Shown here: one piece after another, positions 1-62,375 of the stretch
How positions within the stretch are numbered: the stretch's first letter is position 1
Layout: the number at the start of each line of letters is the position of its first letter
Notes under the pieces: generated by a model
Told to the model about the DNA's origin: nothing
Seen by the model: the letters and a program-made list of their open reading frames with translations, nothing else
Database searches by the model: none
Made by a program: the position numbers and the translations under genes
From: Patescibacteria group bacterium
GTDB taxonomy: Bacteria; Patescibacteriota; Microgenomatia; UBA12405
NCBI GenBank assembly: GCA_018902845.1
Contig: JAHIPV010000004.1
Coordinates: forward strand, 1-62,375
Length of the DNA stretch: 62,375 nucleotides
Direction: 5' to 3'

Positions 1-140
1 AATGCTCCCAACAAGTCTCTTTTGCTTTTTGGTACTTCACTTTTTCCAGAGTTAAAAACCTTTTAGATCTTAAAAAACTATGGGTCGGTTGGAAAAACCT
101 CTATAACTCAAAAAAAGCACACTAAATTTTACTTAAACTA

Positions 141-217
141 ACGACGTGGCAATCCCCTTGGAAACAATCTTATCTTTTACATATCCAACGGGATTGCCAC
201 GCTTCGCTCGCAATAAC
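141..217 (-). repeat. GC-rich hairpin repeat, family B (rc of GTCATTGCGAGCGAAGCGTGGCAATCCC)
   Basis: CGTGGCAATCCC (145-156) pairs with GGGATTGCCACG (190-201). TTTTACATATCCAACGGGATTGCCACG recurs at 10584..10641. Confidence 0.75.
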
Positions 218-260
218 AAAATTTTTTTATTTATCTTCCGTCTTTCGATTTTTCTCCTTC

Positions 261-305
261 GTCATCCTGAGTAAGTCTTACGACCGAAGGATCTAGCGAA
301 GCGTT
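261..305 (+). repeat. GC-rich hairpin repeat, family A (GTCATCCTGAG...CGAAGGATCTAGCGAAGCG)
   Basis: Near-identical to the copies at 28097, 28212, 2397, 43842, 29337 and 34865. Confidence 0.85.
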
Positions 306-373
306 TTTTTTGAAAATCAAAATTTTAAATTTCGTGTTTGTCTTGAATTTTGATATTTGAATTTAAATATTGT

Positions 374-583
374 TTAGGATTTCGATATTAGGATTTTTGA
401 TTTATAAAAAGGATTACACTTCATCACTCTCTTCACTCCCATCCACCCGCCCTTAACCACTCCATACTTCTCAATAGATTTATAAGTATATTGACTACAA
501 GTTGGATAAAATCGGCAATGACTACCCCTAGAAACATATTTCTTATAAAACACCAGCAATTTCAAAACCATCTTCTTAATCAT
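374..583 (-). CDS. yidD: membrane protein insertion efficiency factor YidD (atypical C-terminal tail)
   Basis: 69-aa ORF with the YidD hallmark CRFYPTCSQY...KCNPF. Its ATG overlaps the stop of the upstream ABC ATPase gene by 4 nt. Confidence 0.8.
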   Translation of the reverse strand: MIKKMVLKLLVFYKKYVSRGSHCRFYPTCSQYTYKSIEKYGVVKGGWMGVKRVMKCNPFYKSKILISKS

Positions 584-1569
584 TCTCTTATAGTCACCTT
601 TCCAAACATCTCTCTTACCACATCTTCCAACCTTGGTTCGTTTATATCCAAATCATCCACATCAAATTCATGCAACAACTCCGAAGCTTTTTTTGGCACT
701 TCTTTTCGTCCTACCTTAATCACTGCCCTTATTCCATTGTTCTCTATCACCTCACCAATCTTTGTCAACCTCTCACTATCTACTTTTCCGTTAAAAATCG
801 GTATTAACACCTTGTAATTCGCATATTTTTTGATCAATTTTTCAATACTTCCATCAAAAACAATCACACCTTTATCAATAATAATTATTCTTTTACAAAT
901 TTCCTTAACATCGTCCATATAATGCGAAGTCAAAATCACAGTTGCTTTATATTTTCTGTTGTATTCCAAGATAAACTCTCTCACTTTTTTTTGCATTACT
1001 ACATCCAAACCAATCGTCGGCTCATCCAAAAACAAAACCTTAGGTTTATGAATCAAGCTGGCAATCAGTTCACATTTCATTCTCTGCCCCAAACTCATCT
1101 TCCTAACCTGTTGATGCATCACTTCTTTAACATCAAGCATTTCCGCTAATTCATTCAATATTTCCTTATAATCCTCATCACTTACTTCATAAATTTCTTT
1201 ATTCAAAACAAAAGTTTCAATAGCCGGCAAATCCCACCAAAGTTGATTTTTCTGCCCCATTACCAGACTGATTTGTTTTAAAAATTCATATTTTCTTTCA
1301 ACCGGCCTAAAACCCAAAACCTGACAATTTCCACTGCTCGGATACAATAATCCACTAAGCATTTTCAAAGTAGTTGTTTTTCCTGCTCCATTTGGCCCAA
1401 TAAAACCCACCAATTCTCCTTCTTCAATATCAAAACTAACTTTTTTTACAGCCTCAATTGTCTTATATTCCCTCTTAAACAAAGCCTTCACACTCCCTAT
1501 CAATCCTTGTTCTCTTTTGTGAATTCTAAAATTCTTGCTTAATTTTTTTAACTCAATTACTTTTTTCAT
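580..1569 (-). CDS. ABC transporter ATP-binding protein (ABC-2 type system)
   Basis: Walker A GPNGAGKTT, signature-like MSLGQRMK, Walker B LFLDEPTIGLD. First gene downstream of two ABC-2 permease genes. Confidence 0.9.
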   Translation of the reverse strand: MKKVIELKKLSKNFRIHKREQGLIGSVKALFKREYKTIEAVKKVSFDIEEGELVGFIGPNGAGKTTTLKMLSGLLYPSSGNCQVLGFRPVERKYEFLKQISLVMGQKNQLWWDLPAIETFVLNKEIYEVSDEDYKEILNELAEMLDVKEVMHQQVRKMSLGQRMKCELIASLIHKPKVLFLDEPTIGLDVVMQKKVREFILEYNRKYKATVILTSHYMDDVKEICKRIIIIDKGVIVFDGSIEKLIKKYANYKVLIPIFNGKVDSERLTKIGEVIENNGIRAVIKVGRKEVPKKASELLHEFDVDDLDINEPRLEDVVREMFGKVTIRE

Positions 1570-1571
1570 AA

Positions 1572-2372
1572 TTAGCTACTAGCACTACTATAACTTTTTA
1601 AGGCAAAATTCCAAAACACATTCGACATTTTCAAAAATACAACTGCCATAACCAAACCCATCGGTATCCACCACCACACCAATTCACCTAACAAAACCTG
1701 CGTCGGAAAACTAACCATAAAAGCCAATGGCAAAATAACCAAAAATACAAACCTCCATGCTCCGCCATAAATACTAAAAGGCTCTTTGGCCATAAACAAA
1801 AACTTCTGAGCCAGCATTGGCAGGGGAGTTGCTTGAACCAACCACATAGACAAAGTAACAACCATCATTCCAACCGAATAAGCTACAACTAACCCACAAC
1901 CAAAAATAATCATAAAAGGAAATAAACTGAGCCAGTTAAAAACCAAATTCCCCAATTTAAACCCAAATACCATCATAATCACTCCAGCCAACATGCTTGG
2001 GATCAAAGCAAAATAAGGCCTCCACAAAGACACCATAAACTGAGAATTCAAAGGTTTAATCAATATCAAGTCCAATTCTCCATTAGCTATCTTCTCAGGC
2101 AAACCTCTTAAATTAAAAATAAAAGCCACTCCCAAAACTATTTCAGCAAATATCATATTAAGTCCATACAACACCATAATTTCATACAAATTCCATCCCG
2201 CCATAGTCTTAATATTCCAAAATAAAACTTTCATTCCCATAACAGTCACAACAAAATAACCAACTTCAACTATAATCTCCAACAAAAAACTCATTCTATA
2301 AGTAGTTTCCAAAGTCGCCGAAAACTTAATCAACTTCCAATAAATTTTTAAATATCTTTTTATCTTTTTCAT
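1572..2372 (-). CDS. ABC-2 family transporter permease
   Basis: 266-aa polytopic hydrophobic ORF, 2 nt upstream of the ABC ATPase gene. Confidence 0.7.
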   Translation of the reverse strand: MKKIKRYLKIYWKLIKFSATLETTYRMSFLLEIIVEVGYFVVTVMGMKVLFWNIKTMAGWNLYEIMVLYGLNMIFAEIVLGVAFIFNLRGLPEKIANGELDLILIKPLNSQFMVSLWRPYFALIPSMLAGVIMMVFGFKLGNLVFNWLSLFPFMIIFGCGLVVAYSVGMMVVTLSMWLVQATPLPMLAQKFLFMAKEPFSIYGGAWRFVFLVILPLAFMVSFPTQVLLGELVWWWIPMGLVMAVVFLKMSNVFWNFALKSYSSASS

Positions 2373-2396
2373 CTATTTTTTCATTCCTTCCTTCTT

Positions 2397-2448
2397 GTCA
2401 TCCTGAGTGATCCGCCAACTGGCGGAGACCGAAGGATCTAGTGAAGCG
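2397..2448 (+). repeat. family A repeat with inner hairpin TCCGCC-AACT-GGCGGA, in the spacer between the two ABC-2 permease genes
   Basis: GTCATCCTGAGTGATCCGCCAACTGGCGGAGACCGAAGGATCTAGTGAAGCG. Confidence 0.85.
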
Positions 2449-2538
2449 TTTTTTTTATTTATTTTTTGTTTTTTATTCTTAATTCACCTGCCGCCCGTAG
2501 TTTTAACAAAGGGGGGTAATTTTTAATTGAAGTTTTAT

Positions 2539-3333
2539 TTAATTCCCATAAGCTTCATATTTTTTTAAACCAAGTTTAAACAAAATCTCACTCAAAAAAT
2601 GAAAAAATCCAATCCAGGCCAAAAGTTGAACAACCTGAAAACCAATCTCAAAGGAACTTAGTCTACCTCGCAATACAGACACAGGTACAAAATATATAAA
2701 TTTAAATGGCAAAAAATTAAAAATCTTCCACAAATTTTCAGGCAACAAATCCAAAGGAAAGCTCATTCCACCAAACATAAACAAAACTATAAATTTCAAA
2801 TGACTCAAGGCCCATACATCATCCATCCAAAAAGCCATATAACTTATCGATAAATCCATAAATGCATGCAAAAAATAAACCAAAAAACAAACCAAAAAAC
2901 CTATCATCGCATTTCCAAAACTCAAACTAATTCCAAAAAAATAACCGACAACAGCTAGCATTGCCACAAAAATCGGCATATAAATAAAAAGTTTCACCAT
3001 TCTCCAAGCAATATTGCCAACTAAAATTTTTACTTTTAAATTATAAGGCTTAATTAATTCAGCCGAAATCACACCGTCTTTAATTTTTTTTGGTAAACTC
3101 TCTGATATATATACATTCGTAAACACTCCAACTATAGGCACTAAAACATAATAAAAAATCATTTGTTTAAAATCATATCCCCCCACATTTAAATTATCTC
3201 TATATACAGCCAACCACACAAATATCACAGTCACCAAACCCATTAACTCAACCAAAAACCAAGTCGCCAACATTCCTCTATACTCAAAGCTTCTCTGTAA
3301 CTCAGATTTAAAAAACACCCAATACTTCTTCAC
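2539..3333 (-). CDS. ABC-2 family transporter permease
   Basis: 264-aa polytopic membrane ORF, same strand and operon as 1572..2372 and 580..1569. Confidence 0.7.
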   Translation of the reverse strand: MKKYWVFFKSELQRSFEYRGMLATWFLVELMGLVTVIFVWLAVYRDNLNVGGYDFKQMIFYYVLVPIVGVFTNVYISESLPKKIKDGVISAELIKPYNLKVKILVGNIAWRMVKLFIYMPIFVAMLAVVGYFFGISLSFGNAMIGFLVCFLVYFLHAFMDLSISYMAFWMDDVWALSHLKFIVLFMFGGMSFPLDLLPENLWKIFNFLPFKFIYFVPVSVLRGRLSSFEIGFQVVQLLAWIGFFHFLSEILFKLGLKKYEAYGN

Positions 3334-3451
3334 ACTTCAAATTATACCCTCAAACCAAAATTCCTCGCCCCTTCAACCCTCAAATCTCCAAATTCCCACC
3401 AAACTGCATACTGCCACTATACAAAATACTATTAAAATGATATAGTACACC

Positions 3452-4639
3452 ATGCAATACAAAAGAACCATTGAAAAACAAATCAAAAAATATTTATCAA
3501 AAAAAGATTACAAAATTCTTTTTATTTGGGGCCCACGTCGATCTGGAAAAACAACTCTTTTAAACAAAATCTCAAAACAAGCAAATGCGCAGTCCGCCTC
3601 TGGAGGACAAACAAAAAATCCAATCTTCAATTTTGACTTGCAATCTGACCAGGATAAATTCACCCCAGATTATCAAACATTAGAAAAAATCGCCCTAAAT
3701 CACTCAATTATCCTGATAGACGAAGTTCAAAATCATCCAGAATCCACCTTGCCATTAAAAATCTTGCACGATCAATTTAAAGTAAAAATTATTGCCACCG
3801 GCAGTAGCGAACTCAAGCAAAAAACAAAAAAATTTGATAGTCTGTCAGGCCGTTTCAAAGAATTATTTTGCTTGCCCTTAAGCCTGGGAGAAATCAAACA
3901 AAATACAAAAATTAAAACATATCAGGAAAAAGAATTTTACCAGCAAATACAAGAAAAAATACAAATATTTGGCAATTATCCGGAAATCTGGAAAGCAAAA
4001 AAAGAAGATGAAAAAATCAATCTTTTACAAAACATTTTTGACACTTACATTCTCAAAGATATTATTAATATCTACAAACTAAAAAATACAAAACTTGCCA
4101 AAGATATCTTAACAAAAATCGCTTTACAACTAGGCAGTGAAGTCTCGTTAAGAGAAATAGCCAACAGTCTTCAAGCCAATGTTTCTACAGTAACAAGTTA
4201 TATTGAAATATTTATCAAAAATTACGTATTATTTCCACTACCATCTTTTAAAACCAACTTAAGAAGAGCTGTTTCAGAAAACCGTAAATTCTACTTTTAT
4301 GATCTTGGTATTCGCAATATTCTAGTTAAAGATTTTCGTTCACTAGATCTAAGACCAGACAAGGGTGGTGTTTTTGAAAACTTCATTATCTCAGAAATCT
4401 TCAAAAACAAAAAAAATAACAATTACAAACTTAACTTATATTTTTATCGAGAATATGGAGGCAAAGAAATTGATTTAGTCCTCGAAAATTACAAAAAAAA
4501 TTATATCTGTGTCGAAATAAAAAGCAAAAAAGACAAATCTCAAAAAATCTTTCCAATTCCACACCAAATAAAAATAATCAATTCTCAAAACTATTTCAAA
4601 ATCATCCCTCAACTCCCAGCCTCTTTTCTTGCTTCTTAA
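3452..4639 (+). CDS. AAA-family ATPase (AAA_14/DUF4143-type)
   Basis: Walker A GPRRSGKTT, Walker B ILIDEVQ, C-terminal region like the paralog at 16353..17483. Carries an in-frame AQSASGG repeat insert at 3587..3607. Confidence 0.75.
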   Translation: MQYKRTIEKQIKKYLSKKDYKILFIWGPRRSGKTTLLNKISKQANAQSASGGQTKNPIFNFDLQSDQDKFTPDYQTLEKIALNHSIILIDEVQNHPESTLPLKILHDQFKVKIIATGSSELKQKTKKFDSLSGRFKELFCLPLSLGEIKQNTKIKTYQEKEFYQQIQEKIQIFGNYPEIWKAKKEDEKINLLQNIFDTYILKDIINIYKLKNTKLAKDILTKIALQLGSEVSLREIANSLQANVSTVTSYIEIFIKNYVLFPLPSFKTNLRRAVSENRKFYFYDLGIRNILVKDFRSLDLRPDKGGVFENFIISEIFKNKKNNNYKLNLYFYREYGGKEIDLVLENYKKNYICVEIKSKKDKSQKIFPIPHQIKIINSQNYFKIIPQLPASFLAS

Positions 4640-4973
4640 TCCCCATCCTCTCAAACATCCTCTTTACTTCTGTTTCTACTTCCCCAAACTTCATCCCAAT
4701 TATCTCTTTTTTCACCAAAAACAACACCAGATAACCTTTTTTAATATTTTTTAAATTCACTCTCACACTCTCTGCCAACAATCTTCTGATTTTATTCCTC
4801 ACCACCGCCTTTTTTGAAATCTTTTTTGAAATCACAAACCCAAATCTCGACTCTCCCTCGCTTCTTATATCCAACGTCACCAACCCAAAAATAGGTGACT
4901 GATGAATTTCCCCTCTAGTCCTAATCTCCTCAAACTCCTTTTTTAGTCTAATAATATTTATCTTCTTCAACAC
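4602..4973 (-). CDS. rnpA: ribonuclease P protein component
   Basis: 123-aa basic ORF with FGFVISKKISKKAVVRNKIRRLL (RNR motif region), directly downstream of rpmH. Confidence 0.8.
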   Translation of the reverse strand: MLKKINIIRLKKEFEEIRTRGEIHQSPIFGLVTLDIRSEGESRFGFVISKKISKKAVVRNKIRRLLAESVRVNLKNIKKGYLVLFLVKKEIIGMKFGEVETEVKRMFERMGIKKQEKRLGVEG

Positions 4974-5063
4974 AACCTATTCTAACCTATTTCTATATAT
5001 AAAAACCCCAACCCTATCTTTTGTTTTTTTTGGAAATTTTGATTTTAAACTTTATATTTAATT

Positions 5064-5219
5064 TTACGCTCTCAATTTCTTCTTCACCGTCAATTTCTTT
5101 CGTCCCTTAATCCTACGTCTTTTTAGCACATTTCTCCCATCCTGCGTCGCCATCCGCTTCAAAAACCCATGCTTTCGCACCCTTTTCTTCTTCTTTGGTT
5201 GATACGTCCTTTTCGGCAT
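5064..5219 (-). CDS. rpmH: 50S ribosomal protein L34
   Basis: Hand translation of the minus strand gives [45 protein letters not shown]... (51 aa). Not in the ORF track because it is under 60 aa. Classic rpmH-rnpA order. Confidence 0.9.
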
Positions 5220-5448
5220 GTTGCTATTCTATCACAAAAATTTTGATTATTTATATAAAAATCTCAAATGCAATTTTCGGCTAAACAATTTTTTAATTTT
5301 TATCTTAAATTTTAATTTTTTTTGAATTTCAGTATTTGTTTTGTTTTGAATTTAAAACTTTTGGATTTTGAATTTATTTAGAATTTCGGATTTGGTATTT
5401 AGGATTTAAAGGTATCAAAATTTGATACCTTTCATCCCCCTTCCAAAT

Positions 5449-5481
5449 TGTGGAAAACTCATCTAAGATTTCTGTGGATAA
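5449..5481. promoter_or_regulatory. two DnaA-box motifs upstream of dnaA (TGTGGAAAA at 5449-5457, TGTGGATAA at 5473-5481)
   Basis: Reverse complements are TTTTCCACA and the perfect consensus TTATCCACA. They lie in an AT-rich rpmH-dnaA spacer. Confidence 0.6.
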
Positions 5482-5575
5482 TCGATTCAACCCTGCCTTT
5501 TATTAAATGTTTTTCTGCCCTAACTATCATTATTATTTATGTTTATTAATTATTATTATTTATTAATTATTTTTT

Positions 5576-5613
5576 ATCTAGTTATCTAGTTGTCCAGTAA
5601 TCTAGTAATCCAG
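5576..5613 (+). repeat. tandem octamer repeat TC(T/C)AGT(A/T/C)A
   Basis: ATCTAGTTATCTAGTTGTCCAGTAATCTAGTAATCCAG. Related arrays at 8738-8772, 36487-36524 and 36998-37030. Confidence 0.75.
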
Positions 5614-5668
5614 TTTTTAATTATTTTTTTATTTGGAAATTTAAATTTTAAATTTTAGATTTATTAAC

Positions 5669-7018
5669 ATGGATCTTGATCAACTTTGGAAAAACACACA
5701 AGAAGAATTAAAAATTGTTCTTGCCCCTGCAGTTTTTCAAACCTTTGTCTCCCAAACTCAGTTAATTTCTTTAAAAGATCAAACCGCCACCATTGCTTGT
5801 CCTAATTCTTATTTAGTCCAAATGAACAACAAGCGCTACTACGATCTTTTTAAATCGGCCCTCGACAATCAAACCAAAAAAAATATCATCATCAATTTTA
5901 TTGACCAACAGCCCATAGAAATCCAAAATTCACCCAAAAAAACATCTACCCCTCTTTTCTCAAAAAATTATTCTACTACCTCTTATGATCCAAATCTTAA
6001 TCCCAAATATACTTTCGATAATTTAATTGTCGGCAACAGCAACAACTTTGCCTTTGCCGCCGCTCAAGGTATTATCAAAAACCCCGGTTTATCTTACAAT
6101 CCTTTCTTTATCTGGGGTGGGGTAGGAGTAGGCAAAACTCATCTTATGCAAGCTATTGGTCATCAGCTTCTAAAAGACAATCCTGATATGAAAATCAAAT
6201 ACTTTCCGGCCGAAACTTTTGGAAACGAATTGGTAGATTCCCTCAAAACCAAAAACATGACCAAATTCAAAAACAAATATAGAAAACTTGATTGCATTTT
6301 AGTTGACGATATTCAATTTATAGCCGGCAAAGAATACACCAAAGAAGAATTTTTCCATACTTTCAACGCTCTTCACATGAACGGTAAACAAATAATCCTT
6401 ACTTCAGACCGCAAACCGGATGAAATTGGTCAACTGGAAGACCGTCTTGTTTCTCGATTTATGGGAGGACTAACCGTAGACATTCAACTGCCGGATTACG
6501 AAATGAGAGTTGCTATCATCAAACAAAATACCGAAAAAAAAGGGATTAAAATGACTAACGAAGCTACTCTTTTTCTGGCTCAAAATATTCAATCCAACAT
6601 TCGTGACATTGAAGGAAAGCTACAAAAACTTTTCATCCAATCCTTAACTGACAAAGTAGGGGAGATAGATATATCTTTCATTCAACAACAATTAAACATA
6701 AATACAAATGATTTTTCTCAAAATCAAGACCGTGCCTCAATGTCTCCTCGCCACATCATTTCTGTCTGTGCTAAATTTTTTCAAGTCAAAACTAGCGATC
6801 TTTGTGGAAAAAGCAGAAAAAAAGACCTTGTCCAAGCCAGACACATAACCGCTCACTTTCTTCTTGACGAAATCAATTTACCACTAGAAAAAGTCGGCCG
6901 TTTACTAGGCGGTCGGGATCACACCAGCATAATGCACGCTCGTGACAAAATTCACCATCAGCTTTCCACTAATCCACAAACCAAACAACTTATCAACCAA
7001 ATCCATACTCTTCTCTAA
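5669..7018 (+). CDS. dnaA: chromosomal replication initiator protein DnaA
   Basis: 449 aa with Walker A GGVGVGKTHL, DDIQF, sensor motifs, and the C-terminal DNA-binding domain ...GGRDHTSIMHARDKI. Confidence 0.95.
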   Translation: MDLDQLWKNTQEELKIVLAPAVFQTFVSQTQLISLKDQTATIACPNSYLVQMNNKRYYDLFKSALDNQTKKNIIINFIDQQPIEIQNSPKKTSTPLFSKNYSTTSYDPNLNPKYTFDNLIVGNSNNFAFAAAQGIIKNPGLSYNPFFIWGGVGVGKTHLMQAIGHQLLKDNPDMKIKYFPAETFGNELVDSLKTKNMTKFKNKYRKLDCILVDDIQFIAGKEYTKEEFFHTFNALHMNGKQIILTSDRKPDEIGQLEDRLVSRFMGGLTVDIQLPDYEMRVAIIKQNTEKKGIKMTNEATLFLAQNIQSNIRDIEGKLQKLFIQSLTDKVGEIDISFIQQQLNINTNDFSQNQDRASMSPRHIISVCAKFFQVKTSDLCGKSRKKDLVQARHITAHFLLDEINLPLEKVGRLLGGRDHTSIMHARDKIHHQLSTNPQTKQLINQIHTLL

Positions 7019-7075
7019 TACTTTCCCACCGTTCATTTTTACTAATCCACTTTCACTTTCCCACACACCAACCAT

Positions 7076-7096
7076 TTATCCACAAAGTTTTCCACA
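7076..7096. promoter_or_regulatory. two DnaA boxes downstream of dnaA (TTATCCACA at 7076-7084, TTTTCCACA at 7088-7096)
   Basis: One perfect consensus and one near-consensus box 3 nt apart. Four CTTTCCCAC copies also occur between about 7021 and 7290. Confidence 0.6.
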
Positions 7097-7355
7097 TTTC
7101 ACTTAGCATTTTCCAACCGAAACTTTACCAAAACCAAACCCCTCTTATAAGTCAACTGTTACTTTTTCGTTTTAACCTCTCGTCACTTTTCGCTTTCCCA
7201 CTACTCAAAACTCTTCATTCTTTTTGATTTTCTCTTGAATCTATAATTAAAAATTAGAAATTAAAAATTAGAAATTCACTTTCCCACCGCCTCTAATACT
7301 ACGACTACTAAATTATTAAATTAATTATTTTATTAAATACATCAAAACCAAAAAT

Positions 7356-8750
7356 ATGTTAAATTTTATTATGACCTTTGTCTTTTTTTTACTATTTTTC
7401 ACATCTATCGCAATTCCTATAAAAAGTCACGCACAACAATGCGTCGAAAGAATTCAAACCTACAAATCGCCCGTAGGCAATGCAGGTGGTCAATGGATAG
7501 ATCATCACCCTGGTTGGGATAGATATGTTATGTACTACTCTATGACCAGTACCATGATAAATGGAAAACCTTCTACTACCATTCCAAGCAACAACGACAT
7601 AAATAACGGTGGCTGGGCCGATCGTATTTGGTACACATGGCATTTTGGTGATGGTCTCAATCCTGATCTTTGGGATCCAGACGATCTTCCAAAGTTAGCG
7701 CTAGATGTTGGAGGACCTGGCGAATCAAAACTAATTGCTGATCCTTTTTTGGTGGAATGGAATGGAATATGGCACATGTATTACGAAGGAACTGATCAAC
7801 CGGATGGTTCTGGAAATAGTATATTTCACGCAACCTCAGAGTCACTGTTTGGACCATGGACTAAAAAAGGAGAAGTACTTGATTTTTATGGATCAAGAGA
7901 CGGTATGGGACCAAGTTGGCCTTCTGCATTTATAAAAGAAGACAATTTGTATTTGATATACACAGACGGAACCGCCCACCTTTTTATTGCACAAGCCACT
8001 GATTCTACTGGTCAAAAATTTAAAACATTAAACAACAACCAAACTATACTTGCCGTCAGCGCCAATAAAGGCCATCTGGTTTATAAAGACAACCGTTTTT
8101 TACTTTTTCATTCAAGAGCAACAGGTGTCCGCCTGTCTGAATCTACCAACATGCTTTCATTTCCTGCCGGGATTACTTTATTTACATTTACTCCAAATGA
8201 CAATGATTGGGATAAAGACGGTATTGGTCTTCCTTTCTATCTTCCAAAAGAAAAGTCCGATTATAAAAAAGAAAGAATATATTATTCCGGAGTTAACAGA
8301 TCTGACGGTATTCATATGAATATCGGTGTATGTACGCTAGACTCTATTCCTCTTAATACTCCCACTCTTCAGCCCACCAACACTCCACCGCTATTTCCCA
8401 CAAATACACCTCCATCAGGGATACCACAGCTTCCCACAACTCATCCTACCAACACTCCCGTTTCTATATCCCCTCCCATTCCTACCAATACACCCATTCT
8501 CATTCCCAATTGTCTCTCCTGTTCCTCTCTTCCAGCTAAATCATCCGGTAATGCTAATTGTGATACCAAAATTAATATCTCTGACTTTGCTATCTGGAAA
8601 ACAGAATATCTAAAATACAGAGACCAACCTCTACCGGCCAATAACTACAACTCAGACTTTAACTGTGATCAAAAAGTAACCATCTCTGACTTTGCCATCT
8701 GGAAAACAGAATACCTAAAAACAAGACAATCTAACTGTCTAGTAATCTAG
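7356..8750 (+). CDS. secreted beta-propeller glycoside-hydrolase-like protein with Pro/Thr linker and two dockerin-like repeats
   Basis: N-terminal signal/TM segment. ADPFLVEWNGIWHMYYEG and LFGPWTKKG resemble GH43/32-type propeller blades. PTNTP linker, then duplicated CD(T/Q)K(I/V)(N/T)ISDFAIWKTEYLK. Confidence 0.55.
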   Translation: MLNFIMTFVFFLLFFTSIAIPIKSHAQQCVERIQTYKSPVGNAGGQWIDHHPGWDRYVMYYSMTSTMINGKPSTTIPSNNDINNGGWADRIWYTWHFGDGLNPDLWDPDDLPKLALDVGGPGESKLIADPFLVEWNGIWHMYYEGTDQPDGSGNSIFHATSESLFGPWTKKGEVLDFYGSRDGMGPSWPSAFIKEDNLYLIYTDGTAHLFIAQATDSTGQKFKTLNNNQTILAVSANKGHLVYKDNRFLLFHSRATGVRLSESTNMLSFPAGITLFTFTPNDNDWDKDGIGLPFYLPKEKSDYKKERIYYSGVNRSDGIHMNIGVCTLDSIPLNTPTLQPTNTPPLFPTNTPPSGIPQLPTTHPTNTPVSISPPIPTNTPILIPNCLSCSSLPAKSSGNANCDTKINISDFAIWKTEYLKYRDQPLPANNYNSDFNCDQKVTISDFAIWKTEYLKTRQSNCLVI

Positions 8751-8772
8751 TCATCTAGTCATCCAGTTATCC
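8738..8772 (+). repeat. tandem octamer repeat TCTAGT(A/C)A overlapping the stop of 7356..8750
   Basis: TCTAGTAATCTAGTCATCTAGTCATCCAGTTATCC. Confidence 0.75.
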
Positions 8773-8814
8773 ATTTTATAATTTATAATACTTATAACTC
8801 CTTATAACCAATTT

Positions 8815-9939
8815 ATGAAATTTTCAGTTTTACAAGAAAATCTAAACACCGCCTTAACCCATGTTTCTCGCTTTGTTTCCGCCAAAACTCAGCTTCCTAT
8901 TTTAAAAAATATCCTTTTTGCCATTGACAATGGCCGTCTCAAGCTCTCTGCCACTGATCTTAAAATAGGTATCAATTATTGGATCGGTGCCAAAATTGAA
9001 AAAGAATCTTCCATTACAGTTCCAGCCAAAGAAATCACTGAATTTATTTCTTATCTTTCTCCAGGGAAACTAGACATATCAGTCAACGATAAATCTCTTT
9101 TAAGTGTCCATTCTCCCAATGCCCAATCTTCTTTTACTACTATGCCTTCGGACGATTTTCCTACTCAAAACACTTCCGAAAAAAAATACACTTTTGATCT
9201 GGATTATTCCCTTTTGTCAGAAACCGTTGCTCAAATTGCTTTCGCCGCCGCCACCGACGACAACAGGCCGGTTTTAACTGCCGTTTTATGGCAATTCACT
9301 CCGGATGCTTTCACCATGGTTGCCACTGACGGTTTCCGTCTTTCTATAAAAACCAGTAAATTAATCAATCCAATTAATTTGGACAAACAGCAATCTCCTG
9401 TCACCTTTTTGATTCCTTCAAAAGCATTGTCAGAGATCGTTAGGCTTTCTAAAAATGAAAAGAAAATCAATGTGGCTCTAACAAATGACGAAAGGCAAGT
9501 TGTCTTTGTTCTGGAAGATCTAGAGCTTCTTACTCGTCTTATAGAGGGGGACTATCCGGACTATCAAAAGATAATTCCAAAAGAATTCAACACCAAACTA
9601 ACCATCGATAAAGAAGACTTTTCTCAAGCTATCAAAATCGCTTCAGTTTTTGCTCGGGAATCAGCCAATATAGTTCGTTTTAAGGTTGACAAAAATTCAG
9701 TTGAACTTACTGCTAACGCACCCCAAGTTGGTCAAAACAAAAACACTCTGGAAGCAAAAGTAGAAGGTGAATCCATGGAAATTGCTTTTAACTACAAATT
9801 TATTTCCGATTTTTTAAGTATTTGCAAAGGAGATTTTGTTACTGTCAAACTAAACCAATCTCTTTCTCCTGGAATCTTTGAAGATCAAAACGATCCCAAC
9901 TTCACCCACGTCATCATGCCCGTTAGATTACAAGATTAA
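8815..9939 (+). CDS. dnaN: DNA polymerase III subunit beta (sliding clamp)
   Basis: 374 aa starting MKFSVLQENLNTAL... with ...DGFRLS... and a clamp-typical C-terminus MPVRL. Confidence 0.9.
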   Translation: MKFSVLQENLNTALTHVSRFVSAKTQLPILKNILFAIDNGRLKLSATDLKIGINYWIGAKIEKESSITVPAKEITEFISYLSPGKLDISVNDKSLLSVHSPNAQSSFTTMPSDDFPTQNTSEKKYTFDLDYSLLSETVAQIAFAAATDDNRPVLTAVLWQFTPDAFTMVATDGFRLSIKTSKLINPINLDKQQSPVTFLIPSKALSEIVRLSKNEKKINVALTNDERQVVFVLEDLELLTRLIEGDYPDYQKIIPKEFNTKLTIDKEDFSQAIKIASVFARESANIVRFKVDKNSVELTANAPQVGQNKNTLEAKVEGESMEIAFNYKFISDFLSICKGDFVTVKLNQSLSPGIFEDQNDPNFTHVIMPVRLQD

Positions 9940-9962
9940 AAATTTATTTATTAAAAAACAAA

Positions 9963-10469
9963 ATGCTACCAAAAAAAGAAAAACACACAAAAACATCAAC
10001 GGTCGAATTTAATCAAACGGCGAATTTATTATTACAGGGAGTATTAGACGCAGAAAGACAAGCTTTTTCTAAAATTATTAAACAAGACAATCCAATGGGT
10101 AATCCGCCTTTTCACCAAAACTTCGAAAGATTAGAACCAAACGGCCCTCTACTTTTACCTGAAGGTAAAATCGTTGTTGTTTCGTTAGGTGGCGCTCACC
10201 TACTTGCTCTCTGTGCCACCGATTCTGGGCGCGTCGACTGCATGATGCAAGATACTGGCCCTGACATTTCTATTTCACTTGCACCAGGTGATTCTATTGG
10301 CAGAAGCAGAGAATCCGGATGCAAAATTGTAATAAGTGATTCAAGGATCAGCAGACAGCACATTATTGTTCAACATGGCGAAAACGGATTTTTTTTACAA
10401 AATCTCGGCCCAACCAACGGAACTTGTGTTTGGGATTCGGAATCAAACATTCAAACAAAACCAGCCTAA
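9963..10469 (+). CDS. FHA domain-containing protein
   Basis: C-terminal half GRSRESGCKIVISDSRISRQHIIVQ...NLGPTNGTCV matches the FHA core (GR...D..VSR.HA...S.NGT). Confidence 0.7.
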   Translation: MLPKKEKHTKTSTVEFNQTANLLLQGVLDAERQAFSKIIKQDNPMGNPPFHQNFERLEPNGPLLLPEGKIVVVSLGGAHLLALCATDSGRVDCMMQDTGPDISISLAPGDSIGRSRESGCKIVISDSRISRQHIIVQHGENGFFLQNLGPTNGTCVWDSESNIQTKPA

Positions 10470-10525
10470 TTCCTAATTTTAAGTTTCTAATTAAATCTAT
10501 TTTTTTTATTTTACTTTTCCCTTTC

Positions 10526-10641
10526 GTCATTCTGATCCCGATCAATCGGAGGACGAAGCAATCCAGTCGGGATCAATCTTGCCTTTTACATATCCAACGA
10601 GATTGCCACGTCTTCGCCAACTGGTGAATCCTCGCAATGAC
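10526..10641. repeat. family A variant (10526-10580) followed by a family B copy (10584-10641)
   Basis: GTCATTCTGATCCCGATCAATCGGAGGACGAAGCAATC..., then TTTTACATATCCAACGAGATTGCCACG...CTCGCAATGAC. Confidence 0.8.
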
Positions 10642-10737
10642 AAAGTTTTTAATTTTTTAACCGTAATGCAACTATCATCCCCACAATCCCGCTCAAAATT
10701 AAAATTAATTTATTTCTTTTCCAAAATTCCTTCATTT

Positions 10738-11745
10738 TTATTCATCGGTTAAAAGATTAATTCCCAAAAACACATCAATCAATCCAGTACTAAGACTACT
10801 CTTTCCATTAACAAAAAAGTAAGGTATCAATTCTTCTTTTTCACTTAAATATAAATAACCAAAATAACCACTTTCAATTATCGTTCTTTCTATCACTTCT
10901 TCTTGAGAAGATAAGTCAAATTCGCTTGTTCCATCCACATCCAAAACTACAAATTCTTCAGCCTTGCTTAATTCAACTTCTTTCATTGTTTTAATCAAAG
11001 ACATCTCTTCTTTTTTAACAAATTTTGAGGGCAACTTTATTATTAATTTAATTAATTCCCCGTTTTTCGAATACCTTGCAGAAATCGGAGCTCCTTGGTT
11101 ATAAAATATTGGCTGTCCCTCCAAGCTATAAATTAGCTTAAATTCAACAATTTCAGCAGTTTTTTTATCTGATTCTACAAACCTAGGCCCTTTTGTCTTT
11201 TCATATTCAATTTTTATCACACTCAAACCCATTTCTTCTTGTGCCAAAAAACCATTTGATAACAAATCCACCAATTTTTGACTCATTTTATCAACATCTT
11301 CCCACTCTTTTTTACTATCAGTTAGCAGGGGAGATATCAACAGATTCTTACTATATTCGGCCTCCATTTTTTTATTATTAATATGAAAATCAACCGAATC
11401 TTTGTCATCATAAAATACCAATATATTCCCGTCATCTAGTTTGTTTATTTCCCCCTCTAATCCAAGTATCTTGGCTAAATTAATAGCATTTTCATCACTT
11501 ATTACCCTTTCTTTAACTGTATAACGAATAGTTTTTTCCGGCAAAATTATTTCTTCTTCTAGTCCCCAGGATATTTGATTAGGAGCGTTAAAACCACTGG
11601 CTGGTGTAATTGTTGCTACTGGAATTCTTGTTGGGCTGATTTTCACACTTTCCTTGTCACTTTCTTCTTTACTTCCCAGCCTTATAAGTACCAGCAAAAA
11701 TATAAAACCCACCAAAACCAGAATTATTATTGTTTTTTTCTTCAT
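10738..11745 (-). CDS. membrane-anchored hypothetical protein (T4SS-like cluster neighbour)
   Basis: 335-aa ORF with an N-terminal TM helix, 9 nt downstream of the M23 peptidase gene. Confidence 0.55.
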   Translation of the reverse strand: MKKKTIIILVLVGFIFLLVLIRLGSKEESDKESVKISPTRIPVATITPASGFNAPNQISWGLEEEIILPEKTIRYTVKERVISDENAINLAKILGLEGEINKLDDGNILVFYDDKDSVDFHINNKKMEAEYSKNLLISPLLTDSKKEWEDVDKMSQKLVDLLSNGFLAQEEMGLSVIKIEYEKTKGPRFVESDKKTAEIVEFKLIYSLEGQPIFYNQGAPISARYSKNGELIKLIIKLPSKFVKKEEMSLIKTMKEVELSKAEEFVVLDVDGTSEFDLSSQEEVIERTIIESGYFGYLYLSEKEELIPYFFVNGKSSLSTGLIDVFLGINLLTDE

Positions 11746-11754
11746 ATTTTTATT

Positions 11755-14733
11755 TTATGGCACGCTAACGTTGCAATCACTAACTCCAACACACCCTCGT
11801 GGGATTTGGAAACCTTTTGGTGCAGGCAAAAATTGTCGGATATCCCTAAGTGCGCTATTAACTATTTCATAATGGATATGATTGCCCGTTGAATTTCCTG
11901 TATTGTTTACATAGCCAATCACTTGTCCTCTGCTTACCTCAGTACCACAAACCCCGGAAGCATACCCAGCTAAATGTCCGTATCTGCTTATAAAACCTAT
12001 GCCTCCGCAAGACCCATGCAAATCAATAAAAAAACCATAACCATGCCCATTTCTACAGCTTACTCCTCCGTTATGGGTAGCTACTACCGGCTGGCCATAG
12101 CCAAGAGCTATATCAATCGACTCAGTTAGCGAACCATAATGACTATAACTTGTTGCTGGTCCTTGTGAAACCGAACCGCTATTAACTGGCCATATATTTG
12201 GGCATTCTTCTGGAACTTCTCCCTCAAAAAGTATCTCTCCTTCTCCGGCTTCACCAAAATAGCCTCCCTCTTCCGTATCACCACCACCCATACTAGGCAC
12301 AAAAAAAGAAGCCTTATTGGCATTACCAACTCCCAAGATGAAAAAAAGAATAATCACACCAACCACCACCGGCGCTATACCTATAGCTATCGGTGCCGCC
12401 AGTATTCCTCCTATTGCCGAAGCTATTCCTATCCCGCCAGATATAATTTTCCCGGGTAATCCGCCAATTCCCAAAGTATCTTCTACAAATCTCTTGATAC
12501 TTGGTAATCTTATATTTAGTTTTTCCTCCAAAAAATTACTCACCTTGCCGGCAATTTTCTTGACCTTTTTAAATAAGCTAGCTACTTTGCCTACCGCCAT
12601 CAACACCACAGCCACTATCGGTGCCGCCGGCCCCGAAGCTATCGTCGCCAACAATCCTCCTCCGGCCGCCGCCCCCGTTGCCGCCGCTCCGGTTACTGCT
12701 GTTCCAGTCGCCGCTGCTCCTCCGCTGGCCGCTACTTTTCCTGCTCCACTAGCTAATTGTGTGATTGCTTTTGTAAATGCATTTCTAAAACCCTCTTTTG
12801 CCGCCATAGCCATAAAATTACCCGCCGCTTCTCCAGCTCCTTGTATTCCTATCTTTGTTCCTATGTTTTCAGCCAGTTGAACTACTTTCCCCTGAACCCC
12901 AAATTTTTCAGCTACTTTCCAGGCTAAATTCCTAGTATTAAATCTTTCAAAAAAAGCCACCTTCTCCTGAACCATTCCCAAAAATTTCCCAAACTGGCTA
13001 TCGGTTCCAGCTAATTCCACTATTTGGTCAACTTTTCCAAAAATTCCCTCTACCGGCATCTTAACTTTATACAAAACTCCGGGATCTTCAGCTGTTCCTA
13101 TTAATCTTTCTCTTAAACTAACTATTCCTCTGAATTCTTCCTCGTTTATTCTGCACACCCTTGTAAAAACATCGGCTTCTTCCATCCGCAAAGGACTGGC
13201 TTCTACATTTAATTCGGGATTTTCAGTATTAAGTCTTTGAATTTCTAACCCTGCATTGTTTTTATCAACAGGACTAAGCTCTTCTTGAGCATAAACCATC
13301 CTCATTGTCGTTTTTGCATATTGGCTAAAAGTTGCCACTTCCTCCACACTTAAACCCTCATCACTATTAATTTCAATAAATTCTGTTACGGCCTTTTCCG
13401 CAACTTTCTCTGCTTTATACAAGCCAAAAACTTCTCTATTAGTTCTCTTGTTAGCCGTCGCCTCCACTATCACATCAAGTTCTTTCACGCTAGTTACCAA
13501 AGCATCAAATTGCTCATCGGGTTCAATTTTTCTAACCAAATCTTGAAACAAGCCAACCTTTGTCATCCCCAAACCACCAGTTTCGTCAACGGCTGTTTCC
13601 AGCCTCGTTTCTACTAAACTTCCAACCTCTCCTGCCCAAACTTCTTTGATTCTTGACTTAACAACTTCGACCGTTCTTTCTTCCCTTACCGCTCTACTAT
13701 CTGTTTTTACTACCGTTTTTATTTCATCAACCCCAACACTTACAACCTGGTCTTTATCTGCCAATACACCATTTTCTTTTAACTCTTTTACAAAAACTCT
13801 TGCCAGCCTATCCGCTTTAACTTCAATTTCCGCTTTTACAACCGCTATTTCTGCCATTTCCCCTAATCTGACTATTACTCCATCGGTAGTTTGACTCCCT
13901 ATATCTCTTAAAACACCTGATTTTTCAACTTGACTTTTTATTTCTTCTATTGTTTTTCCCAGACTATCTCCTCCGCCTTTCTTTTCTTTTTCTCTTCTTT
14001 CTAACATTTTTTCTACAGTTGCCTCTGTTGTTTTAGCCACTACCTCTTTTGCCTTTTCTTCGGATAATCCGACATTCTCAAGAATTCCAATTTCCACTAC
14101 TTCTTCTCTAGCCAAAATATTTATTATTAATTCTTTTTCTGTCGCACTTATACCAGCCCTTTCAGTCAATTTACTTTCCTGCAAGGCTCTTGCTGTACTC
14201 TCGTGAGCTTCTTTATATCTTTGGATCCATTCAGTTACCTGCGATCTTTCAATGTTATATTTCCTCACCAACTGATCTATAGCACTACCCTCATCAGTTT
14301 TGCTTTTCAAATACGCTTCATATTCTGCCAACAATTTTTCCAATTCTTGTTTATCCAACGCCCTCGTCCCCATTTTCTTTTCCGCTACTTCTACAATTTC
14401 TTCTGCCTCAATTTCCAATTCTGATTTTATTTTTTCCCATAATTCTTCTGTTGCATCCGCTATTGCAGTCTCGGCCGGAAATACTCCCAGCTCACTAACA
14501 ATACTTTCAATATTGTCGGGGACATTTTTTCCCATTTGTCCAAAAATTGCATTAATTGCACCAACCAGATTCCTATCAGCCTCAGATAAATTTTTTATAC
14601 CCTCCAAGCCTTTCAACACTTGCCCCACCGTCGCATATCCTACTTGCCAGTCAAGGGTGTTTTTTACTTTAGTATCAACCTCAGTTCCTTCAAACAAATC
14701 ACTTCTTCTACTGTTTTGACCATCTTTTGCCAT
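11755..14733 (-). CDS. large membrane protein with C-terminal M23 (LytM-type) peptidase domain; candidate T4SS cell-wall hydrolase/channel component
   Basis: 992 aa: acidic coiled N-terminal two-thirds, Gly/Ala-rich TM segments, then C-terminal HGYGFFIDLH...GNSTGNHIHYEI (HxxxD/HxH M23 motifs). Confidence 0.8.
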   Translation of the reverse strand: MAKDGQNSRRSDLFEGTEVDTKVKNTLDWQVGYATVGQVLKGLEGIKNLSEADRNLVGAINAIFGQMGKNVPDNIESIVSELGVFPAETAIADATEELWEKIKSELEIEAEEIVEVAEKKMGTRALDKQELEKLLAEYEAYLKSKTDEGSAIDQLVRKYNIERSQVTEWIQRYKEAHESTARALQESKLTERAGISATEKELIINILAREEVVEIGILENVGLSEEKAKEVVAKTTEATVEKMLERREKEKKGGGDSLGKTIEEIKSQVEKSGVLRDIGSQTTDGVIVRLGEMAEIAVVKAEIEVKADRLARVFVKELKENGVLADKDQVVSVGVDEIKTVVKTDSRAVREERTVEVVKSRIKEVWAGEVGSLVETRLETAVDETGGLGMTKVGLFQDLVRKIEPDEQFDALVTSVKELDVIVEATANKRTNREVFGLYKAEKVAEKAVTEFIEINSDEGLSVEEVATFSQYAKTTMRMVYAQEELSPVDKNNAGLEIQRLNTENPELNVEASPLRMEEADVFTRVCRINEEEFRGIVSLRERLIGTAEDPGVLYKVKMPVEGIFGKVDQIVELAGTDSQFGKFLGMVQEKVAFFERFNTRNLAWKVAEKFGVQGKVVQLAENIGTKIGIQGAGEAAGNFMAMAAKEGFRNAFTKAITQLASGAGKVAASGGAAATGTAVTGAAATGAAAGGGLLATIASGPAAPIVAVVLMAVGKVASLFKKVKKIAGKVSNFLEEKLNIRLPSIKRFVEDTLGIGGLPGKIISGGIGIASAIGGILAAPIAIGIAPVVVGVIILFFILGVGNANKASFFVPSMGGGDTEEGGYFGEAGEGEILFEGEVPEECPNIWPVNSGSVSQGPATSYSHYGSLTESIDIALGYGQPVVATHNGGVSCRNGHGYGFFIDLHGSCGGIGFISRYGHLAGYASGVCGTEVSRGQVIGYVNNTGNSTGNHIHYEIVNSALRDIRQFLPAPKGFQIPRGCVGVSDCNVSVP

Positions 14734-14771
14734 TACTAAAAATTATAGCTTATTTTTACCTTATTCTAATT

Positions 14772-15404
14772 TCATCTTAAATACTTTCTAACCTCTTCAC
14801 TCAAAAATTTCTTTATTTCATCATTACTTATTTTTGCATCTATCCACTCTACGGCCATGTCTTCGATATCATCAAAATAAACCAATTGTTCTAAAAACAA
14901 CTTTTCCGAAAAAACACCGCCAAATCTTTTTTCAGTCTCTTTAATCAAGCCTTTCAAGTCTATCTTCTCCTTTTTTAAACACCAAAAAATATCTGCATAG
15001 TCCCTCCATGCGCCTCTTCTGCCAACAGCATAAGCCTTATTTGACAATAAATCTCTAACATCAAACAATTCAATCGACCCGCTTTTTATTTTTTCATATC
15101 TCGCTTCAAAGGGAAAATAAACAAAACTTATTTTAATTTCCTCTTTGTATAAAACTGTTAACTCATTGCTCGAATCAATCACAATTTTAATGTTTTCTTT
15201 TCCAAAAATTTCTTTTACTCTCAACAAAAACCTTTTGCCAACACTTTTTTCACAAAAAATATCAAAATCATACGAAATCCTGTGTTTTAATTGCAAAGCC
15301 AAACCGGTACCTCCTGCTAACGCTCCAATATCCCTTAAAATAGCCAGTTTTTTCCATACTGCCAATCTTTCTTTATCAAATATTTCAGTATAAAGTTTTG
15401 ACAT
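14772..15404 (-). CDS. nucleotidyltransferase, AbiEii/AbiGii toxin family (type IV TA)
   Basis: LAGGTGLALQLKHRISYDFDIF motif typical of AbiEii-like NTases. Start moved to the internal ATG (MSKLYTEIF) at 15404. Confidence 0.6.
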   Translation of the reverse strand: MSKLYTEIFDKERLAVWKKLAILRDIGALAGGTGLALQLKHRISYDFDIFCEKSVGKRFLLRVKEIFGKENIKIVIDSSNELTVLYKEEIKISFVYFPFEARYEKIKSGSIELFDVRDLLSNKAYAVGRRGAWRDYADIFWCLKKEKIDLKGLIKETEKRFGGVFSEKLFLEQLVYFDDIEDMAVEWIDAKISNDEIKKFLSEEVRKYLR

Positions 15405-15651
15405 ATTTACCAGAATCCAGGTTTTCCTCAATTCTTAAAACATAATTCTTAATAAAATTAAACGCTTCTTTAGTATAAATTTTAGTTGGTTTATTCATAA
15501 ATATATTTCTAATTTCTTCAACACCTGTTTTCTTTATCAACTCTTTTACATCATCAAGATCTCCATACATCAACACCTGATTAATTTTATACACTTCATC
15601 ATTTTTACCTAGTTTACCCTTACTTTTCGACCAAACCACTCCCTGTTTCAT
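15385..15651 (-). CDS. hypothetical 88-aa protein, possible partner of the AbiEii-like gene
   Basis: ORF overlaps the start of the downstream NTase gene by 20 nt. No domain recognised. Confidence 0.45.
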   Translation of the reverse strand: MKQGVVWSKSKGKLGKNDEVYKINQVLMYGDLDDVKELIKKTGVEEIRNIFMNKPTKIYTKEAFNFIKNYVLRIEENLDSGKYVKTLY

Positions 15652-15658
15652 GTCTAAA

Positions 15659-16054
15659 TTATACTACAAATCTTACCTTTTTCCCTAATTTGTCAAAATC
15701 TTCATCAAAAGATAACACTTTTGTTTTTTCACTTTTACTTTTTAAATAAATTTCAGCATCCACCCAATCCAAAAAAGTTTTCTTTTTAATTAAATTCAAA
15801 ATATCCAAACATTCATCCAATTTTTCAACTTCAAACAAATCTGAACTTAAAAGATTTATCAATTCATCAACGGCTTTTTTTATACTCAAACCCATTCTTT
15901 TACTAGTCAAAACCCAAAAGCTCTCCATAACTACCGTAAATCTAATATCAAAAATCTCATCCTCGTTTTCTATAAAATAATTTTTCAACAATTCTGTCTT
16001 GCCTGTACTATCATCAACCAGAATATGAATTAATATATTCGTATCTACATACAT
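15659..16054 (-). CDS. vapC: PIN-domain toxin VapC
   Basis: MYVDTNILIHIL... N-terminal acidic PIN motif and C-terminal SFDEDFDKL. Overlaps the upstream antitoxin gene by 10 nt. Confidence 0.8.
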   Translation of the reverse strand: MYVDTNILIHILVDDSTGKTELLKNYFIENEDEIFDIRFTVVMESFWVLTSKRMGLSIKKAVDELINLLSSDLFEVEKLDECLDILNLIKKKTFLDWVDAEIYLKSKSEKTKVLSFDEDFDKLGKKVRFVV

Positions 16055-16305
16055 ATTTTTTCTGCTCTTTCTTCTCTTGTTTCTTGAATTGCCAATTCAA
16101 CATCTAAGGCCTTTTTTAACTTAATTTGTCCAAAAACTTTTTCTATTTTTCTCTTTCTATTAATCAGTCTGATTAAATTATTTCTTTCATCCACTATTTC
16201 AAATACCATCTTTTCTCCGGGAACTAAGCCCAACAAATCCACAAAATCTTTTGGGAAAGTAGCCTGTCTTTTACTGGTCAAACTCATTACATAATCCATA
16301 TCCAT
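16045..16305 (-). CDS. vapB: AbrB/MazE/SpoVT-family antitoxin VapB
   Basis: TSKRQATFPKDFVDLLGL (SpoVT-AbrB looped-hinge motif), immediately upstream of the PIN gene. Confidence 0.8.
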   Translation of the reverse strand: MDMDYVMSLTSKRQATFPKDFVDLLGLVPGEKMVFEIVDERNNLIRLINRKRKIEKVFGQIKLKKALDVELAIQETREERAEKICM

Positions 16306-16352
16306 TACTATACCACACCTACATTACCAATTCCACCGGTAGTCTAATTATC

Positions 16353-17483
16353 TTACACCACAAACTTCAAAAAATTCTCTCTATTTATAACCTTAAACTC
16401 CGCATTTTTATATGTCTCCTTCCACAATTTTGGAGCCTTAATTTTTTTATCTCCCCACTTAAACTCAAACCCAAACAATTTTCCACCTCTTTCTTCCACC
16501 AGATCAATTTCTTTTTTATCCCAAGTTCTCCAAAAATAATTATTACAATATATTTTTTTATATGACTGTTTTTTCATTCTTTCAATAAAAAGAAAATTCT
16601 CCCACAATTTCCCAATATCATCTCTTGTTTTAAGATCATTAAAATTGTTAATCAGCGCATTTCGAACCCCGTTGTCGTAAAAATAAAATCTGGAATTTTT
16701 ATAAATTTCTTTCCTTAAATTCCTTGAAAATCCATAAACTCTCTTAATTACAAAAACTTTTTCCAATAAATCCAAATATTTCTCAACCGTTCTTTGATTA
16801 ATTGACAAATTATTAGCCAACTCATTAAGAGATACTTCATTTCCAATTTGAAAAGCAATCAACTTAAGCAATTCCAGTATTTTATTTGCTTTTCTGATCT
16901 CGTCAAATTCCAACAAATCACGATATAAATAATTATCAACCAAAGAATTTAGTATTTCTCCTTTTTTAGTAATATTTTTTTCTACAATTACATCAGGATA
17001 TGTACCGTATATCAGTCTACTTCCTAACTTTTCTCTTGACTCAAAAACTTCTTCAATTCCACTGAGTTCAAGCTGGGCAATAGGGAACAAGGTAAACTGC
17101 CATTTTCTGCCTACCAACGGTTCTCCAACTTGATTAGCCAATTCAAAAGAAGATGACCCGGTTGCAATTACCTTAATATTTTCAATATGATCCACAATTA
17201 ATTTCAAATTAAGTCCTATTTTGTTAACCTTTTGCGCTTCATCGATAACTACCAGTTTGTTGTTACCAATATTTTCCTTCAAGATATTTATCGATTGACT
17301 GCTAAGCCAATTTTTAACTTCTCTGTCTTCTCCGGACAATAATAAATATTTTTCTTTAATATCCTTTAAAATTTCATTCAATAAGGTTGTTTTTCCTGCT
17401 CTTCTTGGACCATAAATTACCACCACCTTATTAGGTTCAATTCTCTTTATAATTTGTTTTTTGATAAATCTTGGAATCAACAT
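16353..17483 (-). CDS. AAA-family ATPase (AAA_14/DUF4143-type), paralog of 3452..4639
   Basis: Walker A GPRRAGKTT, Walker B VVIDEAQ. Start moved to MLIPRFIKK (ATG at 17483). Confidence 0.75.
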   Translation of the reverse strand: MLIPRFIKKQIIKRIEPNKVVVIYGPRRAGKTTLLNEILKDIKEKYLLLSGEDREVKNWLSSQSINILKENIGNNKLVVIDEAQKVNKIGLNLKLIVDHIENIKVIATGSSSFELANQVGEPLVGRKWQFTLFPIAQLELSGIEEVFESREKLGSRLIYGTYPDVIVEKNITKKGEILNSLVDNYLYRDLLEFDEIRKANKILELLKLIAFQIGNEVSLNELANNLSINQRTVEKYLDLLEKVFVIKRVYGFSRNLRKEIYKNSRFYFYDNGVRNALINNFNDLKTRDDIGKLWENFLFIERMKKQSYKKIYCNNYFWRTWDKKEIDLVEERGGKLFGFEFKWGDKKIKAPKLWKETYKNAEFKVINRENFLKFVV

Positions 17484-17677
17484 AATACAAATATTTATAT
17501 CATTTCTTGTACTACAATGCAAGTACTAATCAAATTACGTGTATTGTTGATCTAAACCTAGACTTTTTTTAGTTCACATTACAAACCAAAAAACCCAATT
17601 TCCGTCACTTAATCAGCACAAATCACACTAAATTAATTTGCTGGCATGTTAACAAACGAAGATCAAGAAAGAGAATA

Positions 17678-18100
17678 TTAATCAAAATTTTTCTCAAACT
17701 CCTTTACATCCACCATCTTAACTCCACCCACTTTTTTTAACACCAGCAAATCCTTATCCCCACTAACCAAAAAATCAGCTTCGCCGACCAAAGCATATGC
17801 CAGCAAATAATCATCTTTTGGACCTCTGGTTACAGCGGGTATTTCTTCTTTAATCGTAGGAATTATTTCTCCGATTTCTAGTAAAATCCTTACAAACCCT
17901 TCCGGTTCTTCTTTTTTTATCTTATTTTTTAAATATTTTTTACTTAAAACTTTATTTGTAAATTCGTTTATCAATTCTTCAGGCAATAAAATTACATATT
18001 TTCCCAAAATACCCTTATCAGCGATTTTACTAATTCGCGATTTTCCGCTAAAATCCAGCAAATAACTTATCAAAATATTTGTATCAAGAAGCACCCTCAT
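17678..18100 (-). CDS. PIN-domain toxin
   Basis: MRVLLDTNILISYLL... and ...LVSGDKDLL, a PIN family signature. Confidence 0.8.
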   Translation of the reverse strand: MRVLLDTNILISYLLDFSGKSRISKIADKGILGKYVILLPEELINEFTNKVLSKKYLKNKIKKEEPEGFVRILLEIGEIIPTIKEEIPAVTRGPKDDYLLAYALVGEADFLVSGDKDLLVLKKVGGVKMVDVKEFEKNFD

Positions 18101-18416
18101 ATTTTACTTTTCCTTCTTTAATCAAATCCACCACTATTTCCGAAGAAAATCTATCAGCCAATTTTTTAATATCTTTTCTTTTCAAGCCAACATTTCTTTT
18201 TTTAATTCTCTTTTTCAAACTTCTCATTTGATCTAATAGCATTTCTCTTTTATATTTCTCTCTCAACTCAACTATTTTTTTATATTTTGTATAAGAAAGC
18301 AAAACCATTTTGGGCTCACCATAACTTTCTACCACCACATCCATCTTGTTTGTCCAATTCATTACAGCGCCAAACCTAGTTTTTGCATCACTGGCTGATA
18401 TATTTTTAACCAACAT
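18084..18416 (-). CDS. Phd/YefM-type antitoxin
   Basis: ISASDAKTRFGAVMNW...VVVESYGEPKMVLLSY resembles the Phd/YefM N-terminus. Overlaps the PIN gene start by 17 nt. Start chosen at ATG 18416. Confidence 0.6.
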   Translation of the reverse strand: MLVKNISASDAKTRFGAVMNWTNKMDVVVESYGEPKMVLLSYTKYKKIVELREKYKREMLLDQMRSLKKRIKKRNVGLKRKDIKKLADRFSSEIVVDLIKEGKVKYEGAS

Positions 18417-18540
18417 ATTAACCATTATATCAACCAACATTTCGCTTGTCAACAATACCAACAAATCTTTATTTTTTATACTCTTGACAATAACTTACAA
18501 GGTATATACAATTTAAATATTATCAAACCTATATTTATTC

Positions 18541-18834
18541 ATGTTTTTACCTGATCCTATTGAGTTTCAATGGGACAAAGGCAATAAAGACAAAAACCTA
18601 TTAAAACACGATGTTTCTTTAGAAGAAATTGAACAATCTTTTTTTGATTCACACAAAAAACAGTTTGAAGACAAACTTCATTCTAAAAATGAAAATCGTT
18701 ATATATTAATTGGAAAAACAAGAAAAAATAGAATACTTTTTATCATTTACACAATAAGAAAAAACAAAATCAGAGTCATTTCTGCTCGTGATTTAAACAA
18801 AAGGAGATATTACTTATATGAAAAAACAACTTAA
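18541..18834 (+). CDS. brnT: BrnT-family toxin (DUF497)
   Basis: FQWDKGNKDKNLLKHDVSLEE...IRVISARDLNKR, the typical BrnT pattern. Confidence 0.8.
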   Translation: MFLPDPIEFQWDKGNKDKNLLKHDVSLEEIEQSFFDSHKKQFEDKLHSKNENRYILIGKTRKNRILFIIYTIRKNKIRVISARDLNKRRYYLYEKTT

Positions 18835-19087
18835 ATTACCAAATTTCAAAAACGAAGACCAAGAAAGGGAATACTGGTCAAAATTTGATCCGGGTGAATA
18901 TTTTGAGGCCAAAGATTTTAAAGAAGTTCATTTTCCCAATCTAAAACCAACCACTCAACAAATTTCTATCAGATTTCCATTGCATTGGATTTATGCCATA
19001 AAAGAAAAAGCCAATAAAATAGGCATACCTTATCAAGCTTTGATCAAAAAATTTGTCAGCAGTGGTTTACAGATCTCAAATTCCTAA
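18818..19087 (+). CDS. brnA: BrnA-family antitoxin
   Basis: Overlaps brnT by 17 nt. LPNFKNEDQEREYWSKFD... with a C-terminal RHH-like segment. Paralog at 52590..52880. Confidence 0.75.
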   Translation: MKKQLKLPNFKNEDQEREYWSKFDPGEYFEAKDFKEVHFPNLKPTTQQISIRFPLHWIYAIKEKANKIGIPYQALIKKFVSSGLQISNS

Positions 19088-19117
19088 GTCTTTCTCAAGC
19101 TTTACCAAAATTCTTAT

Positions 19118-21643
19118 TTACCCAAACATCTCTTCATAGCTTACATTTTCTTTTTTGTCTTTCTTGTTTTGTTCCCCATCTGTTTTTACCGGCTCAGCAT
19201 TAACAGGGGGTCCCTTCTTAAAATCCTGGTTTATTTTTTTGTTATGTTCTGTCCATTTATTTTCTTCCGGCAATCCGGTTGGTTTTTCTTCTGCAATAGG
19301 GGATTTTACTGGAACTTGCGCTTTTGTAATTTTTGGCATAACCGGTAACGGAGGAAGTTTGCCTCCTCCGCTTGATTTAAACAACTCTCCGTATTTGGGT
19401 AATTTACCAAAACTTCCAAAATTTCCTACCAGTTTTTTCTTTTGTTCTTCCGTTTCTTTTTTTACTCTTTCTTCTTCATCTTTGGCGATTTTATGTTTTT
19501 CTATTTCTACTTTTTCTTTTTCTTCAAGTTTTTTTATTTTTTCTTCTAGGTCAAATTCACTAGTAGTTTTATCATCTTCTCCGACTACCTCTACAGCTAG
19601 CTTGCCTCCAGCCAGATTTTGATCCTTGCTTTCTACTGCTGGTGCCGATATTACTGTTGGAGTTGGAGTTGGAGTTGGAGTTGGAGCCTTATGACTTGTC
19701 AACTTTGCTGGTTTGCTTCTCATTGCTTCTTTCAAAACATCGGCCTGTTTTTTCATCTTTAGTATTTCAGACGGATCCGAGGTAATCAACCTGTGCTCAT
19801 CTGGACTGGCAATTACCCTTATAGCCACATGGTTTTGGCCGGCAAAAAATATTCCCTCTCCTTGATCAGCTGTAAGCAGTAACTGTTTTTCTCCTTCAGA
19901 TAGATAAAAAACTTCACCGATTTTATCTATAGCCGCACTATGTTGTTTCAGGAGTATTTGTATAGCCGAATTAGTCACTATTTCCTTTCCATACTCTGAT
20001 TGTAAAAAATCGTCTACATCTTGCGTTATTGTGGTGGTTCCTAAAAAGTATTTTCTTCCTCTTTTTACTATTCCTCTCAAAAAATCCGCCGAGTCTTCGT
20101 GTTTCATTAATACCCAGGCTTCCTCAACTACCAAAATTCTTTTCTTAAGGTCTCTTCTTATTACCGTCCAGATATAGTCAAGAATTATATGCATTGCCAC
20201 AGGACGCAACGCTTCTTCCAGATTTCTTATCCCAAACACCACAAACTTATTTTTAAGGTCAACTGTTGTTTTTTGGTTAAACACTCCGGCAAAAGATCCT
20301 TTTATATACTTTTCCAGTCTGGCCGCCAAAGATTGTGCTTTTTCTTCCTCCATTCCTATTAGGGATTTATACAAATCTTCAATCAAAGGAGCTTCCTTGT
20401 TTTGAGTTTCGGTATCTGGTGTTATACCTTTCATTTTGTAAGCCGCCATTACCGCCTTATCTATCATTGATTCTTCTATTGGATCCAGTTTTCCCAGCAT
20501 TACTTTCAAAAGTTTATGCAAAGCCAAAACTTTCGAGTTTAAAGCATTTTCGCCTTCTTCCACCATCAGGGACAAATCAAAAGGGTTTATTTTAGAATCT
20601 TCACTATAGCCAAAAGCAATATACTGCCCTCCCACTGCCTCACACAAATCTTCATATTCATTTTCGGGGTCAATCACAATTATCTCAGTTCCCAGCATCA
20701 ATGATCTCAAAACCTCCAGTTTGATCATGTAAGATTTTCCCGCTCCTGAAGTGGCAAATACTACTGAATTATAATTTTCCATTCCAAAACGATCAAAAAT
20801 TACCAGTGAACCGTTATGTTCGTTGATGCCGTACATTATTCCGTTGTCGTCTGATAAATCGGAAGATACAAAAGGAAAAGTAGTTGCCAGAGAAGTTGTA
20901 TCCATGTTTCGGGTAATTTTAAGCCTATCATCGCAAATTGGTAAGGTTGTAATAAATCCTTCTTCCATTTGTAGTGTTGTTTTTTTACTGATAATCATCA
21001 AGGCCCCAAGGCTTGATTCCAGATTTTTTGTTATTTTGTCCAGCTCTTTTTTTTCGTCACAGGATATAGTCACATACAAACCAAATTGAAAAAATCTCTC
21101 TTCTCCTTTGACTAAATCTGCCTGTAAATTAAGCGCATCTTCTAGTTTGGCTTGTGTTGCCGGGTTAACGATTTTTCCTCTTTGAATGTCAGTACTAAGT
21201 TCTGCTTCCATTTCGGCTATTTTTCTTCTTAAATCATCCAAAATTTCCTTACCGTCAATCGGATATATATACATAGAAACATTCAAGGACGCGTCAAAAT
21301 TAACCAAGGGAGATAACCAATTCATTCCCACAAATCGCGGATAACCGGCCACAAACAAAGTTCGGTAATATTTATTGTTAATCCTGATATGATTAAAATC
21401 GACCTCAATTGCCGATGGAGCAATTATATCTTTGGTCGACACCAAACCTTCCACAAAATCTCTCTCTGGTCCGGCTTCGCTTGACTTTGGATCTTTTTTC
21501 TTTCTCAAATCCAAAATTTTCCCAAAAACGCCTTTCTTTTTACTGCTAACCATCGCCACCGGAGCTTCTTTTTGTTGAAGATCCTGTCTGTTTGTTGCCG
21601 TTTCGACATTTTCTGTCTTTTTTTTAAATATTTTATTCAGCAT
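19118..21643 (-). CDS. VirB4/TrbE/PrgJ-like type IV secretion ATPase with long low-complexity C-terminal tail
   Basis: Walker A FATSGAGKSY, Walker B ILVVEEAW. About 200-aa Lys/Glu/Pro-rich tail after a (PT)n linker. Confidence 0.85.
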   Translation of the reverse strand: MLNKIFKKKTENVETATNRQDLQQKEAPVAMVSSKKKGVFGKILDLRKKKDPKSSEAGPERDFVEGLVSTKDIIAPSAIEVDFNHIRINNKYYRTLFVAGYPRFVGMNWLSPLVNFDASLNVSMYIYPIDGKEILDDLRRKIAEMEAELSTDIQRGKIVNPATQAKLEDALNLQADLVKGEERFFQFGLYVTISCDEKKELDKITKNLESSLGALMIISKKTTLQMEEGFITTLPICDDRLKITRNMDTTSLATTFPFVSSDLSDDNGIMYGINEHNGSLVIFDRFGMENYNSVVFATSGAGKSYMIKLEVLRSLMLGTEIIVIDPENEYEDLCEAVGGQYIAFGYSEDSKINPFDLSLMVEEGENALNSKVLALHKLLKVMLGKLDPIEESMIDKAVMAAYKMKGITPDTETQNKEAPLIEDLYKSLIGMEEEKAQSLAARLEKYIKGSFAGVFNQKTTVDLKNKFVVFGIRNLEEALRPVAMHIILDYIWTVIRRDLKKRILVVEEAWVLMKHEDSADFLRGIVKRGRKYFLGTTTITQDVDDFLQSEYGKEIVTNSAIQILLKQHSAAIDKIGEVFYLSEGEKQLLLTADQGEGIFFAGQNHVAIRVIASPDEHRLITSDPSEILKMKKQADVLKEAMRSKPAKLTSHKAPTPTPTPTPTVISAPAVESKDQNLAGGKLAVEVVGEDDKTTSEFDLEEKIKKLEEKEKVEIEKHKIAKDEEERVKKETEEQKKKLVGNFGSFGKLPKYGELFKSSGGGKLPPLPVMPKITKAQVPVKSPIAEEKPTGLPEENKWTEHNKKINQDFKKGPPVNAEPVKTDGEQNKKDKKENVSYEEMFG
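19658..19687. repeat. (TGGAGT)x5 hexanucleotide tandem repeat inside the VirB4-like CDS
   Basis: Read directly. Encodes the PTPTPTPTPT linker on the minus strand. Confidence 0.8.
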
Positions 21644-21650
21644 TTTTTCT

Positions 21651-21687
21651 TTGCCTCGCCGAAGCTTTAGCCCAGGCGGGTTTTTTT
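21651..21687. repeat. GC-rich repeat, family D (GCCTCGCCGAAGCTTTAGCCCAGGCGGG + T-run)
   Basis: Shares AAGCTTTAGC...AGGCGG(T/G)TTTTT with 52961-53001 and GCCTCGCC(A/G)AAGC with 35701-35716. Confidence 0.65.
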
Positions 21688-21796
21688 AGTTTTAATTTTT
21701 ATTTTTCCTTTTCTAATTTTAAATTTTAGATTTGTTTAGTATTTAGATATTAGAATTTAGGATTTAATTTGGAAATTTAAATTTTTGATTTTGAAT

Positions 21797-22498
21797 TTAT
21801 TTTTTTGTCGTTACTATTGGAGACACATAATTTAAACTTTGTATTTTTTGGTTGGCGAAACTTTCTTCGTTGTATATTTTGTAAAAAAGCTGTACCAGTT
21901 CTCTTGTATCCAGCGGTTTTATTTCTAATCCCAAACGCGAAAATAGCCTCATGACATGATCTCTTTTTGGTTCTAAACTAGCCATTGCCTTTTCTAAAAT
22001 ATATTCTTTGTTGTAAGGCAATTTTTGTGATTTTTTTAAAGGATTCATTCCCGAAAATAACGTCTTGTCGGCCGTTTGGATCCCTAATTCTATTAAAGAA
22101 AATGGAACTACAACATAAAAAGACTTAGATAACACGTCATTTTTTCTTACCGTTTCTTCAATAAAAGCTCTATACAGCCGAATTCTGTCTTTCAGTAATG
22201 GATTATGTTCTTCGAATTCGGCATTTTTTAATTTTTCCAAATACAAACTAACATCTTTTGTATTTGACCGAATCACAATTTGAATTGGAAATGTCAAAGA
22301 ATTCAAAATACCACCATAGGCAAATACCAAAGCCGACTGCTCCCTTTCTGACAATAAATCAAAGTTAACCGACGATAACTGCATTACTAATGCACAAGAA
22401 CCATTTTTTAATATTACAATCCCGTCAATCACATCTTCTATTGGCAGATGTTCCTGAGTGCTTCCTTTGATGGCGATTTTAAGTGGATCACTTTTCAT
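21797..22498 (-). CDS. hypothetical protein of the T4SS-like cluster
   Basis: 233-aa ORF between the PrgI-like and VirB4-like genes, same strand. No motif recognised. Confidence 0.5.
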   Translation of the reverse strand: MKSDPLKIAIKGSTQEHLPIEDVIDGIVILKNGSCALVMQLSSVNFDLLSEREQSALVFAYGGILNSLTFPIQIVIRSNTKDVSLYLEKLKNAEFEEHNPLLKDRIRLYRAFIEETVRKNDVLSKSFYVVVPFSLIELGIQTADKTLFSGMNPLKKSQKLPYNKEYILEKAMASLEPKRDHVMRLFSRLGLEIKPLDTRELVQLFYKIYNEESFANQKIQSLNYVSPIVTTKK

Positions 22499-22539
22499 AA
22501 GTAGTTAATTTATAATACCCAATTTTCATCCACAATTCC

Positions 22540-23472
22540 TCACTTGGCTTGTATTTTTACTGGTTCCAAAATTTCCCCCCTTAATTCGATTTCTACTCTA
22601 TAAAATTCGTACCCTTCTTTCTCGGTAATTATCAAATATTTGCCGTTAGCCAGTTGATTTGCTGATTTAAATTGACCCAAAGAATTAGTTCTAAATACTC
22701 TGACAGGATTTCCTTTTCCATCTTGAACTTCAACAATAGCCTCTTCTACTATTTGCCCATCTTTTCCCGTAACCATTCCAGACAGTACATTTGCTATTTT
22801 TGGTGTTACTGGCATTGGTACTCCGCCAAACACCACATCTCCGGTGGCTTCCAGTTTATCAGCCCTCTTTAGATTCAAATCGGTCTTTTTGTCTCTCCAG
22901 TTCTCTTTGCTAGACGGAGAACTTTTTGGTTGAGCTTCTTTCTCAACAATTTGTTTGTCGGGTTGGGGTTTTTCGGTTATTTTTTCTTGTTTTTTTTCTT
23001 CAGTTTTATAATCTTCCACCGAAAGCTCAACATCTTTTGTTTTGTTTCCGAATGCTAATTTTGGCAGAGAACCTATAAATTCATTTACCTTTTCTTCGTC
23101 TTTTGCAGATACTTCTAAATCATCTTTTCCTTCATATTCTTCTAATCCTTTTTTTGTCATATCAATATCCAGCCAATTCTTGTCTTTTACTTTTTTCCAC
23201 AAATAAAAAGTAGGGGAATAAATACTTTTTATAAACGCCAATAACCATGTTTCCAACGGCCTATCCTGAAAGGGGACAAACGCCATCATTATTCCCCCCA
23301 GACCGAATAACGCCATCAGGGGATATTTGATCAAAAAAATCAGCTTGCTTGAATTTATTAAAACGGCAATAACCACTCCACCCGCCGCCTTTCCAAACTG
23401 TTTTAAGGTCATGTCTCCTACCAATTTAAACTCGTAGCTGGAAATTTGTTGTGGTATCGGATGTTGTTCCAT
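22540..23472 (-). CDS. PrgI-family (VirB3-like) membrane protein with C-terminal carboxypeptidase-regulatory-like domain
   Basis: N-terminus IPQQISSYEFKLVGDMTLKQF plus two TM helices, as in PrgI-family proteins. C-terminus GMVTGKDGQIVEEAIVEV...GKYLIITEKEGYEF. Confidence 0.65.
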   Translation of the reverse strand: MEQHPIPQQISSYEFKLVGDMTLKQFGKAAGGVVIAVLINSSKLIFLIKYPLMALFGLGGIMMAFVPFQDRPLETWLLAFIKSIYSPTFYLWKKVKDKNWLDIDMTKKGLEEYEGKDDLEVSAKDEEKVNEFIGSLPKLAFGNKTKDVELSVEDYKTEEKKQEKITEKPQPDKQIVEKEAQPKSSPSSKENWRDKKTDLNLKRADKLEATGDVVFGGVPMPVTPKIANVLSGMVTGKDGQIVEEAIVEVQDGKGNPVRVFRTNSLGQFKSANQLANGKYLIITEKEGYEFYRVEIELRGEILEPVKIQAK

Positions 23473-23519
23473 TATCTAAATTCTACCCCAAGTAAATCAA
23501 AGTAGTAAGATAATTTAAA

Positions 23520-24140
23520 ATGAAAAGCAAACATTACAACACTCGTTATGGATTTTTTGTCGGATCCAAAAAGGGATACACTGGTTTTAGAAACAGATTA
23601 AGAGTAAAAAAATTTACTAAATTAATCGATCCGCACAAAGAAGAAAAAATACTGGAAATTGGCTGTAATACTGGAATTTTACTATCAAACCTTTCTAGAT
23701 TTTCCGACAAAGTTTACGGAATAGATGTTAACAAGCAAGTTATAGAAAAAATAAATTCAAAAAAAGTCCAAGTTATGTCAGCCACCAAACTCAAGTTTGC
23801 AGATAATTATTTTGACAAAATTTGCGCCTTTGAAGTTATAGAGCATATTGCAGAATTTGACCAAGCTTTTCGTCAAATTTACCGAGTTCTCAAAACTTCT
23901 GGTACTTTTTATATTTCCTTTCCGGTAGAAATCATTAGAGGTCAATCTGCTCTATTAGATGCAATTGTCGCTCACAAAAATCCATTTTTTGCCAGAAAAC
24001 TTCATGTTCATAAATTAAATCCGACAAAAATAAAAAAAATTATAAAAGATATTCCATTCAAAATCATTCAATCAAAAATCATTTTTATACCAATGCCATC
24101 CTTTTTTATGGTTTTACAAAAACAAAATCGAAGGATCTAG
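23520..24140 (+). CDS. class I SAM-dependent methyltransferase
   Basis: Motif I ILEIGCNTG and a type-11 methyltransferase pattern. Confidence 0.8.
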   Translation: MKSKHYNTRYGFFVGSKKGYTGFRNRLRVKKFTKLIDPHKEEKILEIGCNTGILLSNLSRFSDKVYGIDVNKQVIEKINSKKVQVMSATKLKFADNYFDKICAFEVIEHIAEFDQAFRQIYRVLKTSGTFYISFPVEIIRGQSALLDAIVAHKNPFFARKLHVHKLNPTKIKKIIKDIPFKIIQSKIIFIPMPSFFMVLQKQNRRI

Positions 24141-24161
24141 CCAAGCGTTATATACTTACCC

Positions 24162-25109
24162 ATGTCTCGTCTTCTAATAGTCGATGGTCACGCAGTCATC
24201 CATCGTGCTTATCACTCCATCCCAAAAAATCTCACTCATAACGGCAAAATGGTTAACGCTGTCTATGGTTTTTATTCCATGCTTCTTTCCAGTATTACCC
24301 AACTTACCCCCAAATACGTTATTGTTTGTCTTGATTCTCCTGGTCCTACTTTCCGAGACAAAGAATATATAGGCTATCGGGCTCAGCGTAAACCATCCGA
24401 TCCCGAACTTATCAGCCAATTTCCTTTAGTCCAAAAATCCCTGGAAGAAAGCACTATTCCTTCTTTTTCTATTGGTGGTTACGAAGCCGACGATATTATC
24501 GCTACTATTGCAAAAAACAAAGCCCCATTTGTATCAAAAGTTACGGTCATTACCGGTGACAAAGATTTAATGCAACTGGTAAATGCCAAAACACAGCTTT
24601 TTATGCCTGTTCGTGGCATCTCGCAAACCAAAACTTTTTTTACCAAAGATGTCAAAGAAAAACTGGGCATATATCCAAAACAAGTTGTTGATATGAAAGC
24701 TTTAATGGGGGATCCTTCAGATAATTACCCCGGTGTTCATGGTATTGGACCCAAAACCGCCATCACCCTTTTAAACCAATACAAAAATCTTGACAATATT
24801 TACAAAAATATAGACAAAATCAAAGACTCGCTAAAAACTAAATTAAAAAAAGACAAGGAAAATGCCTATTTATCCCAAAAATTGGCTCAATTAGTTTATA
24901 ATGTTCCGGTTAAATTTTCTCTCAAACGTGCAAGGTGGAATGAAACTAAAATACAAAATTTACTCAAACTTTTTAAAACCTACAATTTCAAATCTCTCGC
25001 CTCCCGTTTGGAAAAACAAACAAAACCCAAGACCACTCGCAATCTACCAAAGGCACTCCGCTCGAGTCCGAAGGACGAGCATCGGAGCAACCAACAATCT
25101 CTTTTTTAA
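24162..25109 (+). CDS. 5'-3' exonuclease (Pol I N-terminal/FEN-like, stand-alone)
   Basis: LLIVDGHAVIHRAYH, ITGDKDLMQL, and H3TH GDPSDNYPGVHGIGPKTA. Confidence 0.85.
   Translation: MSRLLIVDGHAVIHRAYHSIPKNLTHNGKMVNAVYGFYSMLLSSITQLTPKYVIVCLDSPGPTFRDKEYIGYRAQRKPSDPELISQFPLVQKSLEESTIPSFSIGGYEADDIIATIAKNKAPFVSKVTVITGDKDLMQLVNAKTQLFMPVRGISQTKTFFTKDVKEKLGIYPKQVVDMKALMGDPSDNYPGVHGIGPKTAITLLNQYKNLDNIYKNIDKIKDSLKTKLKKDKENAYLSQKLAQLVYNVPVKFSLKRARWNETKIQNLLKLFKTYNFKSLASRLEKQTKPKTTRNLPKALRSSPKDEHRSNQQSLF
25056..25088 (+). repeat. hairpin-repeat-like segment forming the 3' tail of the 5'-3' exonuclease CDS
   Basis: CTCCGCTCGAGTCCGAAGGACGAGCATCGGAG (self-complementary) encodes ...RSSPKDEHRS... Confidence 0.5.
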
Positions 25110-25158
25110 ATTTCCTTGCATTGACAAAAATACATTGTTATTATAAAATATCCTTACC

Positions 25159-25425
25159 ATGACATATTCAGCTACAATCACCAGCAAAAGACAACTCACT
25201 ATCCCAATTATGCTTTACAAGCAATTAAAACTTGAAAAAACCAGAAAAGTAATCGTTTCTGTTGAAAACGGAATTATTAAAATTCAACCAGCCCTAAATT
25301 TTGTTAATCAAGTTGCAGGCTCTTTTGAAATGCCGGATAAATACAAAAATATGGATATTGACAAAATCATTAAAACAGCCAAGGAGTCATATTTTAAGGA
25401 AAAATTTAAAAATAAACTTTCATGA
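25159..25425 (+). CDS. vapB: AbrB/SpoVT-family antitoxin VapB
   Basis: ITSKRQLTIPIMLYKQLKL. 4-nt overlap with the downstream PIN gene. Confidence 0.8.
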   Translation: MTYSATITSKRQLTIPIMLYKQLKLEKTRKVIVSVENGIIKIQPALNFVNQVAGSFEMPDKYKNMDIDKIIKTAKESYFKEKFKNKLS

Positions 25426-25820
25426 TTTTTGTCGATACAAATTACTTCCTCCGGTTTTTTTTAAAAGATAATCAAAATCAATGCAAAATTGCCCAAAAAC
25501 TATTTCAACAAGCATCTATTGGCAAAATAAAACTATTTACATCAATTATCGTATTCTTCGAAGTTTATTGGGTATTAAAAAACATTTTTAGTGAAAAAGA
25601 TCCAAAAGTTTTTTCAATCCTTTTTTTAATTCTTGATATGAGCTTCATTCAGATCCCCAAAAGAGATTTGCTCAAGGATTGTTTAACAAATATAGAATTT
25701 TACGATTTCGACATGGAAGATGCCTATAACGCAATTTATGCCTTAAAAAACAAAACTCTTGGGTTTAAAACTTTTGACAAAAAGCTTCTCAAAAAATTCA
25801 ACCTCCTAAATTCAAACTAA
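25422..25820 (+). CDS. vapC: PIN-domain toxin VapC
   Basis: MIFVDTNYFLRFFL... with the PIN acidic residues. Confidence 0.8.
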   Translation: MIFVDTNYFLRFFLKDNQNQCKIAQKLFQQASIGKIKLFTSIIVFFEVYWVLKNIFSEKDPKVFSILFLILDMSFIQIPKRDLLKDCLTNIEFYDFDMEDAYNAIYALKNKTLGFKTFDKKLLKKFNLLNSN

Positions 25821-25878
25821 TCTTTCTTTATTTGATTATTTTTCCTCCCACCAACAATCTTTGTTTTAAAATACCAAT

Positions 25879-27075
25879 ATGCCAAAAAAACAAGCATTAG
25901 CGCAGTCCGCCTCTGGAGGATTAAAAATCGCTCTTGTTCACGACTATCTTAAAGAATTTGGTGGAGCTGAGCGTGTTTTAGAAATTTTGTCAGACATTTT
26001 TCCCAACGCTCCTATTTATACAACTCTTTATTTACCCAAGTTTTTTGGTCCTCATCGTCAGCGCTTACAAAAAAAATGGCAAGGTAGAATACACTCCTCT
26101 TTTTTTCAATTTATTCCTTTTGCTTCAAAACTTGTCAGCCCTCTTCGTTTCCTCTCGTCGTTAGCTTTCAAATTTTTTAATTTTTCCAAATATGACATTA
26201 TTATTAGCTCTGCCACCGGCGCTTATTTTCCCAACTCTCTGAACAAAAAATCAGCCAAATTATTTTGTTATTGCCACACTCCTCCCCGCTATCTTTACGG
26301 TCTTCCTACTGCCAGAGATTTAAAAAAATATCCAGTAATAAATTTTTTGGCCCAAATTGCCAATCATTTCTTGAGACTTTTTGATTTTCACTGGGCTCAA
26401 AATGTTGACCAATTTATAGCTAACTCCAACACAGTCAAACAAAGAATCAAAAAATTCTACCGCAAACCCGCCATTATCATTAACCCACCCATCGACCTTC
26501 CATCTGGTGTCACCCCGCCATGGCGGAGCTCCGATGGAAAAAACCTGTCATTGCGAGCGAAGCGTGGCAATCCCGCTGGGATTTCACCTTTTTACCTTAC
26601 CGGTGGTCGTCTTGCTCGTGCCAAACGCTATGACATTGCCATAAAAGCCTGCAACAAACTTAAACTTCCTTTAAAAATCTTTGGCCGTGATTTTGCTAAC
26701 TTTTCACAGGAACTCAAATCTATGGCTGGCCCTACCGTAGAATTCTTAGGCGAAATAACCCAAAAAGAAAAAAAACAATTGTTCCGGCAAGCCAAAGCTC
26801 TTTTTTTCTGTTCCGATAACGAAGATTTTGGCATGCTTCCCCTTGAAGCCATGGCTTATGGTTGTCCTGTTATTGCTTACAAAAGCGGGGGAGCAGAAGA
26901 AACTGTTGTAGACGGTAAAACCGGTGTATTTTTTCACAAACTTACTTCAGACTCCTGTATCACCGCTATCAAAAAATTTCAGAAACTAAAATTTAGTTCC
27001 CAAACCTGTCGTTTCCACGCTCAAAACTTCAGCCAACAAAAATTCACTTCAAAAATCAAACACCTATTCTTTTAG
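25879..27075 (+). CDS. glycosyltransferase family 4 (GT-B), with repeat-derived in-frame inserts
   Basis: LKIALVHDYL...GGAERV N-terminus and EDFGMLPLEAMAYGCPVIA (the E-x7-E region). Confidence 0.8.
   Translation: MPKKQALAQSASGGLKIALVHDYLKEFGGAERVLEILSDIFPNAPIYTTLYLPKFFGPHRQRLQKKWQGRIHSSFFQFIPFASKLVSPLRFLSSLAFKFFNFSKYDIIISSATGAYFPNSLNKKSAKLFCYCHTPPRYLYGLPTARDLKKYPVINFLAQIANHFLRLFDFHWAQNVDQFIANSNTVKQRIKKFYRKPAIIINPPIDLPSGVTPPWRSSDGKNLSLRAKRGNPAGISPFYLTGGRLARAKRYDIAIKACNKLKLPLKIFGRDFANFSQELKSMAGPTVEFLGEITQKEKKQLFRQAKALFFCSDNEDFGMLPLEAMAYGCPVIAYKSGGAEETVVDGKTGVFFHKLTSDSCITAIKKFQKLKFSSQTCRFHAQNFSQQKFTSKIKHLFF
26505..26583 (+). repeat. family B repeat plus CCGCCATGGCGG palindrome inserted in-frame in the GT4 CDS
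   Basis: GTCATTGCGAGCGAAGCGTGGCAATCCCGCTGGGATT (26547-26583) translates to LSLRAKRGNPAGI. Confidence 0.8.
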
Positions 27076-28005
27076 CCACCTTTCCATATCCAAAGCCGCC
27101 TTACATCCCATTCCCGCCGCCACAATTCCTTGTTTATAAGCATTGTTCACGCAATCCCCAGCTCCAAATATCCCATCTACAGATGTCATTGTTGAATATT
27201 TTTTGTCCACTCCAACCTTTATATGTCCTGTTTTTTCCATTTCTACCAAACCAGTCAAAAACTTAGTGGCTGGATCGCTTCCAATTGCTACGAACAATCC
27301 GTCTATTTCAATTATTCTTTCTTTTCCTGTTTTGTTATTTACAATTTTTATTTTTTCTAACTTTTCATCTCCCAAAAGCTCTTTTACTTCCGTACTCCAA
27401 ACAACTTCAATCTTCTTATTTTCAAAAACTCTTTTTTGCTCTATTTTTGTCGCCCTCAGCTCGTTTCGTCTGTGAATCAAATAAACTTTTTTTGCAAATC
27501 TGCTTAAAAAAACCGCTTCTTCGCAAGCTGTGTTACCTCCGCCTGTTACTGCCACTACCTTGTCTCCAAAAAACATTCCATCACAGGTAGCACAGCCACT
27601 AACTCCTCTTCCTATCAATTCTTTTTCTTTCTCTATGCCTAGCCATCTTGCTTTCGATCCTGTAGCCACAATTACTGTTTTTGTTTCCAAGATTCCGTTA
27701 TTTTTTAATTTTACTCCAAAATTTTTTTGAATCTTTAAAATTTTTTTAACTATTCCTTGTTTTATTTCTCCCCCCAAGTTTTCAACCTGTTTTTGCATGT
27801 CCATCATCAACTTTATTCCGCCAATCCCATTTGGAAATCCGGGGTAATTTTCTACTACCGCAGTAATGGTCAATTGTCCCCCTGGTTGATCACCGCTCGC
27901 AACTACTGCTTTTAATCCAGCTCTTACCGCATAAATTCCCGCCGTCAATCCTGCCGGCCCCGAACCAATAATCACCACATCGTATTTTCTTTTACTTTCA
28001 TTCAT
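27064..28005 (-). CDS. trxB: thioredoxin-disulfide reductase
   Basis: GSGPAGLTAGIYA FAD motif, redox CATCDG, and the GGGNTACEEA NADPH motif. Confidence 0.9.
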   Translation of the reverse strand: MNESKRKYDVVIIGSGPAGLTAGIYAVRAGLKAVVASGDQPGGQLTITAVVENYPGFPNGIGGIKLMMDMQKQVENLGGEIKQGIVKKILKIQKNFGVKLKNNGILETKTVIVATGSKARWLGIEKEKELIGRGVSGCATCDGMFFGDKVVAVTGGGNTACEEAVFLSRFAKKVYLIHRRNELRATKIEQKRVFENKKIEVVWSTEVKELLGDEKLEKIKIVNNKTGKERIIEIDGLFVAIGSDPATKFLTGLVEMEKTGHIKVGVDKKYSTMTSVDGIFGAGDCVNNAYKQGIVAAGMGCKAALDMERWLKE

Positions 28006-28037
28006 ATTCTTATTTTATCCTATTTAAACCATTCTTT

Positions 28038-28245
28038 GATATTCTCCGCTCCCGCTCAGAATGACGCTCGCCTCCTGTCATCCTGAGTGTACCCCCGTCA
28101 TCCTGAGTGAGTCTTACGACCGAAGGATCCCATTGTCAAACACCCCTCCTTTGGGATTCTTCGCTCTCGCTCAGAATGACGCCTTTCTTCCCGTCATCGA
28201 CCCTACCACCCGTCATCCTGAGTAAGTCTTACGACCGAAGGATCT
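28038..28245. repeat. cluster of about six family A copies in both orientations
   Basis: Reverse copies at 28038-28065 and 28151-28180. Forward copies at 28077-28090 (partial), 28097-28130 and 28212-28245. Confidence 0.85.
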
Positions 28246-28313
28246 CGTTTTTGTTTTATTCATAAATCATAAATCCTGTTTTAGTTTTACTTTTTCCTGT
28301 TATTATTAAATAA

Positions 28314-29234
28314 ATGACAAGAGACACTCGTAAATTAATCAAAATGATTCTTGGATTGACCACCAACAAATTTTCCTTATTTTTTTGGTTTTTTGTTCGT
28401 TTTATTTCAGCCACTTTTCCGCTTCTTTCAGTTTATCTTTTTTCTCGCATCATTAAACTTCTGGAAAATGGATACAGTCAGGCAGAGGCAACCAGATTAA
28501 TAATAAACATCTTTTTGGTTTTTATTATTGATAATCTCACTCGTCTTCTTTCCACCAACAATTTAAATTTTGTTATTGGCAACATTCAAAACGATATTCA
28601 TAATCTTCTCAGCACTGGTCTAAAAACCAGAGACAAAAAAATTCGTCACAAATCCGTTCAGGCCATTCGAAATTTTTCCGACGCTGTCAATACTACTTTG
28701 ACCATACTAAAACAACCGGGCGTTGACAGCATTGTTTCTTTTGTTTTCATACCAATCATTCTTTTTTTCCTTGATTTCCGTGTTTTTATTCTTCAACTTG
28801 CCTATATGCTTGTTTATTTCTGGATGGATGTTTACACCACCGAACGCTACGCCAGAATCAAAGATATTCACAACGCTAAAGTAGAGATTTACTATGCCAA
28901 GTTTCAGGATTCAAACAAAATCAAAAGAGAACAAGGACAGCTTGTCAGACAATTCAAAAAACTTTGCCACTGGAATTTCTTTGAATGGTTCACTCTCCAG
29001 ACTACCGCCAATCTTTTTTACACCATCATTCTTTTCTATCTGGTTCTTTCGGTTTCGGCAGGAGAACAAAAAATATCTGATCTTATTTTAATAATGGGCT
29101 ATGTAACTTCCACTCAGACCTTTCTAAACTCCATTAGTAACATCAAAGACTCCCTGGCTGATACCAAAGTTGCTCTCAACCGTCTCATAAACAGCCGTCA
29201 CTATCTCGCCATCGACTTCGACGACCTGACCTGA
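28314..29234 (+). CDS. ABC exporter transmembrane-domain-like protein (no nucleotide-binding domain)
   Basis: 306-aa six-helix-type ORF resembling the N-terminal half of MsbA-type exporters. The ORF stops before any Walker motif. Confidence 0.5.
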   Translation: MTRDTRKLIKMILGLTTNKFSLFFWFFVRFISATFPLLSVYLFSRIIKLLENGYSQAEATRLIINIFLVFIIDNLTRLLSTNNLNFVIGNIQNDIHNLLSTGLKTRDKKIRHKSVQAIRNFSDAVNTTLTILKQPGVDSIVSFVFIPIILFFLDFRVFILQLAYMLVYFWMDVYTTERYARIKDIHNAKVEIYYAKFQDSNKIKREQGQLVRQFKKLCHWNFFEWFTLQTTANLFYTIILFYLVLSVSAGEQKISDLILIMGYVTSTQTFLNSISNIKDSLADTKVALNRLINSRHYLAIDFDDLT

Positions 29235-29336
29235 TACACACACTGTCCAGTTTTTACTATTATTATGTGGGATTATATCTAAACCTCTCAAAATCAAAAT
29301 CATTCTATTTGAGACTGTTGAATATCATCTTCACAT

Positions 29337-29430
29337 CGTCATCCTGAGTGTAGCGAAGGATCTAGCGTTAGCGTAAAATACGGCACTTCGTGCCTAGATT
29401 CTTCTCCCGCCACGGCGGGATCAGAATGAC
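29337..29430. repeat. two family A copies in opposite orientation
   Basis: GTCATCCTGAGTGTAGCGAAGGATCTAGCG (forward) and GATTCTTCTCCCGCCACGGCGGGATCAGAATGAC (reverse). Confidence 0.85.
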
Positions 29431-29491
29431 AAAGAGTTATTCAACACCCTCCTGTTGAAAATTGGAATTTGAAAATTGAAAATTAACTAAA

Positions 29492-30409
29492 ATGCCAGAA
29501 CTTCCCGAAGTTGAAATCGTTCGCCTGTTTCTTCAAAAAAACATCATTGGCAAAACTATTGCCAAAATTACTATTCTTAATCCCAACAGTTTTATAGGCA
29601 ACTTTAAATTAGCTATAAACAAAAAAATTACTCAATTAACCCGCAGAGGCAAACAGCTCTCAATATTTTTATCAAACGATTGTCTTCTTCTTATTCATCT
29701 AAAAATGACCGGCCAGTTAGTTTATCAGCCTTGTCTAAACCAATTAGACACTGTCATCCCGAGCAAAGCCGAGGGATCCCGTCGGAATAAACACAGAACT
29801 TTCCTTGGTCATCCCACTCCCAAACTCAATCACAAACCATTGCCCAACAAATCCACTCGTATTATTTTCACTTTTTCAGACAAATCCATTCTTTTTTTTA
29901 ATGATCAGCGTAAGTTTGCTTGGGTCAAAATCATCAAAAAATCTCAACTCAAAAAATCTCAATCTAATCTCGGTCCCGACATATTAAGCCTTCGTTTTAC
30001 CTTTAAGTATTTTTATTCTCAGCTCCAATCTTCTTCTCGTCCTATCAAAAACTTGCTTCATGATCAATCCAAATTTGCCGGTATCGGTAACATTTATGCC
30101 AATGATTCTCTTTTTCTTGCCAAAATTCATCCTCAAACACCAGCCCGAAATATTAGTCCAAAACAATCCCAGCTACTCTATTCCTCCATCAAAAAAATCA
30201 TTAAAGAGGCTGTTAGTTTTGGTGGCTCCACCGCTCGTGACAATCAATATATTCGTCCGGATAATACCAAGGGTTCTCAACAATACAATTTTCGTGTTTA
30301 CCAAAAAGAAGGGGAATTATGTAAAAGATGCGGACACAAAATTGTCCGTCTCAAGCTTTCCGGCCGTTCGGCCTTCTATTGCCCTCATTGCCAAAAACAG
30401 TTAGAATAA
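29492..30409 (+). CDS. mutM: formamidopyrimidine-DNA glycosylase
   Basis: N-terminal MPELPEVE, H2TH region, and C-terminal zinc finger CKRCGHKI...YCPHCQ. Contains an in-frame repeat insert at 29753..29785. Confidence 0.85.
   Translation: MPELPEVEIVRLFLQKNIIGKTIAKITILNPNSFIGNFKLAINKKITQLTRRGKQLSIFLSNDCLLLIHLKMTGQLVYQPCLNQLDTVIPSKAEGSRRNKHRTFLGHPTPKLNHKPLPNKSTRIIFTFSDKSILFFNDQRKFAWVKIIKKSQLKKSQSNLGPDILSLRFTFKYFYSQLQSSSRPIKNLLHDQSKFAGIGNIYANDSLFLAKIHPQTPARNISPKQSQLLYSSIKKIIKEAVSFGGSTARDNQYIRPDNTKGSQQYNFRVYQKEGELCKRCGHKIVRLKLSGRSAFYCPHCQKQLE
29753..29785 (+). repeat. family A-like repeat inserted in-frame in mutM
   Basis: GTCATCCCGAGCAAAGCCGAGGGATCCCGTCGG encodes VIPSKAEGSRR. Confidence 0.75.
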
Positions 30410-30413
30410 TCTT

Positions 30414-30938
30414 ATGAAATCAAAATTTACCAAAGCTATTTTTTTTATTTTTCTTTTCACTTTCTTTTTATCTCCAACCCTAGCCATAAGTAGCACAGAT
30501 GATTTCACCCCAACCCCAACCCGCATTCAAGTTCGTCAGGAAGCCCAAACCGCTATTCAAGAAAAAAAAGGAATTCTCACTCAAGTCAGAAAAAACGCCA
30601 TTAACAGAATTCACAATCGTATTAGAAGCAGAATCGTTGCCAGATATAATTATCTTCAAAAATTTAAAGCCAGAATTGAAAATCGTATTTTAGAAAAAGA
30701 ACAAAATGGCAAAGACATGTCTTATGCCAAAAACAAATTAGCCGAAGGTGCACAGCACGAAGAATCTTATGCCGTCAATTTAGAAGCCTATGAAGCTGAA
30801 TTAGATAAAATTTTAAATTCAGAAAGCCCAAAAGGTTTAATGCCCCAACTTCGCCAAATTCTCAAAGACCTTGGCGACAATCTACGCAACATCCGCAAAA
30901 CTCTTATTGGAGCCACCAAATTATTGGTTCATTTATAA
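30414..30938 (+). CDS. secreted hypothetical protein
   Basis: 174-aa ORF with a signal peptide and helical, charged remainder. Confidence 0.5.
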   Translation: MKSKFTKAIFFIFLFTFFLSPTLAISSTDDFTPTPTRIQVRQEAQTAIQEKKGILTQVRKNAINRIHNRIRSRIVARYNYLQKFKARIENRILEKEQNGKDMSYAKNKLAEGAQHEESYAVNLEAYEAELDKILNSESPKGLMPQLRQILKDLGDNLRNIRKTLIGATKLLVHL

Positions 30939-30939
30939 A

Positions 30940-31242
30940 ATGAAAAAACTTACAATCCTCTCAATCTTATTTTTATCTGCTCTTTTTTTATCCGCTTGTA
31001 ACAAAAAATTACCGATAAATAACAACGCCAATACTGATATACCCTCAACTATCAAACAAGACGATCTTACTGTAGATGAATCAGGACAGGCAGGGGATTC
31101 GGCGACTTATTCAGAAGAAAATATTCCAGAAGAATCCGATCTTTCAGGTTTAACTGACCAAGAACTACTAGACAAACTAGAAACCCTGGAAGATGAATCC
31201 TTCGATTCAGATCTTGACGAAATCACCACCGAACTAAATTAA
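30940..31242 (+). CDS. small acidic lipoprotein (hypothetical)
   Basis: Start moved to MKKLTILSILFLSALFLSAC (lipobox LSAC). The track ORF 30871 begins upstream inside the previous gene. Confidence 0.55.
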   Translation: MKKLTILSILFLSALFLSACNKKLPINNNANTDIPSTIKQDDLTVDESGQAGDSATYSEENIPEESDLSGLTDQELLDKLETLEDESFDSDLDEITTELN

Positions 31243-31510
31243 TTTAAGACTTGTCATTACTGCTCTCGCTTTATCACATAAAATTCGGACTCTCCATGGG
31301 TGGGCAAGTGTTTTTCAAATCAGGAAATTAGACCTGCCAGCCTGTGGCACGGCACGGCGTGTGGGAACACCACGCCGATCAAAAACCATTGGCTCGAATT
31401 AAAAAACGCAAAAATTTAAAAATGACAAAAAAAGAATATACACTGATCTTGAACTTTAGGTGGAATATTTCTTCAACCATGTTTTCTATTTTTGATAAAA
31501 TACGATTAAT

Positions 31511-32944
31511 ATGACAAGTTTTGACAAAACAGAACCTTTGTTGTTAAAGATTGATAAGGCAATTAAGCAGTCTACAGAATCAGACGGGGTTGAATTTAAA
31601 GACGCTAGGGGTGGACTCCCTTCAGATGTTTGGAAAGCCATATCTGCCTTTTCAAACTCTCCAGGAGGTGGAATAATTGTTTTTGGGGTAGTTGAGAATG
31701 AAGAAAAAAGGACGTTTGAAGCGGTAGGTAACTTGGATATTGCTACCCTGCAAGAAAAAATAGTCTCTCTGTTTCAAGAAAAGATAAAAAATGCAGGTAT
31801 ATACAACCTCAAACCTCTTGCATATAAAAATACTAATATCTTAGTCTTGAGTGTTAGTGAAACCTCGAAAGAACATAAGCCCTGTTATCACGTAGACTTT
31901 GGATTACCCAGGGGAGCTTTTATTCGTTCGGGCAATGTCAACAGAAGCATCACAGAGGAAGAGATGAGGTCCTTTTTAAGATTTTCGCCTCAATATAAGT
32001 ATGACAAAATTTCGACCCAGTTAAGTAAAAACGTTTTATCAGGGGGGAAGTTATCTGACTATTTAAAAAAAAGTGCCGAGAGAACTAATCGAAAATATAT
32101 TGGCATCAGTGATAAGGTTTTAAACAATCTAGGTATCTTAGTGAACTCTGACGATGGAGAAATTTTTCCTTCGTTAGCAGGGTTGCTTATTTTTTCTAAA
32201 GATAATCCGCAGAAGTATGACATATGCCGTCGGTATGTAGTTAGGTGTGTTAGATATTCAGGAAAGACCGTTACAACAAAAATAATTGACAAGCAGGATA
32301 TTGAAGGAACATTAGATATTTTGATAAACCGGACCTTGAAGTTTATATTAAGGAATATTTCGTTAAGGGCAAAAATTATCGGCGCAAAACGTGAGGAAAC
32401 TTATCAATATCCAGATAAGGCTATTAGAGAAATCATTGCGAACGCCATTATTCACAGAGACTACCAAATAACGGGAACATATGTTCAAGTTGCAATTTTC
32501 TCTGACAGAATTGAGATTTCTAATCCCGGAACCCTTCCCCCGGGAGTAACTATAGAAAATCTAAAAGATTCCCAGTTCAGTCGCAATGAAATCATCGCAA
32601 GGATAATGAACGACCTAGATTATATGGAAGAGTTCGGTCGGGGAATTGATTTGGTTTATAGACTTATGGATGAATGGAACTTGGTTGAGCCTTTATTTAA
32701 AAATAAATCTAATACTTTTAAAGTTACATTATTAGGAGAAGATTATTCTGGACTTAATGAAAGACAAGTGGAAATGTGGTACTTAATGCAGAACGAAGGT
32801 AGTATTACGGCTCGTTCTGCACACGCAATATTTTCGGGTGTTTCAAGAGCCACAATCAACAATGATTTACAAGGAATGGTCAGTATGGGGTTAGTAGAGA
32901 GTAAGGGGGCATCAATAAACACTTTTTATATTCCAAGTTATTAG
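31511..32944 (+). CDS. AlbA_2 (Schlafen-like) DNA-binding domain + HATPase_c_4-type protein (often annotated RecG-like/transcriptional regulator)
   Basis: ESDGVEFKDARGG...ISAFSNSPGGGIIVFGV N-terminal domain, REIIANAIIHRDY...SNPG central domain, and a C-terminal wHTH-like end. Confidence 0.7.
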   Translation: MTSFDKTEPLLLKIDKAIKQSTESDGVEFKDARGGLPSDVWKAISAFSNSPGGGIIVFGVVENEEKRTFEAVGNLDIATLQEKIVSLFQEKIKNAGIYNLKPLAYKNTNILVLSVSETSKEHKPCYHVDFGLPRGAFIRSGNVNRSITEEEMRSFLRFSPQYKYDKISTQLSKNVLSGGKLSDYLKKSAERTNRKYIGISDKVLNNLGILVNSDDGEIFPSLAGLLIFSKDNPQKYDICRRYVVRCVRYSGKTVTTKIIDKQDIEGTLDILINRTLKFILRNISLRAKIIGAKREETYQYPDKAIREIIANAIIHRDYQITGTYVQVAIFSDRIEISNPGTLPPGVTIENLKDSQFSRNEIIARIMNDLDYMEEFGRGIDLVYRLMDEWNLVEPLFKNKSNTFKVTLLGEDYSGLNERQVEMWYLMQNEGSITARSAHAIFSGVSRATINNDLQGMVSMGLVESKGASINTFYIPSY

Positions 32945-33013
32945 AAGCAATTAGGAGCAATAATATTTGCATTCTTTTTTAAGCTTAAATTCGACAAAAA
33001 CAACCTTAATTCT

Positions 33014-33043
33014 AATTAGGAGCAATTAGGAGCAATTAGGAGC
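33014..33043. repeat. (AATTAGGAGC)x3 perfect tandem decamer; a fourth copy (GCAATTAGGAGCAA) at 32947..32960
   Basis: Read directly, downstream of the stop of 31511..32944. Confidence 0.85.
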
Positions 33044-33149
33044 CACATTTTAAATTGAATAAACAACAACAGAAAGAAACACCAATGGTATAAAATATTT
33101 TCACAAAAGATCATCTTGATTTTTGCTTTTTTCTTCTATAACTTTAGTT

Positions 33150-33332
33150 ATGAGCGGAAAAACAATTGACCGTTTAGGTCTAAATCAATCAAGCATACGA
33201 GAACAAGCAAAAAAAGCATCCAAGCTAACAGATTTCAATCAAGTCGGTCCACTACGTCCTCGTCGCGGTCATCGCGGTCCTTCTGAATTTGCACGATCCA
33301 AGCGAAAATCAGGCTTTGGAAAAGGAAGATAA
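33150..33332 (+). CDS. small basic hypothetical protein
   Basis: 60-aa ORF from ATG 33150 (the track uses an upstream TTG). Arg/Lys-rich C-terminus. No homology recognised. Confidence 0.3.
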   Translation: MSGKTIDRLGLNQSSIREQAKKASKLTDFNQVGPLRPRRGHRGPSEFARSKRKSGFGKGR

Positions 33333-33339
33333 TTTACTC

Positions 33340-34212
33340 TCACCACCCACCACTGGCTCCGCCACCACCACTACTTCCTCCTCCAAATCCACCTCCGCCA
33401 CCGCCTCCGCCAGAAAACCCACCTCCAGATTTCCAAAAACTAGTGGACTTTCCGCTTTTTTTTAGTTTTTTATAATTCCCGGACAAAATAAAATCCAAAA
33501 TCAATCCAAAAATTCCCAGTATTATTCCCACCAGTAAACCCCCCATAAGTAATCCCAATATCATTCCTATTACTCCGCCCGTAGTCCACTCCTTGCTTCT
33601 TCCCAAAAACGACATCAAATAAATAATCACTATAAATCCAACAATCACCCATATTCCAGAAGCAAATTCTTGTCTCGCCGGCTTGCCCGCCGTAACCTTG
33701 GTGGAGGTGGGAACCTCTGATAAAGCCGAACTTCCGTCTTTTATATATTCTTCAATCTTACTCACTCCATCCCACGTCCCTCCTTCGTAATCTTCCTTTT
33801 TAAACTTCGGGCTAATTTCATCTCTAATAATACTCCCGGCTCTGCCATCATTAATCACTCCTTCCAATCCATAGCCCACCTCAATTCTTATTTTTCTATC
33901 ATCCCTCGAAACCAACAACAACACTCCATTATCTTCATCCTTTTTCCCAATCCCCCAATTTTCAAACACCTCTACCGCATATTCTTCAATTTCTACTTCA
34001 GGTAATTTTTCTATCGTTAGCACCGCCACTTCAGCACTTGTTTCCTTTTCCAGTTTATCCAATTCATTTTCTAACTTAAGCTCAAATTCTTCGCTATACA
34101 AATCAGCCAAATCATTTACCCAACCTTTATAAGAGGGGATAGTATAATCCACCGCCCCCGCCGTCCCTGCTATAAGCAAAAATCCAAATAATATTAAAAA
34201 AACCTTTTTCAT
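33340..34212 (-). CDS. TPM-domain (YgcG-like) membrane protein with Gly-rich tail
   Basis: Signal peptide, GWVNDLADLYS...RIEVGYGLEG TPM motifs, TM helices, and a poly-Gly C-terminus. 4-nt overlap with lemA. Confidence 0.8.
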   Translation of the reverse strand: MKKVFLILFGFLLIAGTAGAVDYTIPSYKGWVNDLADLYSEEFELKLENELDKLEKETSAEVAVLTIEKLPEVEIEEYAVEVFENWGIGKKDEDNGVLLLVSRDDRKIRIEVGYGLEGVINDGRAGSIIRDEISPKFKKEDYEGGTWDGVSKIEEYIKDGSSALSEVPTSTKVTAGKPARQEFASGIWVIVGFIVIIYLMSFLGRSKEWTTGGVIGMILGLLMGGLLVGIILGIFGLILDFILSGNYKKLKKSGKSTSFWKSGGGFSGGGGGGGGFGGGSSGGGGASGGW

Positions 34213-34772
34213 TCTAAATCAAACTCTACACTTGGTGCTTTTTCTGCCTCTTCTACCGCCTCAAAAAAACTTCTCTCCTCAAATCCAAGCATTCCTGCAA
34301 TTAAATTCTTTGGAAATTGCTTAATCTCCACGTTATAAGGAGTTACTAGATCATTAAACCTTTTTCTTTCTACCGATACTCTGTTTTCAGTACCAGCCAA
34401 TTCATCCATCAATCTTTGTACGGTTTCATCAGACTTTAACTCAGGATAATTTTCCATTATCACCAAAAGTCTCCCCAGGGATGACTCAATTTGTCCCATT
34501 GCTTCAGTTTTTTCATTCACGCTTCCGGCTCCGGCATATCTTGTTCTGGCTTCGGCAATAGACTCAAACACATCTCTTTCCTGTTTCATTACTGCTTCAG
34601 CTGATTTAACTAAGTTCGGGATCAAATCAAATCTTCTCTGATATTGTGTTTCCACTTGTGACCATTGATTATCAATTCCTTCACTTTTGCCTATCAAGCC
34701 ATTATAAGTACTTACTCCCCACATTCCGCCAAAAACTAACACTCCGGCAATTATTAATAATGTTTTTTTCAT
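34209..34772 (-). CDS. lemA: LemA family protein
   Basis: N-terminal TM helix plus YNGLI...QWSQVETQYQRRFDLIPNLV, a LemA signature. Confidence 0.85.
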   Translation of the reverse strand: MKKTLLIIAGVLVFGGMWGVSTYNGLIGKSEGIDNQWSQVETQYQRRFDLIPNLVKSAEAVMKQERDVFESIAEARTRYAGAGSVNEKTEAMGQIESSLGRLLVIMENYPELKSDETVQRLMDELAGTENRVSVERKRFNDLVTPYNVEIKQFPKNLIAGMLGFEERSFFEAVEEAEKAPSVEFDLE

Positions 34773-34864
34773 ATTTTGAAATCTTCAAACCACTAATAAT
34801 TACATTCTACACCATACTTTTCATGCTATCATCAACTAATACAAAGAATACTGAATGGTTCTTC

Positions 34865-34908
34865 GTCATCCTGATCACCCGCAGGGGGAGAAGGATCCAG
34901 CGAAGCGT
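34865..34908 (+). repeat. family A repeat
   Basis: GTCATCCTGATCACCCGCAGGGGGAGAAGGATCCAGCGAAGCG. Confidence 0.85.
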
Positions 34909-34969
34909 TTTTGTTTAGAAATTAAGAATTAAAAATTAGAAATTAATTAAGCAACAGGAGGTGAGTTAA

Positions 34970-35221
34970 TTGGCAAATACAAAAGTAGGAAAAATAGTTC
35001 ATTTTTTCGACAAAATTCTAGTCGCTGTTTTACAGCTTACCGATGCTTCACTTAAAATCGGAGACGAGATATTAATAGGGGAAGAGGACGAAGGTTTTAC
35101 CCAAACCGTTTCTTCTATGCAGGTAGACCACCAAGCCGTTGAAGAAGCCAAAAAAGGTGACGAAGTCGGTCTTAAGGTCGACCAAGTCGCTAAAAAAGGC
35201 GACAACGTTTACAAGCTCTAG
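34970..35221 (+). CDS. translation elongation factor-like (EF-Tu domain-2-like) small protein
   Basis: 83-aa ORF with a TTG start 7 nt after AGGAGGTGA. Beta-barrel-like IGDEILIGEE...KKGDEVGLKV. Confidence 0.55.
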   Translation: MANTKVGKIVHFFDKILVAVLQLTDASLKIGDEILIGEEDEGFTQTVSSMQVDHQAVEEAKKGDEVGLKVDQVAKKGDNVYKL

Positions 35222-35270
35222 ACAAAAGCTTCTCACATCAAAAAACCACTATTTTTGATAAGGTCGAGTT

Positions 35271-36662
35271 ATGCACAAAAACTTAATTTTACTTCTCATT
35301 TTTTCTTTTCTCCTCCGCCTTATTTCTCTTAATCAATCCCTTTGGCTTGACGAAGCCATTTCAGCCAATGTTGCCACAAATTATTCATATTCGCAAATTA
35401 TTACCAAGTTCTCACCATCTGATTTTCACCCACCCTTTTATTATATTTTCTTAAAATTTTGGACATCAATCTTTGGCAACTCAGTAATTTCTCTCCGCCT
35501 TCCTTCTGTAATTTTCTCTCTTATCACCGGCTATTTTATCTATCTAATTGCAGGATTCTGGTCTTCGGCTTTCTTTCTTTTAAATCCTTTAGTAATCTAT
35601 TACTCCCAAGAAGCCCGCATGTATTCTATGGTTGCCTGTTTTCTCACTATCGCTTTTTATTTTTTTATCACCTCGCCAAAACTCTCAGTGGCGGCGGGCT
35701 TCGCCTCGCCAAAGCCTTGGCGTAGGCAGGTCTTACTCTTCAATATCTTCATAATCTTAAGTCTTTTTACCTTTTATGGCTCCATATTCTTCATTCTCAC
35801 CCTCTTTCTCTACTCCATTTTTAAAAGAAACAAGCACTCCTTTCCCTTATTTTTTCCTTTTTTCTTAACTCTTCTCCTTCTCTCTCCCCTTATTCTCACT
35901 CAACTAAAAAATTCTCAAATATCTCTTTCATCCGTTATTAATTGGTCATTGGTATTAGGTAAAGCTAATTTAAAAAATCTTTTACTCATTCCTTTAAAAT
36001 TCTTCTTTGGCCGTATCTCTTTTTATCCCAAAAAGCTCTATTATTTAATCAGTGGCGCTTGGACTTTGTTTTTATCTTTCCAAATTTTTAAAAATTGCTT
36101 AAAAAACAAAGCTAATCGCAAATATTTCTTTTTTCTCCTCACTCCATTGCTTATGGCCTTTTTAATTTCTTTCAAATTTCCCATGCTTCAATACTTCCGC
36201 TTTTTATATCTACTGCCTATTTTTAGTATTCTTTTGGCTTGTGGGCGTCATTCTGAGAAAGCATTAGCGACCGAAGAATCCCACTGGAATCAAATAACAA
36301 TATCTTTAGTCTTTCTCACTCTTTCTTTAATTTATCTCCTAAATCCCAAATTTCACCGCGAAGACTGGAAATCTCTTGGCTTATCTTTACCCCTAAACTC
36401 AACTATTTACATGATTCCATCCTTTTCTGATCCGCTTCAATACTATCGCCCCGACCTAAAAATCCAGGATATTCGAAATTTAAATTCCAGTAATCAAGTT
36501 GCCCAGTCATCTAGTAATCTAACTATCCTTCCCTACGGATTTTCAATTTACGCTTTTCATCACCAGCAATTACTAAAAAATCTGGATTATACCAATACTT
36601 CCACCACCAACTTCCGCCAGCTCACTCTTGAGACCTGGTCAACTTCCCTGTCATCCTTCTGA
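35271..36662 (+). CDS. GT39/ArnT-like (PMT_2) membrane glycosyltransferase, with repeat-derived in-frame inserts
   Basis: Polytopic 463-aa ORF. N-terminal LRLISLNQSLWLDEA motif typical of dolichyl-phosphate-mannose-type transferases. Confidence 0.7.
   Translation: MHKNLILLLIFSFLLRLISLNQSLWLDEAISANVATNYSYSQIITKFSPSDFHPPFYYIFLKFWTSIFGNSVISLRLPSVIFSLITGYFIYLIAGFWSSAFFLLNPLVIYYSQEARMYSMVACFLTIAFYFFITSPKLSVAAGFASPKPWRRQVLLFNIFIILSLFTFYGSIFFILTLFLYSIFKRNKHSFPLFFPFFLTLLLLSPLILTQLKNSQISLSSVINWSLVLGKANLKNLLLIPLKFFFGRISFYPKKLYYLISGAWTLFLSFQIFKNCLKNKANRKYFFFLLTPLLMAFLISFKFPMLQYFRFLYLLPIFSILLACGRHSEKALATEESHWNQITISLVFLTLSLIYLLNPKFHREDWKSLGLSLPLNSTIYMIPSFSDPLQYYRPDLKIQDIRNLNSSNQVAQSSSNLTILPYGFSIYAFHHQQLLKNLDYTNTSTTNFRQLTLETWSTSLSSF
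35669..35730 (+). repeat. family D-like repeat in-frame in the GT39-like CDS
   Basis: ...GGCGGCGGGCTTCGCCTCGCCAAAGCCTTGGCGTAGGCAGG encodes AAGFASPKPWRRQ. Confidence 0.65.
36247..36280 (+). repeat. family A repeat in-frame in the GT39-like CDS
   Basis: GTCATTCTGAGAAAGCATTAGCGACCGAAGAATC encodes RHSEKALATEES. Confidence 0.8.
36487..36524 (+). repeat. octamer repeat array inside the 3' part of the GT39-like CDS
   Basis: TCCAGTAATCAAGTTGCCCAGTCATCTAGTAATCTAAC, read in its only stop-free frame (SSNQVAQSSSNLT). Confidence 0.65.
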
Positions 36663-36997
36663 GTTCATATCTAGCATCGTTAAGTACACCCTCTATTCTC
36701 CATACCACAGGCTTATATAAAACATCACTAGGTACTTTCCCCGTTCTTGTCAAAATCGGATAAAAAACTTTATCATCAATAGTTTGAACAACTCTCGCAA
36801 TTTTGCGATTGATCCTATTCATTCAATTAATATTCTATACACCACACAATACTTTGTCAATAACATATCTTATAAGTCAATCTAATCTTCCCATTTTTTC
36901 TCTTAATCTTCTCCAAAAACACCCCTCCGTTATTCTCAATTACCTTTTCTTCATTCTCATTTTTTAATTCTTATTAGTCTTTTTTGTTGTTTCTATT

Positions 36998-37030
36998 TGT
37001 CCAGTAATCTAGTAATCTAATTATCTAATT
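36998..37030 (+). repeat. octamer repeat array
   Basis: TGTCCAGTAATCTAGTAATCTAATTATCTAATT, just 3' of the alkylation-repair gene stop. Confidence 0.7.
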
Positions 37031-37031
37031 T

Positions 37032-37748
37032 TTATCTCTTCATTGCTTTTCTTTTCCATTCTTCCGGCATTTTTTCTATTGCGTATCTTAATGCAGTTCT
37101 TGGCATTTTGTCTTTTCTTTTCATTACAAAATCCATTACTTTTTTTGCATATACATTACTGGCTTCTTTAAGCATCCATCCATATCCTTTTTGCACCAGA
37201 TCATCAGAATCCGTTAGCAAGATATCGGCTATCTCAAAAACTTCATCCAAATATTTTTTCTCTCTACGAACCGGATAAATTAAGCTTACGCTTGCCGCTC
37301 TTCTAAACCATCTATTTTTACTTTTGGCCCACATTTTTAATCTAGGCAAAAACTGGGGAAATCTAGCCAAAAAATATCCAACCGTATGAGTACAAAAATC
37401 ATCACAAGCTCCCCAGTTGGACACATATTTTTTAATCCATTTTTCCCATCTTTCAAAATCTTTTTTCTCAAACCTATCTTTAATTCTAAACACCCACTCA
37501 AACACTATGGTTCTGTATTCGCCAATCTGCAATTCCATCAATTCTTCACTAATTTCAAAAATTTCACTTTTACTCCAATTTTTCATCACTCCAAAATACT
37601 TCTTGGCCACTTTCCGCCTGTTGGGCACTCTTACGCCCATCATCACTACCTTTTCTATAAAAAAATTCTTCGCTCCTTTTTTATATTCCACATCTGCCAA
37701 CCATTCCAGTTCTTTTTTAATACTTTCCAATAATCGTTTCTTATTCAT
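37032..37748 (-). CDS. DNA alkylation repair protein (AlkD-like HEAT-repeat family)
   Basis: 238 aa with ...WVSNWGACDDFCTH... and ...KGYGWMLKE..., characteristic of the DNA_alkylation family. Confidence 0.75.
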   Translation of the reverse strand: MNKKRLLESIKKELEWLADVEYKKGAKNFFIEKVVMMGVRVPNRRKVAKKYFGVMKNWSKSEIFEISEELMELQIGEYRTIVFEWVFRIKDRFEKKDFERWEKWIKKYVSNWGACDDFCTHTVGYFLARFPQFLPRLKMWAKSKNRWFRRAASVSLIYPVRREKKYLDEVFEIADILLTDSDDLVQKGYGWMLKEASNVYAKKVMDFVMKRKDKMPRTALRYAIEKMPEEWKRKAMKR

Positions 37749-37757
37749 AAAATTTGA

Positions 37758-38717
37758 CTACAGTCTTCTTCCTTTTTTCTCCCACTTAAACAAAACACCC
37801 AAAGATTGTCCGGTATGTATTCGTTTAATAATTTTTGCCAAAAGAGAAGCTATCGATAATATTTCCATTTTAGCAAAACGTTTTTCTTTGCTAATTGGTA
37901 CCGAATCAAGAAATAAAACTTTATCAACACAGCTTTTTTGTAAATTTTCACTTGCTTTTCCTGATAGCAATCCATGTGTGGCACAAACAATTATTTTTTT
38001 AGCACCCCGTTCTTTAAGTACCTCTGCCGCCACTACTATCGATCCGCCGGTATCGATTATATCGTCTATAATTACAGCGATTTTTCCTTTTACTTCACCT
38101 ACTACATGGGCCACCTCCGCGCAATTATGTTTTTTTCTGATTTTATCGATTACAGCTATTGGTAAGCCCAGCAAATCTGCCATTTTATTGGCTCGTTTTA
38201 ATCCACCGATATCCGGTGATACCACCACCATGTCCTTATAACGCTTTTTCTTTAAATATTTTGCAAATAATGGATATCCTACAAAATGGTCTACAGGAAT
38301 ATCATAAAAACCTTGGATTTGGTCAGCGTGTAAATCTATTGTCAACAATCTATCGGCTCCGGCTTTGCTAATCAGATTAGCCACCAACTTTGCCGTGATT
38401 GGTTCCCTTGAATCGGCCTTTCTGTCTTGGCGGGAATAACAAATAAAAGGGCAAATAAGATTAATTCTTCCTGCTGATGCTCGTTTTAACGCATCTACCA
38501 ATATCAAAAGTTCCATCAGATTATCATTAACAGGGGACACCAGGCTTTGAATTACAAAAACATCATTGCCTCTTACTTTTTTACCTACCCGAACATAAAT
38601 TTCCCCACTGGCAAAGTTTTTTATTTCTACCGGAGACAAGGGGATTTTTACCAACCGCGCTACTTTTTTGGCCAAAACAGGATGAGATCTACCAGAAATC
38701 AATTGTAATTTCCTCAT
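37758..38717 (-). CDS. prs: ribose-phosphate pyrophosphokinase
   Basis: 319 aa with NFASGEIYVRV, the PRPP-binding loop VIIDDIIDTGGS, and YSRQDRK. Confidence 0.9.
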   Translation of the reverse strand: MRKLQLISGRSHPVLAKKVARLVKIPLSPVEIKNFASGEIYVRVGKKVRGNDVFVIQSLVSPVNDNLMELLILVDALKRASAGRINLICPFICYSRQDRKADSREPITAKLVANLISKAGADRLLTIDLHADQIQGFYDIPVDHFVGYPLFAKYLKKKRYKDMVVVSPDIGGLKRANKMADLLGLPIAVIDKIRKKHNCAEVAHVVGEVKGKIAVIIDDIIDTGGSIVVAAEVLKERGAKKIIVCATHGLLSGKASENLQKSCVDKVLFLDSVPISKEKRFAKMEILSIASLLAKIIKRIHTGQSLGVLFKWEKKGRRL

Positions 38718-38737
38718 CTATTTCTATTCTAACACCT

Positions 38738-39898
38738 TCACTCTCCAATAATAAAAAGTTCTTCTTCTGCTCTTGTCACTCCCGTATATAGCCACCTTCT
38801 CCACATTTCTTCATCCATTTTTGAAAACCTTTCCTCAAAAAGAATTACTCGTTTAGCCTGTCCTCCTTGAGCTTTATGAACCGTCAAGGCATAACCAAAA
38901 TCCATCAAATCTCCTTTTAAAGTTTTCGATCTCCTTTTTCCAAAATTCATTGCATCTTGTTTGCCAAACTGCTCTGCCAAAATCAATCCGCTATAAATGC
39001 CGGTTTCGTCGTCCATTTTAATTTCAGTTTCATACCACTCTTCATTTTTTTTACCAATATTTTCAATGGTTCCCAACATTCCATTAAAAACCTGAGACTC
39101 GTGATTATTTCGCAAACAAATTATTCTGTCACCGCTTGCAGGGGCAGGCGATTCAAACCCCAGCGCCTCTCTTATAAAATTATTCAATTTCACTCGTGTC
39201 CAATTATAGCCACACAAAATCAAGGTCTCTTTATTGTAATTTCTTAATAATTCCTCCGATCTTTCCTGAGCATCTATACTGTTTTTTTTCATTTTTACCA
39301 CCCGGTTGTCATAGTTGCACACAGGAATTCTTCCCGTTTCCCTAGCTAAAATCGACAGTTTAATAATCGGATTATCTTCGGCCTGTCTGTGAATTTTGCT
39401 AAGTTTTAAAGTCGGTTTTTCCATTAAATTAAAATTTCCTCTGATTGGAGGCAATTGTCCATGATCTCCCACCGCAATAATCCTTATTCCAAAAGAGCAC
39501 AAATCCATCCAAATCATTTCATCTACCATCGAAGCTTCATCAATAATTATCAAATCTCTGTCCAATTTATCCTTTTTTTTCCACCCAGTAATTTCTTTTT
39601 TGCTGTTTACGATAGGTGAATAAATTAAAGAGTGTATCGTGCTTACACTATCTTCGTCATATAAAGACTTGGACTCAATTAATTTATTTTTCAACACCCT
39701 CGTCGCTTTGCCGGTATAACTGCAAAAAGCAATCTCCATTTTTTTATTCAATCTAGTTAGTTCTTTCCGAAACACAGAAATCAAAGTCGTTTTTCCTGTC
39801 CCCGCATACCCTCCCAAAGTAATATATTGGCTATTATTTCCATTAAACCACCCCATCAAACTCCCCAAAGCCTTTTTCTGATCTATCGACAATTCCAT
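38738..39898 (-). CDS. RecD/Dda-like SF1B helicase (AAA_30 + UvrD_C_2)
   Basis: Walker A GYAGTGKTT, Walker B IIIDEASMV, GDHGQLPP, and ALTVHKAQGGQAKRV. Confidence 0.75.
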   Translation of the reverse strand: MELSIDQKKALGSLMGWFNGNNSQYITLGGYAGTGKTTLISVFRKELTRLNKKMEIAFCSYTGKATRVLKNKLIESKSLYDEDSVSTIHSLIYSPIVNSKKEITGWKKKDKLDRDLIIIDEASMVDEMIWMDLCSFGIRIIAVGDHGQLPPIRGNFNLMEKPTLKLSKIHRQAEDNPIIKLSILARETGRIPVCNYDNRVVKMKKNSIDAQERSEELLRNYNKETLILCGYNWTRVKLNNFIREALGFESPAPASGDRIICLRNNHESQVFNGMLGTIENIGKKNEEWYETEIKMDDETGIYSGLILAEQFGKQDAMNFGKRRSKTLKGDLMDFGYALTVHKAQGGQAKRVILFEERFSKMDEEMWRRWLYTGVTRAEEELFIIGE

Positions 39899-39908
39899 GT
39901 AGATTACT

Positions 39909-40154
39909 TTAGCAGTTTTCTATCTCTTCGTTTACAGTTTCAATCAAAAGGGTATGTACAATTTGTACCCACCCTTTTTTTAATTCAGGATCGCGCAATC
40001 TCATTCTTTGAATATATTGTTTTGCATCACCCGAATCGATCAAAGCTAGAACCACATCCTCAACTACAAACCACCATTCTTTTTTATAAATCCTCTTTCT
40101 AGCCTTTTTACCCTTAAAAATCGAAATTTTTGTATTCTTTACCACTTCGTCCAT
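39909..40154 (-). CDS. short Bro-N-domain protein (N-terminal paralog of 41700..42524)
   Basis: RKRIYKKEWWFVVEDVVLALIDS aligns with IRRIWFKKQWYFSVVDIIQALTDS of the 274-aa protein. Confidence 0.55.
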   Translation of the reverse strand: MDEVVKNTKISIFKGKKARKRIYKKEWWFVVEDVVLALIDSGDAKQYIQRMRLRDPELKKGWVQIVHTLLIETVNEEIENC

Positions 40155-40224
40155 AATCGTCTGTTAATTATTAATATTCTTCATTTTATACCCGAATAAA
40201 ACCCAAAATCAACCAACAAAAAAA

Positions 40225-41613
40225 TTAGTTTTTCCTTACCGGTTCAGACACCACTTTCTTTTGCGTAACCTCATAAAATCCCATCTTTCCACTATTTCTA
40301 CCTATACCAGACATCTTATATCCTCCAAAAGGTGAGTTGTCAGAAAAGTAAGATGTATTATTGATACTTATCTGTCCTGCCTCAATTTTCAAAGCCACTC
40401 TTTTTAATTGCTCAAAATCACTTCCGTAAACAAAAGCGCTCAATCCATAAATTGTCTTATTTGCCAATTCTATTGCTTCTTTTTCTGTCTTAAATGACAA
40501 TATCGGCAAAACAGGCCCGAAAACTTCTTCTGTCAAGACTTTCATATCCATAATTAGATTTGTCAAAATAGTTGGTTTATAAAATGCACCATTTAAATCA
40601 CCAACAACATCTCCTCCAGTAATCACTGTTGAGCCTTTCTTTTTTGCATCTTCTACTTGCTCGATTAACAAATCCAATTGTCTCTTGGTAACCAGAGGAC
40701 CAATATCAGTGTTTTTATCCATCGGATCCCCAACCTTCATGCTCTCAACAGCTTTTTTCATTCTTTCTATCACTTCACTATAAATGCTTTCATGAACAAT
40801 CAATCTTTTTAAAGCACAACAAACTTGCCCACAGCACAAAAACCTTTCCGCAAGGGCGTGCTTGCACGCCATATCCAAATTTGCGTCTTTAAAAATTATC
40901 CCAGGGGAAGAACCGCCCATTTCTAAAGTTGCTGGAATAAATTTCAAAGCAGCTTTTTCATATAAATAACGTCCTATTTTTGTACTGCCGGTAAAATGAA
41001 TAGCGTCAATGGCTTGATTAGTCAGCATGTCTCCTACCTTTCCATCCCCATAAACTTCACTGAATACACCTTCGGGAAATCCCGCCTCTTCCATAATTTC
41101 TTCCAATATTTTTCCGGTTAAAGGACATTCTTCCGAATGCTTGAAAACAATGGTATTTCCAGCCAGCAATGGTTGAATACATGAAATAAAAAAGTTAGAT
41201 GATGGAAAATTCCATGGAACAATCACCACCATTATCCCATACGGTTCAAAGTACAAAATATTTTTTTGAGTTTCACTCTCATCCAATATTTCAGGTTTCA
41301 ACACTTCTCTGGCAATTCTTATGTTGTTTTCAATGCCAAAAAGATCAAACTCCACATCTTCCCGACTCTCTTTTATAACTTTTCCAACTTCTTTAGTTTG
41401 TATTTCGGCTACTTCTTCACCTCTTTTTTTATAAACAGCCATAAGTTTCTCAAAATAGGGTATTCGATCTTCTAAAGACATCTCTTTCCATCCAAGCTTA
41501 GCTTTTTGTGCCTTGTTTACCTTTTCTATAATTTCTTCTTCTCTGGAAATTTCCACTTCATCAATTTTTTCGTAATTTCTGGCAGGATTAGTTGATATTA
41601 GTTTTTTAAGCAT
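40225..41613 (-). CDS. NAD(P)-dependent aldehyde dehydrogenase
   Basis: 462 aa with VPWNFP, catalytic ELGG-like LEMGGSSP, and the GQVCCA cysteine motif. Confidence 0.9.
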   Translation of the reverse strand: MLKKLISTNPARNYEKIDEVEISREEEIIEKVNKAQKAKLGWKEMSLEDRIPYFEKLMAVYKKRGEEVAEIQTKEVGKVIKESREDVEFDLFGIENNIRIAREVLKPEILDESETQKNILYFEPYGIMVVIVPWNFPSSNFFISCIQPLLAGNTIVFKHSEECPLTGKILEEIMEEAGFPEGVFSEVYGDGKVGDMLTNQAIDAIHFTGSTKIGRYLYEKAALKFIPATLEMGGSSPGIIFKDANLDMACKHALAERFLCCGQVCCALKRLIVHESIYSEVIERMKKAVESMKVGDPMDKNTDIGPLVTKRQLDLLIEQVEDAKKKGSTVITGGDVVGDLNGAFYKPTILTNLIMDMKVLTEEVFGPVLPILSFKTEKEAIELANKTIYGLSAFVYGSDFEQLKRVALKIEAGQISINNTSYFSDNSPFGGYKMSGIGRNSGKMGFYEVTQKKVVSEPVRKN

Positions 41614-41699
41614 TTTTTTTATTTCTTGACAATTCTACTATAGTCTACCATCCTAATTCTCTGATTGACTTCGTATTTTATTCGGGTATAGAATAAAAC

Positions 41700-42524
41700 A
41701 TGGACAATAAACTAACGTCAAATTCTCAGCCGGTAATTTTTCAGCAAAAAGAAATCAGAAGAATATGGTTCAAAAAACAATGGTATTTTTCTGTTGTTGA
41801 TATTATTCAAGCCCTGACTGACAGCGTCAATCCAAGAAACTATTGGCACAAAATGAAAAAAAGAGAAAAAAGGGAAACCCGGTTTCAGTTGTCGACAATT
41901 TGTCGACAACTGAAATTAATATCTTCAGATGGTAAAAAATATCTTACCGACTGTGCCAATGTTCAAAATACTTTAAGAATCATCCAGTCCATTCCCAGTA
42001 AAAAAGCAGAACCATTCAAACTTTGGCTTGCCAAAGTCGGCAAAGAAAGGATAGAAGAAATCCAAAATCCGGAATTAGCCATGGCCCGTATGAAAAATTT
42101 ATACCGCCAAAAAGGCTACCCTGAAAATTGGATTGAAAAAAGAGCCAGAGGTATAGCCATAAGAAATGAGTTAACCGATGAATGGAAAAACCGCCATGTA
42201 TATCATAGCCTAGAATTCGCCATATTAACCAACGAAATCATGAACGAAACTTTTGGAATGAAAGTCGGGCAATACAAAAAATATAAAAAGTTAAAAAAAG
42301 AAAATTTACGGGACCACATGGATGACATGGAGTTAATATTTACCATGTTGGCCGAAGCCACCACAACCAGAATTACCCGCAAAAAAAATTCAAAAGGTTT
42401 TCCAAAACTAAAAAAAGATGCCAAACAGGGCGGTCAAGTAGCTGGCAGAGCCAGAAAAGATGTTGAACAAAAAATAGGTGAAAAAATCACCTCACCCCAA
42501 AACTTTTTTCACCACCTCATTTAA
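41700..42524 (+). CDS. Bro-N / DinD-like (DNA-damage-inducible protein D family) protein
   Basis: N-terminal Bro-N segment. The C-terminal half (FAILTNEI...LRDHMDDMEL...AGRARKDVEQKIG) resembles E. coli DinD from memory. Confidence 0.65.
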   Translation: MDNKLTSNSQPVIFQQKEIRRIWFKKQWYFSVVDIIQALTDSVNPRNYWHKMKKREKRETRFQLSTICRQLKLISSDGKKYLTDCANVQNTLRIIQSIPSKKAEPFKLWLAKVGKERIEEIQNPELAMARMKNLYRQKGYPENWIEKRARGIAIRNELTDEWKNRHVYHSLEFAILTNEIMNETFGMKVGQYKKYKKLKKENLRDHMDDMELIFTMLAEATTTRITRKKNSKGFPKLKKDAKQGGQVAGRARKDVEQKIGEKITSPQNFFHHLI

Positions 42525-43124
42525 ACTACTAATCCTATTCAACCCCAAACCCTCATCACTTTTTTGTCTATCAAGCCAATACACCGTCAAATCTTTTCTT
42601 TTTAACAATTCTTCTACAACATATTTTTTATCGTCAACAACAATAGCTCCAAAGGGCAATGAATCAATTACTTTTTTTTTAAGTTTTCTCCTGTAAATAC
42701 CAATATAATTATTGTCAAAAAATTTAAATATTCCAGAATTAATCAATTTTGTAATTTGATATTTTTTTTGTCCTTCAGAAAATATTCCCAAAATACATTT
42801 CTTTTTCAATTTTTCCAAAACCTCAACCGTTTCAGTAAAAAGCGACTTGTAATAGCTATCTTTTTTTTCAAAAATAATCTTCTTCAGTAAAATCGAACTA
42901 ACCTTAAAATTATCGGTCAACAATTCTGAAAGTTCATCGGGATTAAAATCGGTTGAAGAGTTTAAGCTCTTGACATATCTATTCAAAATTTTTTCAAACT
43001 TTTCATTGCTCGTATTACAAGCTTGCACAATCTTTTTTGTACATAACCGTCCAATCTTCTCAGAGTCAATTAATGTATTATCAATATCAAACAAAACAAT
43101 TTTTTTATCTTTTTTACTCATCAC
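42492..43124 (-). CDS. HAD-superfamily hydrolase
   Basis: VLFDIDNTLIDS motif I. Confidence 0.65.
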   Translation of the reverse strand: MMSKKDKKIVLFDIDNTLIDSEKIGRLCTKKIVQACNTSNEKFEKILNRYVKSLNSSTDFNPDELSELLTDNFKVSSILLKKIIFEKKDSYYKSLFTETVEVLEKLKKKCILGIFSEGQKKYQITKLINSGIFKFFDNNYIGIYRRKLKKKVIDSLPFGAIVVDDKKYVVEELLKRKDLTVYWLDRQKSDEGLGLNRISSLNEVVKKVLG

Positions 43125-43767
43125 ACCTCAAACTTTCTCTACACTCAAGTCTCCCGTCTTCGTCTGTTATCATGTCGCAAGTTCCGCACATTGATTTTGC
43201 CGATTCCTGCGCTTTTTCAATCTCAGCATTCATGTCCTTAAACTCAATATCACTCGGTACTTCAAAAATAGAATCATCTGTCCTCCACTCCTCGCATTTA
43301 TAATCCATTTTTGTATCTATATTATTGCTATCCTCATAGCTCATTCCGCCGTAATCTGCACCCGTGTCATCGACTTCTTCTTCATTTTTATCCCAACCCT
43401 CAGCTTTCATTTTCATGCCATTGCTACCTTCCGAAGACCAAGTATAAGTCCATTCTCCATCACTAACAAAATAGCTTTCTATCTCTTCTCCGTCTGTTCC
43501 AATATTTTTAAAATCACCTCGCACTTTCTTGCCCGAAACATAAGTAATTCCGGACGCACTGCTATTTTCGTTTTTAACTTCATAAGCGCATTTCACCGGC
43601 TTTCCCTTTAATACCAAATCTCTCAAAGACCCGCTAAACAAACCGTTTTCTTCCTCTGATACCGTAATTTTACCCCCATTACTCTCCGGAACTTGTTTCT
43701 TTTTGACACATCCGCCCAACATTAATCCAGTTAACATCAACAACGCCAATATTTTTATTTTTTTCAT
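43114..43767 (-). CDS. lipoprotein, hypothetical
   Basis: Signal peptide with lipobox LGGC. 217 aa, acidic. Confidence 0.6.
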   Translation of the reverse strand: MKKIKILALLMLTGLMLGGCVKKKQVPESNGGKITVSEEENGLFSGSLRDLVLKGKPVKCAYEVKNENSSASGITYVSGKKVRGDFKNIGTDGEEIESYFVSDGEWTYTWSSEGSNGMKMKAEGWDKNEEEVDDTGADYGGMSYEDSNNIDTKMDYKCEEWRTDDSIFEVPSDIEFKDMNAEIEKAQESAKSMCGTCDMITDEDGRLECRESLRCDE

Positions 43768-43841
43768 ATGCCCTTAATTTATCAAATTTATATTACAATT
43801 TCATCAATTAAATCAAGATTGTAAATATCATTTACCGTGTC

Positions 43842-43886
43842 GTCATCCTGAGTCCGATTCATCGGACGAAGGATCTAGCGTTAGCG
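43842..43886 (+). repeat. family A repeat with inner hairpin GTCCGA-TTCA-TCGGAC
   Basis: GTCATCCTGAGTCCGATTCATCGGACGAAGGATCTAGCGTTAGCG. Confidence 0.85.
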
Positions 43887-43928
43887 TTTTTTCAACAATC
43901 TTTTCAATCATAATTCCCATTTTATCAT

Positions 43929-43958
43929 CTTGACGGATATACACCATAGTCCATATAA
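43929..43958 (+). promoter_or_regulatory. sigma70-like promoter for the RHH-PIN pair (TTGACG-18 nt-TATAAT)
   Basis: TTGACG at 43929-43934 and TATAAT at 43953-43958, 7 nt upstream of ATG 43966. Confidence 0.45.
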
Positions 43959-43965
43959 TGTATAT

Positions 43966-44214
43966 ATGAACAGATATCAAATCTATTTAAACTCAGGCAC
44001 GGTATCTATTTTTGACAACCTTGCCGACGAATTAAACACATCAAGGTCAAGAATTATTCAAGATGTTTTAGATCGCATAGCCATAGAATATAAAAAAATA
44101 CTTAATGTGCAAATTGCCTTAAAAACCAAAAATAATCCATTGCTAAAAATGGCAGGCTTTGCCAAATCAAAAAAAAACAATTTATCCAAGGATGTTGATT
44201 CTATCTACAAATGA
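43966..44214 (+). CDS. ribbon-helix-helix (CopG-like) antitoxin
   Basis: Start moved to MNRYQIYLNSGTV...SRSRIIQDVLDRIA (RHH pattern). 4-nt overlap with the PIN gene. Confidence 0.65.
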   Translation: MNRYQIYLNSGTVSIFDNLADELNTSRSRIIQDVLDRIAIEYKKILNVQIALKTKNNPLLKMAGFAKSKKNNLSKDVDSIYK

Positions 44215-44630
44215 AACACAAAATATTTGTTGACACATGTGCCTGGTTAGCTCATTTTCTAAAAAACGACATTAATCATAAGATAGCAAAAAATTTTCTA
44301 AAACAAGAAATCAAAAAAAATTCGCTTATATGTACATCGAATTATGTTATTGATGAAGCAGTTACCAGACTGAGATACGATAGTGGGTGGTCAAATACCT
44401 CAAAATTTATTGAATTTATCAAAAACAGTATAAAAAGCAATTGTTTAATCGAATTTTTTGTTGATGAACAAATCGAATTGGACAGTTTTAATCTATTAAA
44501 AAAATATACAGACAAGAAATTATCTCTCACGGATGCCAGTATAATCGCTATTTGCAAAAAATATAAAATCCATACAATTTTTACATTCGATTCTGATTTT
44601 CAAAAACTAGGAATTTCAATATCTCCTTAA
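44211..44630 (+). CDS. PIN-domain toxin
   Basis: IFVDTCAWLAHF... and ...SLTDASIIAICKKY...TFDSDF. Confidence 0.8.
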   Translation: MKHKIFVDTCAWLAHFLKNDINHKIAKNFLKQEIKKNSLICTSNYVIDEAVTRLRYDSGWSNTSKFIEFIKNSIKSNCLIEFFVDEQIELDSFNLLKKYTDKKLSLTDASIIAICKKYKIHTIFTFDSDFQKLGISISP

Positions 44631-45694
44631 TGAAAAAAACTTTCTTGTTTTTAACAGTAATTCTTCTTTCTCTTTTTCTTTTTTATTTCTTTTCACTCAA
44701 ATCAAACAAATCAAAGACCCATCTTTCTTCTCCACTATCTCAAATTACAAAAACAATACCCACCCCCACCCCCACACCAAAAATCCAAGCCTCTCTAATA
44801 GCCGTCGGTGATATTATGCTCTCTCGTACAGTCGCCCAAAAAATAAAACAAAATAGTCCCGACTATCCATTTACAAAAACAGCAGACTTTTTACAATCAG
44901 CCGATTTACTTTTTGCCAACTTAGAAACCTCTTTAACAGAAGGTCGGGCCATAAACAGCGGTGAAATGCTTTTTAGAGCCGACCCAACTCTAGCTCAAAC
45001 TCTAAAAAAGTATAATTTTTCTATTCTGTCTCTAGCCAATAACCACACTCCTAATTTTGGCAACAAAGGATTGCTGGATACTTTTCAATATCTCTCCCAA
45101 GCTGGTATCAAATATGTTGGCGCCGGCCAAAATCAAACCAAGGCCGCCCAACCTCAATACATAAAAAAAAATGGCATTAAATTCGCCTTTTTAGCCTACA
45201 ACGACTCTGATGTAGTTCCGCTTTCTTATTTTGCCACCCCAAACAGCCCCGGTACTAATCCTATGAATCTTGATAGTCTAAAATCTCACATAAAAACAGC
45301 CAAACAAAAAGCTGATTTTGTTATTGTCTCCATGCACTCGGGCAATGAATACGTCAACAATCCCAATCAATCGCAAATAAATTTTGCTCATACAGCCATT
45401 GATGCTGGGGCCGAAATTGTCATCGGCCACCATCCCCATACTATTCAAATATTAGAAAAATACAAAAATAAATTTATTTTTTATAGTCTTGGTAATTTTA
45501 TTTTTGATCAAATGTGGTCACAGCAAACCAGACAAGGTTTGGCCATAAAAATATTTTTTAATCAAAATGAAATAGAAAAAATCGACCTGATCCCAGTCCT
45601 GATTAATGATTATTGCCAACCCCAAATTATTACCGACCAAACTTACTCCCAAAAAATTCTAAAAAAACTAAACTACGATCTCACCAAGCTATGA
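44630..45694 (+). CDS. CapA-family (PGA_cap metallophosphatase-like) protein
   Basis: AVGDIMLSR, ANLETSL, LANNHTPNFG, HSGNEY, and GHHPH motifs. Confidence 0.8.
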   Translation: MKKTFLFLTVILLSLFLFYFFSLKSNKSKTHLSSPLSQITKTIPTPTPTPKIQASLIAVGDIMLSRTVAQKIKQNSPDYPFTKTADFLQSADLLFANLETSLTEGRAINSGEMLFRADPTLAQTLKKYNFSILSLANNHTPNFGNKGLLDTFQYLSQAGIKYVGAGQNQTKAAQPQYIKKNGIKFAFLAYNDSDVVPLSYFATPNSPGTNPMNLDSLKSHIKTAKQKADFVIVSMHSGNEYVNNPNQSQINFAHTAIDAGAEIVIGHHPHTIQILEKYKNKFIFYSLGNFIFDQMWSQQTRQGLAIKIFFNQNEIEKIDLIPVLINDYCQPQIITDQTYSQKILKKLNYDLTKL

Positions 45695-45900
45695 CCCACT
45701 TCTTCTCTTTCTCTTTCTTCTCAACAATCTCACTGGCACCCTTACTGTCGGCAACTCTCCCGTCTTAAAGTACGCCGTTTCAAACGCTTTTACTGCCGCA
45801 GGTGGCGGTGTCCGCCCGTGATAATGTTGCTCTAAAAAATTACCATCCTTTATTTCTACTATTGTTCTCGCCATGTCCTCATAATATCACACTTACAAAA

Positions 45901-47337
45901 ATGTTAAAATCCTTCATGCCAAATAAATCAAACAAATCTCAAGCATCCAAACTTTCCCTAAAACGCCAGTTTTGTTTTGACAAATGGAGCAGTACCACTA
46001 TTAATAAAGCTTACAAATTTTCCGATGATTACAAAACTTTTTTAACCAACAACAAAACCGAAAGGGAAGTGGTGGAAACGGTTACAAAATTATTAACAAA
46101 AAACAATTTCACCCAAATTAATTTCACAAACAAACCCCCCAAAAACTGGAAAAAGTTATTTTTAGTCAATCGCCACAAAGCCCTCATTTTTGCCATTAAA
46201 GGCAAAAAATCGACATCCTCGGGTATTAATGTCATTGCTTCTCATATTGATTCGCCTCGTCTTGACATAAAACTAACTCCAATTTATGAAAAAGAACATT
46301 TAGCCTACATGAAAACTCATTACTATGGTGGTATCAAAACTTATCAATGGACCACTCTGCCACTAGAGCTTAGAGGAGTAGTGGTTTTGGAAAATGGCCA
46401 AAGAATAAAAATCAATATTGGTTCTAAGTCAACCGATCCTGTTTTTATTATTACCGATCTTCTGCCTCATCTCTCCGAAAAACAAATGGAACTAAAACTA
46501 AAAGATGCCATCATGGGTGAAAATTTAAATTTACTTATTGGTTCCAACTCAACAAAAAATAAACAATCTAAACAGAAAGTCAAAGACAATATTCTAAATT
46601 TATTAAACCAAAAATATGCCATCAAAGAAGAAGATTTAATTAGCGCCGATCTCGAAATTGTTCCCGCCGGTTCGGCCAGAGACATAGGCTTTGATTCATC
46701 CATGATTGCAGGTTATGGACAAGATGATCGTGTTTGCGCTTATGCTTCCATCCAGGCCGCTTTGAATATAAAAAATCCAGACAAAACTACCGTAGTTATT
46801 TTTCTCGACCGTGAAGAAATAGGTTCTTATGGCAACACCGGCGCCATTTCATCTTTTTCCAAAGATTTTATTGCTTCACTTTTGGCCGCCGAAACTAACC
46901 AGTTTGACGAAAACCAGCTTCGTGACTGCCTGTCCGCCTCGTCTGCCATTTCAGCCGATGTCACTGCCGCTTTTGATCCTCACTTTGCTGATGTTTCTGA
47001 TCCTATTACTGCCGTTCGCATGGGTGCTGGATTAGTTTTAGAAAAATACACCGGTGGCAGGGGAAAGGGTGGTAGCAATGAAGCCTCAGCTGAGTATATG
47101 GCCAAAATCAGAAAAATTCTAAATAGCAACAAAGAAATTATCTGGCAAGCCGCTTCCGGAACTGGTAAAGTCGATTTTAGGGGTGGAGGAACGGTATCTA
47201 TATTTTTCTCTCAACATAATATGGATGTTGTTGATGCCGGCATCGCTCTTTTTAACATGCATGCTCCTTTTGAAGTCGCTCACAAAGGGGATATTTATTC
47301 CGCTTATCTAGCCTTTAAGCAATTTTTACTCAGCTAA
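45901..47337 (+). CDS. M18-family aminopeptidase
   Basis: Start moved to MLKSFMP (ATG 45901). SHIDSPRLDIK, DDRVCAY, and DREEIGS motifs. Confidence 0.8.
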   Translation: MLKSFMPNKSNKSQASKLSLKRQFCFDKWSSTTINKAYKFSDDYKTFLTNNKTEREVVETVTKLLTKNNFTQINFTNKPPKNWKKLFLVNRHKALIFAIKGKKSTSSGINVIASHIDSPRLDIKLTPIYEKEHLAYMKTHYYGGIKTYQWTTLPLELRGVVVLENGQRIKINIGSKSTDPVFIITDLLPHLSEKQMELKLKDAIMGENLNLLIGSNSTKNKQSKQKVKDNILNLLNQKYAIKEEDLISADLEIVPAGSARDIGFDSSMIAGYGQDDRVCAYASIQAALNIKNPDKTTVVIFLDREEIGSYGNTGAISSFSKDFIASLLAAETNQFDENQLRDCLSASSAISADVTAAFDPHFADVSDPITAVRMGAGLVLEKYTGGRGKGGSNEASAEYMAKIRKILNSNKEIIWQAASGTGKVDFRGGGTVSIFFSQHNMDVVDAGIALFNMHAPFEVAHKGDIYSAYLAFKQFLLS

Positions 47338-47340
47338 TTT

Positions 47341-47637
47341 CTAAATTCTCTTTTGTGGGAGCATTACTGAACGAGCTTGTTGTCCCGTATTATCCATTGT
47401 TCCTCTAGACATAACCGCCTTACCACCAGAAGCATCAACTAGTTTTCGTTTTTTGCTAACATGTTCTAAACCACGATTGCTCGCTCCATTTCGTCGACTA
47501 TTATCATAAAAAAACACTTTTCCGTTACTTCCCCCACAATCTCTAGGCAACCAAATCCCGAGCTTTGCACTTCTAAACGTCAATTCCGTCATTTCCTCCA
47601 AAGAAAGCGCTTTTTCTGTGTATTCCATCATAAGCAA
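47341..47637 (-). CDS. hypothetical protein
   Basis: 98-aa ORF with no overlap with neighbours. No motif recognised. Confidence 0.4.
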   Translation of the reverse strand: MLMMEYTEKALSLEEMTELTFRSAKLGIWLPRDCGGSNGKVFFYDNSRRNGASNRGLEHVSKKRKLVDASGGKAVMSRGTMDNTGQQARSVMLPQKRI

Positions 47638-47684
47638 ATTATACTACTTATTCCCCAATAATCAATACTATAAGACAATTATTC

Positions 47685-48044
47685 TTATTCTTTGACTATG
47701 TGTCTTGTCATCACCATGAATGTATCCGTAACCCTCACCATCCCTCTTGGTACTGACTCCGCGCCCCAGTCTATAGGCTCTCCAACTTGAGCCAAAGTCC
47801 CCATCGGATCTTTTGATTCAATATCCAGATGAACCCTTGGTGGTCTTCCATCTGGCCACAATTGAACTTCAAACTCAACCTCATCACCAATCTCAAAAAA
47901 TATTCGCCGATGATCTTCGACCGGTCTTGCCTCTCCTCTAATACCCAAATCTCTCATTGCTACTACAATTGCACCATATTCTTCTTCACTAACTACATTT
48001 ATTCCAACATGAGTTACTCTAATTCCTTGTTTTGTTTCTGTCAT
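47685..48044 (-). CDS. small VOC/glyoxalase-like protein (tentative)
   Basis: 119 aa. THVGINV...FEVQLW pattern is weakly reminiscent of the VOC fold. Confidence 0.4.
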   Translation of the reverse strand: MTETKQGIRVTHVGINVVSEEEYGAIVVAMRDLGIRGEARPVEDHRRIFFEIGDEVEFEVQLWPDGRPPRVHLDIESKDPMGTLAQVGEPIDWGAESVPRGMVRVTDTFMVMTRHIVKE

Positions 48045-48140
48045 TTTTTTTTATTAATTTTTAACTTTTCGCGATTATAGGACTTTCGATTTATACTGTC
48101 AAAGTTGACGAACACTTCCGACAGTGATAGACTTTATCCC

Positions 48141-49019
48141 ATGAACCAAATTTATAAGACCTTGTCCGGTTTTGGTCTTACCAAAAACGAAATCAAAGTT
48201 TACCTTCAAACCTTAAAAGAAAACCAGCTTTCCCCGTACAAAATTTCAAAACTGACCAAAATCCCCCGCACTACTGTTTATGACATTCTCATGAATCTTT
48301 CTTTCAAGGGTTTAATAAAACTAAAACAAAGCGATGGTTTTACAAAGCAACAAACAACTATTACTGCAAAAAACCCATCGGTTTTAAGGGATATTCTTTG
48401 GAAAAAAAGAAAAAAAATATCAAACCTGGAACTTGATATTGTTGATATTCTTCCTCAGTTAAAAGGGGATTTTCACAAAGATGAATCCAATGCAGATTTT
48501 AAGTTTTATTCCGGCATAAAAGGTGCAAAAAAAGTTTATCTCGGAGAATTAGATCAAGATATCAACACGCCCATTCTTGCCTTTGAAAACCTTATGCCAA
48601 TGGACATCTTTGGTCGTTATCAAATGAATAAAGATGTTTCCAAAGGAACCAAACAATCACAAAAAAATATAAAAGAAATAATTACTCTAAACGACTGGGC
48701 CATGCATGTCATCTCTTATCAATTCGGCCGTGATCCAAATTATATAAAAACACGCCAAATCAGAACGATCGACAACCCTATTTTTTCTATCAATCAAAGA
48801 ATTGCCATCCAAGACAATAGAATCAGAATCACCACTGCCAAAGACAGTGAAACTTGGGGTTTAATCATCAAAAGTCCCTCTCTTGCCAAAACTTTAGCCT
48901 CAATATTTCACATACTTTGGTCTCAAGCCGTCCCACTCACAAAAAACATCATCGATTCTTGGGGTCCCAATCAATTTTTACTCGCCGAAATTTCCAAAAA
49001 ATCAACCAAATCAAAATAA
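48141..49019 (+). CDS. TrmB-family transcriptional regulator
   Basis: Start moved to ATG 48141. FGLTKNEIKVYLQTL...SPYKISKLTKIPRTTVYDILMNL wHTH. Confidence 0.7.
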   Translation: MNQIYKTLSGFGLTKNEIKVYLQTLKENQLSPYKISKLTKIPRTTVYDILMNLSFKGLIKLKQSDGFTKQQTTITAKNPSVLRDILWKKRKKISNLELDIVDILPQLKGDFHKDESNADFKFYSGIKGAKKVYLGELDQDINTPILAFENLMPMDIFGRYQMNKDVSKGTKQSQKNIKEIITLNDWAMHVISYQFGRDPNYIKTRQIRTIDNPIFSINQRIAIQDNRIRITTAKDSETWGLIIKSPSLAKTLASIFHILWSQAVPLTKNIIDSWGPNQFLLAEISKKSTKSK

Positions 49020-49030
49020 AAACACTCAAA

Positions 49031-49324
49031 TTATTCCATTAATCTATTATATATATACTTCAAGGTCTTTCTTCTTTTACCCAAAACCCATACCAATACA
49101 GCTTCTATCCCTATCATTGGCCATTCCGCCCATTTTCCGTAACTCAAATGAATCAAACCCAGTAAATTGTTCGAAGCTTTTATCCACGTCTCGTGCCACA
49201 GCTCGGTCAGCCAAATTTTCGCTCCAAAAACCTGTAGCAGGTCTCTGGTCAAATGAAAACTCAGTAACAATATTACAAAACTAAAAAATACTATTTTTTT
49301 CTTCACCCTTTTCATCAATTCCAC
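49031..49324 (-). CDS. small membrane protein, hypothetical
   Basis: 97-aa ORF with hydrophobic helices. Confidence 0.4.
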   Translation of the reverse strand: MELMKRVKKKIVFFSFVILLLSFHLTRDLLQVFGAKIWLTELWHETWIKASNNLLGLIHLSYGKWAEWPMIGIEAVLVWVLGKRRKTLKYIYNRLME

Positions 49325-49592
49325 ATTTTAGATAATATCAGATTTTTTGCTTAAATAAACCACCTATTTTTCAATCTCGCTTCCTTCGTTTCTACTGCCC
49401 CATCAAACCCTCCTCTTCTCCTTTTCTATACCCCCAAAATCATTTCCACTACCCCAAGATAAGTTGCACATGACAAGCCTGCCAACCCCATCACCACCAT
49501 TTCAGTCCAGTGTCTTACAATTAATTTCTTCATACTTATTTTTACCCGAATAAAAACCGAAAGTCAATATACCAAATTAGCTTTAAGTTTAC

Positions 49593-50321
49593 TTAATCCA
49601 CCAACAGCCACATCATCCCAATCCCAACTAAAAATATCACAAAAGATAAAATTGATTTCTTTAAACTTTTCTCTTTTCTAATTTCGGGCAAAAGATCGCT
49701 AGCCCCTATATACAAAAAACCGCCAGCCGCCAAAGGTAGCAAAAATTTTTCCATCGCTACTCCCGATTCACTTATAAAATATCCCAGCAAAGCCCCAAAA
49801 ACAGCCGCCAGTCCGCTCAAAAAATTCATTAACAATGCTTGCCTTTTTTTAAATCCGGCATGAACCAAAACACCAAAGTCTCCAATTTCTTGTGGTATTT
49901 CATGAACCAATATAGCCAGACTGGTTGACATCCCCAAGGGGATACTATTAACAAAAGCCCCTGCAATTACCAATCCGTCAACAAAATTATGTATTGCATC
50001 TCCAAAAAGATTCATATAGCCAAAACTATGTATTTCGCATTCACTTTCATGGCAATGTCGCCAGCCCAAAACCTTTTCAAGTACAAAAAACAGCAAAAAA
50101 GACAGTAGGGTAGTGTTAAGTACCATCTTTGTTTCCAGTTCTTCCATTGCCTCTGGCAATAAATGCAAAAATACTCCACCCATTAATGTTCCGGCTGACA
50201 AAGATACCAAAAACACCAGCACATTTTTTAAGGTTTTTTTACTCAAAATTATTCCTACCAACCCTATCAAGGAAACAAGACTTATCAACAAAGTCGCGCC
50301 AACAATCCACATTAATCTCAT
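49593..50321 (-). CDS. ZIP-family (ZupT-like) metal transporter
   Basis: HNFVDG and HEIPQEIGDF motifs. Start moved to MRLMWIV (ATG 50321). Confidence 0.8.
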   Translation of the reverse strand: MRLMWIVGATLLISLVSLIGLVGIILSKKTLKNVLVFLVSLSAGTLMGGVFLHLLPEAMEELETKMVLNTTLLSFLLFFVLEKVLGWRHCHESECEIHSFGYMNLFGDAIHNFVDGLVIAGAFVNSIPLGMSTSLAILVHEIPQEIGDFGVLVHAGFKKRQALLMNFLSGLAAVFGALLGYFISESGVAMEKFLLPLAAGGFLYIGASDLLPEIRKEKSLKKSILSFVIFLVGIGMMWLLVD

Positions 50322-50346
50322 ACATAATTCTACCAGTCCTCCAACC

Positions 50347-50967
50347 CTAAACCTCAATTATCTGAATCGAATCATTATTAACCCAAACGTATTGTTGATC
50401 TGTTAACGGAGTTATTTTTACTCCTTCGGTATACATCGCCTCAAATCTTTTTAAGTATTCATTACGAAAGGCATCACTTCCCCAGTGGGGTAATATAGAC
50501 AAATCTATTATTTTCAGTCCAGTCGATTTTAAACCAGGTGCCTTTGACCGATCGTCGATAGTTGAAACTAAATCAATTCTAGTTCCAACAATCATTGATC
50601 CAGCGCTTGAACCAATATAAATCATTCCACTTTCAATTCTATTTTTAATAATTTCCCCGCAACCAGTTTTAATCACTTGGTCCAGTAAATAAAATTCATT
50701 TCCGCCACAAAAATAGACTATTTGTTTGTCTTCTAATTTATTTTCAATTTCCTCCCTAGTCATTCCATTAATTGAAAATTCATCAACACTAAAACCAACG
50801 TCAATTAATTTGCCCTTTTCAGCTCTAACCCACCAATGGTCTTCATCCTCTACTTCGGCAGCAGTATTAATAAAAGCCAAGTTAAATTCTTTTGGTGTTT
50901 TTGGCAACTTTTTAACGATATCATCTATCACACAATCACCGCTCGAAGTCAAAAATAGTTGTTTCAT
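50347..50967 (-). CDS. peptidase S51 (dipeptidase E-like)
   Basis: FCGGNEFYLL and GSSAGSMI (nucleophile Ser) motifs. Confidence 0.7.
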   Translation of the reverse strand: MKQLFLTSSGDCVIDDIVKKLPKTPKEFNLAFINTAAEVEDEDHWWVRAEKGKLIDVGFSVDEFSINGMTREEIENKLEDKQIVYFCGGNEFYLLDQVIKTGCGEIIKNRIESGMIYIGSSAGSMIVGTRIDLVSTIDDRSKAPGLKSTGLKIIDLSILPHWGSDAFRNEYLKRFEAMYTEGVKITPLTDQQYVWVNNDSIQIIEV

Positions 50968-51099
50968 AGGCTATTTTATCAACACCAATTAAAAAATACC
51001 CAAATATATACCATCACACCCGGCCATGTTTAAATCGCCAGGCAATTTATTACCCGGCAGAGAGTATACCTAAAAATCTATATCCATCTTCTTAACTTT

Positions 51100-51603
51100 T
51101 CAGACTTTGGCAAAAAGTATCATATAATGATGCCCGTATTTTTTCTCACACTTTGGGCAATATGCATAATGGATATAGTACTCATCATTTTTGGCAACCT
51201 TTTTCCCTGTTTTTTGTAAATACACATTCATGTCTTTTACAAATTTGGGGATTGCGTTATATGGGCCTTCGTATACCTTGGCAATAAAGGTACCGGAAAT
51301 TTTAACATTATTTGCTCCCGCAACATTTCCGGTTACAGAAATATAAATATTTGATTTGAATGCGCTTGGATCCTGGAATAAAACCAAAACCTCATCTTTT
51401 TTTGCATCTATCTTACTTGCACCTGTTGCCAGTTCCATCATTTTAGTTATCTTTTTTCCAATCATCGGTGGAAAGGGAATATGAAAAAGTGTAGGAATAG
51501 TCTCCTTGACAAATTGTTTGTTGTTCCAATCGAATGTTTTTTCGTCCCATTTTTTCGGATTAAATTCAGGACAACACTCATTCTTTGTAGTTTTTTTATT
51601 CAT
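51100..51603 (-). CDS. conserved hypothetical protein
   Basis: 167-aa ORF with a Cys pair CPKCEKKYG at the C-terminus. Family not recognised. Confidence 0.45.
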   Translation of the reverse strand: MNKKTTKNECCPEFNPKKWDEKTFDWNNKQFVKETIPTLFHIPFPPMIGKKITKMMELATGASKIDAKKDEVLVLFQDPSAFKSNIYISVTGNVAGANNVKISGTFIAKVYEGPYNAIPKFVKDMNVYLQKTGKKVAKNDEYYIHYAYCPKCEKKYGHHYMILFAKV

Positions 51604-51757
51604 AATTTATAGATTAATTATAAACCCCGCTCGCTTTTGCACCAAATCCATTCAATTCTGCTTCACCAACCCGCCCTGTCCCAAGTATCCCTGCAAGATA
51701 TTCCACTCCCGCAACAAGAGTTTAATATTACAGTGACTTTTTGCTAAACTTTGAAAG

Positions 51758-52402
51758 ATGAAAAAGCCAATTGCGGTACTTTTTGACATGGATGGATTGA
51801 TGGTTGACAGTGAATTGACCAGAGCAGAATCATTTAAGAACGTAATACGAAATCATGGTGTTGTGGTCAAAGAAAAAATACCTCACGTTATTGGAGTAAG
51901 AGTCTTGGACAATTGGGTCATTATGAAAGATAAATATGGTTTAAAAGAAGATCCAGCAAAATTAATGGAAGAAGGGGAAGAAGAATACACTAAGCTAATC
52001 GAGAAAAAAATGCCGATTACCATGCCAGGGCTATTTCAATTAATTGATTATATTAAAAAAGTAAACATCAAAAGAGCGGTAGTTTCATCAGCTGGAATAA
52101 GGCATATTAAGATAAAATTAGAAAAATTAAAATTAACTGATTTTTTTGAAACAATGGTTTCCGGAGATATGCTTACCAAGGGAAAGCCTGATCCAGAAGG
52201 ATATTTGTTAGCAGCAAAAAAACTTGGAGTAGATGCAACAGATTGTCTAGTTCTCGAGGATGCTCCTTCTGGTGTTCAAGCTGCCAAAGCGGCCGGAATG
52301 TTATGTGTTGCGATTCCGAGTACTTATACTAAAAACGGTGATTTTTCTCAGGCGGATTTGATATTAAAAGATCTTAGAGAAGTAATTGCAATATTGAAAT
52401 AA
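51758..52402 (+). CDS. HAD-family hydrolase (beta-phosphoglucomutase-like)
   Basis: LFDMDGLMVDSE, SSAG, KGKPDPEGY, and EDAPSGVQAAKAAGM. Confidence 0.85.
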   Translation: MKKPIAVLFDMDGLMVDSELTRAESFKNVIRNHGVVVKEKIPHVIGVRVLDNWVIMKDKYGLKEDPAKLMEEGEEEYTKLIEKKMPITMPGLFQLIDYIKKVNIKRAVVSSAGIRHIKIKLEKLKLTDFFETMVSGDMLTKGKPDPEGYLLAAKKLGVDATDCLVLEDAPSGVQAAKAAGMLCVAIPSTYTKNGDFSQADLILKDLREVIAILK

Positions 52403-52468
52403 GCATTACATAACCAAGCAAGATTTCATTTTTTTTTACGACAAATTCTAAAAACAAAAATTAAGTTC

Positions 52469-52497
52469 TTGACATCTGTATGACATTGTATTACCAT
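52469..52497 (+). promoter_or_regulatory. candidate promoter/operator of the brnT-remnant/brnA pair
   Basis: TTGACA (52469-52474), 17 nt, then TACCAT. The region contains the direct repeat TGACATCTGTA/TGACATTGTA. Confidence 0.35.
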
Positions 52498-52502
52498 ATA
52501 TT

Positions 52503-52603
52503 ATGGAGTTGAAAGAGCTGGTTTGGGACGATTTTAATATTATATTGTTACTGCTAGAGACTCTAGTAGTAAAGAAAGGAAATTAATAAATGACCAAAAA
52601 TAA
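52503..52603 (+). pseudogene. brnT: decayed brnT (internal deletion plus frameshift)
   Basis: The ATG frame gives MELKELVWDDFN (compare EFQWDKGN of intact BrnT). A second frame gives IVTARDSSSKERKL (compare RVISARDLNKRR) and ends 14 nt inside brnA, mimicking the intact pair's overlap. Confidence 0.45.
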
Positions 52604-52880
52604 AACAAAAACCATTCCAAATTTCAAAAATCGACAGCAAGAAGCCAAGTTTTGGGACACCCACGATTTTACTGATTTTTTGGATCAAACAAAAAAAGTA
52701 AATTTAAAAGTCAATTTAAAAGCACCGAAAGATGGTGTTTTAACTATTAGACTTCAACCCCAACTAAAAAAACACATGAGTCAACTAGCTACAGAAATGG
52801 GTACCCAAACTTCCACCTTAGCCCGTATGTGGCTTATTGAAAAACTAAAGACATTAACTCCTCCGTATCAGTCAACATAA
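52590..52880 (+). CDS. brnA: BrnA-family antitoxin
   Basis: IPNFKNRQQEAKFWDTHDFTDF... parallels 18818..19087. C-terminal RHH-like STLARMWLIEKL. Confidence 0.7.
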   Translation: MTKNKTKTIPNFKNRQQEAKFWDTHDFTDFLDQTKKVNLKVNLKAPKDGVLTIRLQPQLKKHMSQLATEMGTQTSTLARMWLIEKLKTLTPPYQST

Positions 52881-53047
52881 TTATTTTATCCGAATTCATC
52901 GCTCTGTCCCACCTAGCGGACTTTGTCCGCGCACCGCCGACATAGCCTTTGGCGACGCACGGCCGGAGCCAAGCTTTAGCGAGGCCAAGGCGGTGTTTTT
53001 TGATTGATGTTCGAACATTTTTTGACGAAAACCCCCAATAAGGAAGC

Positions 53048-53195
53048 CAGCCCTGCCGTCGCTCGGAAACCTCGCCACCCCGCAAAAAAGTTTTCTTCAC
53101 AATTTTTGATTTGCGCGCGCCGATTTTTTTCTTCTAAAAGGAAAAGAAAACTTTTGTGCGGGGTTCTGCTCTTAACGAGCAGGACGGCGGGGCTG
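53048..53195. other. 148-nt imperfect long hairpin (left flank of the R-M/RT cassette)
   Basis: CAGCCCTGCCGTCGCTCG (53048-53065) pairs with CGAGCAGGACGGCGGGGCTG (53176-53195). ACCCCGCAAAAAAGTTTTC (53077-53095) pairs with GAAAACTTTTGTGCGGGGT (53146-53164). 50-nt apical loop. Confidence 0.65.
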
Positions 53196-53215
53196 TCCAC
53201 AATTTGATTTCGCTC

Positions 53216-53258
53216 GGGCGTGGCGGAATTCCCCCCAAACCCCCCTTCCGCCACGCCC
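53216..53258. other. perfect 13-bp stem hairpin with C-rich loop
   Basis: GGGCGTGGCGGAA (53216-53228) and TTCCGCCACGCCC (53246-53258). Loop TTCCCCCCAAACCCCCC. Confidence 0.75.
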
Positions 53259-53329
53259 TCGCGGGGACGATTCTTTTTTTCGGCGGAATTTGAGGCTGTG
53301 CCAATTTCATTGGCGCGCCACCTTTTGTC

Positions 53330-54067
53330 TTATTTTATCAGATTCCAATTATCAAGGAAATAGTCCATTTCGTGATCCATATTTCCGAGATATACCTTAT
53401 CATTTCTAAACTTTATATTCACACGATAGCGTTTTCCGTGTCCGACTTCCAAAATTGCTTTTTCGTGTACTTTCTTTTCAACTTCGTGAAATGGCAAAAT
53501 CAAAAAATTACTTTTCTTTTCGCCGTGCAAAACAAAAATATAATAAATATTGCCGTTGCTGTGGCGTTCAAATGATACTTTACGAATATCAAAAACATAA
53601 GTGTCAAAACTATTAAGATTTGAAGTTTTGACCTGAATACCAAACAATTGATTATCTTTGACCGCCACAATGTCCATTCCAACATCTACGCTCATTATGC
53701 TGGCATTGAAACCACGAAAAAGCAATTCGCTACATACCAAATGCTCGCCACCTTTTCCAGTAAATCCTCCAGCGATAACAATTTTTTCTTCCTCCTCTTT
53801 TTCCGCTTCAATAATCTTTGGCGTTTCTTTGATTTCTTTTTTGTTTGGATTGAGCGCAAAAGTTCCGGGCGCGGTTTTGATAAAATCCGAGCCTTCAACT
53901 TTGTTTTTAATATCTACCGTGATTTGTGCGTTCATTGACGCTTCCGGCGTCGCGCCCTCTGTTTCCAAGATGCCAGATTCCAAAGCCAGCCGAGTGATTT
54001 CGGTATAGTGCAAAGGCGTTTTTGCCTTTTTTAATATCTCAATCGCAGATTGCTTGAATGTATTCAT
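53330..54067 (-). CDS. HARE-HTH/Mrr_N-like winged-helix + PD-(D/E)xK nuclease-fold protein
   Basis: N-terminus SAIEILKKAKTPLHYTEITRLALESG...APGTFALN. C-terminus GGEHLVCSELLFRG...VDVGMDIVAV...GIQVKTS (E...D...QxK pattern). 5 nt downstream of the RT gene. Confidence 0.6.
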   Translation of the reverse strand: MNTFKQSAIEILKKAKTPLHYTEITRLALESGILETEGATPEASMNAQITVDIKNKVEGSDFIKTAPGTFALNPNKKEIKETPKIIEAEKEEEEKIVIAGGFTGKGGEHLVCSELLFRGFNASIMSVDVGMDIVAVKDNQLFGIQVKTSNLNSFDTYVFDIRKVSFERHSNGNIYYIFVLHGEKKSNFLILPFHEVEKKVHEKAILEVGHGKRYRVNIKFRNDKVYLGNMDHEMDYFLDNWNLIK

Positions 54068-54072
54068 AAATT

Positions 54073-55575
54073 TTAGCTTTCATAACTAAACACTTGTATT
54101 TCCCTTCTCTCAATTTTAGGCTTAATTTTATCTATAACTGCCCGATTAACAAAAACGCCGTTGCTCAATATATCTTTTACTGTTTTTTCGCTTATCCAGT
54201 CGTTTGTAAATATCTTTTGTTTGTAATCTCCATAAGCATATTTGCAAAGAGTCTCGTCAAAATCTAATTTTAATTTCAATCCAAGCGCGATTCTTTGGAT
54301 CCATATTTCCAACAAACCAGCATTCGAAAGTGTCCCTATTTTTTCTTGGACTCTTACTAATAAATCAAGTTGTGATTGCTTTGACAATTTTGGAATATAG
54401 TCAGACATCAAACCAGCAATGAAAGGAAAACAATTCGGGTTATTGTAACCTATATCAATCAGAATTCCAGTTATTGTTTTTTCTTGGTATTTATAATGTT
54501 CTGATTTAACCACATCTATAATTTTTGATAATCTATTTTTTAGAATTCCTGAGTTAGGAAATTTTTTACCGATTTGTTGAATTATCAATAATTGTCGCAG
54601 CAACTCAGTTTTTGATAGTTTTTTAGGAACCAATCCATACTTTAACGAATCAACTTTATCGTCTTTTATTGAGCCACCAATAATATCTTGATTGAAGCAG
54701 GTTTTGTTTGTATTTAAACGAAAACCTAAATCAAGTAACACCTCGCTAAGACTTTTTAGAATAATATCTCCATCGCTAATGTCGTTAACAAAAATTCGAT
54801 AATCGTCTCGGTATCTTAATATAAAGTATTTTTTACTTTCAATAATTTTATTCAATTTTTTCGATAATTCACAATCCGCATATCCTAGAACAATTTCCGC
54901 AATAAAATCCATTAAACTACTTCCTTCTGGTATACCGTTGGTTTGACCATTATTCATTGCCTGAAGATGACAATCAATCTTATTGCCAAACAACTCATTA
55001 TAACCCCTCTTTTCCTTTCCAATTTTTTTTGTATGTATAGCCCATGGCAAAGAGTGGGTATAAATTGATCCATAGCAACTACTGATATCTGTGTGATATA
55101 TAAACTTATAATCTAGTGCCAACGAAATTGATTTTTTTTCTACATTATTTACCCATTGAGTAATCTGCGCCGCTTTTTGCTTTCTCTTTCCCGACGGTAT
55201 TACAGGCATACTTTCACATCTAATATTTTTAGATTTTTGAAATTCCTTAAAACAATTTTGTAAAAACTTCCAGTTATCTTTTTCAGTTATAATGTTGACC
55301 AGCGAAACATACAACAACGGATTTATAATTTGATACTTTCTCCATGCATATTTACCATCCTTATTGCCGTATAAAATGTGATTTATCGTTTCTTTTTCTT
55401 TTGCTTTATTTAAGTCTGATAAATCTAGTACTTTTTTCTTAAATGCCTTATCGGTAGCAGATAAAACATTTTTAAAAACAAAATAATCGGGTAACTCAAT
55501 ATTTGAAAAAACCTCTTGTGTTAAAAAGAATTTTTTGGCATCTGTGTGATTTAGATTAAGAATATTTTTTGCCAT
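54073..55575 (-). CDS. reverse transcriptase (UG/Abi-like: N-terminal RT domain + about 170-aa helical C-terminal domain)
   Basis: Motif A YHTDISSCYGSI (D163 = 55087-55089), motif B NGIPEGSSLMDFIAEIVL, motif C ILRYRDDYRIF (YRDD = 54802-54813), motif E-like LGFRLNTNKT. Confidence 0.8.
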   Translation of the reverse strand: MAKNILNLNHTDAKKFFLTQEVFSNIELPDYFVFKNVLSATDKAFKKKVLDLSDLNKAKEKETINHILYGNKDGKYAWRKYQIINPLLYVSLVNIITEKDNWKFLQNCFKEFQKSKNIRCESMPVIPSGKRKQKAAQITQWVNNVEKKSISLALDYKFIYHTDISSCYGSIYTHSLPWAIHTKKIGKEKRGYNELFGNKIDCHLQAMNNGQTNGIPEGSSLMDFIAEIVLGYADCELSKKLNKIIESKKYFILRYRDDYRIFVNDISDGDIILKSLSEVLLDLGFRLNTNKTCFNQDIIGGSIKDDKVDSLKYGLVPKKLSKTELLRQLLIIQQIGKKFPNSGILKNRLSKIIDVVKSEHYKYQEKTITGILIDIGYNNPNCFPFIAGLMSDYIPKLSKQSQLDLLVRVQEKIGTLSNAGLLEIWIQRIALGLKLKLDFDETLCKYAYGDYKQKIFTNDWISEKTVKDILSNGVFVNRAVIDKIKPKIERREIQVFSYES

Positions 55576-55577
55576 AT

Positions 55578-56753
55578 TTACAATTCACCGTTAAAAGCCC
55601 TTGCCAAAACAGAAGGCATTAAGGCGGTTGTTATCAAAAATTGTTTTGATCTTTCTTTTTTAATTTCTTCTTTTTTATTTTCAATTAAATTTAAATGATC
55701 AATAACTTTTTGTTGCTCAGCAATTGAATCTGGGAAAGAAAATACTAATTTCTTTATTTTGTCTTGATTAAGAATGGGCAATGTAGTTGCGGGGCATAAA
55801 CCTCTTATTGTTGAATAGTTTGCCTTGAACCAGTAATAAGCAAATTCTGGTAATATATTTTCTTTAAATCTAATTCCTGTAATTTGTTGATTTGAAGTCG
55901 CCTCGTTTTTCAAAATCCCTACTTTTCCAAGAGTTGCGCCTATTCCGATAAATAAAACGGTCCCGGCTTTATAAATTTTTACCTTTCCATCATCAATCGC
56001 GAGTTTAGAAATTTTGCGATATGAATTTTCGAGATACATCTGCCCCTTAAAATCAGAAGGGGTGAACCAATTTAGCTCTTCTTTGAAATATTTTTGTTCG
56101 CCTGATGGTGGGGTTGTTCCTGTCTTAATCTCATCAATCAGATCACCTATTTTTTCTTTTTTCCAACCCGTATCGCTAAAAATTTTACTTAAGGCAGATG
56201 GCACAATAGCATTAACCGCTTTTTCAATATAATTTTCTGCATTGATAATTGATTTAGTGCGTTCCTCAATCTCCTTAATCTTTTTTACAATCCGCTTTTG
56301 TTCAAGAAGTGTTGGAAGCAAAATTTCTTTGTTTAAGAATAGTTCTTCTTGCAAATATCTTCTGTTTGTTGCACCTTGACTGGAAGCAATACAAAATTCT
56401 AAGAATTTAGCAGAGTGAGAAAAGTAAAAGAAAAAATCGGGACTAATTTTTGTTAGATCCAATTCGTAAGCCCAAAAATTACCCGTAATAATTCCACCGT
56501 CAGCTTCTTCGGGGATTATGCCGAAAGCACCGTTCCTAGCGTCGATTTTTGATAGCAATAACCAACCTGCTATAACAGTAAATTGATTTTTTGTTCCTAT
56601 TCTCGATCCAACAACTTCATCTCTCACGCAAATGCCTTTATTGTGCATTTTTATAGTAATGCGCTTGTATGTTTTTTTGTCATCAAGAACAATTGTCTCT
56701 TTTTTTCTGAGAAGAAAATCACTAATTTTATATTGCTTCCAATCGCTTTTCAT
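55578..56753 (-). CDS. hsdS: type I restriction-modification specificity subunit
   Basis: 391 aa with two TRD halves separated and ended by conserved helical spacers (LPTLLEQKRIVKKIKEIE, IAEQQKVIDHLNLIE). 2 nt after hsdM. Confidence 0.85.
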   Translation of the reverse strand: MKSDWKQYKISDFLLRKKETIVLDDKKTYKRITIKMHNKGICVRDEVVGSRIGTKNQFTVIAGWLLLSKIDARNGAFGIIPEEADGGIITGNFWAYELDLTKISPDFFFYFSHSAKFLEFCIASSQGATNRRYLQEELFLNKEILLPTLLEQKRIVKKIKEIEERTKSIINAENYIEKAVNAIVPSALSKIFSDTGWKKEKIGDLIDEIKTGTTPPSGEQKYFKEELNWFTPSDFKGQMYLENSYRKISKLAIDDGKVKIYKAGTVLFIGIGATLGKVGILKNEATSNQQITGIRFKENILPEFAYYWFKANYSTIRGLCPATTLPILNQDKIKKLVFSFPDSIAEQQKVIDHLNLIENKKEEIKKERSKQFLITTALMPSVLARAFNGEL

Positions 56754-56755
56754 AG

Positions 56756-58189
56756 CTATTTAATTAAATCCTTTATCTCCGAAAGTAACGATATTATTGT
56801 TTTTTCTGACTCTTCAATTTTAGCAATTAATTCCTCTGGTGGAAGATGCTCAAACTCCGCTTTTTTGTTCGGATTTTTTACATCAAGATTGTAGTTACTT
56901 TTGATAATTTCCTCTACCGGCACAATCCACGATTGTTCGGTTAATTCTTTCTTTTCCCATAATTTTTTGGCTTCTTCAAAATATACGCTCTTGATTGGCT
57001 TTGATTTTGAAAAGTTTTTTAAACCTTCTGGCAACGGCATTTCATAGTAAAAAATTTCTTTTGTTGGTCCTGTTTTTTCAAAAAATAAAATATTTGTCGG
57101 AATGTTCGTATAAGGTGCGAAAGAACCGTTCGGCAAACGGACGATGTGGTGCAAATTAAATTGCTGAAGCAATTCCTTTTTTGTATTTACATAACTTTGA
57201 TCATCAGTTTTGAATAACACGCCTTCGGGGAAGATAATCGCGCACTTTCCGCCGTCTTTAAGTGAGCGCAAACAATGTTGCAAAAATAAAATCTCGGTTT
57301 GAGCAGAAGGATAAGGAAAATTTGACTCAATACCTCGCACAGTTCCGGAAAATGGCGGATTTGTGAGAATGATGTCATATTTTTCGGTGAGGTTGAAAAG
57401 ATTGATTGAAAGCGTGTTCATTTTACGGATATTTGGTGTAGCGATTCCGTTAAGCATCATATTCATCGTTCCCAAAATAAACGGCAATGATTTTAATTCT
57501 TTTCCATAAAAAGATTCTTTTTGCAAAAATTCTTTATCTTTGGTATTTTTTTCTTGCGGACGCATAAAATGATACGCCTCAGTCAAGAAGCCGGACGGCC
57601 CATTGCAAGGGTCATAAATAGTTTGTCCGATTTTTGGAGATATCATTTCCGTCATAAAACGAGCAATAACGCGCGGAGTGTGAAATTCAGCAAGTGGTTT
57701 AATATCTGACGATTTCATGCGAGCAAAAAGACCTTCGTAAATACTGGAAACTGCGAAAGAATCTTCATCGCCAAAAAAGTCCACACTAGCCAACACATCC
57801 ACAACTTCACGGAGTAAATAGCCGTCTTCCATTCTGTTTTGAGTATTGTTGAAAATTTCTGAAATAATTTCTTTTGTGCGATTGCCGGAAAGAGTGCGAA
57901 AATATGGAAAAAGTTTTATTTGCACAAATTCTAAAAGATCTGGTCCTGTAATATAAGAATCCTTGCCAGTCCACACACTCCAGCGATATTCATTATCAAT
58001 ATTACGGTTGTAGGTTTTGCCTTCAAATGTCGCCTTGGCTTCATATTCGTTTTCTATTTCTTCATATACTTTCAAAAACAAAAGCCACGAAAACTGCTCA
58101 ACATACTGCAAAGCGCCCGTTGTTCCGGGGTCTTGGCGCATTTTATTGCATGCGCTCCATAATTTATTTGAAATTGAATCGTTTGCCAT
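56756..58189 (-). CDS. hsdM: type I restriction-modification DNA methyltransferase subunit (N6-adenine)
   Basis: HsdM_N-type N-terminus (LWSACNKMR), motif I DPCNGPSGFL, and catalytic TNPPFSG. Confidence 0.9.
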   Translation of the reverse strand: MANDSISNKLWSACNKMRQDPGTTGALQYVEQFSWLLFLKVYEEIENEYEAKATFEGKTYNRNIDNEYRWSVWTGKDSYITGPDLLEFVQIKLFPYFRTLSGNRTKEIISEIFNNTQNRMEDGYLLREVVDVLASVDFFGDEDSFAVSSIYEGLFARMKSSDIKPLAEFHTPRVIARFMTEMISPKIGQTIYDPCNGPSGFLTEAYHFMRPQEKNTKDKEFLQKESFYGKELKSLPFILGTMNMMLNGIATPNIRKMNTLSINLFNLTEKYDIILTNPPFSGTVRGIESNFPYPSAQTEILFLQHCLRSLKDGGKCAIIFPEGVLFKTDDQSYVNTKKELLQQFNLHHIVRLPNGSFAPYTNIPTNILFFEKTGPTKEIFYYEMPLPEGLKNFSKSKPIKSVYFEEAKKLWEKKELTEQSWIVPVEEIIKSNYNLDVKNPNKKAEFEHLPPEELIAKIEESEKTIISLLSEIKDLIK

Positions 58190-58202
58190 AGTTTATTTTT
58201 CG

Positions 58203-60695
58203 TTAATTTGCATAAATTTTTTCCTGCAAGCGATCAACATTTTGCCGAAGTGCTTGCGGATTGCCGAAGGCTTTTTGCGAATACATAAAGCCGGGCATTG
58301 GATATACATCAAAAACATTGGCTTTTGTAATTTCCGTTACTCCGTTTTCCTGATATTTCAAAAGCAATCCGCTGACAATTTTTTGCTGTTCCTTATTAAG
58401 ACTTTTCAAAAATTCTTGTTCACGATTTAAGACGGCATCAGTTCTTTCTTTTCGTGAGTGCAGATTTTCGCCAAATCCAAGATTCGCCAAAAGATCGTAT
58501 TCATCGGCTTCGGTATTATTGGTGATTTTGGCAAGCATACGGATATGGATACCTTGATTTTCCAATTCAGTAATAAGCTCGTCTCTGGATTCTTGCTTGA
58601 TCCATTGCGTTTTCAATTCATCAGTATTTTTAACAACTTTTCCAATTTCCTCCTTGGAATAAGCAACATATTCTTTAAGCGTTAGCCTTTTGCCTAAAAT
58701 ATCAACTTCAAACATCATTTCATCCTCAATAAAAACAGTAAGACCATGAACTTTTATCGGCGGAACAGGTTTTTTCTGGGCAACTAGCTCAATTTGAATT
58801 TGCTCCTTGTCGCTTATTTGCGTTTCAATGGTAATTTCTCTGTGCTTGAAGCCGTTTGCCGCCACATAGAGTTTTATTTTCCCTTCCGGAATATTGGAAA
58901 AGCTAAATTCACCGCTTGCGTTTGTTCTTGTTTGCGTTTGCTCATTTGGCGATAATTGAATTGTCATCAAGGCATTTTCAACAGGTGCGAGCGAATCTTC
59001 TTCAACAACAATTCCATTAAGAAAATTGATTTTTGGCGTGTCTGGTTTGATTTCGGGCTTGCCCTCAATCCATTCGTCAATCAATCTTGTGGCATTAGTA
59101 TAATCAATTACCCGATACCAAAATTTGCCTTTTTCTTTTGAAATACGACTACCTCGCCCCATAATCTGTTTGAAAACTATTGGCGAGCGTATCGGCTTCA
59201 TAAAAACAATATTTTGAACTGTGGGCGCGTCAAAACCAGTGGAAAGTAAATCAACAGTAGTGGCAACAACTGGAACATTTTGCGCTTGATCTTGAAAAGT
59301 TTTTAGAAGCGCCAATGAGTCAGTTTCTTCTGAGACAATCCGGATTGCATAATTTGGAAAGCCAAGGTAAGCAAAATGATTTTGTAAATGTTTTGCGACT
59401 TCGCCGGCATGCTCCATGGTTACGCAAAAAACAATTGTTTTTTGCATTTCGCCATAAGTTTTAATGAGTCCGGCAAGATGTTCGCACATTTTCTCGGTTC
59501 TATCTGGCAAAATGATACCTTTTTCAAACTGTTCCATTTTGTAAAAATCATTCGGTTCAGCTTCGTCCGGTATTTCGACTCTCGCTCCTTTTTTAACGGC
59601 ATCTTCAATATTTACTCCATCTTTATCAATATTGAGTTTTACTTTGTGAAGCAAAAAGTTAGCAAGAAACCCATCGTCAATTCCTTGTGCCATGCTGTAA
59701 TCGTAAACGGCCTGATTTTCCTTCTTTGGATCACCGAAATATTTGTAGGTGTTTATATTTTCATCTTGTTTCGGCGTTGCGGTCATTCCAAGCTGAATTG
59801 CTGTTGAAAAATGCTTTAGGATTTCGTTCCAAGTACTAAATCCGCTTCTGTGACACTCATCAATCACAATTAAATCAAAAAAATCTTTGGGATACTGCTC
59901 AAAAATTCTTTTTCCGTCTTTTTCGCTCCACATTGCCTGATAAATACTAAAATAAATGTCGCGAGCCGTTGGAGCTTGCCCCTCTTCAATATATCCACGC
60001 GCATTTCCAAATGGTTCAAAAGTATTAAAGGCCTGATCTCGTAAAACATTTCTATCTGCAAGGAATAAAACACGGCGGATTTTCTTTGCCTGTTTTAATT
60101 TCCAAGCGATTTGAAAAGCTATGTTTGTTTTGCCCGTGCCTGTAGCTAGGTTTAATAAAATCCGCTTTTGACCTTTGGAAATTGCTTCAATTGCACGACG
60201 AATAGCGACTTGCTGATAATAGCGAGGGTTGGTATTGAAAGTTTGTTTATTATAAGCGGTAGCGAGTGGCAAAACTTCTGTTTCGGATAATTCTTTCGCT
60301 TTCAAATATCTTCGATAAAGTTCATCTTGCGTTGGAAAAGTTTCAATTGTTTTTTGTGTGTTGTTTGTAAAATCAAATTCTTCAATTTCGTGTCCATTGG
60401 TAGAATACGCAAAAAGTATATCTAGCCGTTCGGCGTATTCTTTGACTTGTTGCATACCGGAAACGGCGGGCTTTCCTTCTTCCTTTGCTTCAACGACTGC
60501 AAGAGGTAGAGCTTCATTGAAATATAAAATGTAATCGGCTTTTTTTGGTTCTTTTCGTTTTGATTCATCGCCAACGAGAAAAATCTTTCCGTCAGTAAAA
60601 TAATATTCACGAGTAATAAAATCTTCAGTCCAGCCGGACTGTTTTATTTTTGGATCAATTATTTTTGCTCTTGTGTCTGCTTCGTTATATGCCAT
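58203..60695 (-). CDS. hsdR: type I restriction enzyme R subunit (EcoEI-like C-terminus) with an inserted carboxypeptidase-regulatory-like beta-sandwich
   Basis: N-terminal NEADTRAKIIDPKI nuclease region, helicase motifs LATGTGKT / VIDECHR / MTATP / QIMGRGSR. Insert NALMTIQL...TNASGEFSFSNIPEGKIKLYVAANGF (about 58815-59020). Confidence 0.9.
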   Translation of the reverse strand: MAYNEADTRAKIIDPKIKQSGWTEDFITREYYFTDGKIFLVGDESKRKEPKKADYILYFNEALPLAVVEAKEEGKPAVSGMQQVKEYAERLDILFAYSTNGHEIEEFDFTNNTQKTIETFPTQDELYRRYLKAKELSETEVLPLATAYNKQTFNTNPRYYQQVAIRRAIEAISKGQKRILLNLATGTGKTNIAFQIAWKLKQAKKIRRVLFLADRNVLRDQAFNTFEPFGNARGYIEEGQAPTARDIYFSIYQAMWSEKDGKRIFEQYPKDFFDLIVIDECHRSGFSTWNEILKHFSTAIQLGMTATPKQDENINTYKYFGDPKKENQAVYDYSMAQGIDDGFLANFLLHKVKLNIDKDGVNIEDAVKKGARVEIPDEAEPNDFYKMEQFEKGIILPDRTEKMCEHLAGLIKTYGEMQKTIVFCVTMEHAGEVAKHLQNHFAYLGFPNYAIRIVSEETDSLALLKTFQDQAQNVPVVATTVDLLSTGFDAPTVQNIVFMKPIRSPIVFKQIMGRGSRISKEKGKFWYRVIDYTNATRLIDEWIEGKPEIKPDTPKINFLNGIVVEEDSLAPVENALMTIQLSPNEQTQTRTNASGEFSFSNIPEGKIKLYVAANGFKHREITIETQISDKEQIQIELVAQKKPVPPIKVHGLTVFIEDEMMFEVDILGKRLTLKEYVAYSKEEIGKVVKNTDELKTQWIKQESRDELITELENQGIHIRMLAKITNNTEADEYDLLANLGFGENLHSRKERTDAVLNREQEFLKSLNKEQQKIVSGLLLKYQENGVTEITKANVFDVYPMPGFMYSQKAFGNPQALRQNVDRLQEKIYAN

Positions 60696-60699
60696 ATTT

Positions 60700-60900
60700 T
60701 TATTTAAACAATTCTGCCGTCTCCACGCCGAGGGCTTTGGCTAGTTTTTCCAATGTGTCCACCGTAGGATTCGGACTTTCGCCTGTTTCTATCTTAACAA
60801 CGGTATTTAACGCCAAATCAGCGTCTTTTGAGAGGCGATCTTGTGAGATTCCTTTTTTGATTCGCAATTTGCGGATATTTTCGCTAACTGTATTTGCCAT
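60700..60900 (-). CDS. XRE-family helix-turn-helix regulator (controller-protein-like position)
   Basis: 66 aa with IRKLRIKKGISQDRLSKDADLALNTVVKIE (HTH_3). Stop lies 4 nt before the hsdR start. Confidence 0.8.
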   Translation of the reverse strand: MANTVSENIRKLRIKKGISQDRLSKDADLALNTVVKIETGESPNPTVDTLEKLAKALGVETAELFK

Positions 60901-60922
60901 ATTGGTTTGACTTTGATAAACT

Positions 60923-60952
60923 ATTATAATACACTACTTATATTGAGTGTAT
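60923..60952 (-). promoter_or_regulatory. candidate -10 box plus 7-bp-arm palindromic operator upstream of the XRE gene
   Basis: Minus-strand TATAAT (60923-60928). ATACACT (60929-60935) - 10 nt - AGTGTAT (60946-60952). Confidence 0.4.
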
Positions 60953-61134
60953 ATCAACTTGCTTAATACAATGGTATCAAAAATATTAAAATTTGGCAAA
61001 CAAAAAGGGAGTTCATTCGACACAACGCGCGCACGGGTGGGTGGGGCAAGCGTTATTCCTCTTTTATCTTCTCTTTTGTTTTCTGTCCCGCCGTCCGTCC
61101 GCCGAAAAGTTTTGGGGGCGAAGCCAAAGCAGGC

Positions 61135-61175
61135 GGGCAAAAAGGAAGGGGGTTGGGGGGAAGGAATTTTTGCCC
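61135..61175. other. 9-bp stem hairpin with G-rich loop (mirror of 53216..53258)
   Basis: GGGCAAAAA (61135-61143) and TTTTTGCCC (61167-61175). Loop GGAAGGGGGTTGGGGGGAAGGAA. Confidence 0.7.
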
Positions 61176-61194
61176 TTTTGCGATTCAGAATAGA

Positions 61195-61349
61195 GCGTTT
61201 CCGCTTTTCTCTGATTAAGAGAAAACCAAAACAGAAAATTTTTCATCTCCTATTAAAAGAAAAAAATGGGGTGCAGAAAAAAATAAAAAATGTAATGAAA
61301 AAATTTCTGTTTTGGTTTGCCGTAGAGGAGCGGAGGCAAGCGGAAACGC
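61195..61349. other. 155-nt imperfect long hairpin (right flank of the R-M/RT cassette)
   Basis: GCGTTTCCGCTT (61195-61206) pairs with AAGCGGAAACGC (61338-61349). AAACCAAAACAGAAAATTTTTCAT (61223-61246) pairs with ATGAAAAAATTTCTGTTTTGGTTT (61295-61318) at 23/24 positions. 48-nt A-rich apical loop. Confidence 0.7.
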
Positions 61350-61684
61350 ACATCATTATTCTGGATTCTGTTCAAAAAAAGTTAGAATTTCAACCAAAAG
61401 GTACCGCCATGAAAAAATCAGAGTATGACCTCTGGTTTTTTCATTTATGATGATATTAGTTGTGATGGAAGAAGGTGGGAATATGGTATGATGCAAATAT
61501 ATGACAAATGGAGAAGTTACAATGAACGAACTCATGGATTTTTTGGTGGAAAATGTGGCTACCAACAGAGATGCATCAGATGGAACATCGGATATTGGAT
61601 ACCATTTCTACATTTAATGGCGTAGAATTATAATTTTATTCACAGACCACCTCACGTATATTTTCTTACCCTGACGATACCGCA

Positions 61685-61722
61685 GACCCCCGGCGGAGCC
61701 TGGCCTGGCTCCGCCGGGGGTC
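61685..61722. terminator. perfect 16-bp GC-rich stem-loop in the GC-rich terminal segment
   Basis: GACCCCCGGCGGAGCC / GGCTCCGCCGGGGGTC with a 6-nt loop. No clear U-tract. Two further GC hairpins at about 61779-61808 and 61836-61872, downstream of the minus-strand ORF. Confidence 0.35.
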
Positions 61723-61906
61723 TTCTCGAGAAGATCCCTCACTTTGTTCGGGATGGGAAAAGAAATAAAATGCGAACGCCCCCGGTGTACTCGGTACACA
61801 CGGGGGCGTAAGGTTAGGGGGAAGGAACTTGGTGTGGCAGGTACTGCGGGTTTGGACCGCAGACCTGCCACGAGATGAGGTAGTTTGCCCCTGACGCGCC
61901 AGCGGG

Positions 61907-62375
61907 TTAGAACCGCTGGGTGCCGAATCCGATGAGGGTGTAACCCCCCATCGGGATATCGTTCCCGGCCGGGTGCTTGCGCACCGCAGCCAACACGTCG
62001 CTCGCCTGCACCACGGCACCGTTGGCCGTGCAGCGGCCGATGCCGTCCTGCGTGGCCCCGCGGAGCTCCACGACCTGGTACACACCATCGATCCCCGAGG
62101 GGATGGTGGTGTGCACGAGGGTGCCGGTGTTGATCACCGACCCCTCGTTCCAGGCGTCGGCGCACATCACGGCGCCGTTGAGGACGCCTCCGTCCATGAC
62201 GACGGTGGCCACGGGTGCGGGCGGGGTGCGGGTGCTCCACCAGGCGGTCAGACCGCCGATGGCGCCGGCGCACACCAGGCCCAGGAGGGCCAGGAGCAGG
62301 GCGAGGGCGATCAGGCCGGCGCAGCCCATCCAGCGCCGGTTGTTGCGGGGGGGCGGGGGGGGCTGGTCCACGACG
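61907..62375 (-). CDS. partial membrane-anchored hypothetical protein from a high-GC source (5' end may run off the window)
   Basis: Frame with the sensible composition: TM helix GCAGLIALALLLALLGLVCAG, then a Gly/Val/Thr-rich domain. The competing overlapping frames are Arg-rich high-GC artefacts. Confidence 0.45.
   Translation of the reverse strand, partial: VVDQPPPPPRNNRRWMGCAGLIALALLLALLGLVCAGAIGGLTAWWSTRTPPAPVATVVMDGGVLNGAVMCADAWNEGSVINTGTLVHTTIPSGIDGVYQVVELRGATQDGIGRCTANGAVVQASDVLAAVRKHPAGNDIPMGGYTLIGFGTQRF

What the first reader, a model, noticed from the sequence alone, without database searches (positions are those of the whole stretch)
52881..53329. GC-rich, non-coding, highly structured 450-nt block immediately 3' of the RT/nuclease operon (possible ncRNA or cassette end)
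In a genome where sampled lines are about 27-35% GC, this block is conspicuously GC-rich. Its only ORFs are mutually overlapping, low-complexity ones on both strands.

It contains:
- A family-D-like repeat (about 52925-52998).
- A 148-nt imperfect hairpin (53048-53195, arms listed in features, 50-nt apical loop containing GCGCGCGC).
- A perfect 13-bp stem with loop TTCCCCCCAAACCCCCC (53216-53258).
- A GGCGCGCC palindrome just before the nuclease stop.

Several defence RTs (retrons, DRT2, DRT3, DRT9) need a structured ncRNA encoded next to the RT, and GC-rich islands in AT-rich genomes are a classic ncRNA signal. The alternative is a pile-up of the genome's REP-like repeats marking an insertion hotspot.
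Basis: partly seen in the sequence, partly recalled or inferred. Interest (0 to 1): 0.7.

Follow-up and report, generated by a model that had tools for sequence, protein, structure and literature searches.

The report
End repeat of a mobile defence island
The GC-rich hairpin block is not an RNA partner of the reverse transcriptase. It is one of two inverted, structured end-repeats of a mobile element, driven by a serine recombinase and inserted in a tRNA-Ser gene, that carries swappable anti-phage gene sets in tiny CPR bacteria.

Summary
The hairpins, the palindrome and the GC excess (0.53 against 0.36) are all real. The block has two parts:
- 52881-52988 is host intergenic DNA, because it is also present in a strain with an empty site.
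- 52989-53323 is a 335-nt unit that recurs at 93-98% identity in more than 25 MAG loci, mostly Patescibacteria, next to unrelated cargo.

A diverged inverted copy lies at 61098-61409, so the two copies bracket the whole XRE-hsdR-hsdM-hsdS-RT-nuclease operon.

Evidence from strain variants and related loci:
- One strain variant lacks the element and has an intact tRNA-Ser exactly at the block's outer edge.
- Another variant has the same block but a different cargo, a type II restriction-modification system.
- A sister assembly has a large serine recombinase just outside the right-hand copy. In other genomes that gene runs into a tRNA-Ser.
- The block's first ~28 nt fit a serine-integrase attP half-site.
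- Its hairpins are kept by compensatory changes, with no strand bias.

The RT is Abi-P2, a template-independent enzyme, and RT homologues at 85% and 77% identity have no such block nearby.

Verdict: this is the terminal module of an integrative defence-cargo element. It is a new variant of a known kind and of moderate interest. What the hairpins do remains unresolved.

The parts
52881..52988 (.). Host intergenic REP-like hairpin downstream of the CopG-antitoxin gene. It is the chromosomal flank (B-side) of the insertion and is not part of the mobile unit.
   Evidence: Identical in the empty-site strain L076/L077 up to window 52993. Similar G+C-rich hairpins ending in ...AAGGCGG abut the block in other genomes.
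52989..52993 (+). GGCGG: the displaced 3' end of tRNA-Ser (complement of CCGCC of ...CCGCCA). It is the sequence shared by the empty site and the element, and the inferred crossover core.
   Evidence: The empty site reads GCCAAGGCGG|AGAGTATAGGATTCGAACC, which is tRNA-Ser(cga) at L076 3683-3768 on the minus strand. The window reads GCCAAGGCGG|TGTTTTTTGATTG.
52994..53047 (+). Module M1, the outer end of the conserved unit. TGTTTTTTGATTGATGTTCGAAC is the inferred element-side (P') half-site of the serine-recombinase attachment site.
   Evidence: The outer boundary is sharp in about 40 copies. TGTTCGAAC lies at half-site positions 16-24. The tRNA T-arm GATTCGAAC lies at 11-19 in the empty site. 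This is the 5-bp shift described for serine-integrase attP versus attB (PMC3783163). M1-only ends exist in L024, L037, L012 and L046.
53048..53195 (+). Long three-way hairpin: an outer stem, a 21-bp inner stem 53077-53097/53144-53164 with an apical GCGCGCGC region, and a side hairpin with a CTCTTAA loop at 53166-53185.
   Evidence: The stems are kept through compensatory changes in 18 variants. The module is absent from the short forms L046 and L012.
53211..53263 (+). Hairpin P4, with a covarying stem and a conserved C-rich loop TTCCCCCCAAACCCCCC (53229-53245).
   Evidence: I2. 9 of its 10 stem pairs show changes on both sides, and the loop is invariant.
53264..53299 (+). Tail: T7 followed by CGGCGGAATTTGAGGCTGT. 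53299/53300 is a recurrent breakpoint where copies with different cargo diverge.
   Evidence: The window and L071 are 100% identical up to 53299 and then carry different cargo. More than 20 alignments end at 53299/53300.
53300..53323 (+). Cassette-proximal small hairpin (GCCAATTTCATTGGC) plus GCGCCACC, which contains the GGCGCGCC palindrome. This is the 'tail' adaptor next to the 3' end of the cargo.
   Evidence: Other copies carry alternative small hairpins (ATTTTGCAAAGCAAAAT, GCCAGTTGAAAACTGGC, GCCAACGAAGTTGGC), each followed by GCGCCACC. After that the sequences become unrelated.
53330..60900 (-). Cargo operon:
- XRE/C-protein 60700-60900
- hsdR 58203-60695
- hsdM 56756-58189
- hsdS 55578-56753
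- Abi-P2 RT 54073-55575
- HARE-HTH + PD-(D/E)XK 53330-54067
   Evidence: Pfam and PADLOC matches.
60901..61097 (-). Cassette 'head': promoter-like region and conserved leader (…GGAATAACGCTTGCCCCACCCACCC…GAACTCCC) upstream of the XRE gene.
   Evidence: Homologous head plus XRE segments occur in L026, L012 and L066. Promoter-like hexamers lie at 60926-60999.
61098..61409 (-). Block B, the inverted and diverged copy of the unit, with the same order of modules and hairpins. 61098-61175 is shared with the sister assembly. 61176-61409 is unique to this window.
   Evidence: 61% identity to block A. The sister contig L070 is identical only up to 61175.
61176..62375 (.). Right end of the window. It departs from the sister assembly, which carries the rest of a B-type block and then the large serine recombinase. 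The last ~700 nt here are 79% GC. A join made inside the repeat is likely.
   Evidence: No Pfam match for the G+C-rich ORFs.

Best explanation
The 335-nt unit at 52989-53323 is the left terminal module of a mobile element of roughly 9-10 kb, integrated into the 3' end of a tRNA-Ser gene by a large serine recombinase (LSR).

**Order of parts**
1. Host flank and GGCGG.
2. Block A (+).
3. Cargo, here a type I restriction-modification system with Abi-P2 RT and a nuclease.
4. Block B (-).
5. CCGCCA, followed by a short inverted copy of the LSR 3' end.
6. The LSR gene.
7. GGCGG and the tRNA-Ser body.

**Shown**
- A strain with an empty site has the intact tRNA exactly at the block's outer edge.
- The same site and the same block carry a different cargo in another strain.
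- The LSR lies next to block B in a sister assembly, and it overlaps tRNA-Ser in other genomes.
- The two blocks are always inverted around the cargo.
- The hairpins are conserved by compensatory change.
- The block is independent of the RT.

**Inferred**
- The first ~28 nt (GGCGG + TGTTTTTTGATTGATGTTCGAAC) are the element-side arm of the LSR attachment site, so block A's edge is attL.
- The remaining ~300 nt of G+C-rich hairpins, duplicated in inverted orientation, act as shared arms between which cargo modules are replaced and flipped. The recombination could be homologous or site-specific within the arms.
- The arms act at the DNA level rather than as a one-strand RNA.

The specific role of the hairpins is not established.
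For: **Empty site versus occupied site**
- L076/L077 match the window to 52993, then continue with tRNA-Ser(cga).

**Cargo swap at the same site**
- L071 is 100% identical to the window to 53299, then carries XRE + N6_N4 MTase + a 299-aa ORF on the other strand.

**Link to the recombinase**
- L070 is 99.99% identical to 61175, then has a B-type block and an LSR with Resolvase + Recombinase + Zn_ribbon_recom domains.
- An LSR lies on the outer side of a block in 11 of 62 loci.
- Its 3' end overlaps tRNA-Ser in L041, L016, L019, L023, L081, L082 and L083.
- Junction sequences are X-TGGCGG-tRNA, F-GGCGG-block, and an internal inverted X-TGGCGG-block.
- The TTCGAAC motif is offset by 5 bp between the block and the tRNA, as in attP versus attB of serine integrases.

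**Distribution and geometry**
- The pattern search gave 62 loci. Many have a + copy on the left and a - copy on the right, or sit at contig ends.
- No -/+ pair or direct pair flanks a single cargo.
- Related cargo occurs in both orientations relative to the LSR (L055 versus L021).

**Cargo content**
- Type I, II and III restriction-modification systems, Shedu, a Mokosh-like helicase, PDC-S39, PDC-M36A and Abi-P2.

**Structure**
- 41 consensus pairs, 24 of them with changes on both sides.
- 92.5% of cells are paired, against 82.6% in shuffles and about 50% when partners are slid.
- G-T and A-C mismatches are 27 versus 25, so neither strand is favoured.
- Partner arms are 96-100% identical within an element but 72-79% identical between lineages.
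Against: - The right junction (attR) and the LSR are not present in this window. Its right end differs from the sister assembly from 61176 onward. The metagenome scan for the predicted attR found only unrelated tRNA arrays.
- No excised circle or recombination product was observed, and LSR activity on these sites is inferred from geometry only.
- An attachment site needs about 50 bp. That does not explain why ~300 nt of hairpins are conserved. Short forms lacking the long hairpin exist, so part of the block may be a passenger.
- The internal inverted copy of the whole attP region is unexplained.
- The near-identity across MAGs labelled as different phyla could partly reflect mis-binning or mislabelled records.
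- The 18 variants fall into few lineages, so the covariation counts are not independent events.
Confidence: 0.78

Rival explanations
1. The block encodes a structured non-coding RNA that the neighbouring RT needs as a template, primer or scaffold, as in retrons, DRT2, DRT3 and DRT9.
For: - It lies directly 3' of the RT-nuclease genes.
- It is G+C-rich in an A+T-rich genome.
- It folds strongly (z = -6.8 and -4.0).
- Its helices covary.
Against: - The RT is Abi-P2, a protein-primed, template-independent class (PMC9508834).
- RT homologues at 85% and 77% identity have no such sequence nearby.
- The block flanks cargo without an RT in dozens of loci.
- It is present unchanged in L071, where the RT operon is replaced by a type II restriction-modification system.
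- There is no strand bias in wobble pairs.
- No Rfam match.
Confidence: 0.03
2. The block is an independent miniature repeat (REP/BIME or MITE-like foldback element) that happened to insert on both sides of the operon, at a hotspot for repeats.
For: - It is non-coding, palindromic and multi-copy across genomes.
- Contigs break inside it (L073, L075).
- The long hairpin module is optional, and a solo fragment exists in L061.
- The adjacent 52881-52988 really is a host REP-like hairpin.
Against: - The geometry around cargo is always +...-.
- No target-site duplication and no terminal inverted repeat of a single block were found.
- The 10-nt direct repeat TTATTTTATC at 52881 and 53330 lies outside the conserved unit, and its left copy is present in the empty site.
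- The window holds only two copies in 62 kb.
- The outer edge coincides with a tRNA-Ser 3' end, and an LSR is linked to it.
Confidence: 0.07
3. The two inverted blocks are the sites of a programmed DNA inversion switch. The adjacent serine recombinase flips the cargo segment, or its own gene, for phase variation, as in Hin/Gin/Pin systems or hsdS shufflons.
For: - Inverted repeats flank the segment, with a serine recombinase beside it.
- Homologous cargo is found in both orientations relative to the LSR (L055 versus L021).
- The arms are homogenised within elements.
- The LSR gene is itself flanked by ~140-200-nt inverted repeats.
Against: - The cargo promoter and 'head' lie inside the segment, so a flip would not obviously switch expression.
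- The enzyme has the domain set of an integrase-type large serine recombinase and overlaps a tRNA target.
- The strongest population variation seen is presence versus absence and cargo replacement, not inversion.
Confidence: 0.1
4. The hairpins are a cis-acting signal of the mobile element. Candidates are a transcription insulator between cargo and host or recombinase genes, or an origin or uptake signal used after excision.
For: - Structure is conserved beyond the ~50 bp an attachment site needs.
- The symmetric placement means that anything entering the cargo from outside meets the same strand of the block on both sides.
- The C-rich loop is conserved.
Against: - No canonical intrinsic terminator was found in the block.
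- No replication or transfer gene is present in the element.
- Short forms lack the long hairpin.
- There is no direct test.
Confidence: 0.2

Closest known systems
Integrative elements and islands driven by a large serine recombinase that target the 3' end of a conserved gene (serine-integrase prophages, SCCmec-type cassette chromosomes with Ccr recombinases)
   Same: - An LSR with Resolvase + Recombinase + Zn-ribbon domains sits at one end.
- Insertion is at the 3' end of a conserved gene, which is restored.
- Cargo is variable and includes restriction-modification systems.
- Tandem accretion occurs (L081).
- The att half-site geometry shows the 5-bp motif shift (PMC3783163).
   Different: - The cargo is bracketed by ~335-nt structured inverted repeats.
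- A complete inverted copy of the attP region, including ~200 nt of the LSR 3' end, lies inside the element.
- No directionality factor, replication gene or packaging gene was seen.
- The hosts are Patescibacteria.
Tycheposons (tRNA-targeting cargo carriers of Prochlorococcus; bioRxiv 10.1101/2020.12.28.424599)
   Same: - Small integrative elements in streamlined genomes.
- They integrate at tRNA genes, including tRNA-Ser.
- An integrase sits at one end and the cargo is modular and exchangeable.
- A minority use a large serine recombinase.
   Different: - Most tycheposons use tyrosine recombinases and often carry a replication module.
- The passages I read with a term search describe no long structured inverted repeats around the cargo. 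I did not read the whole paper.
- Cargo here is mostly anti-phage.
Integron attC sites
   Same: These are imperfect palindromes at cassette boundaries whose structure is better conserved than their sequence. They mark exchangeable, promoter-less or promoter-bearing gene cassettes.
   Different: - attC sites are 57-141 nt, lie in direct orientation, are recombined as a folded single strand by a tyrosine integrase (IntI), and show strand-specific features.
- The blocks here are 335 nt, inverted, show no strand bias, and are associated with a serine recombinase.
ncRNAs of retrons and DRT2/DRT3/DRT9
   Same: A structured, non-coding stretch next to a defence RT gene.
   Different: - The block is not conserved next to RT homologues.
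- It occurs with non-RT cargo.
- The RT class here needs no template.
Yeast 2-micron plasmid architecture and engineered cassette exchange between inverted att sites (resemblance only, from my own knowledge)
   Same: Two long inverted repeats, each holding a recombinase site, divide the excised element into two arcs: cargo and recombinase. The arms are homogenised and both orientations of an arc are found.
   Different: - FLP is a tyrosine recombinase acting on identical sites.
- Neither replication of the element nor attP x attP activity of this LSR is shown.

Membership tests
RT-associated ncRNA (retron msr-msd, DRT2/3/9 ncRNA) | Conserved next to homologues of the RT | tested here: not met
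   RT homologues at 85% (L001/L002) and 77% (L003) identity have no block-like sequence within the fetched flanks.
RT-associated ncRNA (retron msr-msd, DRT2/3/9 ncRNA) | The RT belongs to a class that uses an RNA template | tested here: not met
   The PADLOC best match is AbiP2 over its full length, E 9.6e-169. Abi-P2 is protein-primed and template-independent (PMC9508834).
RT-associated ncRNA (retron msr-msd, DRT2/3/9 ncRNA) | A discrete transcript, or cDNA derived from it | not testable with these tools
   No expression data are available.
Rfam RNA families | Covariance-model match at or near the gathering score | tested here: not met
   No gathering-level hit in the window. Only chance-level miRNA-like hits were found at E up to 10.
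Serine-integrase attachment site (attL, made of a host arm and an element arm) | The occupied and empty sites differ exactly at a short shared core inside the target gene | tested here: met
   The window and L076 are identical through GGCGG (52989-52993), which is the tRNA-Ser 3' end. After it they diverge.
Serine-integrase attachment site (attL, made of a host arm and an element arm) | A distal (zinc-ribbon) motif lies 5 bp farther from the centre in attP-type arms than in attB-type arms | tested here: met
   TGTTCGAAC lies at positions 16-24 in the block arm. GATTCGAAC lies at 11-19 in the tRNA arm. The rule is taken from PMC3783163. This match is by inspection and is not a binding assay.
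Serine-integrase attachment site (attL, made of a host arm and an element arm) | A cognate large serine recombinase is encoded in the element, and attR lies at its other end | tested here: inconclusive
   Both are present in the sister assembly L070 and in L041, L016, L019, L023, L081, L082 and L083. Both are absent from this window, whose right end departs at 61176.
Serine-integrase attachment site (attL, made of a host arm and an element arm) | Recombination by the enzyme | not testable with these tools
   This needs in vitro or in vivo assays.
MITE / foldback transposon | Terminal inverted repeats of the single unit, and a target-site duplication | tested here: not met
   The outer flanks of about 40 copies show no duplication. 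The unit's ends (GGCGGTG... and ...GCGCCACC) are not a convincing inverted repeat.
REP/BIME | Short (20-40 nt) palindromes scattered in many intergenic regions of one genome | tested here: not met
   The unit is 335 nt, and only two copies occur in 62 kb, both at the island edges. Only 52881-52988 is REP-like.
Integron attC | Direct orientation in arrays next to a tyrosine integrase (IntI), with single-strand-specific structure | tested here: not met
   The copies are inverted and no IntI was found. G-T versus A-C mismatches are 27 versus 25.
Intrinsic terminator | A G+C-rich stem-loop immediately followed by a T-run | tested here: not met
   0 terminator-like sites in 52500-53600, against 1.7 expected in shuffles.

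The most novel reading that the evidence does not exclude
These elements may be a natural cassette-exchange platform. A large serine recombinase would work with two inverted ~0.5-kb arms, each holding a full attP-type site and a set of conserved hairpins. The arms would be active recombination substrates (cruciform or folded DNA) that let Patescibacteria swap and flip whole defence systems at tRNA-Ser genes. That would be a serine-recombinase counterpart of the integron attC system.
Probability: 0.15. Interest if true: 0.8.

Novelty: new variant of a known kind. Interest (0 to 1): 0.55.

Why it matters
- It removes a false lead. This Abi-P2 RT has no neighbouring ncRNA partner.
- It identifies a widespread, very uniform family of small mobile elements in Patescibacteria, a group with tiny genomes and few described mobile elements.
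- These elements deliver and exchange complete anti-phage systems (type I, II and III restriction-modification, Shedu, Abi-P2 and others) at tRNA-Ser genes. Different cargo sits at the same site within what looks like one population.
- The long structured inverted arms and the internal inverted attP copy are unusual for serine-recombinase elements. If they are functional they could reveal a new way of organising cassette exchange.
- They would also offer compact natural parts (recombinase plus sites) for genetics in organisms that are otherwise hard to manipulate.
- The repeat is a practical warning for assemblies. Contigs break or mis-join inside it.

Tried and rejected
- **Rfam.** At gathering and at permissive thresholds over both blocks there were only chance-level hits.
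- **Flanks of RT homologues.** There is no block in L001-L003, and L004 is too short.
- **The 10-nt direct repeat TTATTTTATC (52881 / 53330) as a target-site duplication.** Rejected. It lies outside the conserved unit, and the left copy is present in the empty site.
- **Viral contigs.** The pattern hit one contig, and the LSR had one relative at 58% identity. The element is not typically viral.
- **Metagenome scan for the predicted attR of this lineage (AAACTTGGCGG + tRNA-Ser 3' part).** The 8 hits were all unrelated large tRNA arrays that share the tRNA-Ser 3' end. No LSR and no block were present.
- **Terminator and promoter scan.** No canonical terminator lies inside block A.
- **Strand of the structure.** Wobble counts gave no bias, so I could not assign a functional strand.
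- **L065 and L058.** There the 3' end of an LSR-like ORF abuts the block. These ORFs are truncated or fragmentary and did not clarify the role of the internal attP copy. In L032 the sequence next to the block resembles the L065 junction, but no LSR was detected there.
- **Literature.** Searches found no description of this element.
Full report
**1. What is in the sequence**

The stretch 52881-53329 lies between two convergent stop codons. One belongs to a CopG-type antitoxin ORF (52590-52880, +). The other belongs to a HARE-HTH + PD-(D/E)XK ORF (53330-54067, -).

That ORF is the last gene of a minus-strand operon:
- XRE/C-protein 60700-60900
- hsdR 58203-60695
- hsdM 56756-58189
- hsdS 55578-56753
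- RT 54073-55575
- nuclease 53330-54067

- The stretch is 0.53 GC, against 0.36 for the window.
- Only short overlapping ORFs cover it.
- The long hairpin has arms at 53077-53097 / 53144-53164.
- The second hairpin spans 53211-53263 and has the loop TTCCCCCCAAACCCCCC.
- The GGCGCGCC palindrome sits at 53312-53319.
- Both strands fold better than shuffles, with z = -6.8 and -4.0.

**2. A second copy**

A blastn search of the block against the window gave three collinear reverse-strand matches at about 61144-61411.
- Alignment and an HMM place an inverted, diverged copy (block B) at 61098-61409. It is about 61% identical to block A.
- Block B lies just upstream of the XRE gene, so the two copies bracket the whole operon.
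- It keeps the same hairpins with different sequences. One example is ACCCCGCAAAAAAGTTTTCTT/AAGAAAACTTTTGTGCGGGGT in A against ACCAAAACAGAAATTTTTTCAT/ATGAAAAATTTTCTGTTTTGGT in B.
- It has the same C-rich loop.

**3. Not tied to the RT**

- The RT matches the PADLOC AbiP2 model over its full length (E 9.6e-169).
- Abi-P2 polymerases make DNA by protein priming without a template (PMC9508834).
- The closest RT homologues on usable contigs sit elsewhere. The 85% homologue is next to a MutH-like/Dcm system. The 77% homologue is in yet another context. Neither has a block-like sequence or a GC island.
- Rfam has nothing.

**4. The block is a widespread unit**

I searched one genome per species with a pattern made of the P4 loop and the downstream motif TTTTCGGCGGA. 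It hit 62 stretches.
- Most hits are Patescibacteria: Saccharibacteria, Moranii-, Magasanikii-, Peregrini-, Nomura- and Wolfebacteria among others.
- Some records are labelled Gammaproteobacteria, Bdellovibrionales, Bacteroidia, Caldisericales or Nitrospirota. I did not verify those labels.

Alignments to the window start sharply at 52989/52990. They end at 53322-53326 or at 53299, with 93-98% identity in more than 25 loci. So the conserved unit is 52989-53323. The 'family-D' hairpin at 52881-52988 is not part of it.

Many loci carry two copies, + on the left and - on the right (L023, L026, L030, L031, L039, L040, L044, L055, L063, L081). Others carry one copy at a contig end. I saw no opposite or direct arrangement around a single cargo.

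The cargo between the copies varies, and most of it is anti-phage:
- Type I, II and III restriction-modification systems, Shedu SduA, a Mokosh-like helicase, PDC-S39, PDC-M36A, T5orf172 and an AAA ATPase.
- A few cargoes are not defence genes: an ABC transporter, an antiporter/MFS/GreA set, and Ddl.

Cargo genes run from a 'head' adaptor to a 'tail' adaptor. The head is a small hairpin, GCGCCACC, and a leader with promoter-like sequence. The tail is another small hairpin and GCGCCACC. In the window, block A carries the tail and block B carries the head.

**5. Strain variants of this very neighbourhood**

I looked up contigs that encode the identical CopG and HAD proteins and compared them with the window. 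Four comparisons matter.

- **Empty site.** L076/L077 (GCA_018817965.1 and JGI 3300014656) match the window to 52993. They then continue with a tRNA-Ser(cga) gene on the minus strand (L076 3683-3768) and have no block at all. The junction reads GCCAAGGCGG|AGAGTATAGGATTCGAACC in the empty site and GCCAAGGCGG|TGTTTTTTGATTGATGTTCGAAC in the window. The element therefore sits in the last bases (CCGCC of ...CCGCCA) of tRNA-Ser.
- **Different cargo.** L071 (ERZ27247113) is 100% identical to the window to 53299. It then has the head-type adaptor followed by XRE, an N6_N4 methyltransferase and a 299-aa ORF on the + strand. This is the same site and the same arm with a different cargo in the opposite direction.
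- **Recombinase.** L070 (GCA_018895715.1) is 99.99% identical to 61175. It then carries the rest of a B-type block, followed by a large serine recombinase with Resolvase, Recombinase and Zn_ribbon_recom domains.
- **The window's right end.** The window departs from L070 at 61176. Its last ~700 nt are 79% GC and have no recognisable genes. A join inside the repeat is likely. Other assemblies of this site simply end inside the block (L073, L075).

**6. The recombinase and its sites**

- An LSR of this family, 92-97% identical between MAGs, lies on the outer side of a block in 11 of the 62 loci.
- Its database family is large. One 90% cluster has 444 members, and ORF lengths run from 501 to 580 aa.
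- The 3' end of the gene overlaps a convergent tRNA-Ser in L041, L016, L019, L023, L081, L082 and L083. The anticodons differ between loci.

The junctions read as follows:

| Junction | Sequence |
|---|---|
| LSR 3' end (X) to tRNA | ...GTAAAACT-TGGCGG-tRNA |
| Host flank (F) to block | F-GGCGG-TGTTTTTT... |
| Between block B and the LSR promoter | ...AAAAAACA-CCGCCA-AGTTTTAC... |

The third junction is the reverse complement of X-TGGCGG-block. It includes an inverted copy of the LSR C-terminal coding part, about aa 437-501.

I place the centre at the GG of GGCGG. With that choice, TGTTCGAAC occupies half-site positions 16-24 in the block arm. GATTCGAAC (the tRNA T-arm) occupies 11-19 in the tRNA arm. 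A 5-bp inward shift of the distal motif in attB relative to attP is the rule described for serine integrases (PMC3783163).

From this I infer:
- X-GG-block is attP.
- The tRNA-Ser 3' end is attB.
- The outer edge of block A is attL.

M1-only ends and short forms lacking the long hairpin exist, which is consistent with M1 being the essential part. L081, a 1.06-Mb contig, shows two such elements in tandem at two tRNA-Ser genes.

**7. The hairpins**

I aligned 18 variants (A3).
- The consensus structure has 41 pairs, and 24 of them have changes on both sides.
- 92.5% of cells are paired, against 82.6% in column shuffles and 46-55% when partners are slid. None of 500 shuffles reach the observed covariation.
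- Nine of the ten P4 stem pairs covary, while the P4 loop is invariant.
- G-T and A-C mismatches are equal (27 versus 25). Neither strand is favoured, which argues for a DNA-level palindrome rather than a one-strand RNA.
- The two arms of one element are 96-100% identical in L055, L023, L081 and L044, while lineages differ by 21-28%. The arms are therefore homogenised within an element.
- The window's own arms are heterogeneous, at 61-73% identity. That fits arm exchange between elements, or for 61176-61409 an assembly join.
- Homologous hsdS-containing cargo occurs in both orientations relative to the LSR (L055 versus L021).
- No canonical terminator lies in the block.

**8. Interpretation**

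The block is the left terminal module of an LSR-driven, tRNA-Ser-integrated carrier of defence cargo.

- **Shown by comparison:** presence versus absence at the tRNA, cargo replacement between the same arms, linkage to the LSR, fixed inverted geometry, conserved hairpins, and independence from the RT.
- **Inferred:** the LSR uses GG + M1 as the element arm of its site, and the inverted arms serve as shared flanks for replacing and flipping cargo.
- **Not explained:** why ~300 nt of hairpins are kept, and why a complete inverted copy of the attP region sits inside the element.

I weighed three other readings and describe them under the rival explanations:
- an inversion switch;
- a cis signal, such as an insulator, an origin or an uptake signal;
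- a miniature repeat.

**9. Comparison with known systems**

The closest known systems are serine-recombinase integrative islands (SCC-type cassette chromosomes, serine-integrase prophages) and tycheposons. Tycheposons are tRNA-targeting cargo carriers of streamlined genomes, a minority of which use an LSR.

The long structured inverted arms and the internal inverted attP are features I did not find described. Integron attC sites are a conceptual parallel only. I file this as a new variant of a known kind.

**10. Limits**

- The LSR and attR are not in this window.
- The metagenome scan for the predicted attR failed.
- No excised form or activity has been observed.
- MAG labels and binning may exaggerate the cross-phylum spread.
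- The variants used for covariation fall into few lineages.

Noticed in passing
window 61176-62375: The window departs from the otherwise identical sister contig (JAHIMY010000023.1, L070) inside block B. It ends in ~700 nt of 79% GC with ORFs that have no Pfam match. A chimeric join at the repeat is likely. In the sister contig a serine recombinase occupies this position.
   Followed up: partly
window 53330-60900; L001/L002; L004: The Abi-P2 RT sits inside a type I restriction-modification operon, between hsdS and a HARE-HTH/PD-(D/E)XK gene. A 90% homologue has the same hsdS-RT arrangement. An 85% homologue sits after a MutH-like + Dcm pair. The RT seems to travel as an add-on to different restriction systems.
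   Followed up: partly
window 52402-52590: The CopG/BrnA-type antitoxin gene has no intact toxin gene upstream. There is only a ~28-codon ORF (MELKELVWDDFN...), possibly a remnant of a BrnT-like toxin. The empty-site strain has a second CopG antitoxin gene beyond the tRNAs (L076 4049-4318).
   Followed up: no
window 5558-5641, 8719-8794, 36486-36527, 36973-37056: Arrays of an 8-nt unit (TCTAGTAATC-like, period 8) recur at four places. They could be iteron-like or binding-site arrays.
   Followed up: no
window 258-318, 2430-2463, 24129-24162, 28094-28249, 34889-34922, 43867-43900; also 143-226, 10552-10610, 26538-26579: These are two dispersed repeat families: GTCATCCTGAG...CGAAGGATC... and ...CATTGCGAGCGAAGCGTGGCAATCC.... 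They are the true REP-like repeats of this genome and are unrelated to the block.
   Followed up: no
window 12522-12830: A local GC peak (up to 0.68) inside what looks like a coding region rich in Ala, Gly and Pro codons on the minus strand. It is not a block copy.
   Followed up: no
L081 (GCA_040772285.1, 1.06-Mb contig) 775-11596: Two recombinase elements lie in tandem at neighbouring tRNA-Ser genes. One carries a DpnII-type restriction-modification system and lacks a left arm. The other carries an antiporter/MFS/GreA set with both arms.
   Followed up: partly
L084-L091: Large tRNA gene arrays (up to 31 tRNAs in 7 kb) in metagenome contigs share the exact 3' part of tRNA-Ser used in my pattern. 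They are unrelated to the element.
   Followed up: no
L006, L033, L040, L056, L065: The same antiporter/MFS/GreA cassette, with near-identical arms, appears in records labelled Saccharibacteria, Peribacteria, Bacteroidia and Gammaproteobacteria. This means either very recent transfer or wrong labels or binning.
   Followed up: no

Follow-up and report, generated by a model that had tools for sequence, protein, structure and literature searches.

In an ORF check of the 62,375-nt stretch of DNA analysed here (the window), six open reading frames were found clustered on the minus strand, with intergenic gaps of 4, 13, 2, 2 and 5 nt. [quoted passage not shown] An earlier note on this DNA had described the same cluster as an XRE regulator, a complete type I system, an RT and a nuclease, and its coordinates, gaps and domains agree with ours. 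That note also spoke of an embedded RT; the RT is joined to the RM genes, but it does not lie between hsd genes, and instead follows hsdS after 2 nt and precedes the nuclease gene by 5 nt. Judged by their spacing, the six genes plausibly form one transcription unit, and the absence of a convincing internal minus-strand terminator in a consensus scan of the cluster makes this plausible as well. Terminator-like sites were barely above shuffled expectation (15 versus 10.1 ± 2.9 expected), and so the promoter and terminator scan says little about operon structure. Promoter-like sites were found on the minus strand at 60999-60971 and 60953-60926, and the interval 60901-61408 probably includes the operon promoter region.

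By profile matching, hsdR-hsdM-hsdS is a complete type I RM system of the EcoAI (IB) family. HsdR scored above the curated cutoff for the EcoAI/FtnUII equivalog (NCBIfam NF046051, 731 bits, cutoff 550) and carries a CarboxypepD_reg-like insert at aa 559-638; HsdM, an N6-adenine methyltransferase, matched N6_Mtase (6.7e-57), HsdM_N and PADLOC MTase_I (8e-146); and HsdS matched Methylase_S over two stretches, consistent with two target-recognition domains. The three genes are co-directional, with gaps of 13 and 2 nt. HsdS varies among sister loci, and only its central conserved region matches L162, L095 and L151. The small XRE-family protein (HTH_3 1.8e-14; PADLOC Control_protein 1e-10) is encoded at the 5′ end of the operon, and homologs with 52-58% identity head cassettes in five other loci (L093, L098, L121, L128 and L139), which makes it the probable controller (C) protein of the operon.

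The RT is, by homology, a full-length AbiP2 of UG/Abi class 1. Among PADLOC profiles it matched AbiP2 with an E value of 9.6e-169 (residues 2-499 against profile positions 4-486), with Drt6 as the runner-up at 3.7e-55, and it also matched RVT_1. It is 34% identical to the P2-EC30 AbiP2 over 99%, and a phmmer alignment of residues 3-456 with residues 33-487 of the Abi-P2 structure (PDB 7R08, E 2.7e-69) covers the C-terminal helical domain. The motif A aspartate (D163) and the motif C Y-x-D-D region are intact, and D163, G214/P216/G218/S219, R254-D257-D258-Y259 and K291 are invariant across 31 homologs. The RT thus shares with AbiP2 of P2-like prophages (Odegrip 2006; Mestre 2022; Figiel 2022) its end-to-end homology, domain composition, catalytic residues and single polypeptide of ~500 aa; it differs from the E. 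coli proteins in being only 33-34% identical and in residing in a Patescibacteria RM operon rather than in a P2 prophage hotspot. Classification as a group II intron, retron or DGR RT was rejected, with group_II_RT_mat scoring 36.7 bits against a cutoff of 300 and Rfam finding no intron, msr/msd or DGR RNA. The UG/Abi assignment implied in the earlier note is therefore upheld and narrowed to AbiP2. Scans of the window for tRNA and Rfam families were empty, and these indicated no ncRNA partner for the RT. Abi-P2 of E. coli carries out protein-primed, template-independent DNA synthesis and causes abortive infection (Figiel et al. 2022, PMC9508834); the founding AbiP2 is a single gene in a P2 prophage hotspot, and AbiP2 is described as a stand-alone system, needing no partner in E. 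coli (Mestre et al. 2022, PMC9226505). The closest relatives of the window RT (61-65% identity) nearly always have a Cas4-like nuclease gene directly downstream (10 of the 14 closest loci), an arrangement undescribed for AbiP2. An RT lacking the Cas4-like nuclease might need a substitute partner.

The last gene of the operon encodes an N-terminal HARE-HTH domain (E 1.9e-18) joined to a domain that Pfam assigned to PDDEXK_5 below threshold, at 19-21 bits (19.4-21.2; cutoff 26.1). Residues E108, D128, D132 and Q145-V146-K147 are invariant among homologs at 28-68% identity. A structural model built from a diverse alignment of 51 sequences reached a pLDDT of 93.4, and its Foldseek matches (E 8e-6 to 1e-4; target TM 0.55-0.70) confirm a PD-(D/E)xK fold, the closest structure to the nuclease domain being I-Ssp6803I (2ost, E 8e-6), along with the SPARDA nuclease and Hjc. 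A first model from 20 near-identical sequences had a pLDDT of 61, with the nuclease core below 50, and Foldseek matched it only to RNAP δ-like HARE-HTH. A sequence search of the PDB with the nuclease returned no matches, and restricting the query to the C-terminal domain brought in no more diverse sequences. I-Ssp6803I (PDDEXK_5), archaeal Hjc and the SPARDA DREN nuclease share with our protein the fold of the C-terminal domain and the weak PDDEXK_5 sequence match, whereas the window nuclease has an N-terminal HARE-HTH domain, no intron context and no Argonaute partner. We rejected an assignment as a PDDEXK_5/I-Ssp6803I-like homing endonuclease; the likeness in fold is real, but the scores lie below the cutoff and the gene is free-standing. 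Its nearest folds being a homing endonuclease and junction resolvases, a role in mobility or recombination is possible.

The protein combines a predicted DNA-reader domain with a nuclease domain whose catalytic residues are intact, which is the composition of type IV enzymes. Where (D/E)xK enzymes have an acidic residue, it has a glutamine, giving a D...QxK motif that is the same in Mrr. Among PADLOC and NCBIfam models, however, no curated type IV (mREase_IV) or defence model was matched, and Mrr_cat_2 reached only an E value of 0.13. In the E. coli immigration control region, hsdRMS lies beside mrr and mcrBC, and BrxU is found with BREX in a similar way. Both arrangements resemble the window in setting an RM system that is blind to modified DNA beside a reader-plus-nuclease that possibly covers phages with modified DNA. 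The E. coli type IV genes are separate from hsd, whereas the HARE-HTH nuclease is operonic with RM genes and matches no type IV family model.

The operon lies in a cassette (52,989–61,408) bracketed by ~340-nt inverted repeats, which were located by repeat, homology and motif mapping. The left terminal repeat (52989-53329) is non-coding and GC-richer, and the right terminal repeat occupies 60901-61408. On the plus strand the left outer terminus motif (52989-53025) reads GGCGGTGTTTTTTGATTGATGTTCGAACATTTTTTGA, and its counterpart at 61372-61408 carries 8 substitutions relative to it. The left repeat contains internal hairpins (53048-53097/53144-53195 and 53211-53228/53246-53263), and a stem-loop at 53300-53314, conserved with compensatory variants, directly follows the stop codon of the nuclease gene. 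The 37-nt terminus, common to both ends of the window cassette, also occurs in L096, L118, L120, L128 and L138, with different sequence outside it each time. Cassettes flanked by inverted repeats were found in 3 of the 47 nuclease loci in a systematic test, and also in L118, L139 and the strain of the window. In L128, L130 and L139, some of the inverted-repeat arms are at contig ends.

The site occupied by the cassette is the 3′ end of tRNA-Ser(CGA). The cassette-free contigs L169 and L170 are 99.9% identical to the window up to position 52993, after which they continue into tRNA-Ser; the element terminus is at 52989, and its first 5 nt, GGCGG (52989-52993), are common to the 3′ end of the tRNA gene at this empty site. 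On backbones that are 99.9-100% identical, strains carry either another cassette in the opposite orientation or none. At the other end, the window departs from the sister contig L163 after 61175, with its last 1.2 kb differing, and the outer right repeat may therefore be part of another copy. The terminus in L163 is found at the equivalent of 61482 and is followed, outside the window, by a gene for a large, phage-type serine integrase (Resolvase, Recombinase and Zn_ribbon_recom; phrog_95 3.6e-70). Such an integrase adjoins the cassette in 10 further loci, including L118, L128, L100 and L082. The right island junction lies beyond the contigs of the window's strain, and the equivalent junction is seen in L128. 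An assembly artefact was considered as the source of the inverted repeats; those of the window and the integrase repeats of L147, L118 and L128 are internal to contigs. The locus has defined ends, varies between strains and sits at a tRNA gene, a point that the earlier note missed, and its setting is new here: a repeat-bounded cassette at tRNA-Ser, beside a serine integrase, in which near-identical strains differ.

Comparable arrangements are known. P2/P4 hotspots carry exchangeable defence cargo, and the invertible G segment of phage Mu lies beside the gene for the serine recombinase Gin. Pipolins are mobile platforms with exchangeable defence cargo (PMC11551731). The window shares with serine-integrase islands and defence platforms such as pipolins and the P2/P4 hotspots the insertion at a tRNA gene, a sister strain in which the site is empty and the variable defence cargo, and with the Mu G segment the position of a recombinase gene immediately beyond a segment that inverted repeats flank. 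It differs from all of these in that the cassette and the integrase gene are each set in their own long inverted repeats, which meet at a shared GGCGG core, and in that the integrated island retains an inverted attP-like site. The Mu segment is invertible, whereas for the window cassette integration, inversion or exchange driven by the integrase is inferred. It is conceivable, and we offer it as a tentative extension, that the locus is a defence-shuffling platform, in which the serine integrase, acting at GGCGG-core sites that bracket its own gene and the cassette, would integrate, invert and exchange RM-plus-cargo units at tRNA-Ser, and in which the HARE-HTH/PD-(D/E)xK nuclease would be a universal partner of RM systems, as a new type IV-like enzyme or as a guard or propagator of the cassette.

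Within the cassette, the position of the RT is variable. Window and L162 DNA match at 90% identity across 60756-56756 and again across 54068-53307, and the stretch separating these blocks is unrelated. In sister loci whose hsdR, hsdM and nuclease genes are ~90% identical to those of the window at the DNA level, the place of the RT is taken by a protease, Shedu or Schlafen-like gene. Elsewhere the slot before the nuclease holds a trypsin-like protease, Shedu SduA, Schlafen/AlbA_2 or nothing. We conclude that this slot holds interchangeable cargo, of which AbiP2 is one example. The nuclease gene is far more conserved than the surrounding sequence, and in Patescibacteria it usually stands at the 3′ end of RM operons of types I, II, IIG-like and III; the systems preceding it include type I, fused MTase-S, Dam-like type II, type III and GmrSD/methylase. 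Neither side of the nuclease gene keeps its synteny across loci, and a housekeeping anchor beside a hotspot was rejected on this ground. Based on these results we favour, at a probability of roughly 0.6, the reading of the region as a defence cassette of Patescibacteria (CPR) that is modular and passed on by horizontal exchange, rather than as an RT/nuclease system integrated into a type I enzyme.

A different role for the HARE-HTH nuclease, as a homing-endonuclease-like or junction-resolving factor that promotes the spread or exchange of adjacent variable DNA instead of acting in defence, seems improbable to us. The best structural matches (I-Ssp6803I and the Hjc resolvases), the position of the gene at the cassette edge adjoining hairpin-rich inverted repeats, its high conservation, and the breaks in inter-cassette homology, which fall exactly at the start codon (54068) and in the stem-loop after the stop codon (53299-53307), would fit such a factor. 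Most nuclease loci, however, have no flanking inverted repeats, the serine integrase already accounts for integration, the SPARDA defence nuclease is an equally good structural match, and the tight operonic link to many kinds of methyltransferase suits a defence function related to DNA modification better. The first two of these points also led us to downgrade the nuclease as the transposase of a repeat-bounded unit.

The relation between the RT and type I systems recurs well beyond the window. Among the 54 RT loci counted as informative, each with 3 kb or more of sequence upstream, hsd genes lie upstream of the RT on the same strand in 24 (44%), and hsd matches are co-directional with the RT in all 28 loci that have any; the recurrent linkage expected from the earlier note is thus borne out. 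Methylase_S is the commonest family among the two genes upstream of the RT (21/121), and HsdR is among the two genes downstream in at least 8 loci. L060, L061, L062 and L078 have the full order hsdM/hsdS-RT-hsdR, and L003 repeats the order of the window (integrase|XRE-hsdR-hsdM-hsdS-RT). Many phyla show the association, which involves at least two HsdR families. With linkage as high as 44%, a genuine functional coupling of AbiP2 to type I enzymes deserves consideration, in which AbiP2, without the nuclease, would serve as a back-up, sensing phage anti-restriction or RM failure; this would explain its frequent position after hsdS, and PrrC, which is almost exclusively embedded in type I RM loci (Payne 2024), is a precedent. 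We nevertheless consider such coupling rather unlikely. Over half of the RT loci lack neighbouring hsd genes, the founding AbiP2 functions as a single gene, and in CPR relatives the same RT family follows type III Res or C5-methylase genes. Type I loci also commonly host many unrelated embedded genes (Payne 2024), and operon hitch-hiking therefore explains the pattern.

Defence genes operonised with or embedded in type I RM loci have already been published (Mestre 2021 preprint methods; Payne 2024; TgvAB). AbiP2 does not appear in the text of Payne et al. 2024, nor do the terms AbiP2, DRT or RVT in the supplements searched. PrrC in EcoprrI, the Campylobacter rlo genes, TgvAB of V. cholerae VPI-2 and the 'guilt-by-embedding' families of Payne et al. 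2024 share with the window a non-RM defence gene that is co-directional inside or beside an hsd operon, in a placement that recurs across genomes. The window RT differs in coming after hsdS at the end of the operon, not amid hsd genes. A PrrC-type guard between hsd genes was rejected, given that the RT follows hsdS and is a polymerase, not an anticodon nuclease.

Least probable, in our view, is the model of the earlier note, in which the RT and HARE-HTH nuclease form an effector pair that, like PrrC in EcoprrI, is coupled genetically and physically to the type I enzyme and fires when the RM complex is inhibited: the short gaps on either side of the RT, the recurrence of its family just after hsdS, a remnant of the same RT-nuclease junction in L001 and the Cas4-like PD-(D/E)xK nuclease of close RT relatives, which indicates that a nuclease partner may be useful and whose position the HARE-HTH protein holds, all speak for it, but 78 of the 80 RT loci have no HARE-HTH nuclease, none of ~70 independent nuclease loci, found behind every RM type, has the RT, sister cassettes have unrelated genes in place of the RT although their nuclease remains 91-96% identical, and AbiP2 alone suffices in E. 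coli (PMC9226505). Only 2 of the 80 RT loci have the nuclease close to the RT, and in one of these (L008) it lies upstream of an RT that has its own Cas4-like partner. The pairing therefore does not hold up.

Under the modular cassette reading, three separately evolving modules would be stacked in one probable operon under a C-type XRE regulator, each layer acting independently. The type I RM system would methylate self DNA and cut unmodified incoming DNA. AbiP2, by homology, would carry out protein-primed, template-independent DNA synthesis, aborting infection by phages that escape restriction, and its position after hsdS would let it ride on the transcription and transfer of the RM operon. 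The nuclease would most likely be a stand-alone reader-nuclease for DNA beyond the reach of the RM system, modified or structured, like Mrr or McrBC beside hsd in E. coli.

Patescibacteria have tiny genomes and few recognised defences. The cassette indicates that they stack RM, Abi and nuclease layers in a single small unit that is open to exchange. The linkage of AbiP2 to hsdS, together with the pairing of AbiP2 with a Cas4-like nuclease in the nearest clade, refines the purely stand-alone picture of AbiP2. The HARE-HTH nuclease family, comprising ~75 clusters (50% identity) at E ≤ 1e-30 and to our knowledge without experimental characterisation, is a candidate new restriction-type enzyme. 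Its gene also marks a cargo slot that may be mined for defence genes, with the 296-aa trypsin-like protease, a 199-aa orphan and DUF2130 as candidates. Finally, the double inverted-repeat layout around the serine integrase offers a testable model for how whole defence cassettes may be flipped or swapped between strains.

The six minus-strand ORFs described in the earlier note were confirmed at their coordinates, with intergenic gaps of 4, 13, 2, 2 and 5 nt, and family scans bore out the identities proposed for all six genes. They encode a 66-aa XRE regulator (60700-60900; HTH_3; PADLOC Control_protein, 1e-10), an 830-aa HsdR (58203-60695) that scores 731 bits against the NCBIfam EcoAI/FtnUII equivalog (cutoff 550), a 477-aa HsdM (56756-58189; N6_Mtase, 6.7e-57; HsdM_N), a 391-aa HsdS with two Methylase_S stretches (55578-56753), a 500-aa reverse transcriptase (RT) with an RVT_1 domain (54073-55575) and a 245-aa nuclease (53330-54067) with a HARE-HTH domain (1.9e-18) and a sub-threshold PDDEXK_5 match. 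A consensus scan of the window returned terminator-like sites at about the shuffle expectation, with none convincing between minus-strand genes, and it is plausible from the gene layout that the six genes form one transcription unit. HsdR is longer than the EcoAI-family model because of a CarboxypepD_reg-type insert, an Ig-like β-sandwich at residues 559-638 (58782-59021) that separates the helicase domain from EcoEI_R_C.

The RT is assigned by its sequence to AbiP2. The PADLOC AbiP2 profile matches it over its full length (E 9.6e-169, residues 2-499), with the Drt6, UG14 and Drt4 profiles far behind, and the founding AbiP2 of phage P2-EC30 is 34% identical with 99% of the protein aligned. The closest solved structure is Abi-P2 (PDB 7R08, E 2.7e-69); the match spans the polymerase and helical domains (residues 3-456), and the catalytic residues are invariant among the 31 homologs compared. 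NCBIfam and Rfam scans excluded affiliation with group II introns, retrons or DGRs. Abi-P2 from E. coli is a trimer that synthesizes DNA without a template and is a member of the Abi family of protein-priming polymerases (Figiel et al. 2022, PMC9508834), and the literature regards AbiP2 as a stand-alone, multi-domain protein of defence (Mestre et al. 2022, PMC9226505). Identities of RT homologs fall off fast, from 85% to 77%, 72% and then about 65%.

The proposal that the RT is genetically coupled to type I restriction-modification (R-M) genes held up when the best 80 loci encoding RT relatives, which include a few near-duplicates, were searched with the window proteins. Homologs of hsd genes occurred near the RT in 28 of these 80 loci, every hit lying on the RT strand, and were upstream of the RT in 24 of the 54 loci having at least 3 kb of upstream sequence. 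In a Pfam census of the two genes upstream of the RT, Methylase_S (HsdS) was the commonest family (21/121 genes), followed by ResIII (8) and N6_Mtase (6). Genes in all comparison loci used here are crude longest-ORF calls. HsdR was found downstream of the RT in 8 loci, and by tblastn the complete order hsdM/hsdS-RT-hsdR was present in four (L060, L061, L062 and L078). A Nomurabacteria genome whose RT is 65% identical (L003) has the identical order XRE-hsdR-hsdM-hsdS-RT. Because at least two families are represented among the RT-linked HsdR proteins, EcoAI-type in the window and HSDR_N/T1RH-like_C elsewhere, the arrangement arose, or was kept, in different type I backgrounds. This recurrence of gene order supports genetic coupling. 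The AbiP2-hsd arrangement belongs to an already known kind: embedded defence genes are common in type I loci (Payne et al. 2024), and TgvAB is a worked example of defence genes associated with a type I R-M locus.

The comparative data do not bear out the further suggestion that the RT and the HARE-HTH nuclease act as a pair of effectors tied to the type I enzyme. The two genes occur together in only 2 of the 80 RT loci, with the nuclease 1.7 kb downstream of the RT in L006 and immediately upstream of it in L008 (order R-M, HARE-HTH nuclease, RT, Cas4-like), and within a separate set of about 80 nuclease loci, the RT was found in none of the ~70 from other genomes. The pairing of an RT with a nuclease fares better for a different protein, a 249-aa Cas4/RecB-like PDDEXK_1 protein with CxxC motifs. 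Of the 14 closest RT loci, 10 (L003-L011 and L014) have its gene 5-9 nt behind the RT gene (at 11513-12262 in L003, and split in L004). For this clade of RTs there is thus some ground for pairing an RT with a nuclease, the partner being the Cas4-like protein and not the HARE-HTH nuclease. No trace of the Cas4-like gene was found in the window, and in three loci (L110, 7371-8111; L152; L084) it adjoins the HARE-HTH gene without any RT. In L001, whose RT is 85% identical, the RT is followed at 11498-11555 by ~47 nt of the 5′ end of a HARE-HTH gene and then by a GmrSD_N gene; this stretch is the remnant of a window-like RT-nuclease junction.

In nearly all loci with upstream sequence, the nuclease gene closes, or all but closes, a run of co-directional genes spaced 1-16 nt apart. 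The gene directly before it encodes HsdR or HsdS of type I systems, a fused MTase-specificity protein (1268 aa), a Dam-like type II methyltransferase (14 loci), a type III Res, a T5orf172-ResIII protein, or a known or candidate single-gene defence, and the placement of the nuclease behind R-M genes is a general rule. A close relative of the window cassette, L162, has hsdR, hsdM and nuclease genes with products 96%, 95% and 96% identical, respectively, and encodes a 296-aa trypsin-like protease at the position of the RT. The DNA of the two loci is ~90% identical over 60756-56756 and 54068-53307 and is unrelated between these blocks except for the conserved middle of hsdS. In these sister loci, hsdS and the slot before the nuclease thus form a swappable segment flanked by the conserved hsdM and nuclease genes. 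Cargo in this slot includes the AbiP2 RT in the window, the 296-aa protease in L162, L098 and four others, Shedu SduA in L151, a Schlafen/AlbA_2 protein (PDC-S19-like) in L100 and a 199-aa orphan in L095 and L154, and AbiP2 is one alternative among several. The protease (L162, 5459-6349; 6 loci) has weak PADLOC matches to the retron-XI protease and LmuA, the 199-aa protein (L095, 2142-2741; 2 loci) matches no family, and a DUF2130 gene occupies the slot in 3 loci (e.g. L103, 308-1528). By guilt-by-embedding, all three are candidate defence genes.

The nuclease itself is 75-96% identical and fixed at 245 aa across many Patescibacteria lineages, and a profile search of 1.84 billion representatives returned 75 clusters at E <= 1e-30, mostly of identical architecture. 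No PADLOC or NCBIfam model matches it. In a diverse 51-sequence alignment (28-68% identity) only E108, D128, D132 and Q145-V146-K147 are invariant, a D...QxK variant of the PD-(D/E)xK site. The AlphaFold model built from this alignment has a mean pLDDT of 93.4, and its C-terminal domain is closest to the homing endonuclease I-Ssp6803I (Foldseek E 8e-6), the SPARDA nuclease and archaeal Hjc resolvases; Eco15I, DpnI and PvuII are lower-ranked matches. A role in homing or recombination is a live rival to the reading we infer by analogy, in which the protein would be a stand-alone reader-nuclease complementing R-M, as Mrr or McrBC do beside hsd. The HARE-HTH domain is a proposed reader of modified DNA. 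The methyltransferases accompanying the nuclease are nearly all of amino-methyltransferase families (N6_Mtase, D12-class, N6_N4 and EcoRI-type) and no C5 methylase was found inside nuclease-bearing cassettes, so a reader of cytosine modification would not conflict with them.

The operon is enclosed by ORF-free, GC-richer flanks (52,989-53,329 and 60,901-61,408) that are mutually inverted over ~340 nt at ~75% identity and homologous to nuclease-cassette flanks in >12 other loci. Both share a 37-nt terminus (…TCAAAAAATGTTCGAACATCAATCAAAAAACACCGCC) beyond which similarity ends abruptly, and the sequence outside differs per locus. The repeat-flanked form was found in 3 of 47 loci tested systematically, plus L118, L139 and the window's strain, and is a feature of a sub-lineage. 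A stem-loop directly after the nuclease stop codon (53300-53314, GCCAAT/ATTGGC) keeps its pairing elsewhere with other sequences (GCCAGTT/AACTGGC, GCCAGC/GCTGGC). Homology to L162 and to another strain, L164, breaks off within it, at 53307 and 53299 respectively, and it may serve as a terminator or in recombination. Several of the inverted-repeat arms are located at the ends of metagenomic contigs, which is expected at repeats but weakens those cases. The window and its 99.99% identical sister contig L163 (GCA_018895715.1) diverge after 61,175, a position inside the right repeat, and the last ~700 nt of the window (within 61176-62375) are 60-77% GC compared with ~35% elsewhere. This end is probably a chimeric assembly join at the repeat, and therefore the right terminus at 61,408 may be that of a different copy of the repeat. 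Across almost all of the window (1-50000), GC skew is strong and consistently negative (-0.2 to -0.5 per kb), well beyond what replication usually produces.

Contigs sharing an identical, solitary CopG-antitoxin-like gene at the island border, just outside the left end (52590-52880), have backbones 99.9-100% identical and occur in three states. A VapBC-like pair, a PIN-domain gene preceded by an 82-aa partner (43966-44630), lies 8 kb from the CopG-like gene. The first state carries the window's own cassette (L163, L165, L167). In the second (L164) the left repeat is 100% identical up to 53,299; beyond it comes another cassette, oriented the other way (XRE-MTase-299 aa…), of a type known from L121, L128 and L139. 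In the third (L169, L170) the cassette is absent, homology ending at 52,993, 4 nt inside the mapped terminus, followed by a minus-strand tRNA-Ser(CGA) whose 3′ end shares GGCGG with the repeat terminus.

In L163 a large serine recombinase gene (Resolvase, Recombinase and Zn_ribbon_recom; phrog_95 integrase, 3.6e-70) follows the right terminus, divergent from the XRE gene. The integrase gene of L128 is 94% identical and lies between the arms of a near-perfect inverted repeat of 128 nt; at one side this repeat adjoins the cassette terminus (…CACCGCC / AAGTTTTAC…), at the other side tRNA-Ser (…GTAAAACTT / GGCGGAGAG…). The near-perfect integrase repeats in L128 (4341-6080) and L118 (1-1721) measure 118-128 nt, with exactly 1485 nt between arms, and meet the cassette terminus and the 3′ end of tRNA-Ser at a common GGCGG core. 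Four site types thus occur around one GGCGG core: attB-like, attL-like, attR-like and internal inverted attP-like. Integrase homologs flank cassettes on either side in 10 further nuclease loci, and three of the four possible relative orientations of integrase and cassette were found. The natural reading of these junctions is that the serine integrase inserts the cassette island at tRNA-Ser, and inversion or recombinase-mediated cassette exchange is a hypothesis consistent with the strain polymorphism.

Each component of the cassette is of an already known kind. As far as could be found, there is no earlier description of the conserved cargo slot marked by the nuclease, of the linkage of AbiP2 to hsdS and to the Cas4-like gene, or of the double inverted-repeat architecture. 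The region is best read as a C-controlled type IB R-M operon with AbiP2 cargo and a conserved R-M-associated nuclease, all within an exchangeable cassette that forms part of a serine-integrase island at tRNA-Ser.

Follow-up and report, generated by a model that had tools for sequence, protein, structure and literature searches.

The reverse transcriptase-like protein (hereafter RT) encoded in the stretch of DNA analysed here, a contig of 62,375 nt from a Patescibacteria group bacterium (hereafter the window), is an intact member of the Abi-P2 family of anti-phage, reverse transcriptase-like DNA polymerases. The family is already known, and what is new is the setting of the gene: it is the one swappable second-line defence gene near the end of a restriction-modification (R-M) operon on a small repeat-flanked island. 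We consider it probable, at roughly 0.7, that RT is an abortive-infection DNA polymerase of the Abi-P2 type, a second line of defence that shares both regulation and transfer with the R-M system. Most likely, it would act through protein-primed, template-independent synthesis of ssDNA. A first-pass annotation, made from the sequence alone, had recognised the polymerase and missed its context, a type I R-M operon in which the gene is embedded. The features of the locus are collected in Table 1.

Table 1. Features of the RT gene, the R-M operon and the flanking repeats in the window
Feature	Position	Strand	Evidence or remark
Left GC-rich terminal inverted repeat, ~273 nt	52990..53262	+	hairpins; nhmmer E 5e-96 (seed copy)
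245-aa HARE-HTH + PD-(D/E)XK-fold gene, operon end	53330..54067	-	5 nt past RT stop; Pfam HARE-HTH E 1.9e-18, PDDEXK_5 E 1e-3
Abi-P2-family reverse transcriptase-like DNA polymerase gene (RT)	54073..55575	-	one ORF, 500 aa, ATG start
YRDD box, motif C (Y255 R256 D257 D258)	54802..54813	-	all four residues invariant in 79/79 sequences
Asp163 codon, motif A catalytic Asp	55087..55089	-	invariant in 79/79 sequences
Tyr31 codon, predicted priming tyrosine	55483..55485	-	alignment with Abi-P2 Tyr61
hsdS, type I specificity subunit, 391 aa	55578..56753	-	Pfam Methylase_S, two stretches; PADLOC Specificity_I E 1e-47
hsdM, type I methyltransferase, 477 aa	56756..58189	-	Pfam N6_Mtase + HsdM_N; PADLOC MTase_I E 8e-146
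hsdR, EcoAI-family type I restriction subunit, 830 aa	58203..60695	-	NCBIfam restrict_EcoAI 730.8 bits, cut-off 550; Pfam ResIII + EcoEI_R_C
XRE-family HTH gene, 66 aa, operon head	60700..60900	-	Pfam HTH_3 E 5.6e-14
Right inverted copy of the repeat, more diverged	61144..61407	-	local alignment score 55 vs shuffles 19.7 +/- 2.2; nhmmer E 2.8e-19, model positions 1-260

Sequence motifs and family assignment

The RT motifs quoted in the first-pass annotation are real, and all of them could be placed on the 500-residue ORF: the motif A stretch HTDISSCYGSIY at residues 161–172, the motif B stretch GIPEGSSLMDFIAEIVL at 214–230, RYRDDYRIF at 254–262 (codons of D257 at 54,805–54,807 and of D258 at 54,802–54,804) and LGFRLNTNKT at 283–292. 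Such motifs are far beyond chance, since the protein matched the Pfam RVT_1 model above its cut-off (E 2.8e-10), the PADLOC AbiP2 profile (PDLC03744; E 9.6e-169, 560 bits) and, as the best solved structure by sequence, Abi-P2 of Escherichia coli (PDB 7r08; E 2.7e-69). The AbiP2 match extends over RT residues 2–499 and profile positions 4–486 of 489. The next PADLOC profiles, Drt6, UG14 and Drt4, reached 176–186 bits (Drt6 186), followed by AbiK with 92 bits and AbiA with 36 bits, the latter limited to the RT core, and the NCBIfam Drt4 model, which has a cut-off of 450 bits, gave 130. The founding genes of phages P2-EC30 and P2-EC58 are 33–34% identical to RT over 99–100% of the length. With AbiP2 as the top profile and 7r08 as the best structure, the earlier reading of RT as a class 1 UG/Abi enzyme (AbiA, AbiK, Abi-P2 and relatives) is supported, and the UG group, considered not assignable by eye, has now been assigned computationally to Abi-P2. 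Neither of the two results that would have spoken against this reading, a group II intron or retron RT as the top profile or a predicted fold without a suitable palm, came up.

The residues needed for the activity of Abi-P2 are retained. In the characterised enzyme, the roles of Y61 and of the active site as well as template-independent synthesis are experimental, and the Y61F variant is unable to polymerise DNA (Abi-P2; PMC9508834). This tyrosine, located in ELPAY, aligns with Y31 in ELPDY of RT, and the column is occupied by Tyr in all 78 homologues that cover it; the dispensable Y46 of Abi-P2 aligns with F16. D163 and the R256, D257 and D258 residues of motif C are likewise invariant (Table 1). 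A conserved Arg in the Y/FxDD motif has been described as a peculiarity of the Abi-P2 group (PMC2602772), and it is kept in RT as R256.

Structure prediction followed by Foldseek, which had been proposed together with the profile searches as a check, leads to the same family. The AlphaFold2 monomer model of RT (pLDDT 89, pTM 0.89) contains the palm elements, as judged from the secondary structure and the superposition score of the model, namely the motif A strand (158–165) and the YRDD beta-hairpin (250–263), and an all-helical C-terminal domain (helices 298–493) stands in place of the thumb/RT7. Whole-chain superposition on 7r08 gave TM 0.83/0.85, the best among solved structures, and DRT6, DRT4, AbiK and AbiA gave 0.66 or less. 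Three parts can be delineated: fingers and priming loop (about 1–150), palm (about 150–296) and helical domain (about 297–500). The "150-aa N-terminal extension" of the first-pass annotation is accordingly no added part, the approximately 150 residues before motif A being the fingers/priming-loop region of Abi-P2 (RT 3–456 aligned with 7r08 33–487). The helical tail that it described is present, with a length of about 200 rather than about 170 residues.

RT resembles Abi-P2 (ORF570 of phage P2-EC30; PDB 7r08; class 1 UG/Abi) in length class, in the three-part architecture with a priming Tyr in the N-terminal loop and a helical C-terminal domain, in the Arg of YRDD and in the full-length match of both profile and fold. 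It differs from Abi-P2 in the sequence identity of about 33–34%, in an N-terminus shorter by about 30 residues and in its location: the host is an uncultivated bacterium of low GC content, and the gene is part of an R-M operon within a repeat-flanked island instead of standing alone in a P2 prophage hotspot. That the characterised enzyme is only about 33% identical to RT is a counter-point to the reading of RT as an abortive-infection polymerase. The single-gene class 1 RTs DRT4 (UG15) and DRT6, which also combine an RT with a helical domain, are the second-best profile and fold matches, and these are much weaker (176–186 bits, TM 0.63–0.66). The palm and helical-domain plan is further shared with the Lactococcus Abi polymerases AbiK and AbiA, which are protein-primed and synthesise DNA without a template (PMC9508834). 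However, AbiK matches at TM of about 0.5 only, and the C-terminal HEPN domain of AbiA is absent from RT in the Pfam search, as the first-pass annotation had it.

The operon and the repeat-flanked island

RT is the fifth of six tightly spaced genes, XRE-HTH, hsdR, hsdM, hsdS, RT and the 245-aa HARE-HTH/PD-(D/E)XK gene, which are separated by 4, 13, 2, 2 and 5 nt, the stop codon of hsdS lying 2 nt ahead of the RT start. The 66-residue XRE-HTH protein is probably a controller protein. Homologous genes come first in the operons of at least 10 further islands, and promoter-like sites are found near its gene on the minus strand (60,999–60,971 and 60,953–60,926). No convincing intrinsic terminator was detected by a terminator scan of the minus strand after the 245-aa gene. 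The GC content of RT (0.30) is the lowest in the operon, compared to 0.37–0.38 in hsdR, hsdM and the 245-aa gene.

The operon lies on a defence island (53,263–61,143) between inverted repeats of approximately 273 nt, and the island recurs in different contexts. Its layout is an inverted repeat, XRE-HTH, R-M genes, one swappable Abi-type gene, the HARE-HTH nuclease and again an inverted repeat. Copies of the repeat with 79–98% identity are located beside other islands (two copies in locus L126, and in L122, L118 and L180). Among 80 sampled loci with the 245-aa gene (L097–L176), the repeat was found in 12, and it also occurs in L180/L181 and in the window's own source contigs.

The 245-aa protein has invariant residues E108, D128/D132 and Q145xK147, and its AlphaFold2 model (pLDDT 80) was matched by Foldseek to the SPARDA nuclease domain, Hjc, DpnI and PvuII. 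In all 80 loci the gene is the last one of an R-M operon, none of which contains an RT; the RT slot is occupied by CBASS, Shedu, Schlafen-like, DUF2130, protease or other genes. Since it occurs in 80/80 loci behind R-M genes and without any RT, the 245-aa gene belongs to the frame of the island and not to RT. When the flanks of loci L081–L088 and L006 were compared, homology was confined to the ORF of this gene, but flanks in the sub-lineage of the window share the repeat. The idea that the 245-aa gene is a host gene in conserved synteny, at which an integration hotspot lies, is ruled out, the downstream neighbours being different in every locus.

Association with R-M systems among Abi-P2 relatives

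The setting is not peculiar to the window. When only loci with at least 4 kb of upstream sequence were taken into account (n = 47), 28 of the related RT genes were found to follow an R-M operon of the same strand, of type I in 23 cases and type III-like in five, and hsdS and RT often overlap by 4 nt (ATGA). The R-M-linked loci are scattered across the whole RT tree. In the clade of the window, RT genes follow type I, type II (MutH-like endonuclease and C5 methylase), type III and type IIG systems, and one relative with 85% identity follows a type II system. The tight operonic coupling of RT to hsdS (2 nt here, ATGA overlaps in other loci) might reflect a functional link with the R-M complex and not mere co-regulation, which is another counter-point to the main reading.

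In the literature AbiP2 is described as stand-alone, and in P2-like prophages the enterobacterial Abi-P2 copies have the portal gene on one side and replication genes on the other. That stand-alone hotspot setting, a historical rather than a molecular hallmark, is not what was found for RT as gene 5 of an R-M operon. As a co-transcribed, independent defence gene inside an R-M operon, RT is comparable to PrrC in EcoprrI, TgvAB in a type I R-M locus of Vibrio cholerae and other "embedded" defence genes (Payne et al., 2024), which are, however, of different protein families. The text of that survey and the supplements searched make no mention of Abi-P2 (Payne et al., 2024). In the literature searched there was no earlier report of Abi-P2 within R-M operons, only the general concept of embedding; this absence is not proof of novelty.

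Proposed mode of action and alternatives

By homology to E. coli Abi-P2, RT would assemble into trimers or hexamers, and the hydroxyl group of Tyr31 would serve as its own primer. The palm with D163, D257 and D258 is expected to make ssDNA of essentially random sequence with no template, while the C-terminal helical domain would hold the nascent strand in the place of the template. The best current model for the abortive outcome comes from DRT4 and DRT6, for which hexameric, protein-primed, template-independent ssDNA synthesis has been described: a host exonuclease normally clears the ssDNA, but once stabilised by a DNA-binding protein of the phage it is toxic, and this aborts the infection (PMC12783706). 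The same logic of ssDNA toxicity is proposed for RT, the trigger model thus being taken from DRT4/DRT6 and not from Abi-P2. RT would be transcribed as the fifth gene of the operon and may act beside the R-M system as a second defence with a mechanism of its own.

A closer integration can be imagined, in which the polymerase is functionally wired into the island, either as a guard firing upon neutralisation of R-M or as a partner of the terminal HARE-HTH/PD-(D/E)XK protein, and the island is an undescribed mobile or invertible CPR defence cassette in which cargo exchange is driven by the nuclease at its end or by a large serine recombinase close by. We regard this scenario as speculative and rather unlikely. 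The guard relationship taken for itself would resemble PrrC: contact with the type I complex would keep the polymerase inactive, an anti-restriction protein of the phage would free it, and embedding would be needed. RT is embedded in this way (hsdR-hsdM-hsdS-RT), its position directly after hsdS is recurrent (28/47 loci) with frequent translational overlaps, the embedded state is found over the whole environmental clade, and there is a precedent in EcoprrI, where the Abi gene is known to sense inhibition of the type I locus that harbours it (PMC12707154). However, the type I, II, III and IIG systems upstream of RT in the window's clade have no common protein partner, the same slot can be filled by CBASS, Shedu and other systems that are autonomous and unrelated, and the founding Abi-P2 genes confer protection on E. 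coli from the P2 prophage hotspot, where they stand alone. In addition, purified Abi-P2 is active by itself. A guard role is therefore improbable. PrrC differs from Abi-P2 in that its physical guard relationship is an established one.

The neighbouring nuclease-fold gene raises the question of a two-gene system similar to UG7, a class 1 group with a PD-(D/E)XK partner (Mestre et al.), in which the downstream protein would be the effector and RT or its DNA the sensor. The 245-aa gene lies directly behind RT here, and in eight of the closest loci and in L095 RT is directly followed by a PDDEXK_1 gene (249 aa in the closest relatives). Homology between the two proteins can be dismissed (BLASTP E 31). 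Neither nuclease is present in most of the Abi-P2-like loci, Abi-P2 is classed as stand-alone, and the 245-aa gene occurs without RT behind R-M genes as described above, which together make the two-gene arrangement a poor candidate.

It is very improbable that RT is a decaying or inactive passenger without present function: its low GC content suggests separate acquisition, but the ORF is not truncated and aligns with the profile from end to end, no functional residue is lost, the identical protein is found on 19 contigs, and relatives at 60–90% identity are all about 500 residues long. A conventional RNA-templated enzyme, that is, a retron, a group II intron RT or a DRT2/DRT9-like RT with a neighbouring ncRNA, has only the generic RVT_1 match in its favour and is effectively refuted. 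No maturase/En domain was found in RT by Pfam, in agreement with the first-pass annotation, the group II intron model TIGR04416 scored 36.7 bits against a cut-off of 300, the match to retron models was negligible, and the Drt2, Drt3a and Drt5 models remained far under their cut-offs. By fold, group II intron RTs (TM 0.32–0.39) and retron RTs (about 0.3) are distant. The whole window contains no Rfam family, introns included, at gathering thresholds, and no tRNA was detected by the tRNA scan; at E <= 1, nothing credible was found between 52,300 and 53,500, a match to MIR6445 at 23 bits being chance. With gaps of 2 nt on the hsdS side and 5 nt on the side of the 245-aa gene, there is no room for a template RNA or another ncRNA beside RT.

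Significance

RT adds to the Abi-P2 family a divergent polymerase with intact functional residues from poorly studied, uncultivated bacteria, and its context matters more than the gene itself. Most of the Abi-P2-like genes among the environmental relatives sampled are tail genes of R-M operons and not the lone prophage genes of the textbook, which suggests that the usual natural setting of the family is that of a back-up behind restriction. This position raises the testable question of whether an untemplated polymerase cooperates with R-M or merely travels along. The one variable slot of the cassette, filled by Abi-P2, CBASS, Shedu, Schlafen-like or unknown genes beside a near-invariant HARE-HTH nuclease, may help to find new defence genes of CPR bacteria.

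Assignment of the reverse transcriptase to the Abi-P2 family

The reverse transcriptase (RT) encoded in the window is a member of the Abi-P2 family. The PADLOC AbiP2 profile matched RT residues 2-499 at profile positions 4-486 of 489 (E 9.6e-169, 560 bits), followed by Drt6, UG14 and Drt4 at 176-186 bits, AbiK at 92 bits and AbiA at 36 bits, and the NCBIfam models for Drt2-5 and for group II intron RTs/maturases all scored far under their cut-offs. In a sequence search of the PDB the best match was 7r08 (E 2.7e-69, query residues 3-456 against chain residues 33-487), which is the Abi-P2 protein of E. coli (Figiel et al., 2022; PMC9508834). Over 99-100% of its length the RT can be aligned, at 33-34% identity, with the genes on which the family was founded (ORF570 of phage P2-EC30 and the gene of P2-EC58). 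An AlphaFold2 model built from a 22-sequence alignment (mean pLDDT 89.1, pTM 0.89) contains the motif A strand (residues 158-165), the YRDD beta-hairpin (250-263) and an all-helical region (298-493). When it was compared with the PDB by Foldseek, Abi-P2 7r08 was again at the top (TM 0.83/0.85, E 4e-30), followed by DRT6 (TM 0.66), DRT4/UG15 (0.63), AbiK (about 0.5), AbiA (about 0.45) and the group II intron, retron, DGR and DRT2/DRT9 RTs (0.3-0.4).

The ORF and all the motifs quoted in the first-pass annotation were recovered at the same positions in the ORF listing and by script. RVT_1 was the sole Pfam domain in the RT (E 2.8e-10, above cut-off); maturase, endonuclease and HEPN domains were absent from the Pfam search, as that annotation had held, and the helical C-terminal domain it described is the 298-493 region of the model. 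Its class 1 UG/Abi reading is supported and can be narrowed to Abi-P2 on the basis of the profile and the 7r08 sequence and fold matches. Two outcomes named in advance as contrary to that reading did not occur according to the profile, NCBIfam, PDB-sequence and Foldseek results: the best profile match was AbiP2 and not a group II intron or retron RT, and the fold did not lack a palm.

Residues were compared using a HMMER alignment to 7r08 and a 79-sequence MAFFT alignment including P2-EC30. Abi-P2 synthesises DNA without a template, and synthesis is abolished by the Y61F substitution and not by Y46F (Figiel et al., PMC9508834). In both alignments Y31 of the RT (ELPDY) coincides with Abi-P2 Y61 (ELPAY), and F16 with Y46; tyrosine occupies the Y31 column in 78/78 MAFFT sequences covering it. 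D163, R256, D257 and D258 are invariant (79/79), and the conserved arginine in the Y/FxDD box has been described as a peculiarity of the Abi-P2 group (Simon and Zimmerly, PMC2602772). The first approximately 150 residues, initially taken for an N-terminal extension, are thus the fingers region, priming loop included, and an integral part of the enzyme.

Operon context and the variable slot

The RT occupies the fifth position in a tightly packed operon of six minus-strand genes. The gaps adjacent to it leave no room for an ncRNA, and none was found beside it in the Rfam search. The GC content of the RT gene (0.30) is the lowest in the operon, versus 0.37-0.38 for hsdR, hsdM and the terminal 245-aa gene.

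Features of the RT operon and the island, in window coordinates unless stated otherwise
Feature	Position	Strand	Evidence or remark
Diverged inverted copy of ~273-nt element	61144-61407	-	nhmmer E 2.8e-19
XRE-type HTH, 66 aa	60700-60900	-	gap to next 4 nt
hsdR, EcoAI family	58203-60695	-	NCBIfam 731 bits vs cut-off 550; gap to next 13 nt
hsdM	56756-58189	-	gap to next 2 nt
hsdS	55578-56753	-	gap to next 2 nt
RT, 500 aa, ATG start	54073-55575	-	ORF listing; gap to next 5 nt
RT motif A HTDISSCYGSIY	aa 161-172; D163 codon 55087-55089	-	script on translation
RT motif B GIPEGSSLMDFIAEIVL	aa 214-230	-	script on translation
RT motif C RYRDDYRIF	aa 254-262; YRDD 54802-54813	-	script on translation
RT stretch LGFRLNTNKT	aa 283-292	-	script on translation
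HARE-HTH / PD-(D/E)XK-like, 245 aa	53330-54067	-	last operon gene
~273-nt GC-rich element, two long hairpins	52990-53262	+	66 nt beyond 245-aa gene
~273-nt copies in L126 (a 245-aa-gene locus)	6109-6381 and 10806-11078		

For the 245-aa gene, more than 790 homologues were found. Those in the top 120 clusters are 74-96% identical and, with few exceptions, exactly 245 aa long, so that conservation is much stronger than in the RT and other cargo or in the HTH head gene (35-58% identical in the same loci). The modelled protein begins with a winged HTH (residues 1-72), followed by a PD-(D/E)XK-like domain (104-245) with invariant E108, D128/D132 and Q145xK147. Its fold resembles modestly those of archaeal Hjc, DpnI, PvuII and the SPARDA nuclease domain, and the protein might act in recombination or regulation, or as a type IV-like nuclease. 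In 80/80 metagenomic loci on CPR-like contigs it is the last gene of a restriction-modification (R-M) operon, which is of type I (three HsdR families), type III, IIG or II and is often headed by an XRE-HTH gene. An RT was found in 0/80 of these loci, and the 245-aa gene therefore belongs to the frame of the island and not to the RT. Its occurrence in loci devoid of an RT also makes it improbable that the RT and this putative nuclease constitute a two-gene system.

As a rule, a single variable gene separates the 245-aa gene from the R-M genes (loci L097-L176). This slot is occupied by DUF2130 (9 loci), a trypsin-like protease (6 loci), a CBASS cyclase and NucC pair (PADLOC E 2e-70 and 2e-75), Shedu SduA (E 2e-53), a Schlafen/AlbA_2 protein, DUF3800 or unannotated genes, and in the window by the Abi-P2 RT. 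The uncharacterised occupants are candidates for new defence genes.

Linkage to restriction-modification genes among RT relatives

The neighbourhoods of 80 relatives (38-65% identical to the query), the best matches and not the whole family, were collected from one-genome-per-species contigs of many phyla. ORFs were called, the neighbours clustered by BLAST and cluster representatives annotated, detection in this way giving lower bounds. Of the loci with a complete RT ORF, 32/78 carry hsdM/hsdS upstream of the RT and in the same orientation. Where at least 4 kb of upstream sequence was available (47 loci), hsdM/hsdS were present in 23 and a type III-like pair (ResIII helicase and N6_N4 methylase) in five more, giving 28/47 (60%) R-M-linked RTs. 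With long flanks on both sides (n=32), the arrangement hsdM-hsdS-RT-(0-4 genes)-hsdR occurred in 11 loci and the order of the window, hsdR-hsdM-hsdS-RT, in four. The hsdS and RT genes overlap by 4 nt in a dozen loci.

In a neighbour-joining tree R-M-linked RTs are dispersed throughout the environmental clade, and the P2 prophage genes form the outlying branch. The window RT clusters with CPR/DPANN MAG sequences (L001-L007), all of which lie behind R-M genes of type I or type III. The relative with 85% identity to the window RT comes after a type II pair (MutH-like endonuclease and C5 methylase), a Pediococcus plasmid copy has a type IIG-like gene directly downstream, and enterobacterial copies lie alone in the P2 hotspot. 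A PrrC-like guard, with the RT tied to its R-M system, is doubtful because close relatives trail unrelated R-M types.

Several other associations were observed. In other phyla, DUF1828 (L011, L013, L018, L028, L038) and RhuM-family genes (L005, L038, L042, L053) are found repeatedly in the hsdS-to-hsdR interval together with Abi-P2-like RTs. In the RT clade nearest to the window, the gene directly downstream of the RT usually encodes a PDDEXK_1 nuclease of 249-251 aa that has no sequence relationship to the 245-aa protein (L002, L004, L006, L007, L008, L010, L073 and L095, with 219 aa in L095). This may be a clade-specific pairing of RT and nuclease. Full-length Abi-P2-like RTs are also present on archaea-binned contigs (L001, Pacearchaeota MAG; L010, Promethearchaeota MAG; P0085, Lokiarchaeota), where misbinning is possible since the contigs are short or MAG-derived; according to a 2021 review, RT-containing Abi systems were not found in Archaea.

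Boundaries and possible movement of the island

The operon lies between two inverted copies of the ~273-nt element, which had no Rfam match. Copies 79-98% identical bracket islands with different cargo in L126 (both ends), L118, L122 and L180, and the element could serve as a recombination site or be the terminal inverted repeat of a cassette that is mobile or invertible. The identical RT protein was found on 19 contigs. One of these, L179, matches the window at 100% identity as far down as 53264 and diverges below, and L180 and L181 match it at 99.98% as far up as 61175 and diverge above; the 7.9-kb island, at least 99.97% identical among these contigs, is thus present in several contexts. 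This suggests recent movement, with metagenome misassembly or assembly chimeras at the repeats as a possible confounder. A 501-aa large serine recombinase is encoded just beyond the repeat in L180, and serine recombinases flank 245-aa-gene islands in seven other loci.

Beyond the low-coordinate side of the island, the genes look like ordinary cellular ones (HAD hydrolase, ZIP transporter, peptidases). Just outside the island there is a CopG/BrnA-type antitoxin-like gene (52590-52880, plus strand; Pfam CopG_antitoxin E 3e-13), with no toxin partner among adjacent ORFs of at least 50 aa. At the right end of the window (61700-62375) the GC content rises from about 0.4 to 0.79, versus 0.36 overall, and all frames are open; neither Pfam nor Rfam matched this region, which also lacks similarity to the fetched loci and may be a foreign fragment or a contig-end assembly artefact. 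GC skew is strongly negative and almost uniform window-wide, the cumulative skew dropping steadily to about -16.

Proposed role of the RT

The best-supported reading is that the RT is an autonomous Abi-P2-type polymerase, carried with the R-M operon as a co-regulated second line behind restriction. We infer its activity, oligomeric state, trigger and phenotype as follows. DNA synthesis would be primed by Tyr31, and the product would be untemplated ssDNA made by a trimer or hexamer. In DRT4/DRT6 a phage DNA-binding protein keeps host exonuclease from degrading the ssDNA, whose accumulation is toxic (PMC12783706); by analogy, ssDNA made by the RT might be shielded by such a protein, accumulate and become toxic, resulting in defence.

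AbiP2 has been placed among multi-domain stand-alone class 1 proteins (Mestre et al., 2022), and no conserved flanking genes were found in 2008 (Simon and Zimmerly, PMC2602772). Defence genes embedded in R-M operons are an established idea (PrrC, TgvAB, and the survey of Payne et al., 2024). No statement that R-M embedding is typical of Abi-P2 was found in the literature texts and supplements searched; one may exist in figures or other papers. Follow-up is warranted for the cassette frame and for the placement within an R-M operon.
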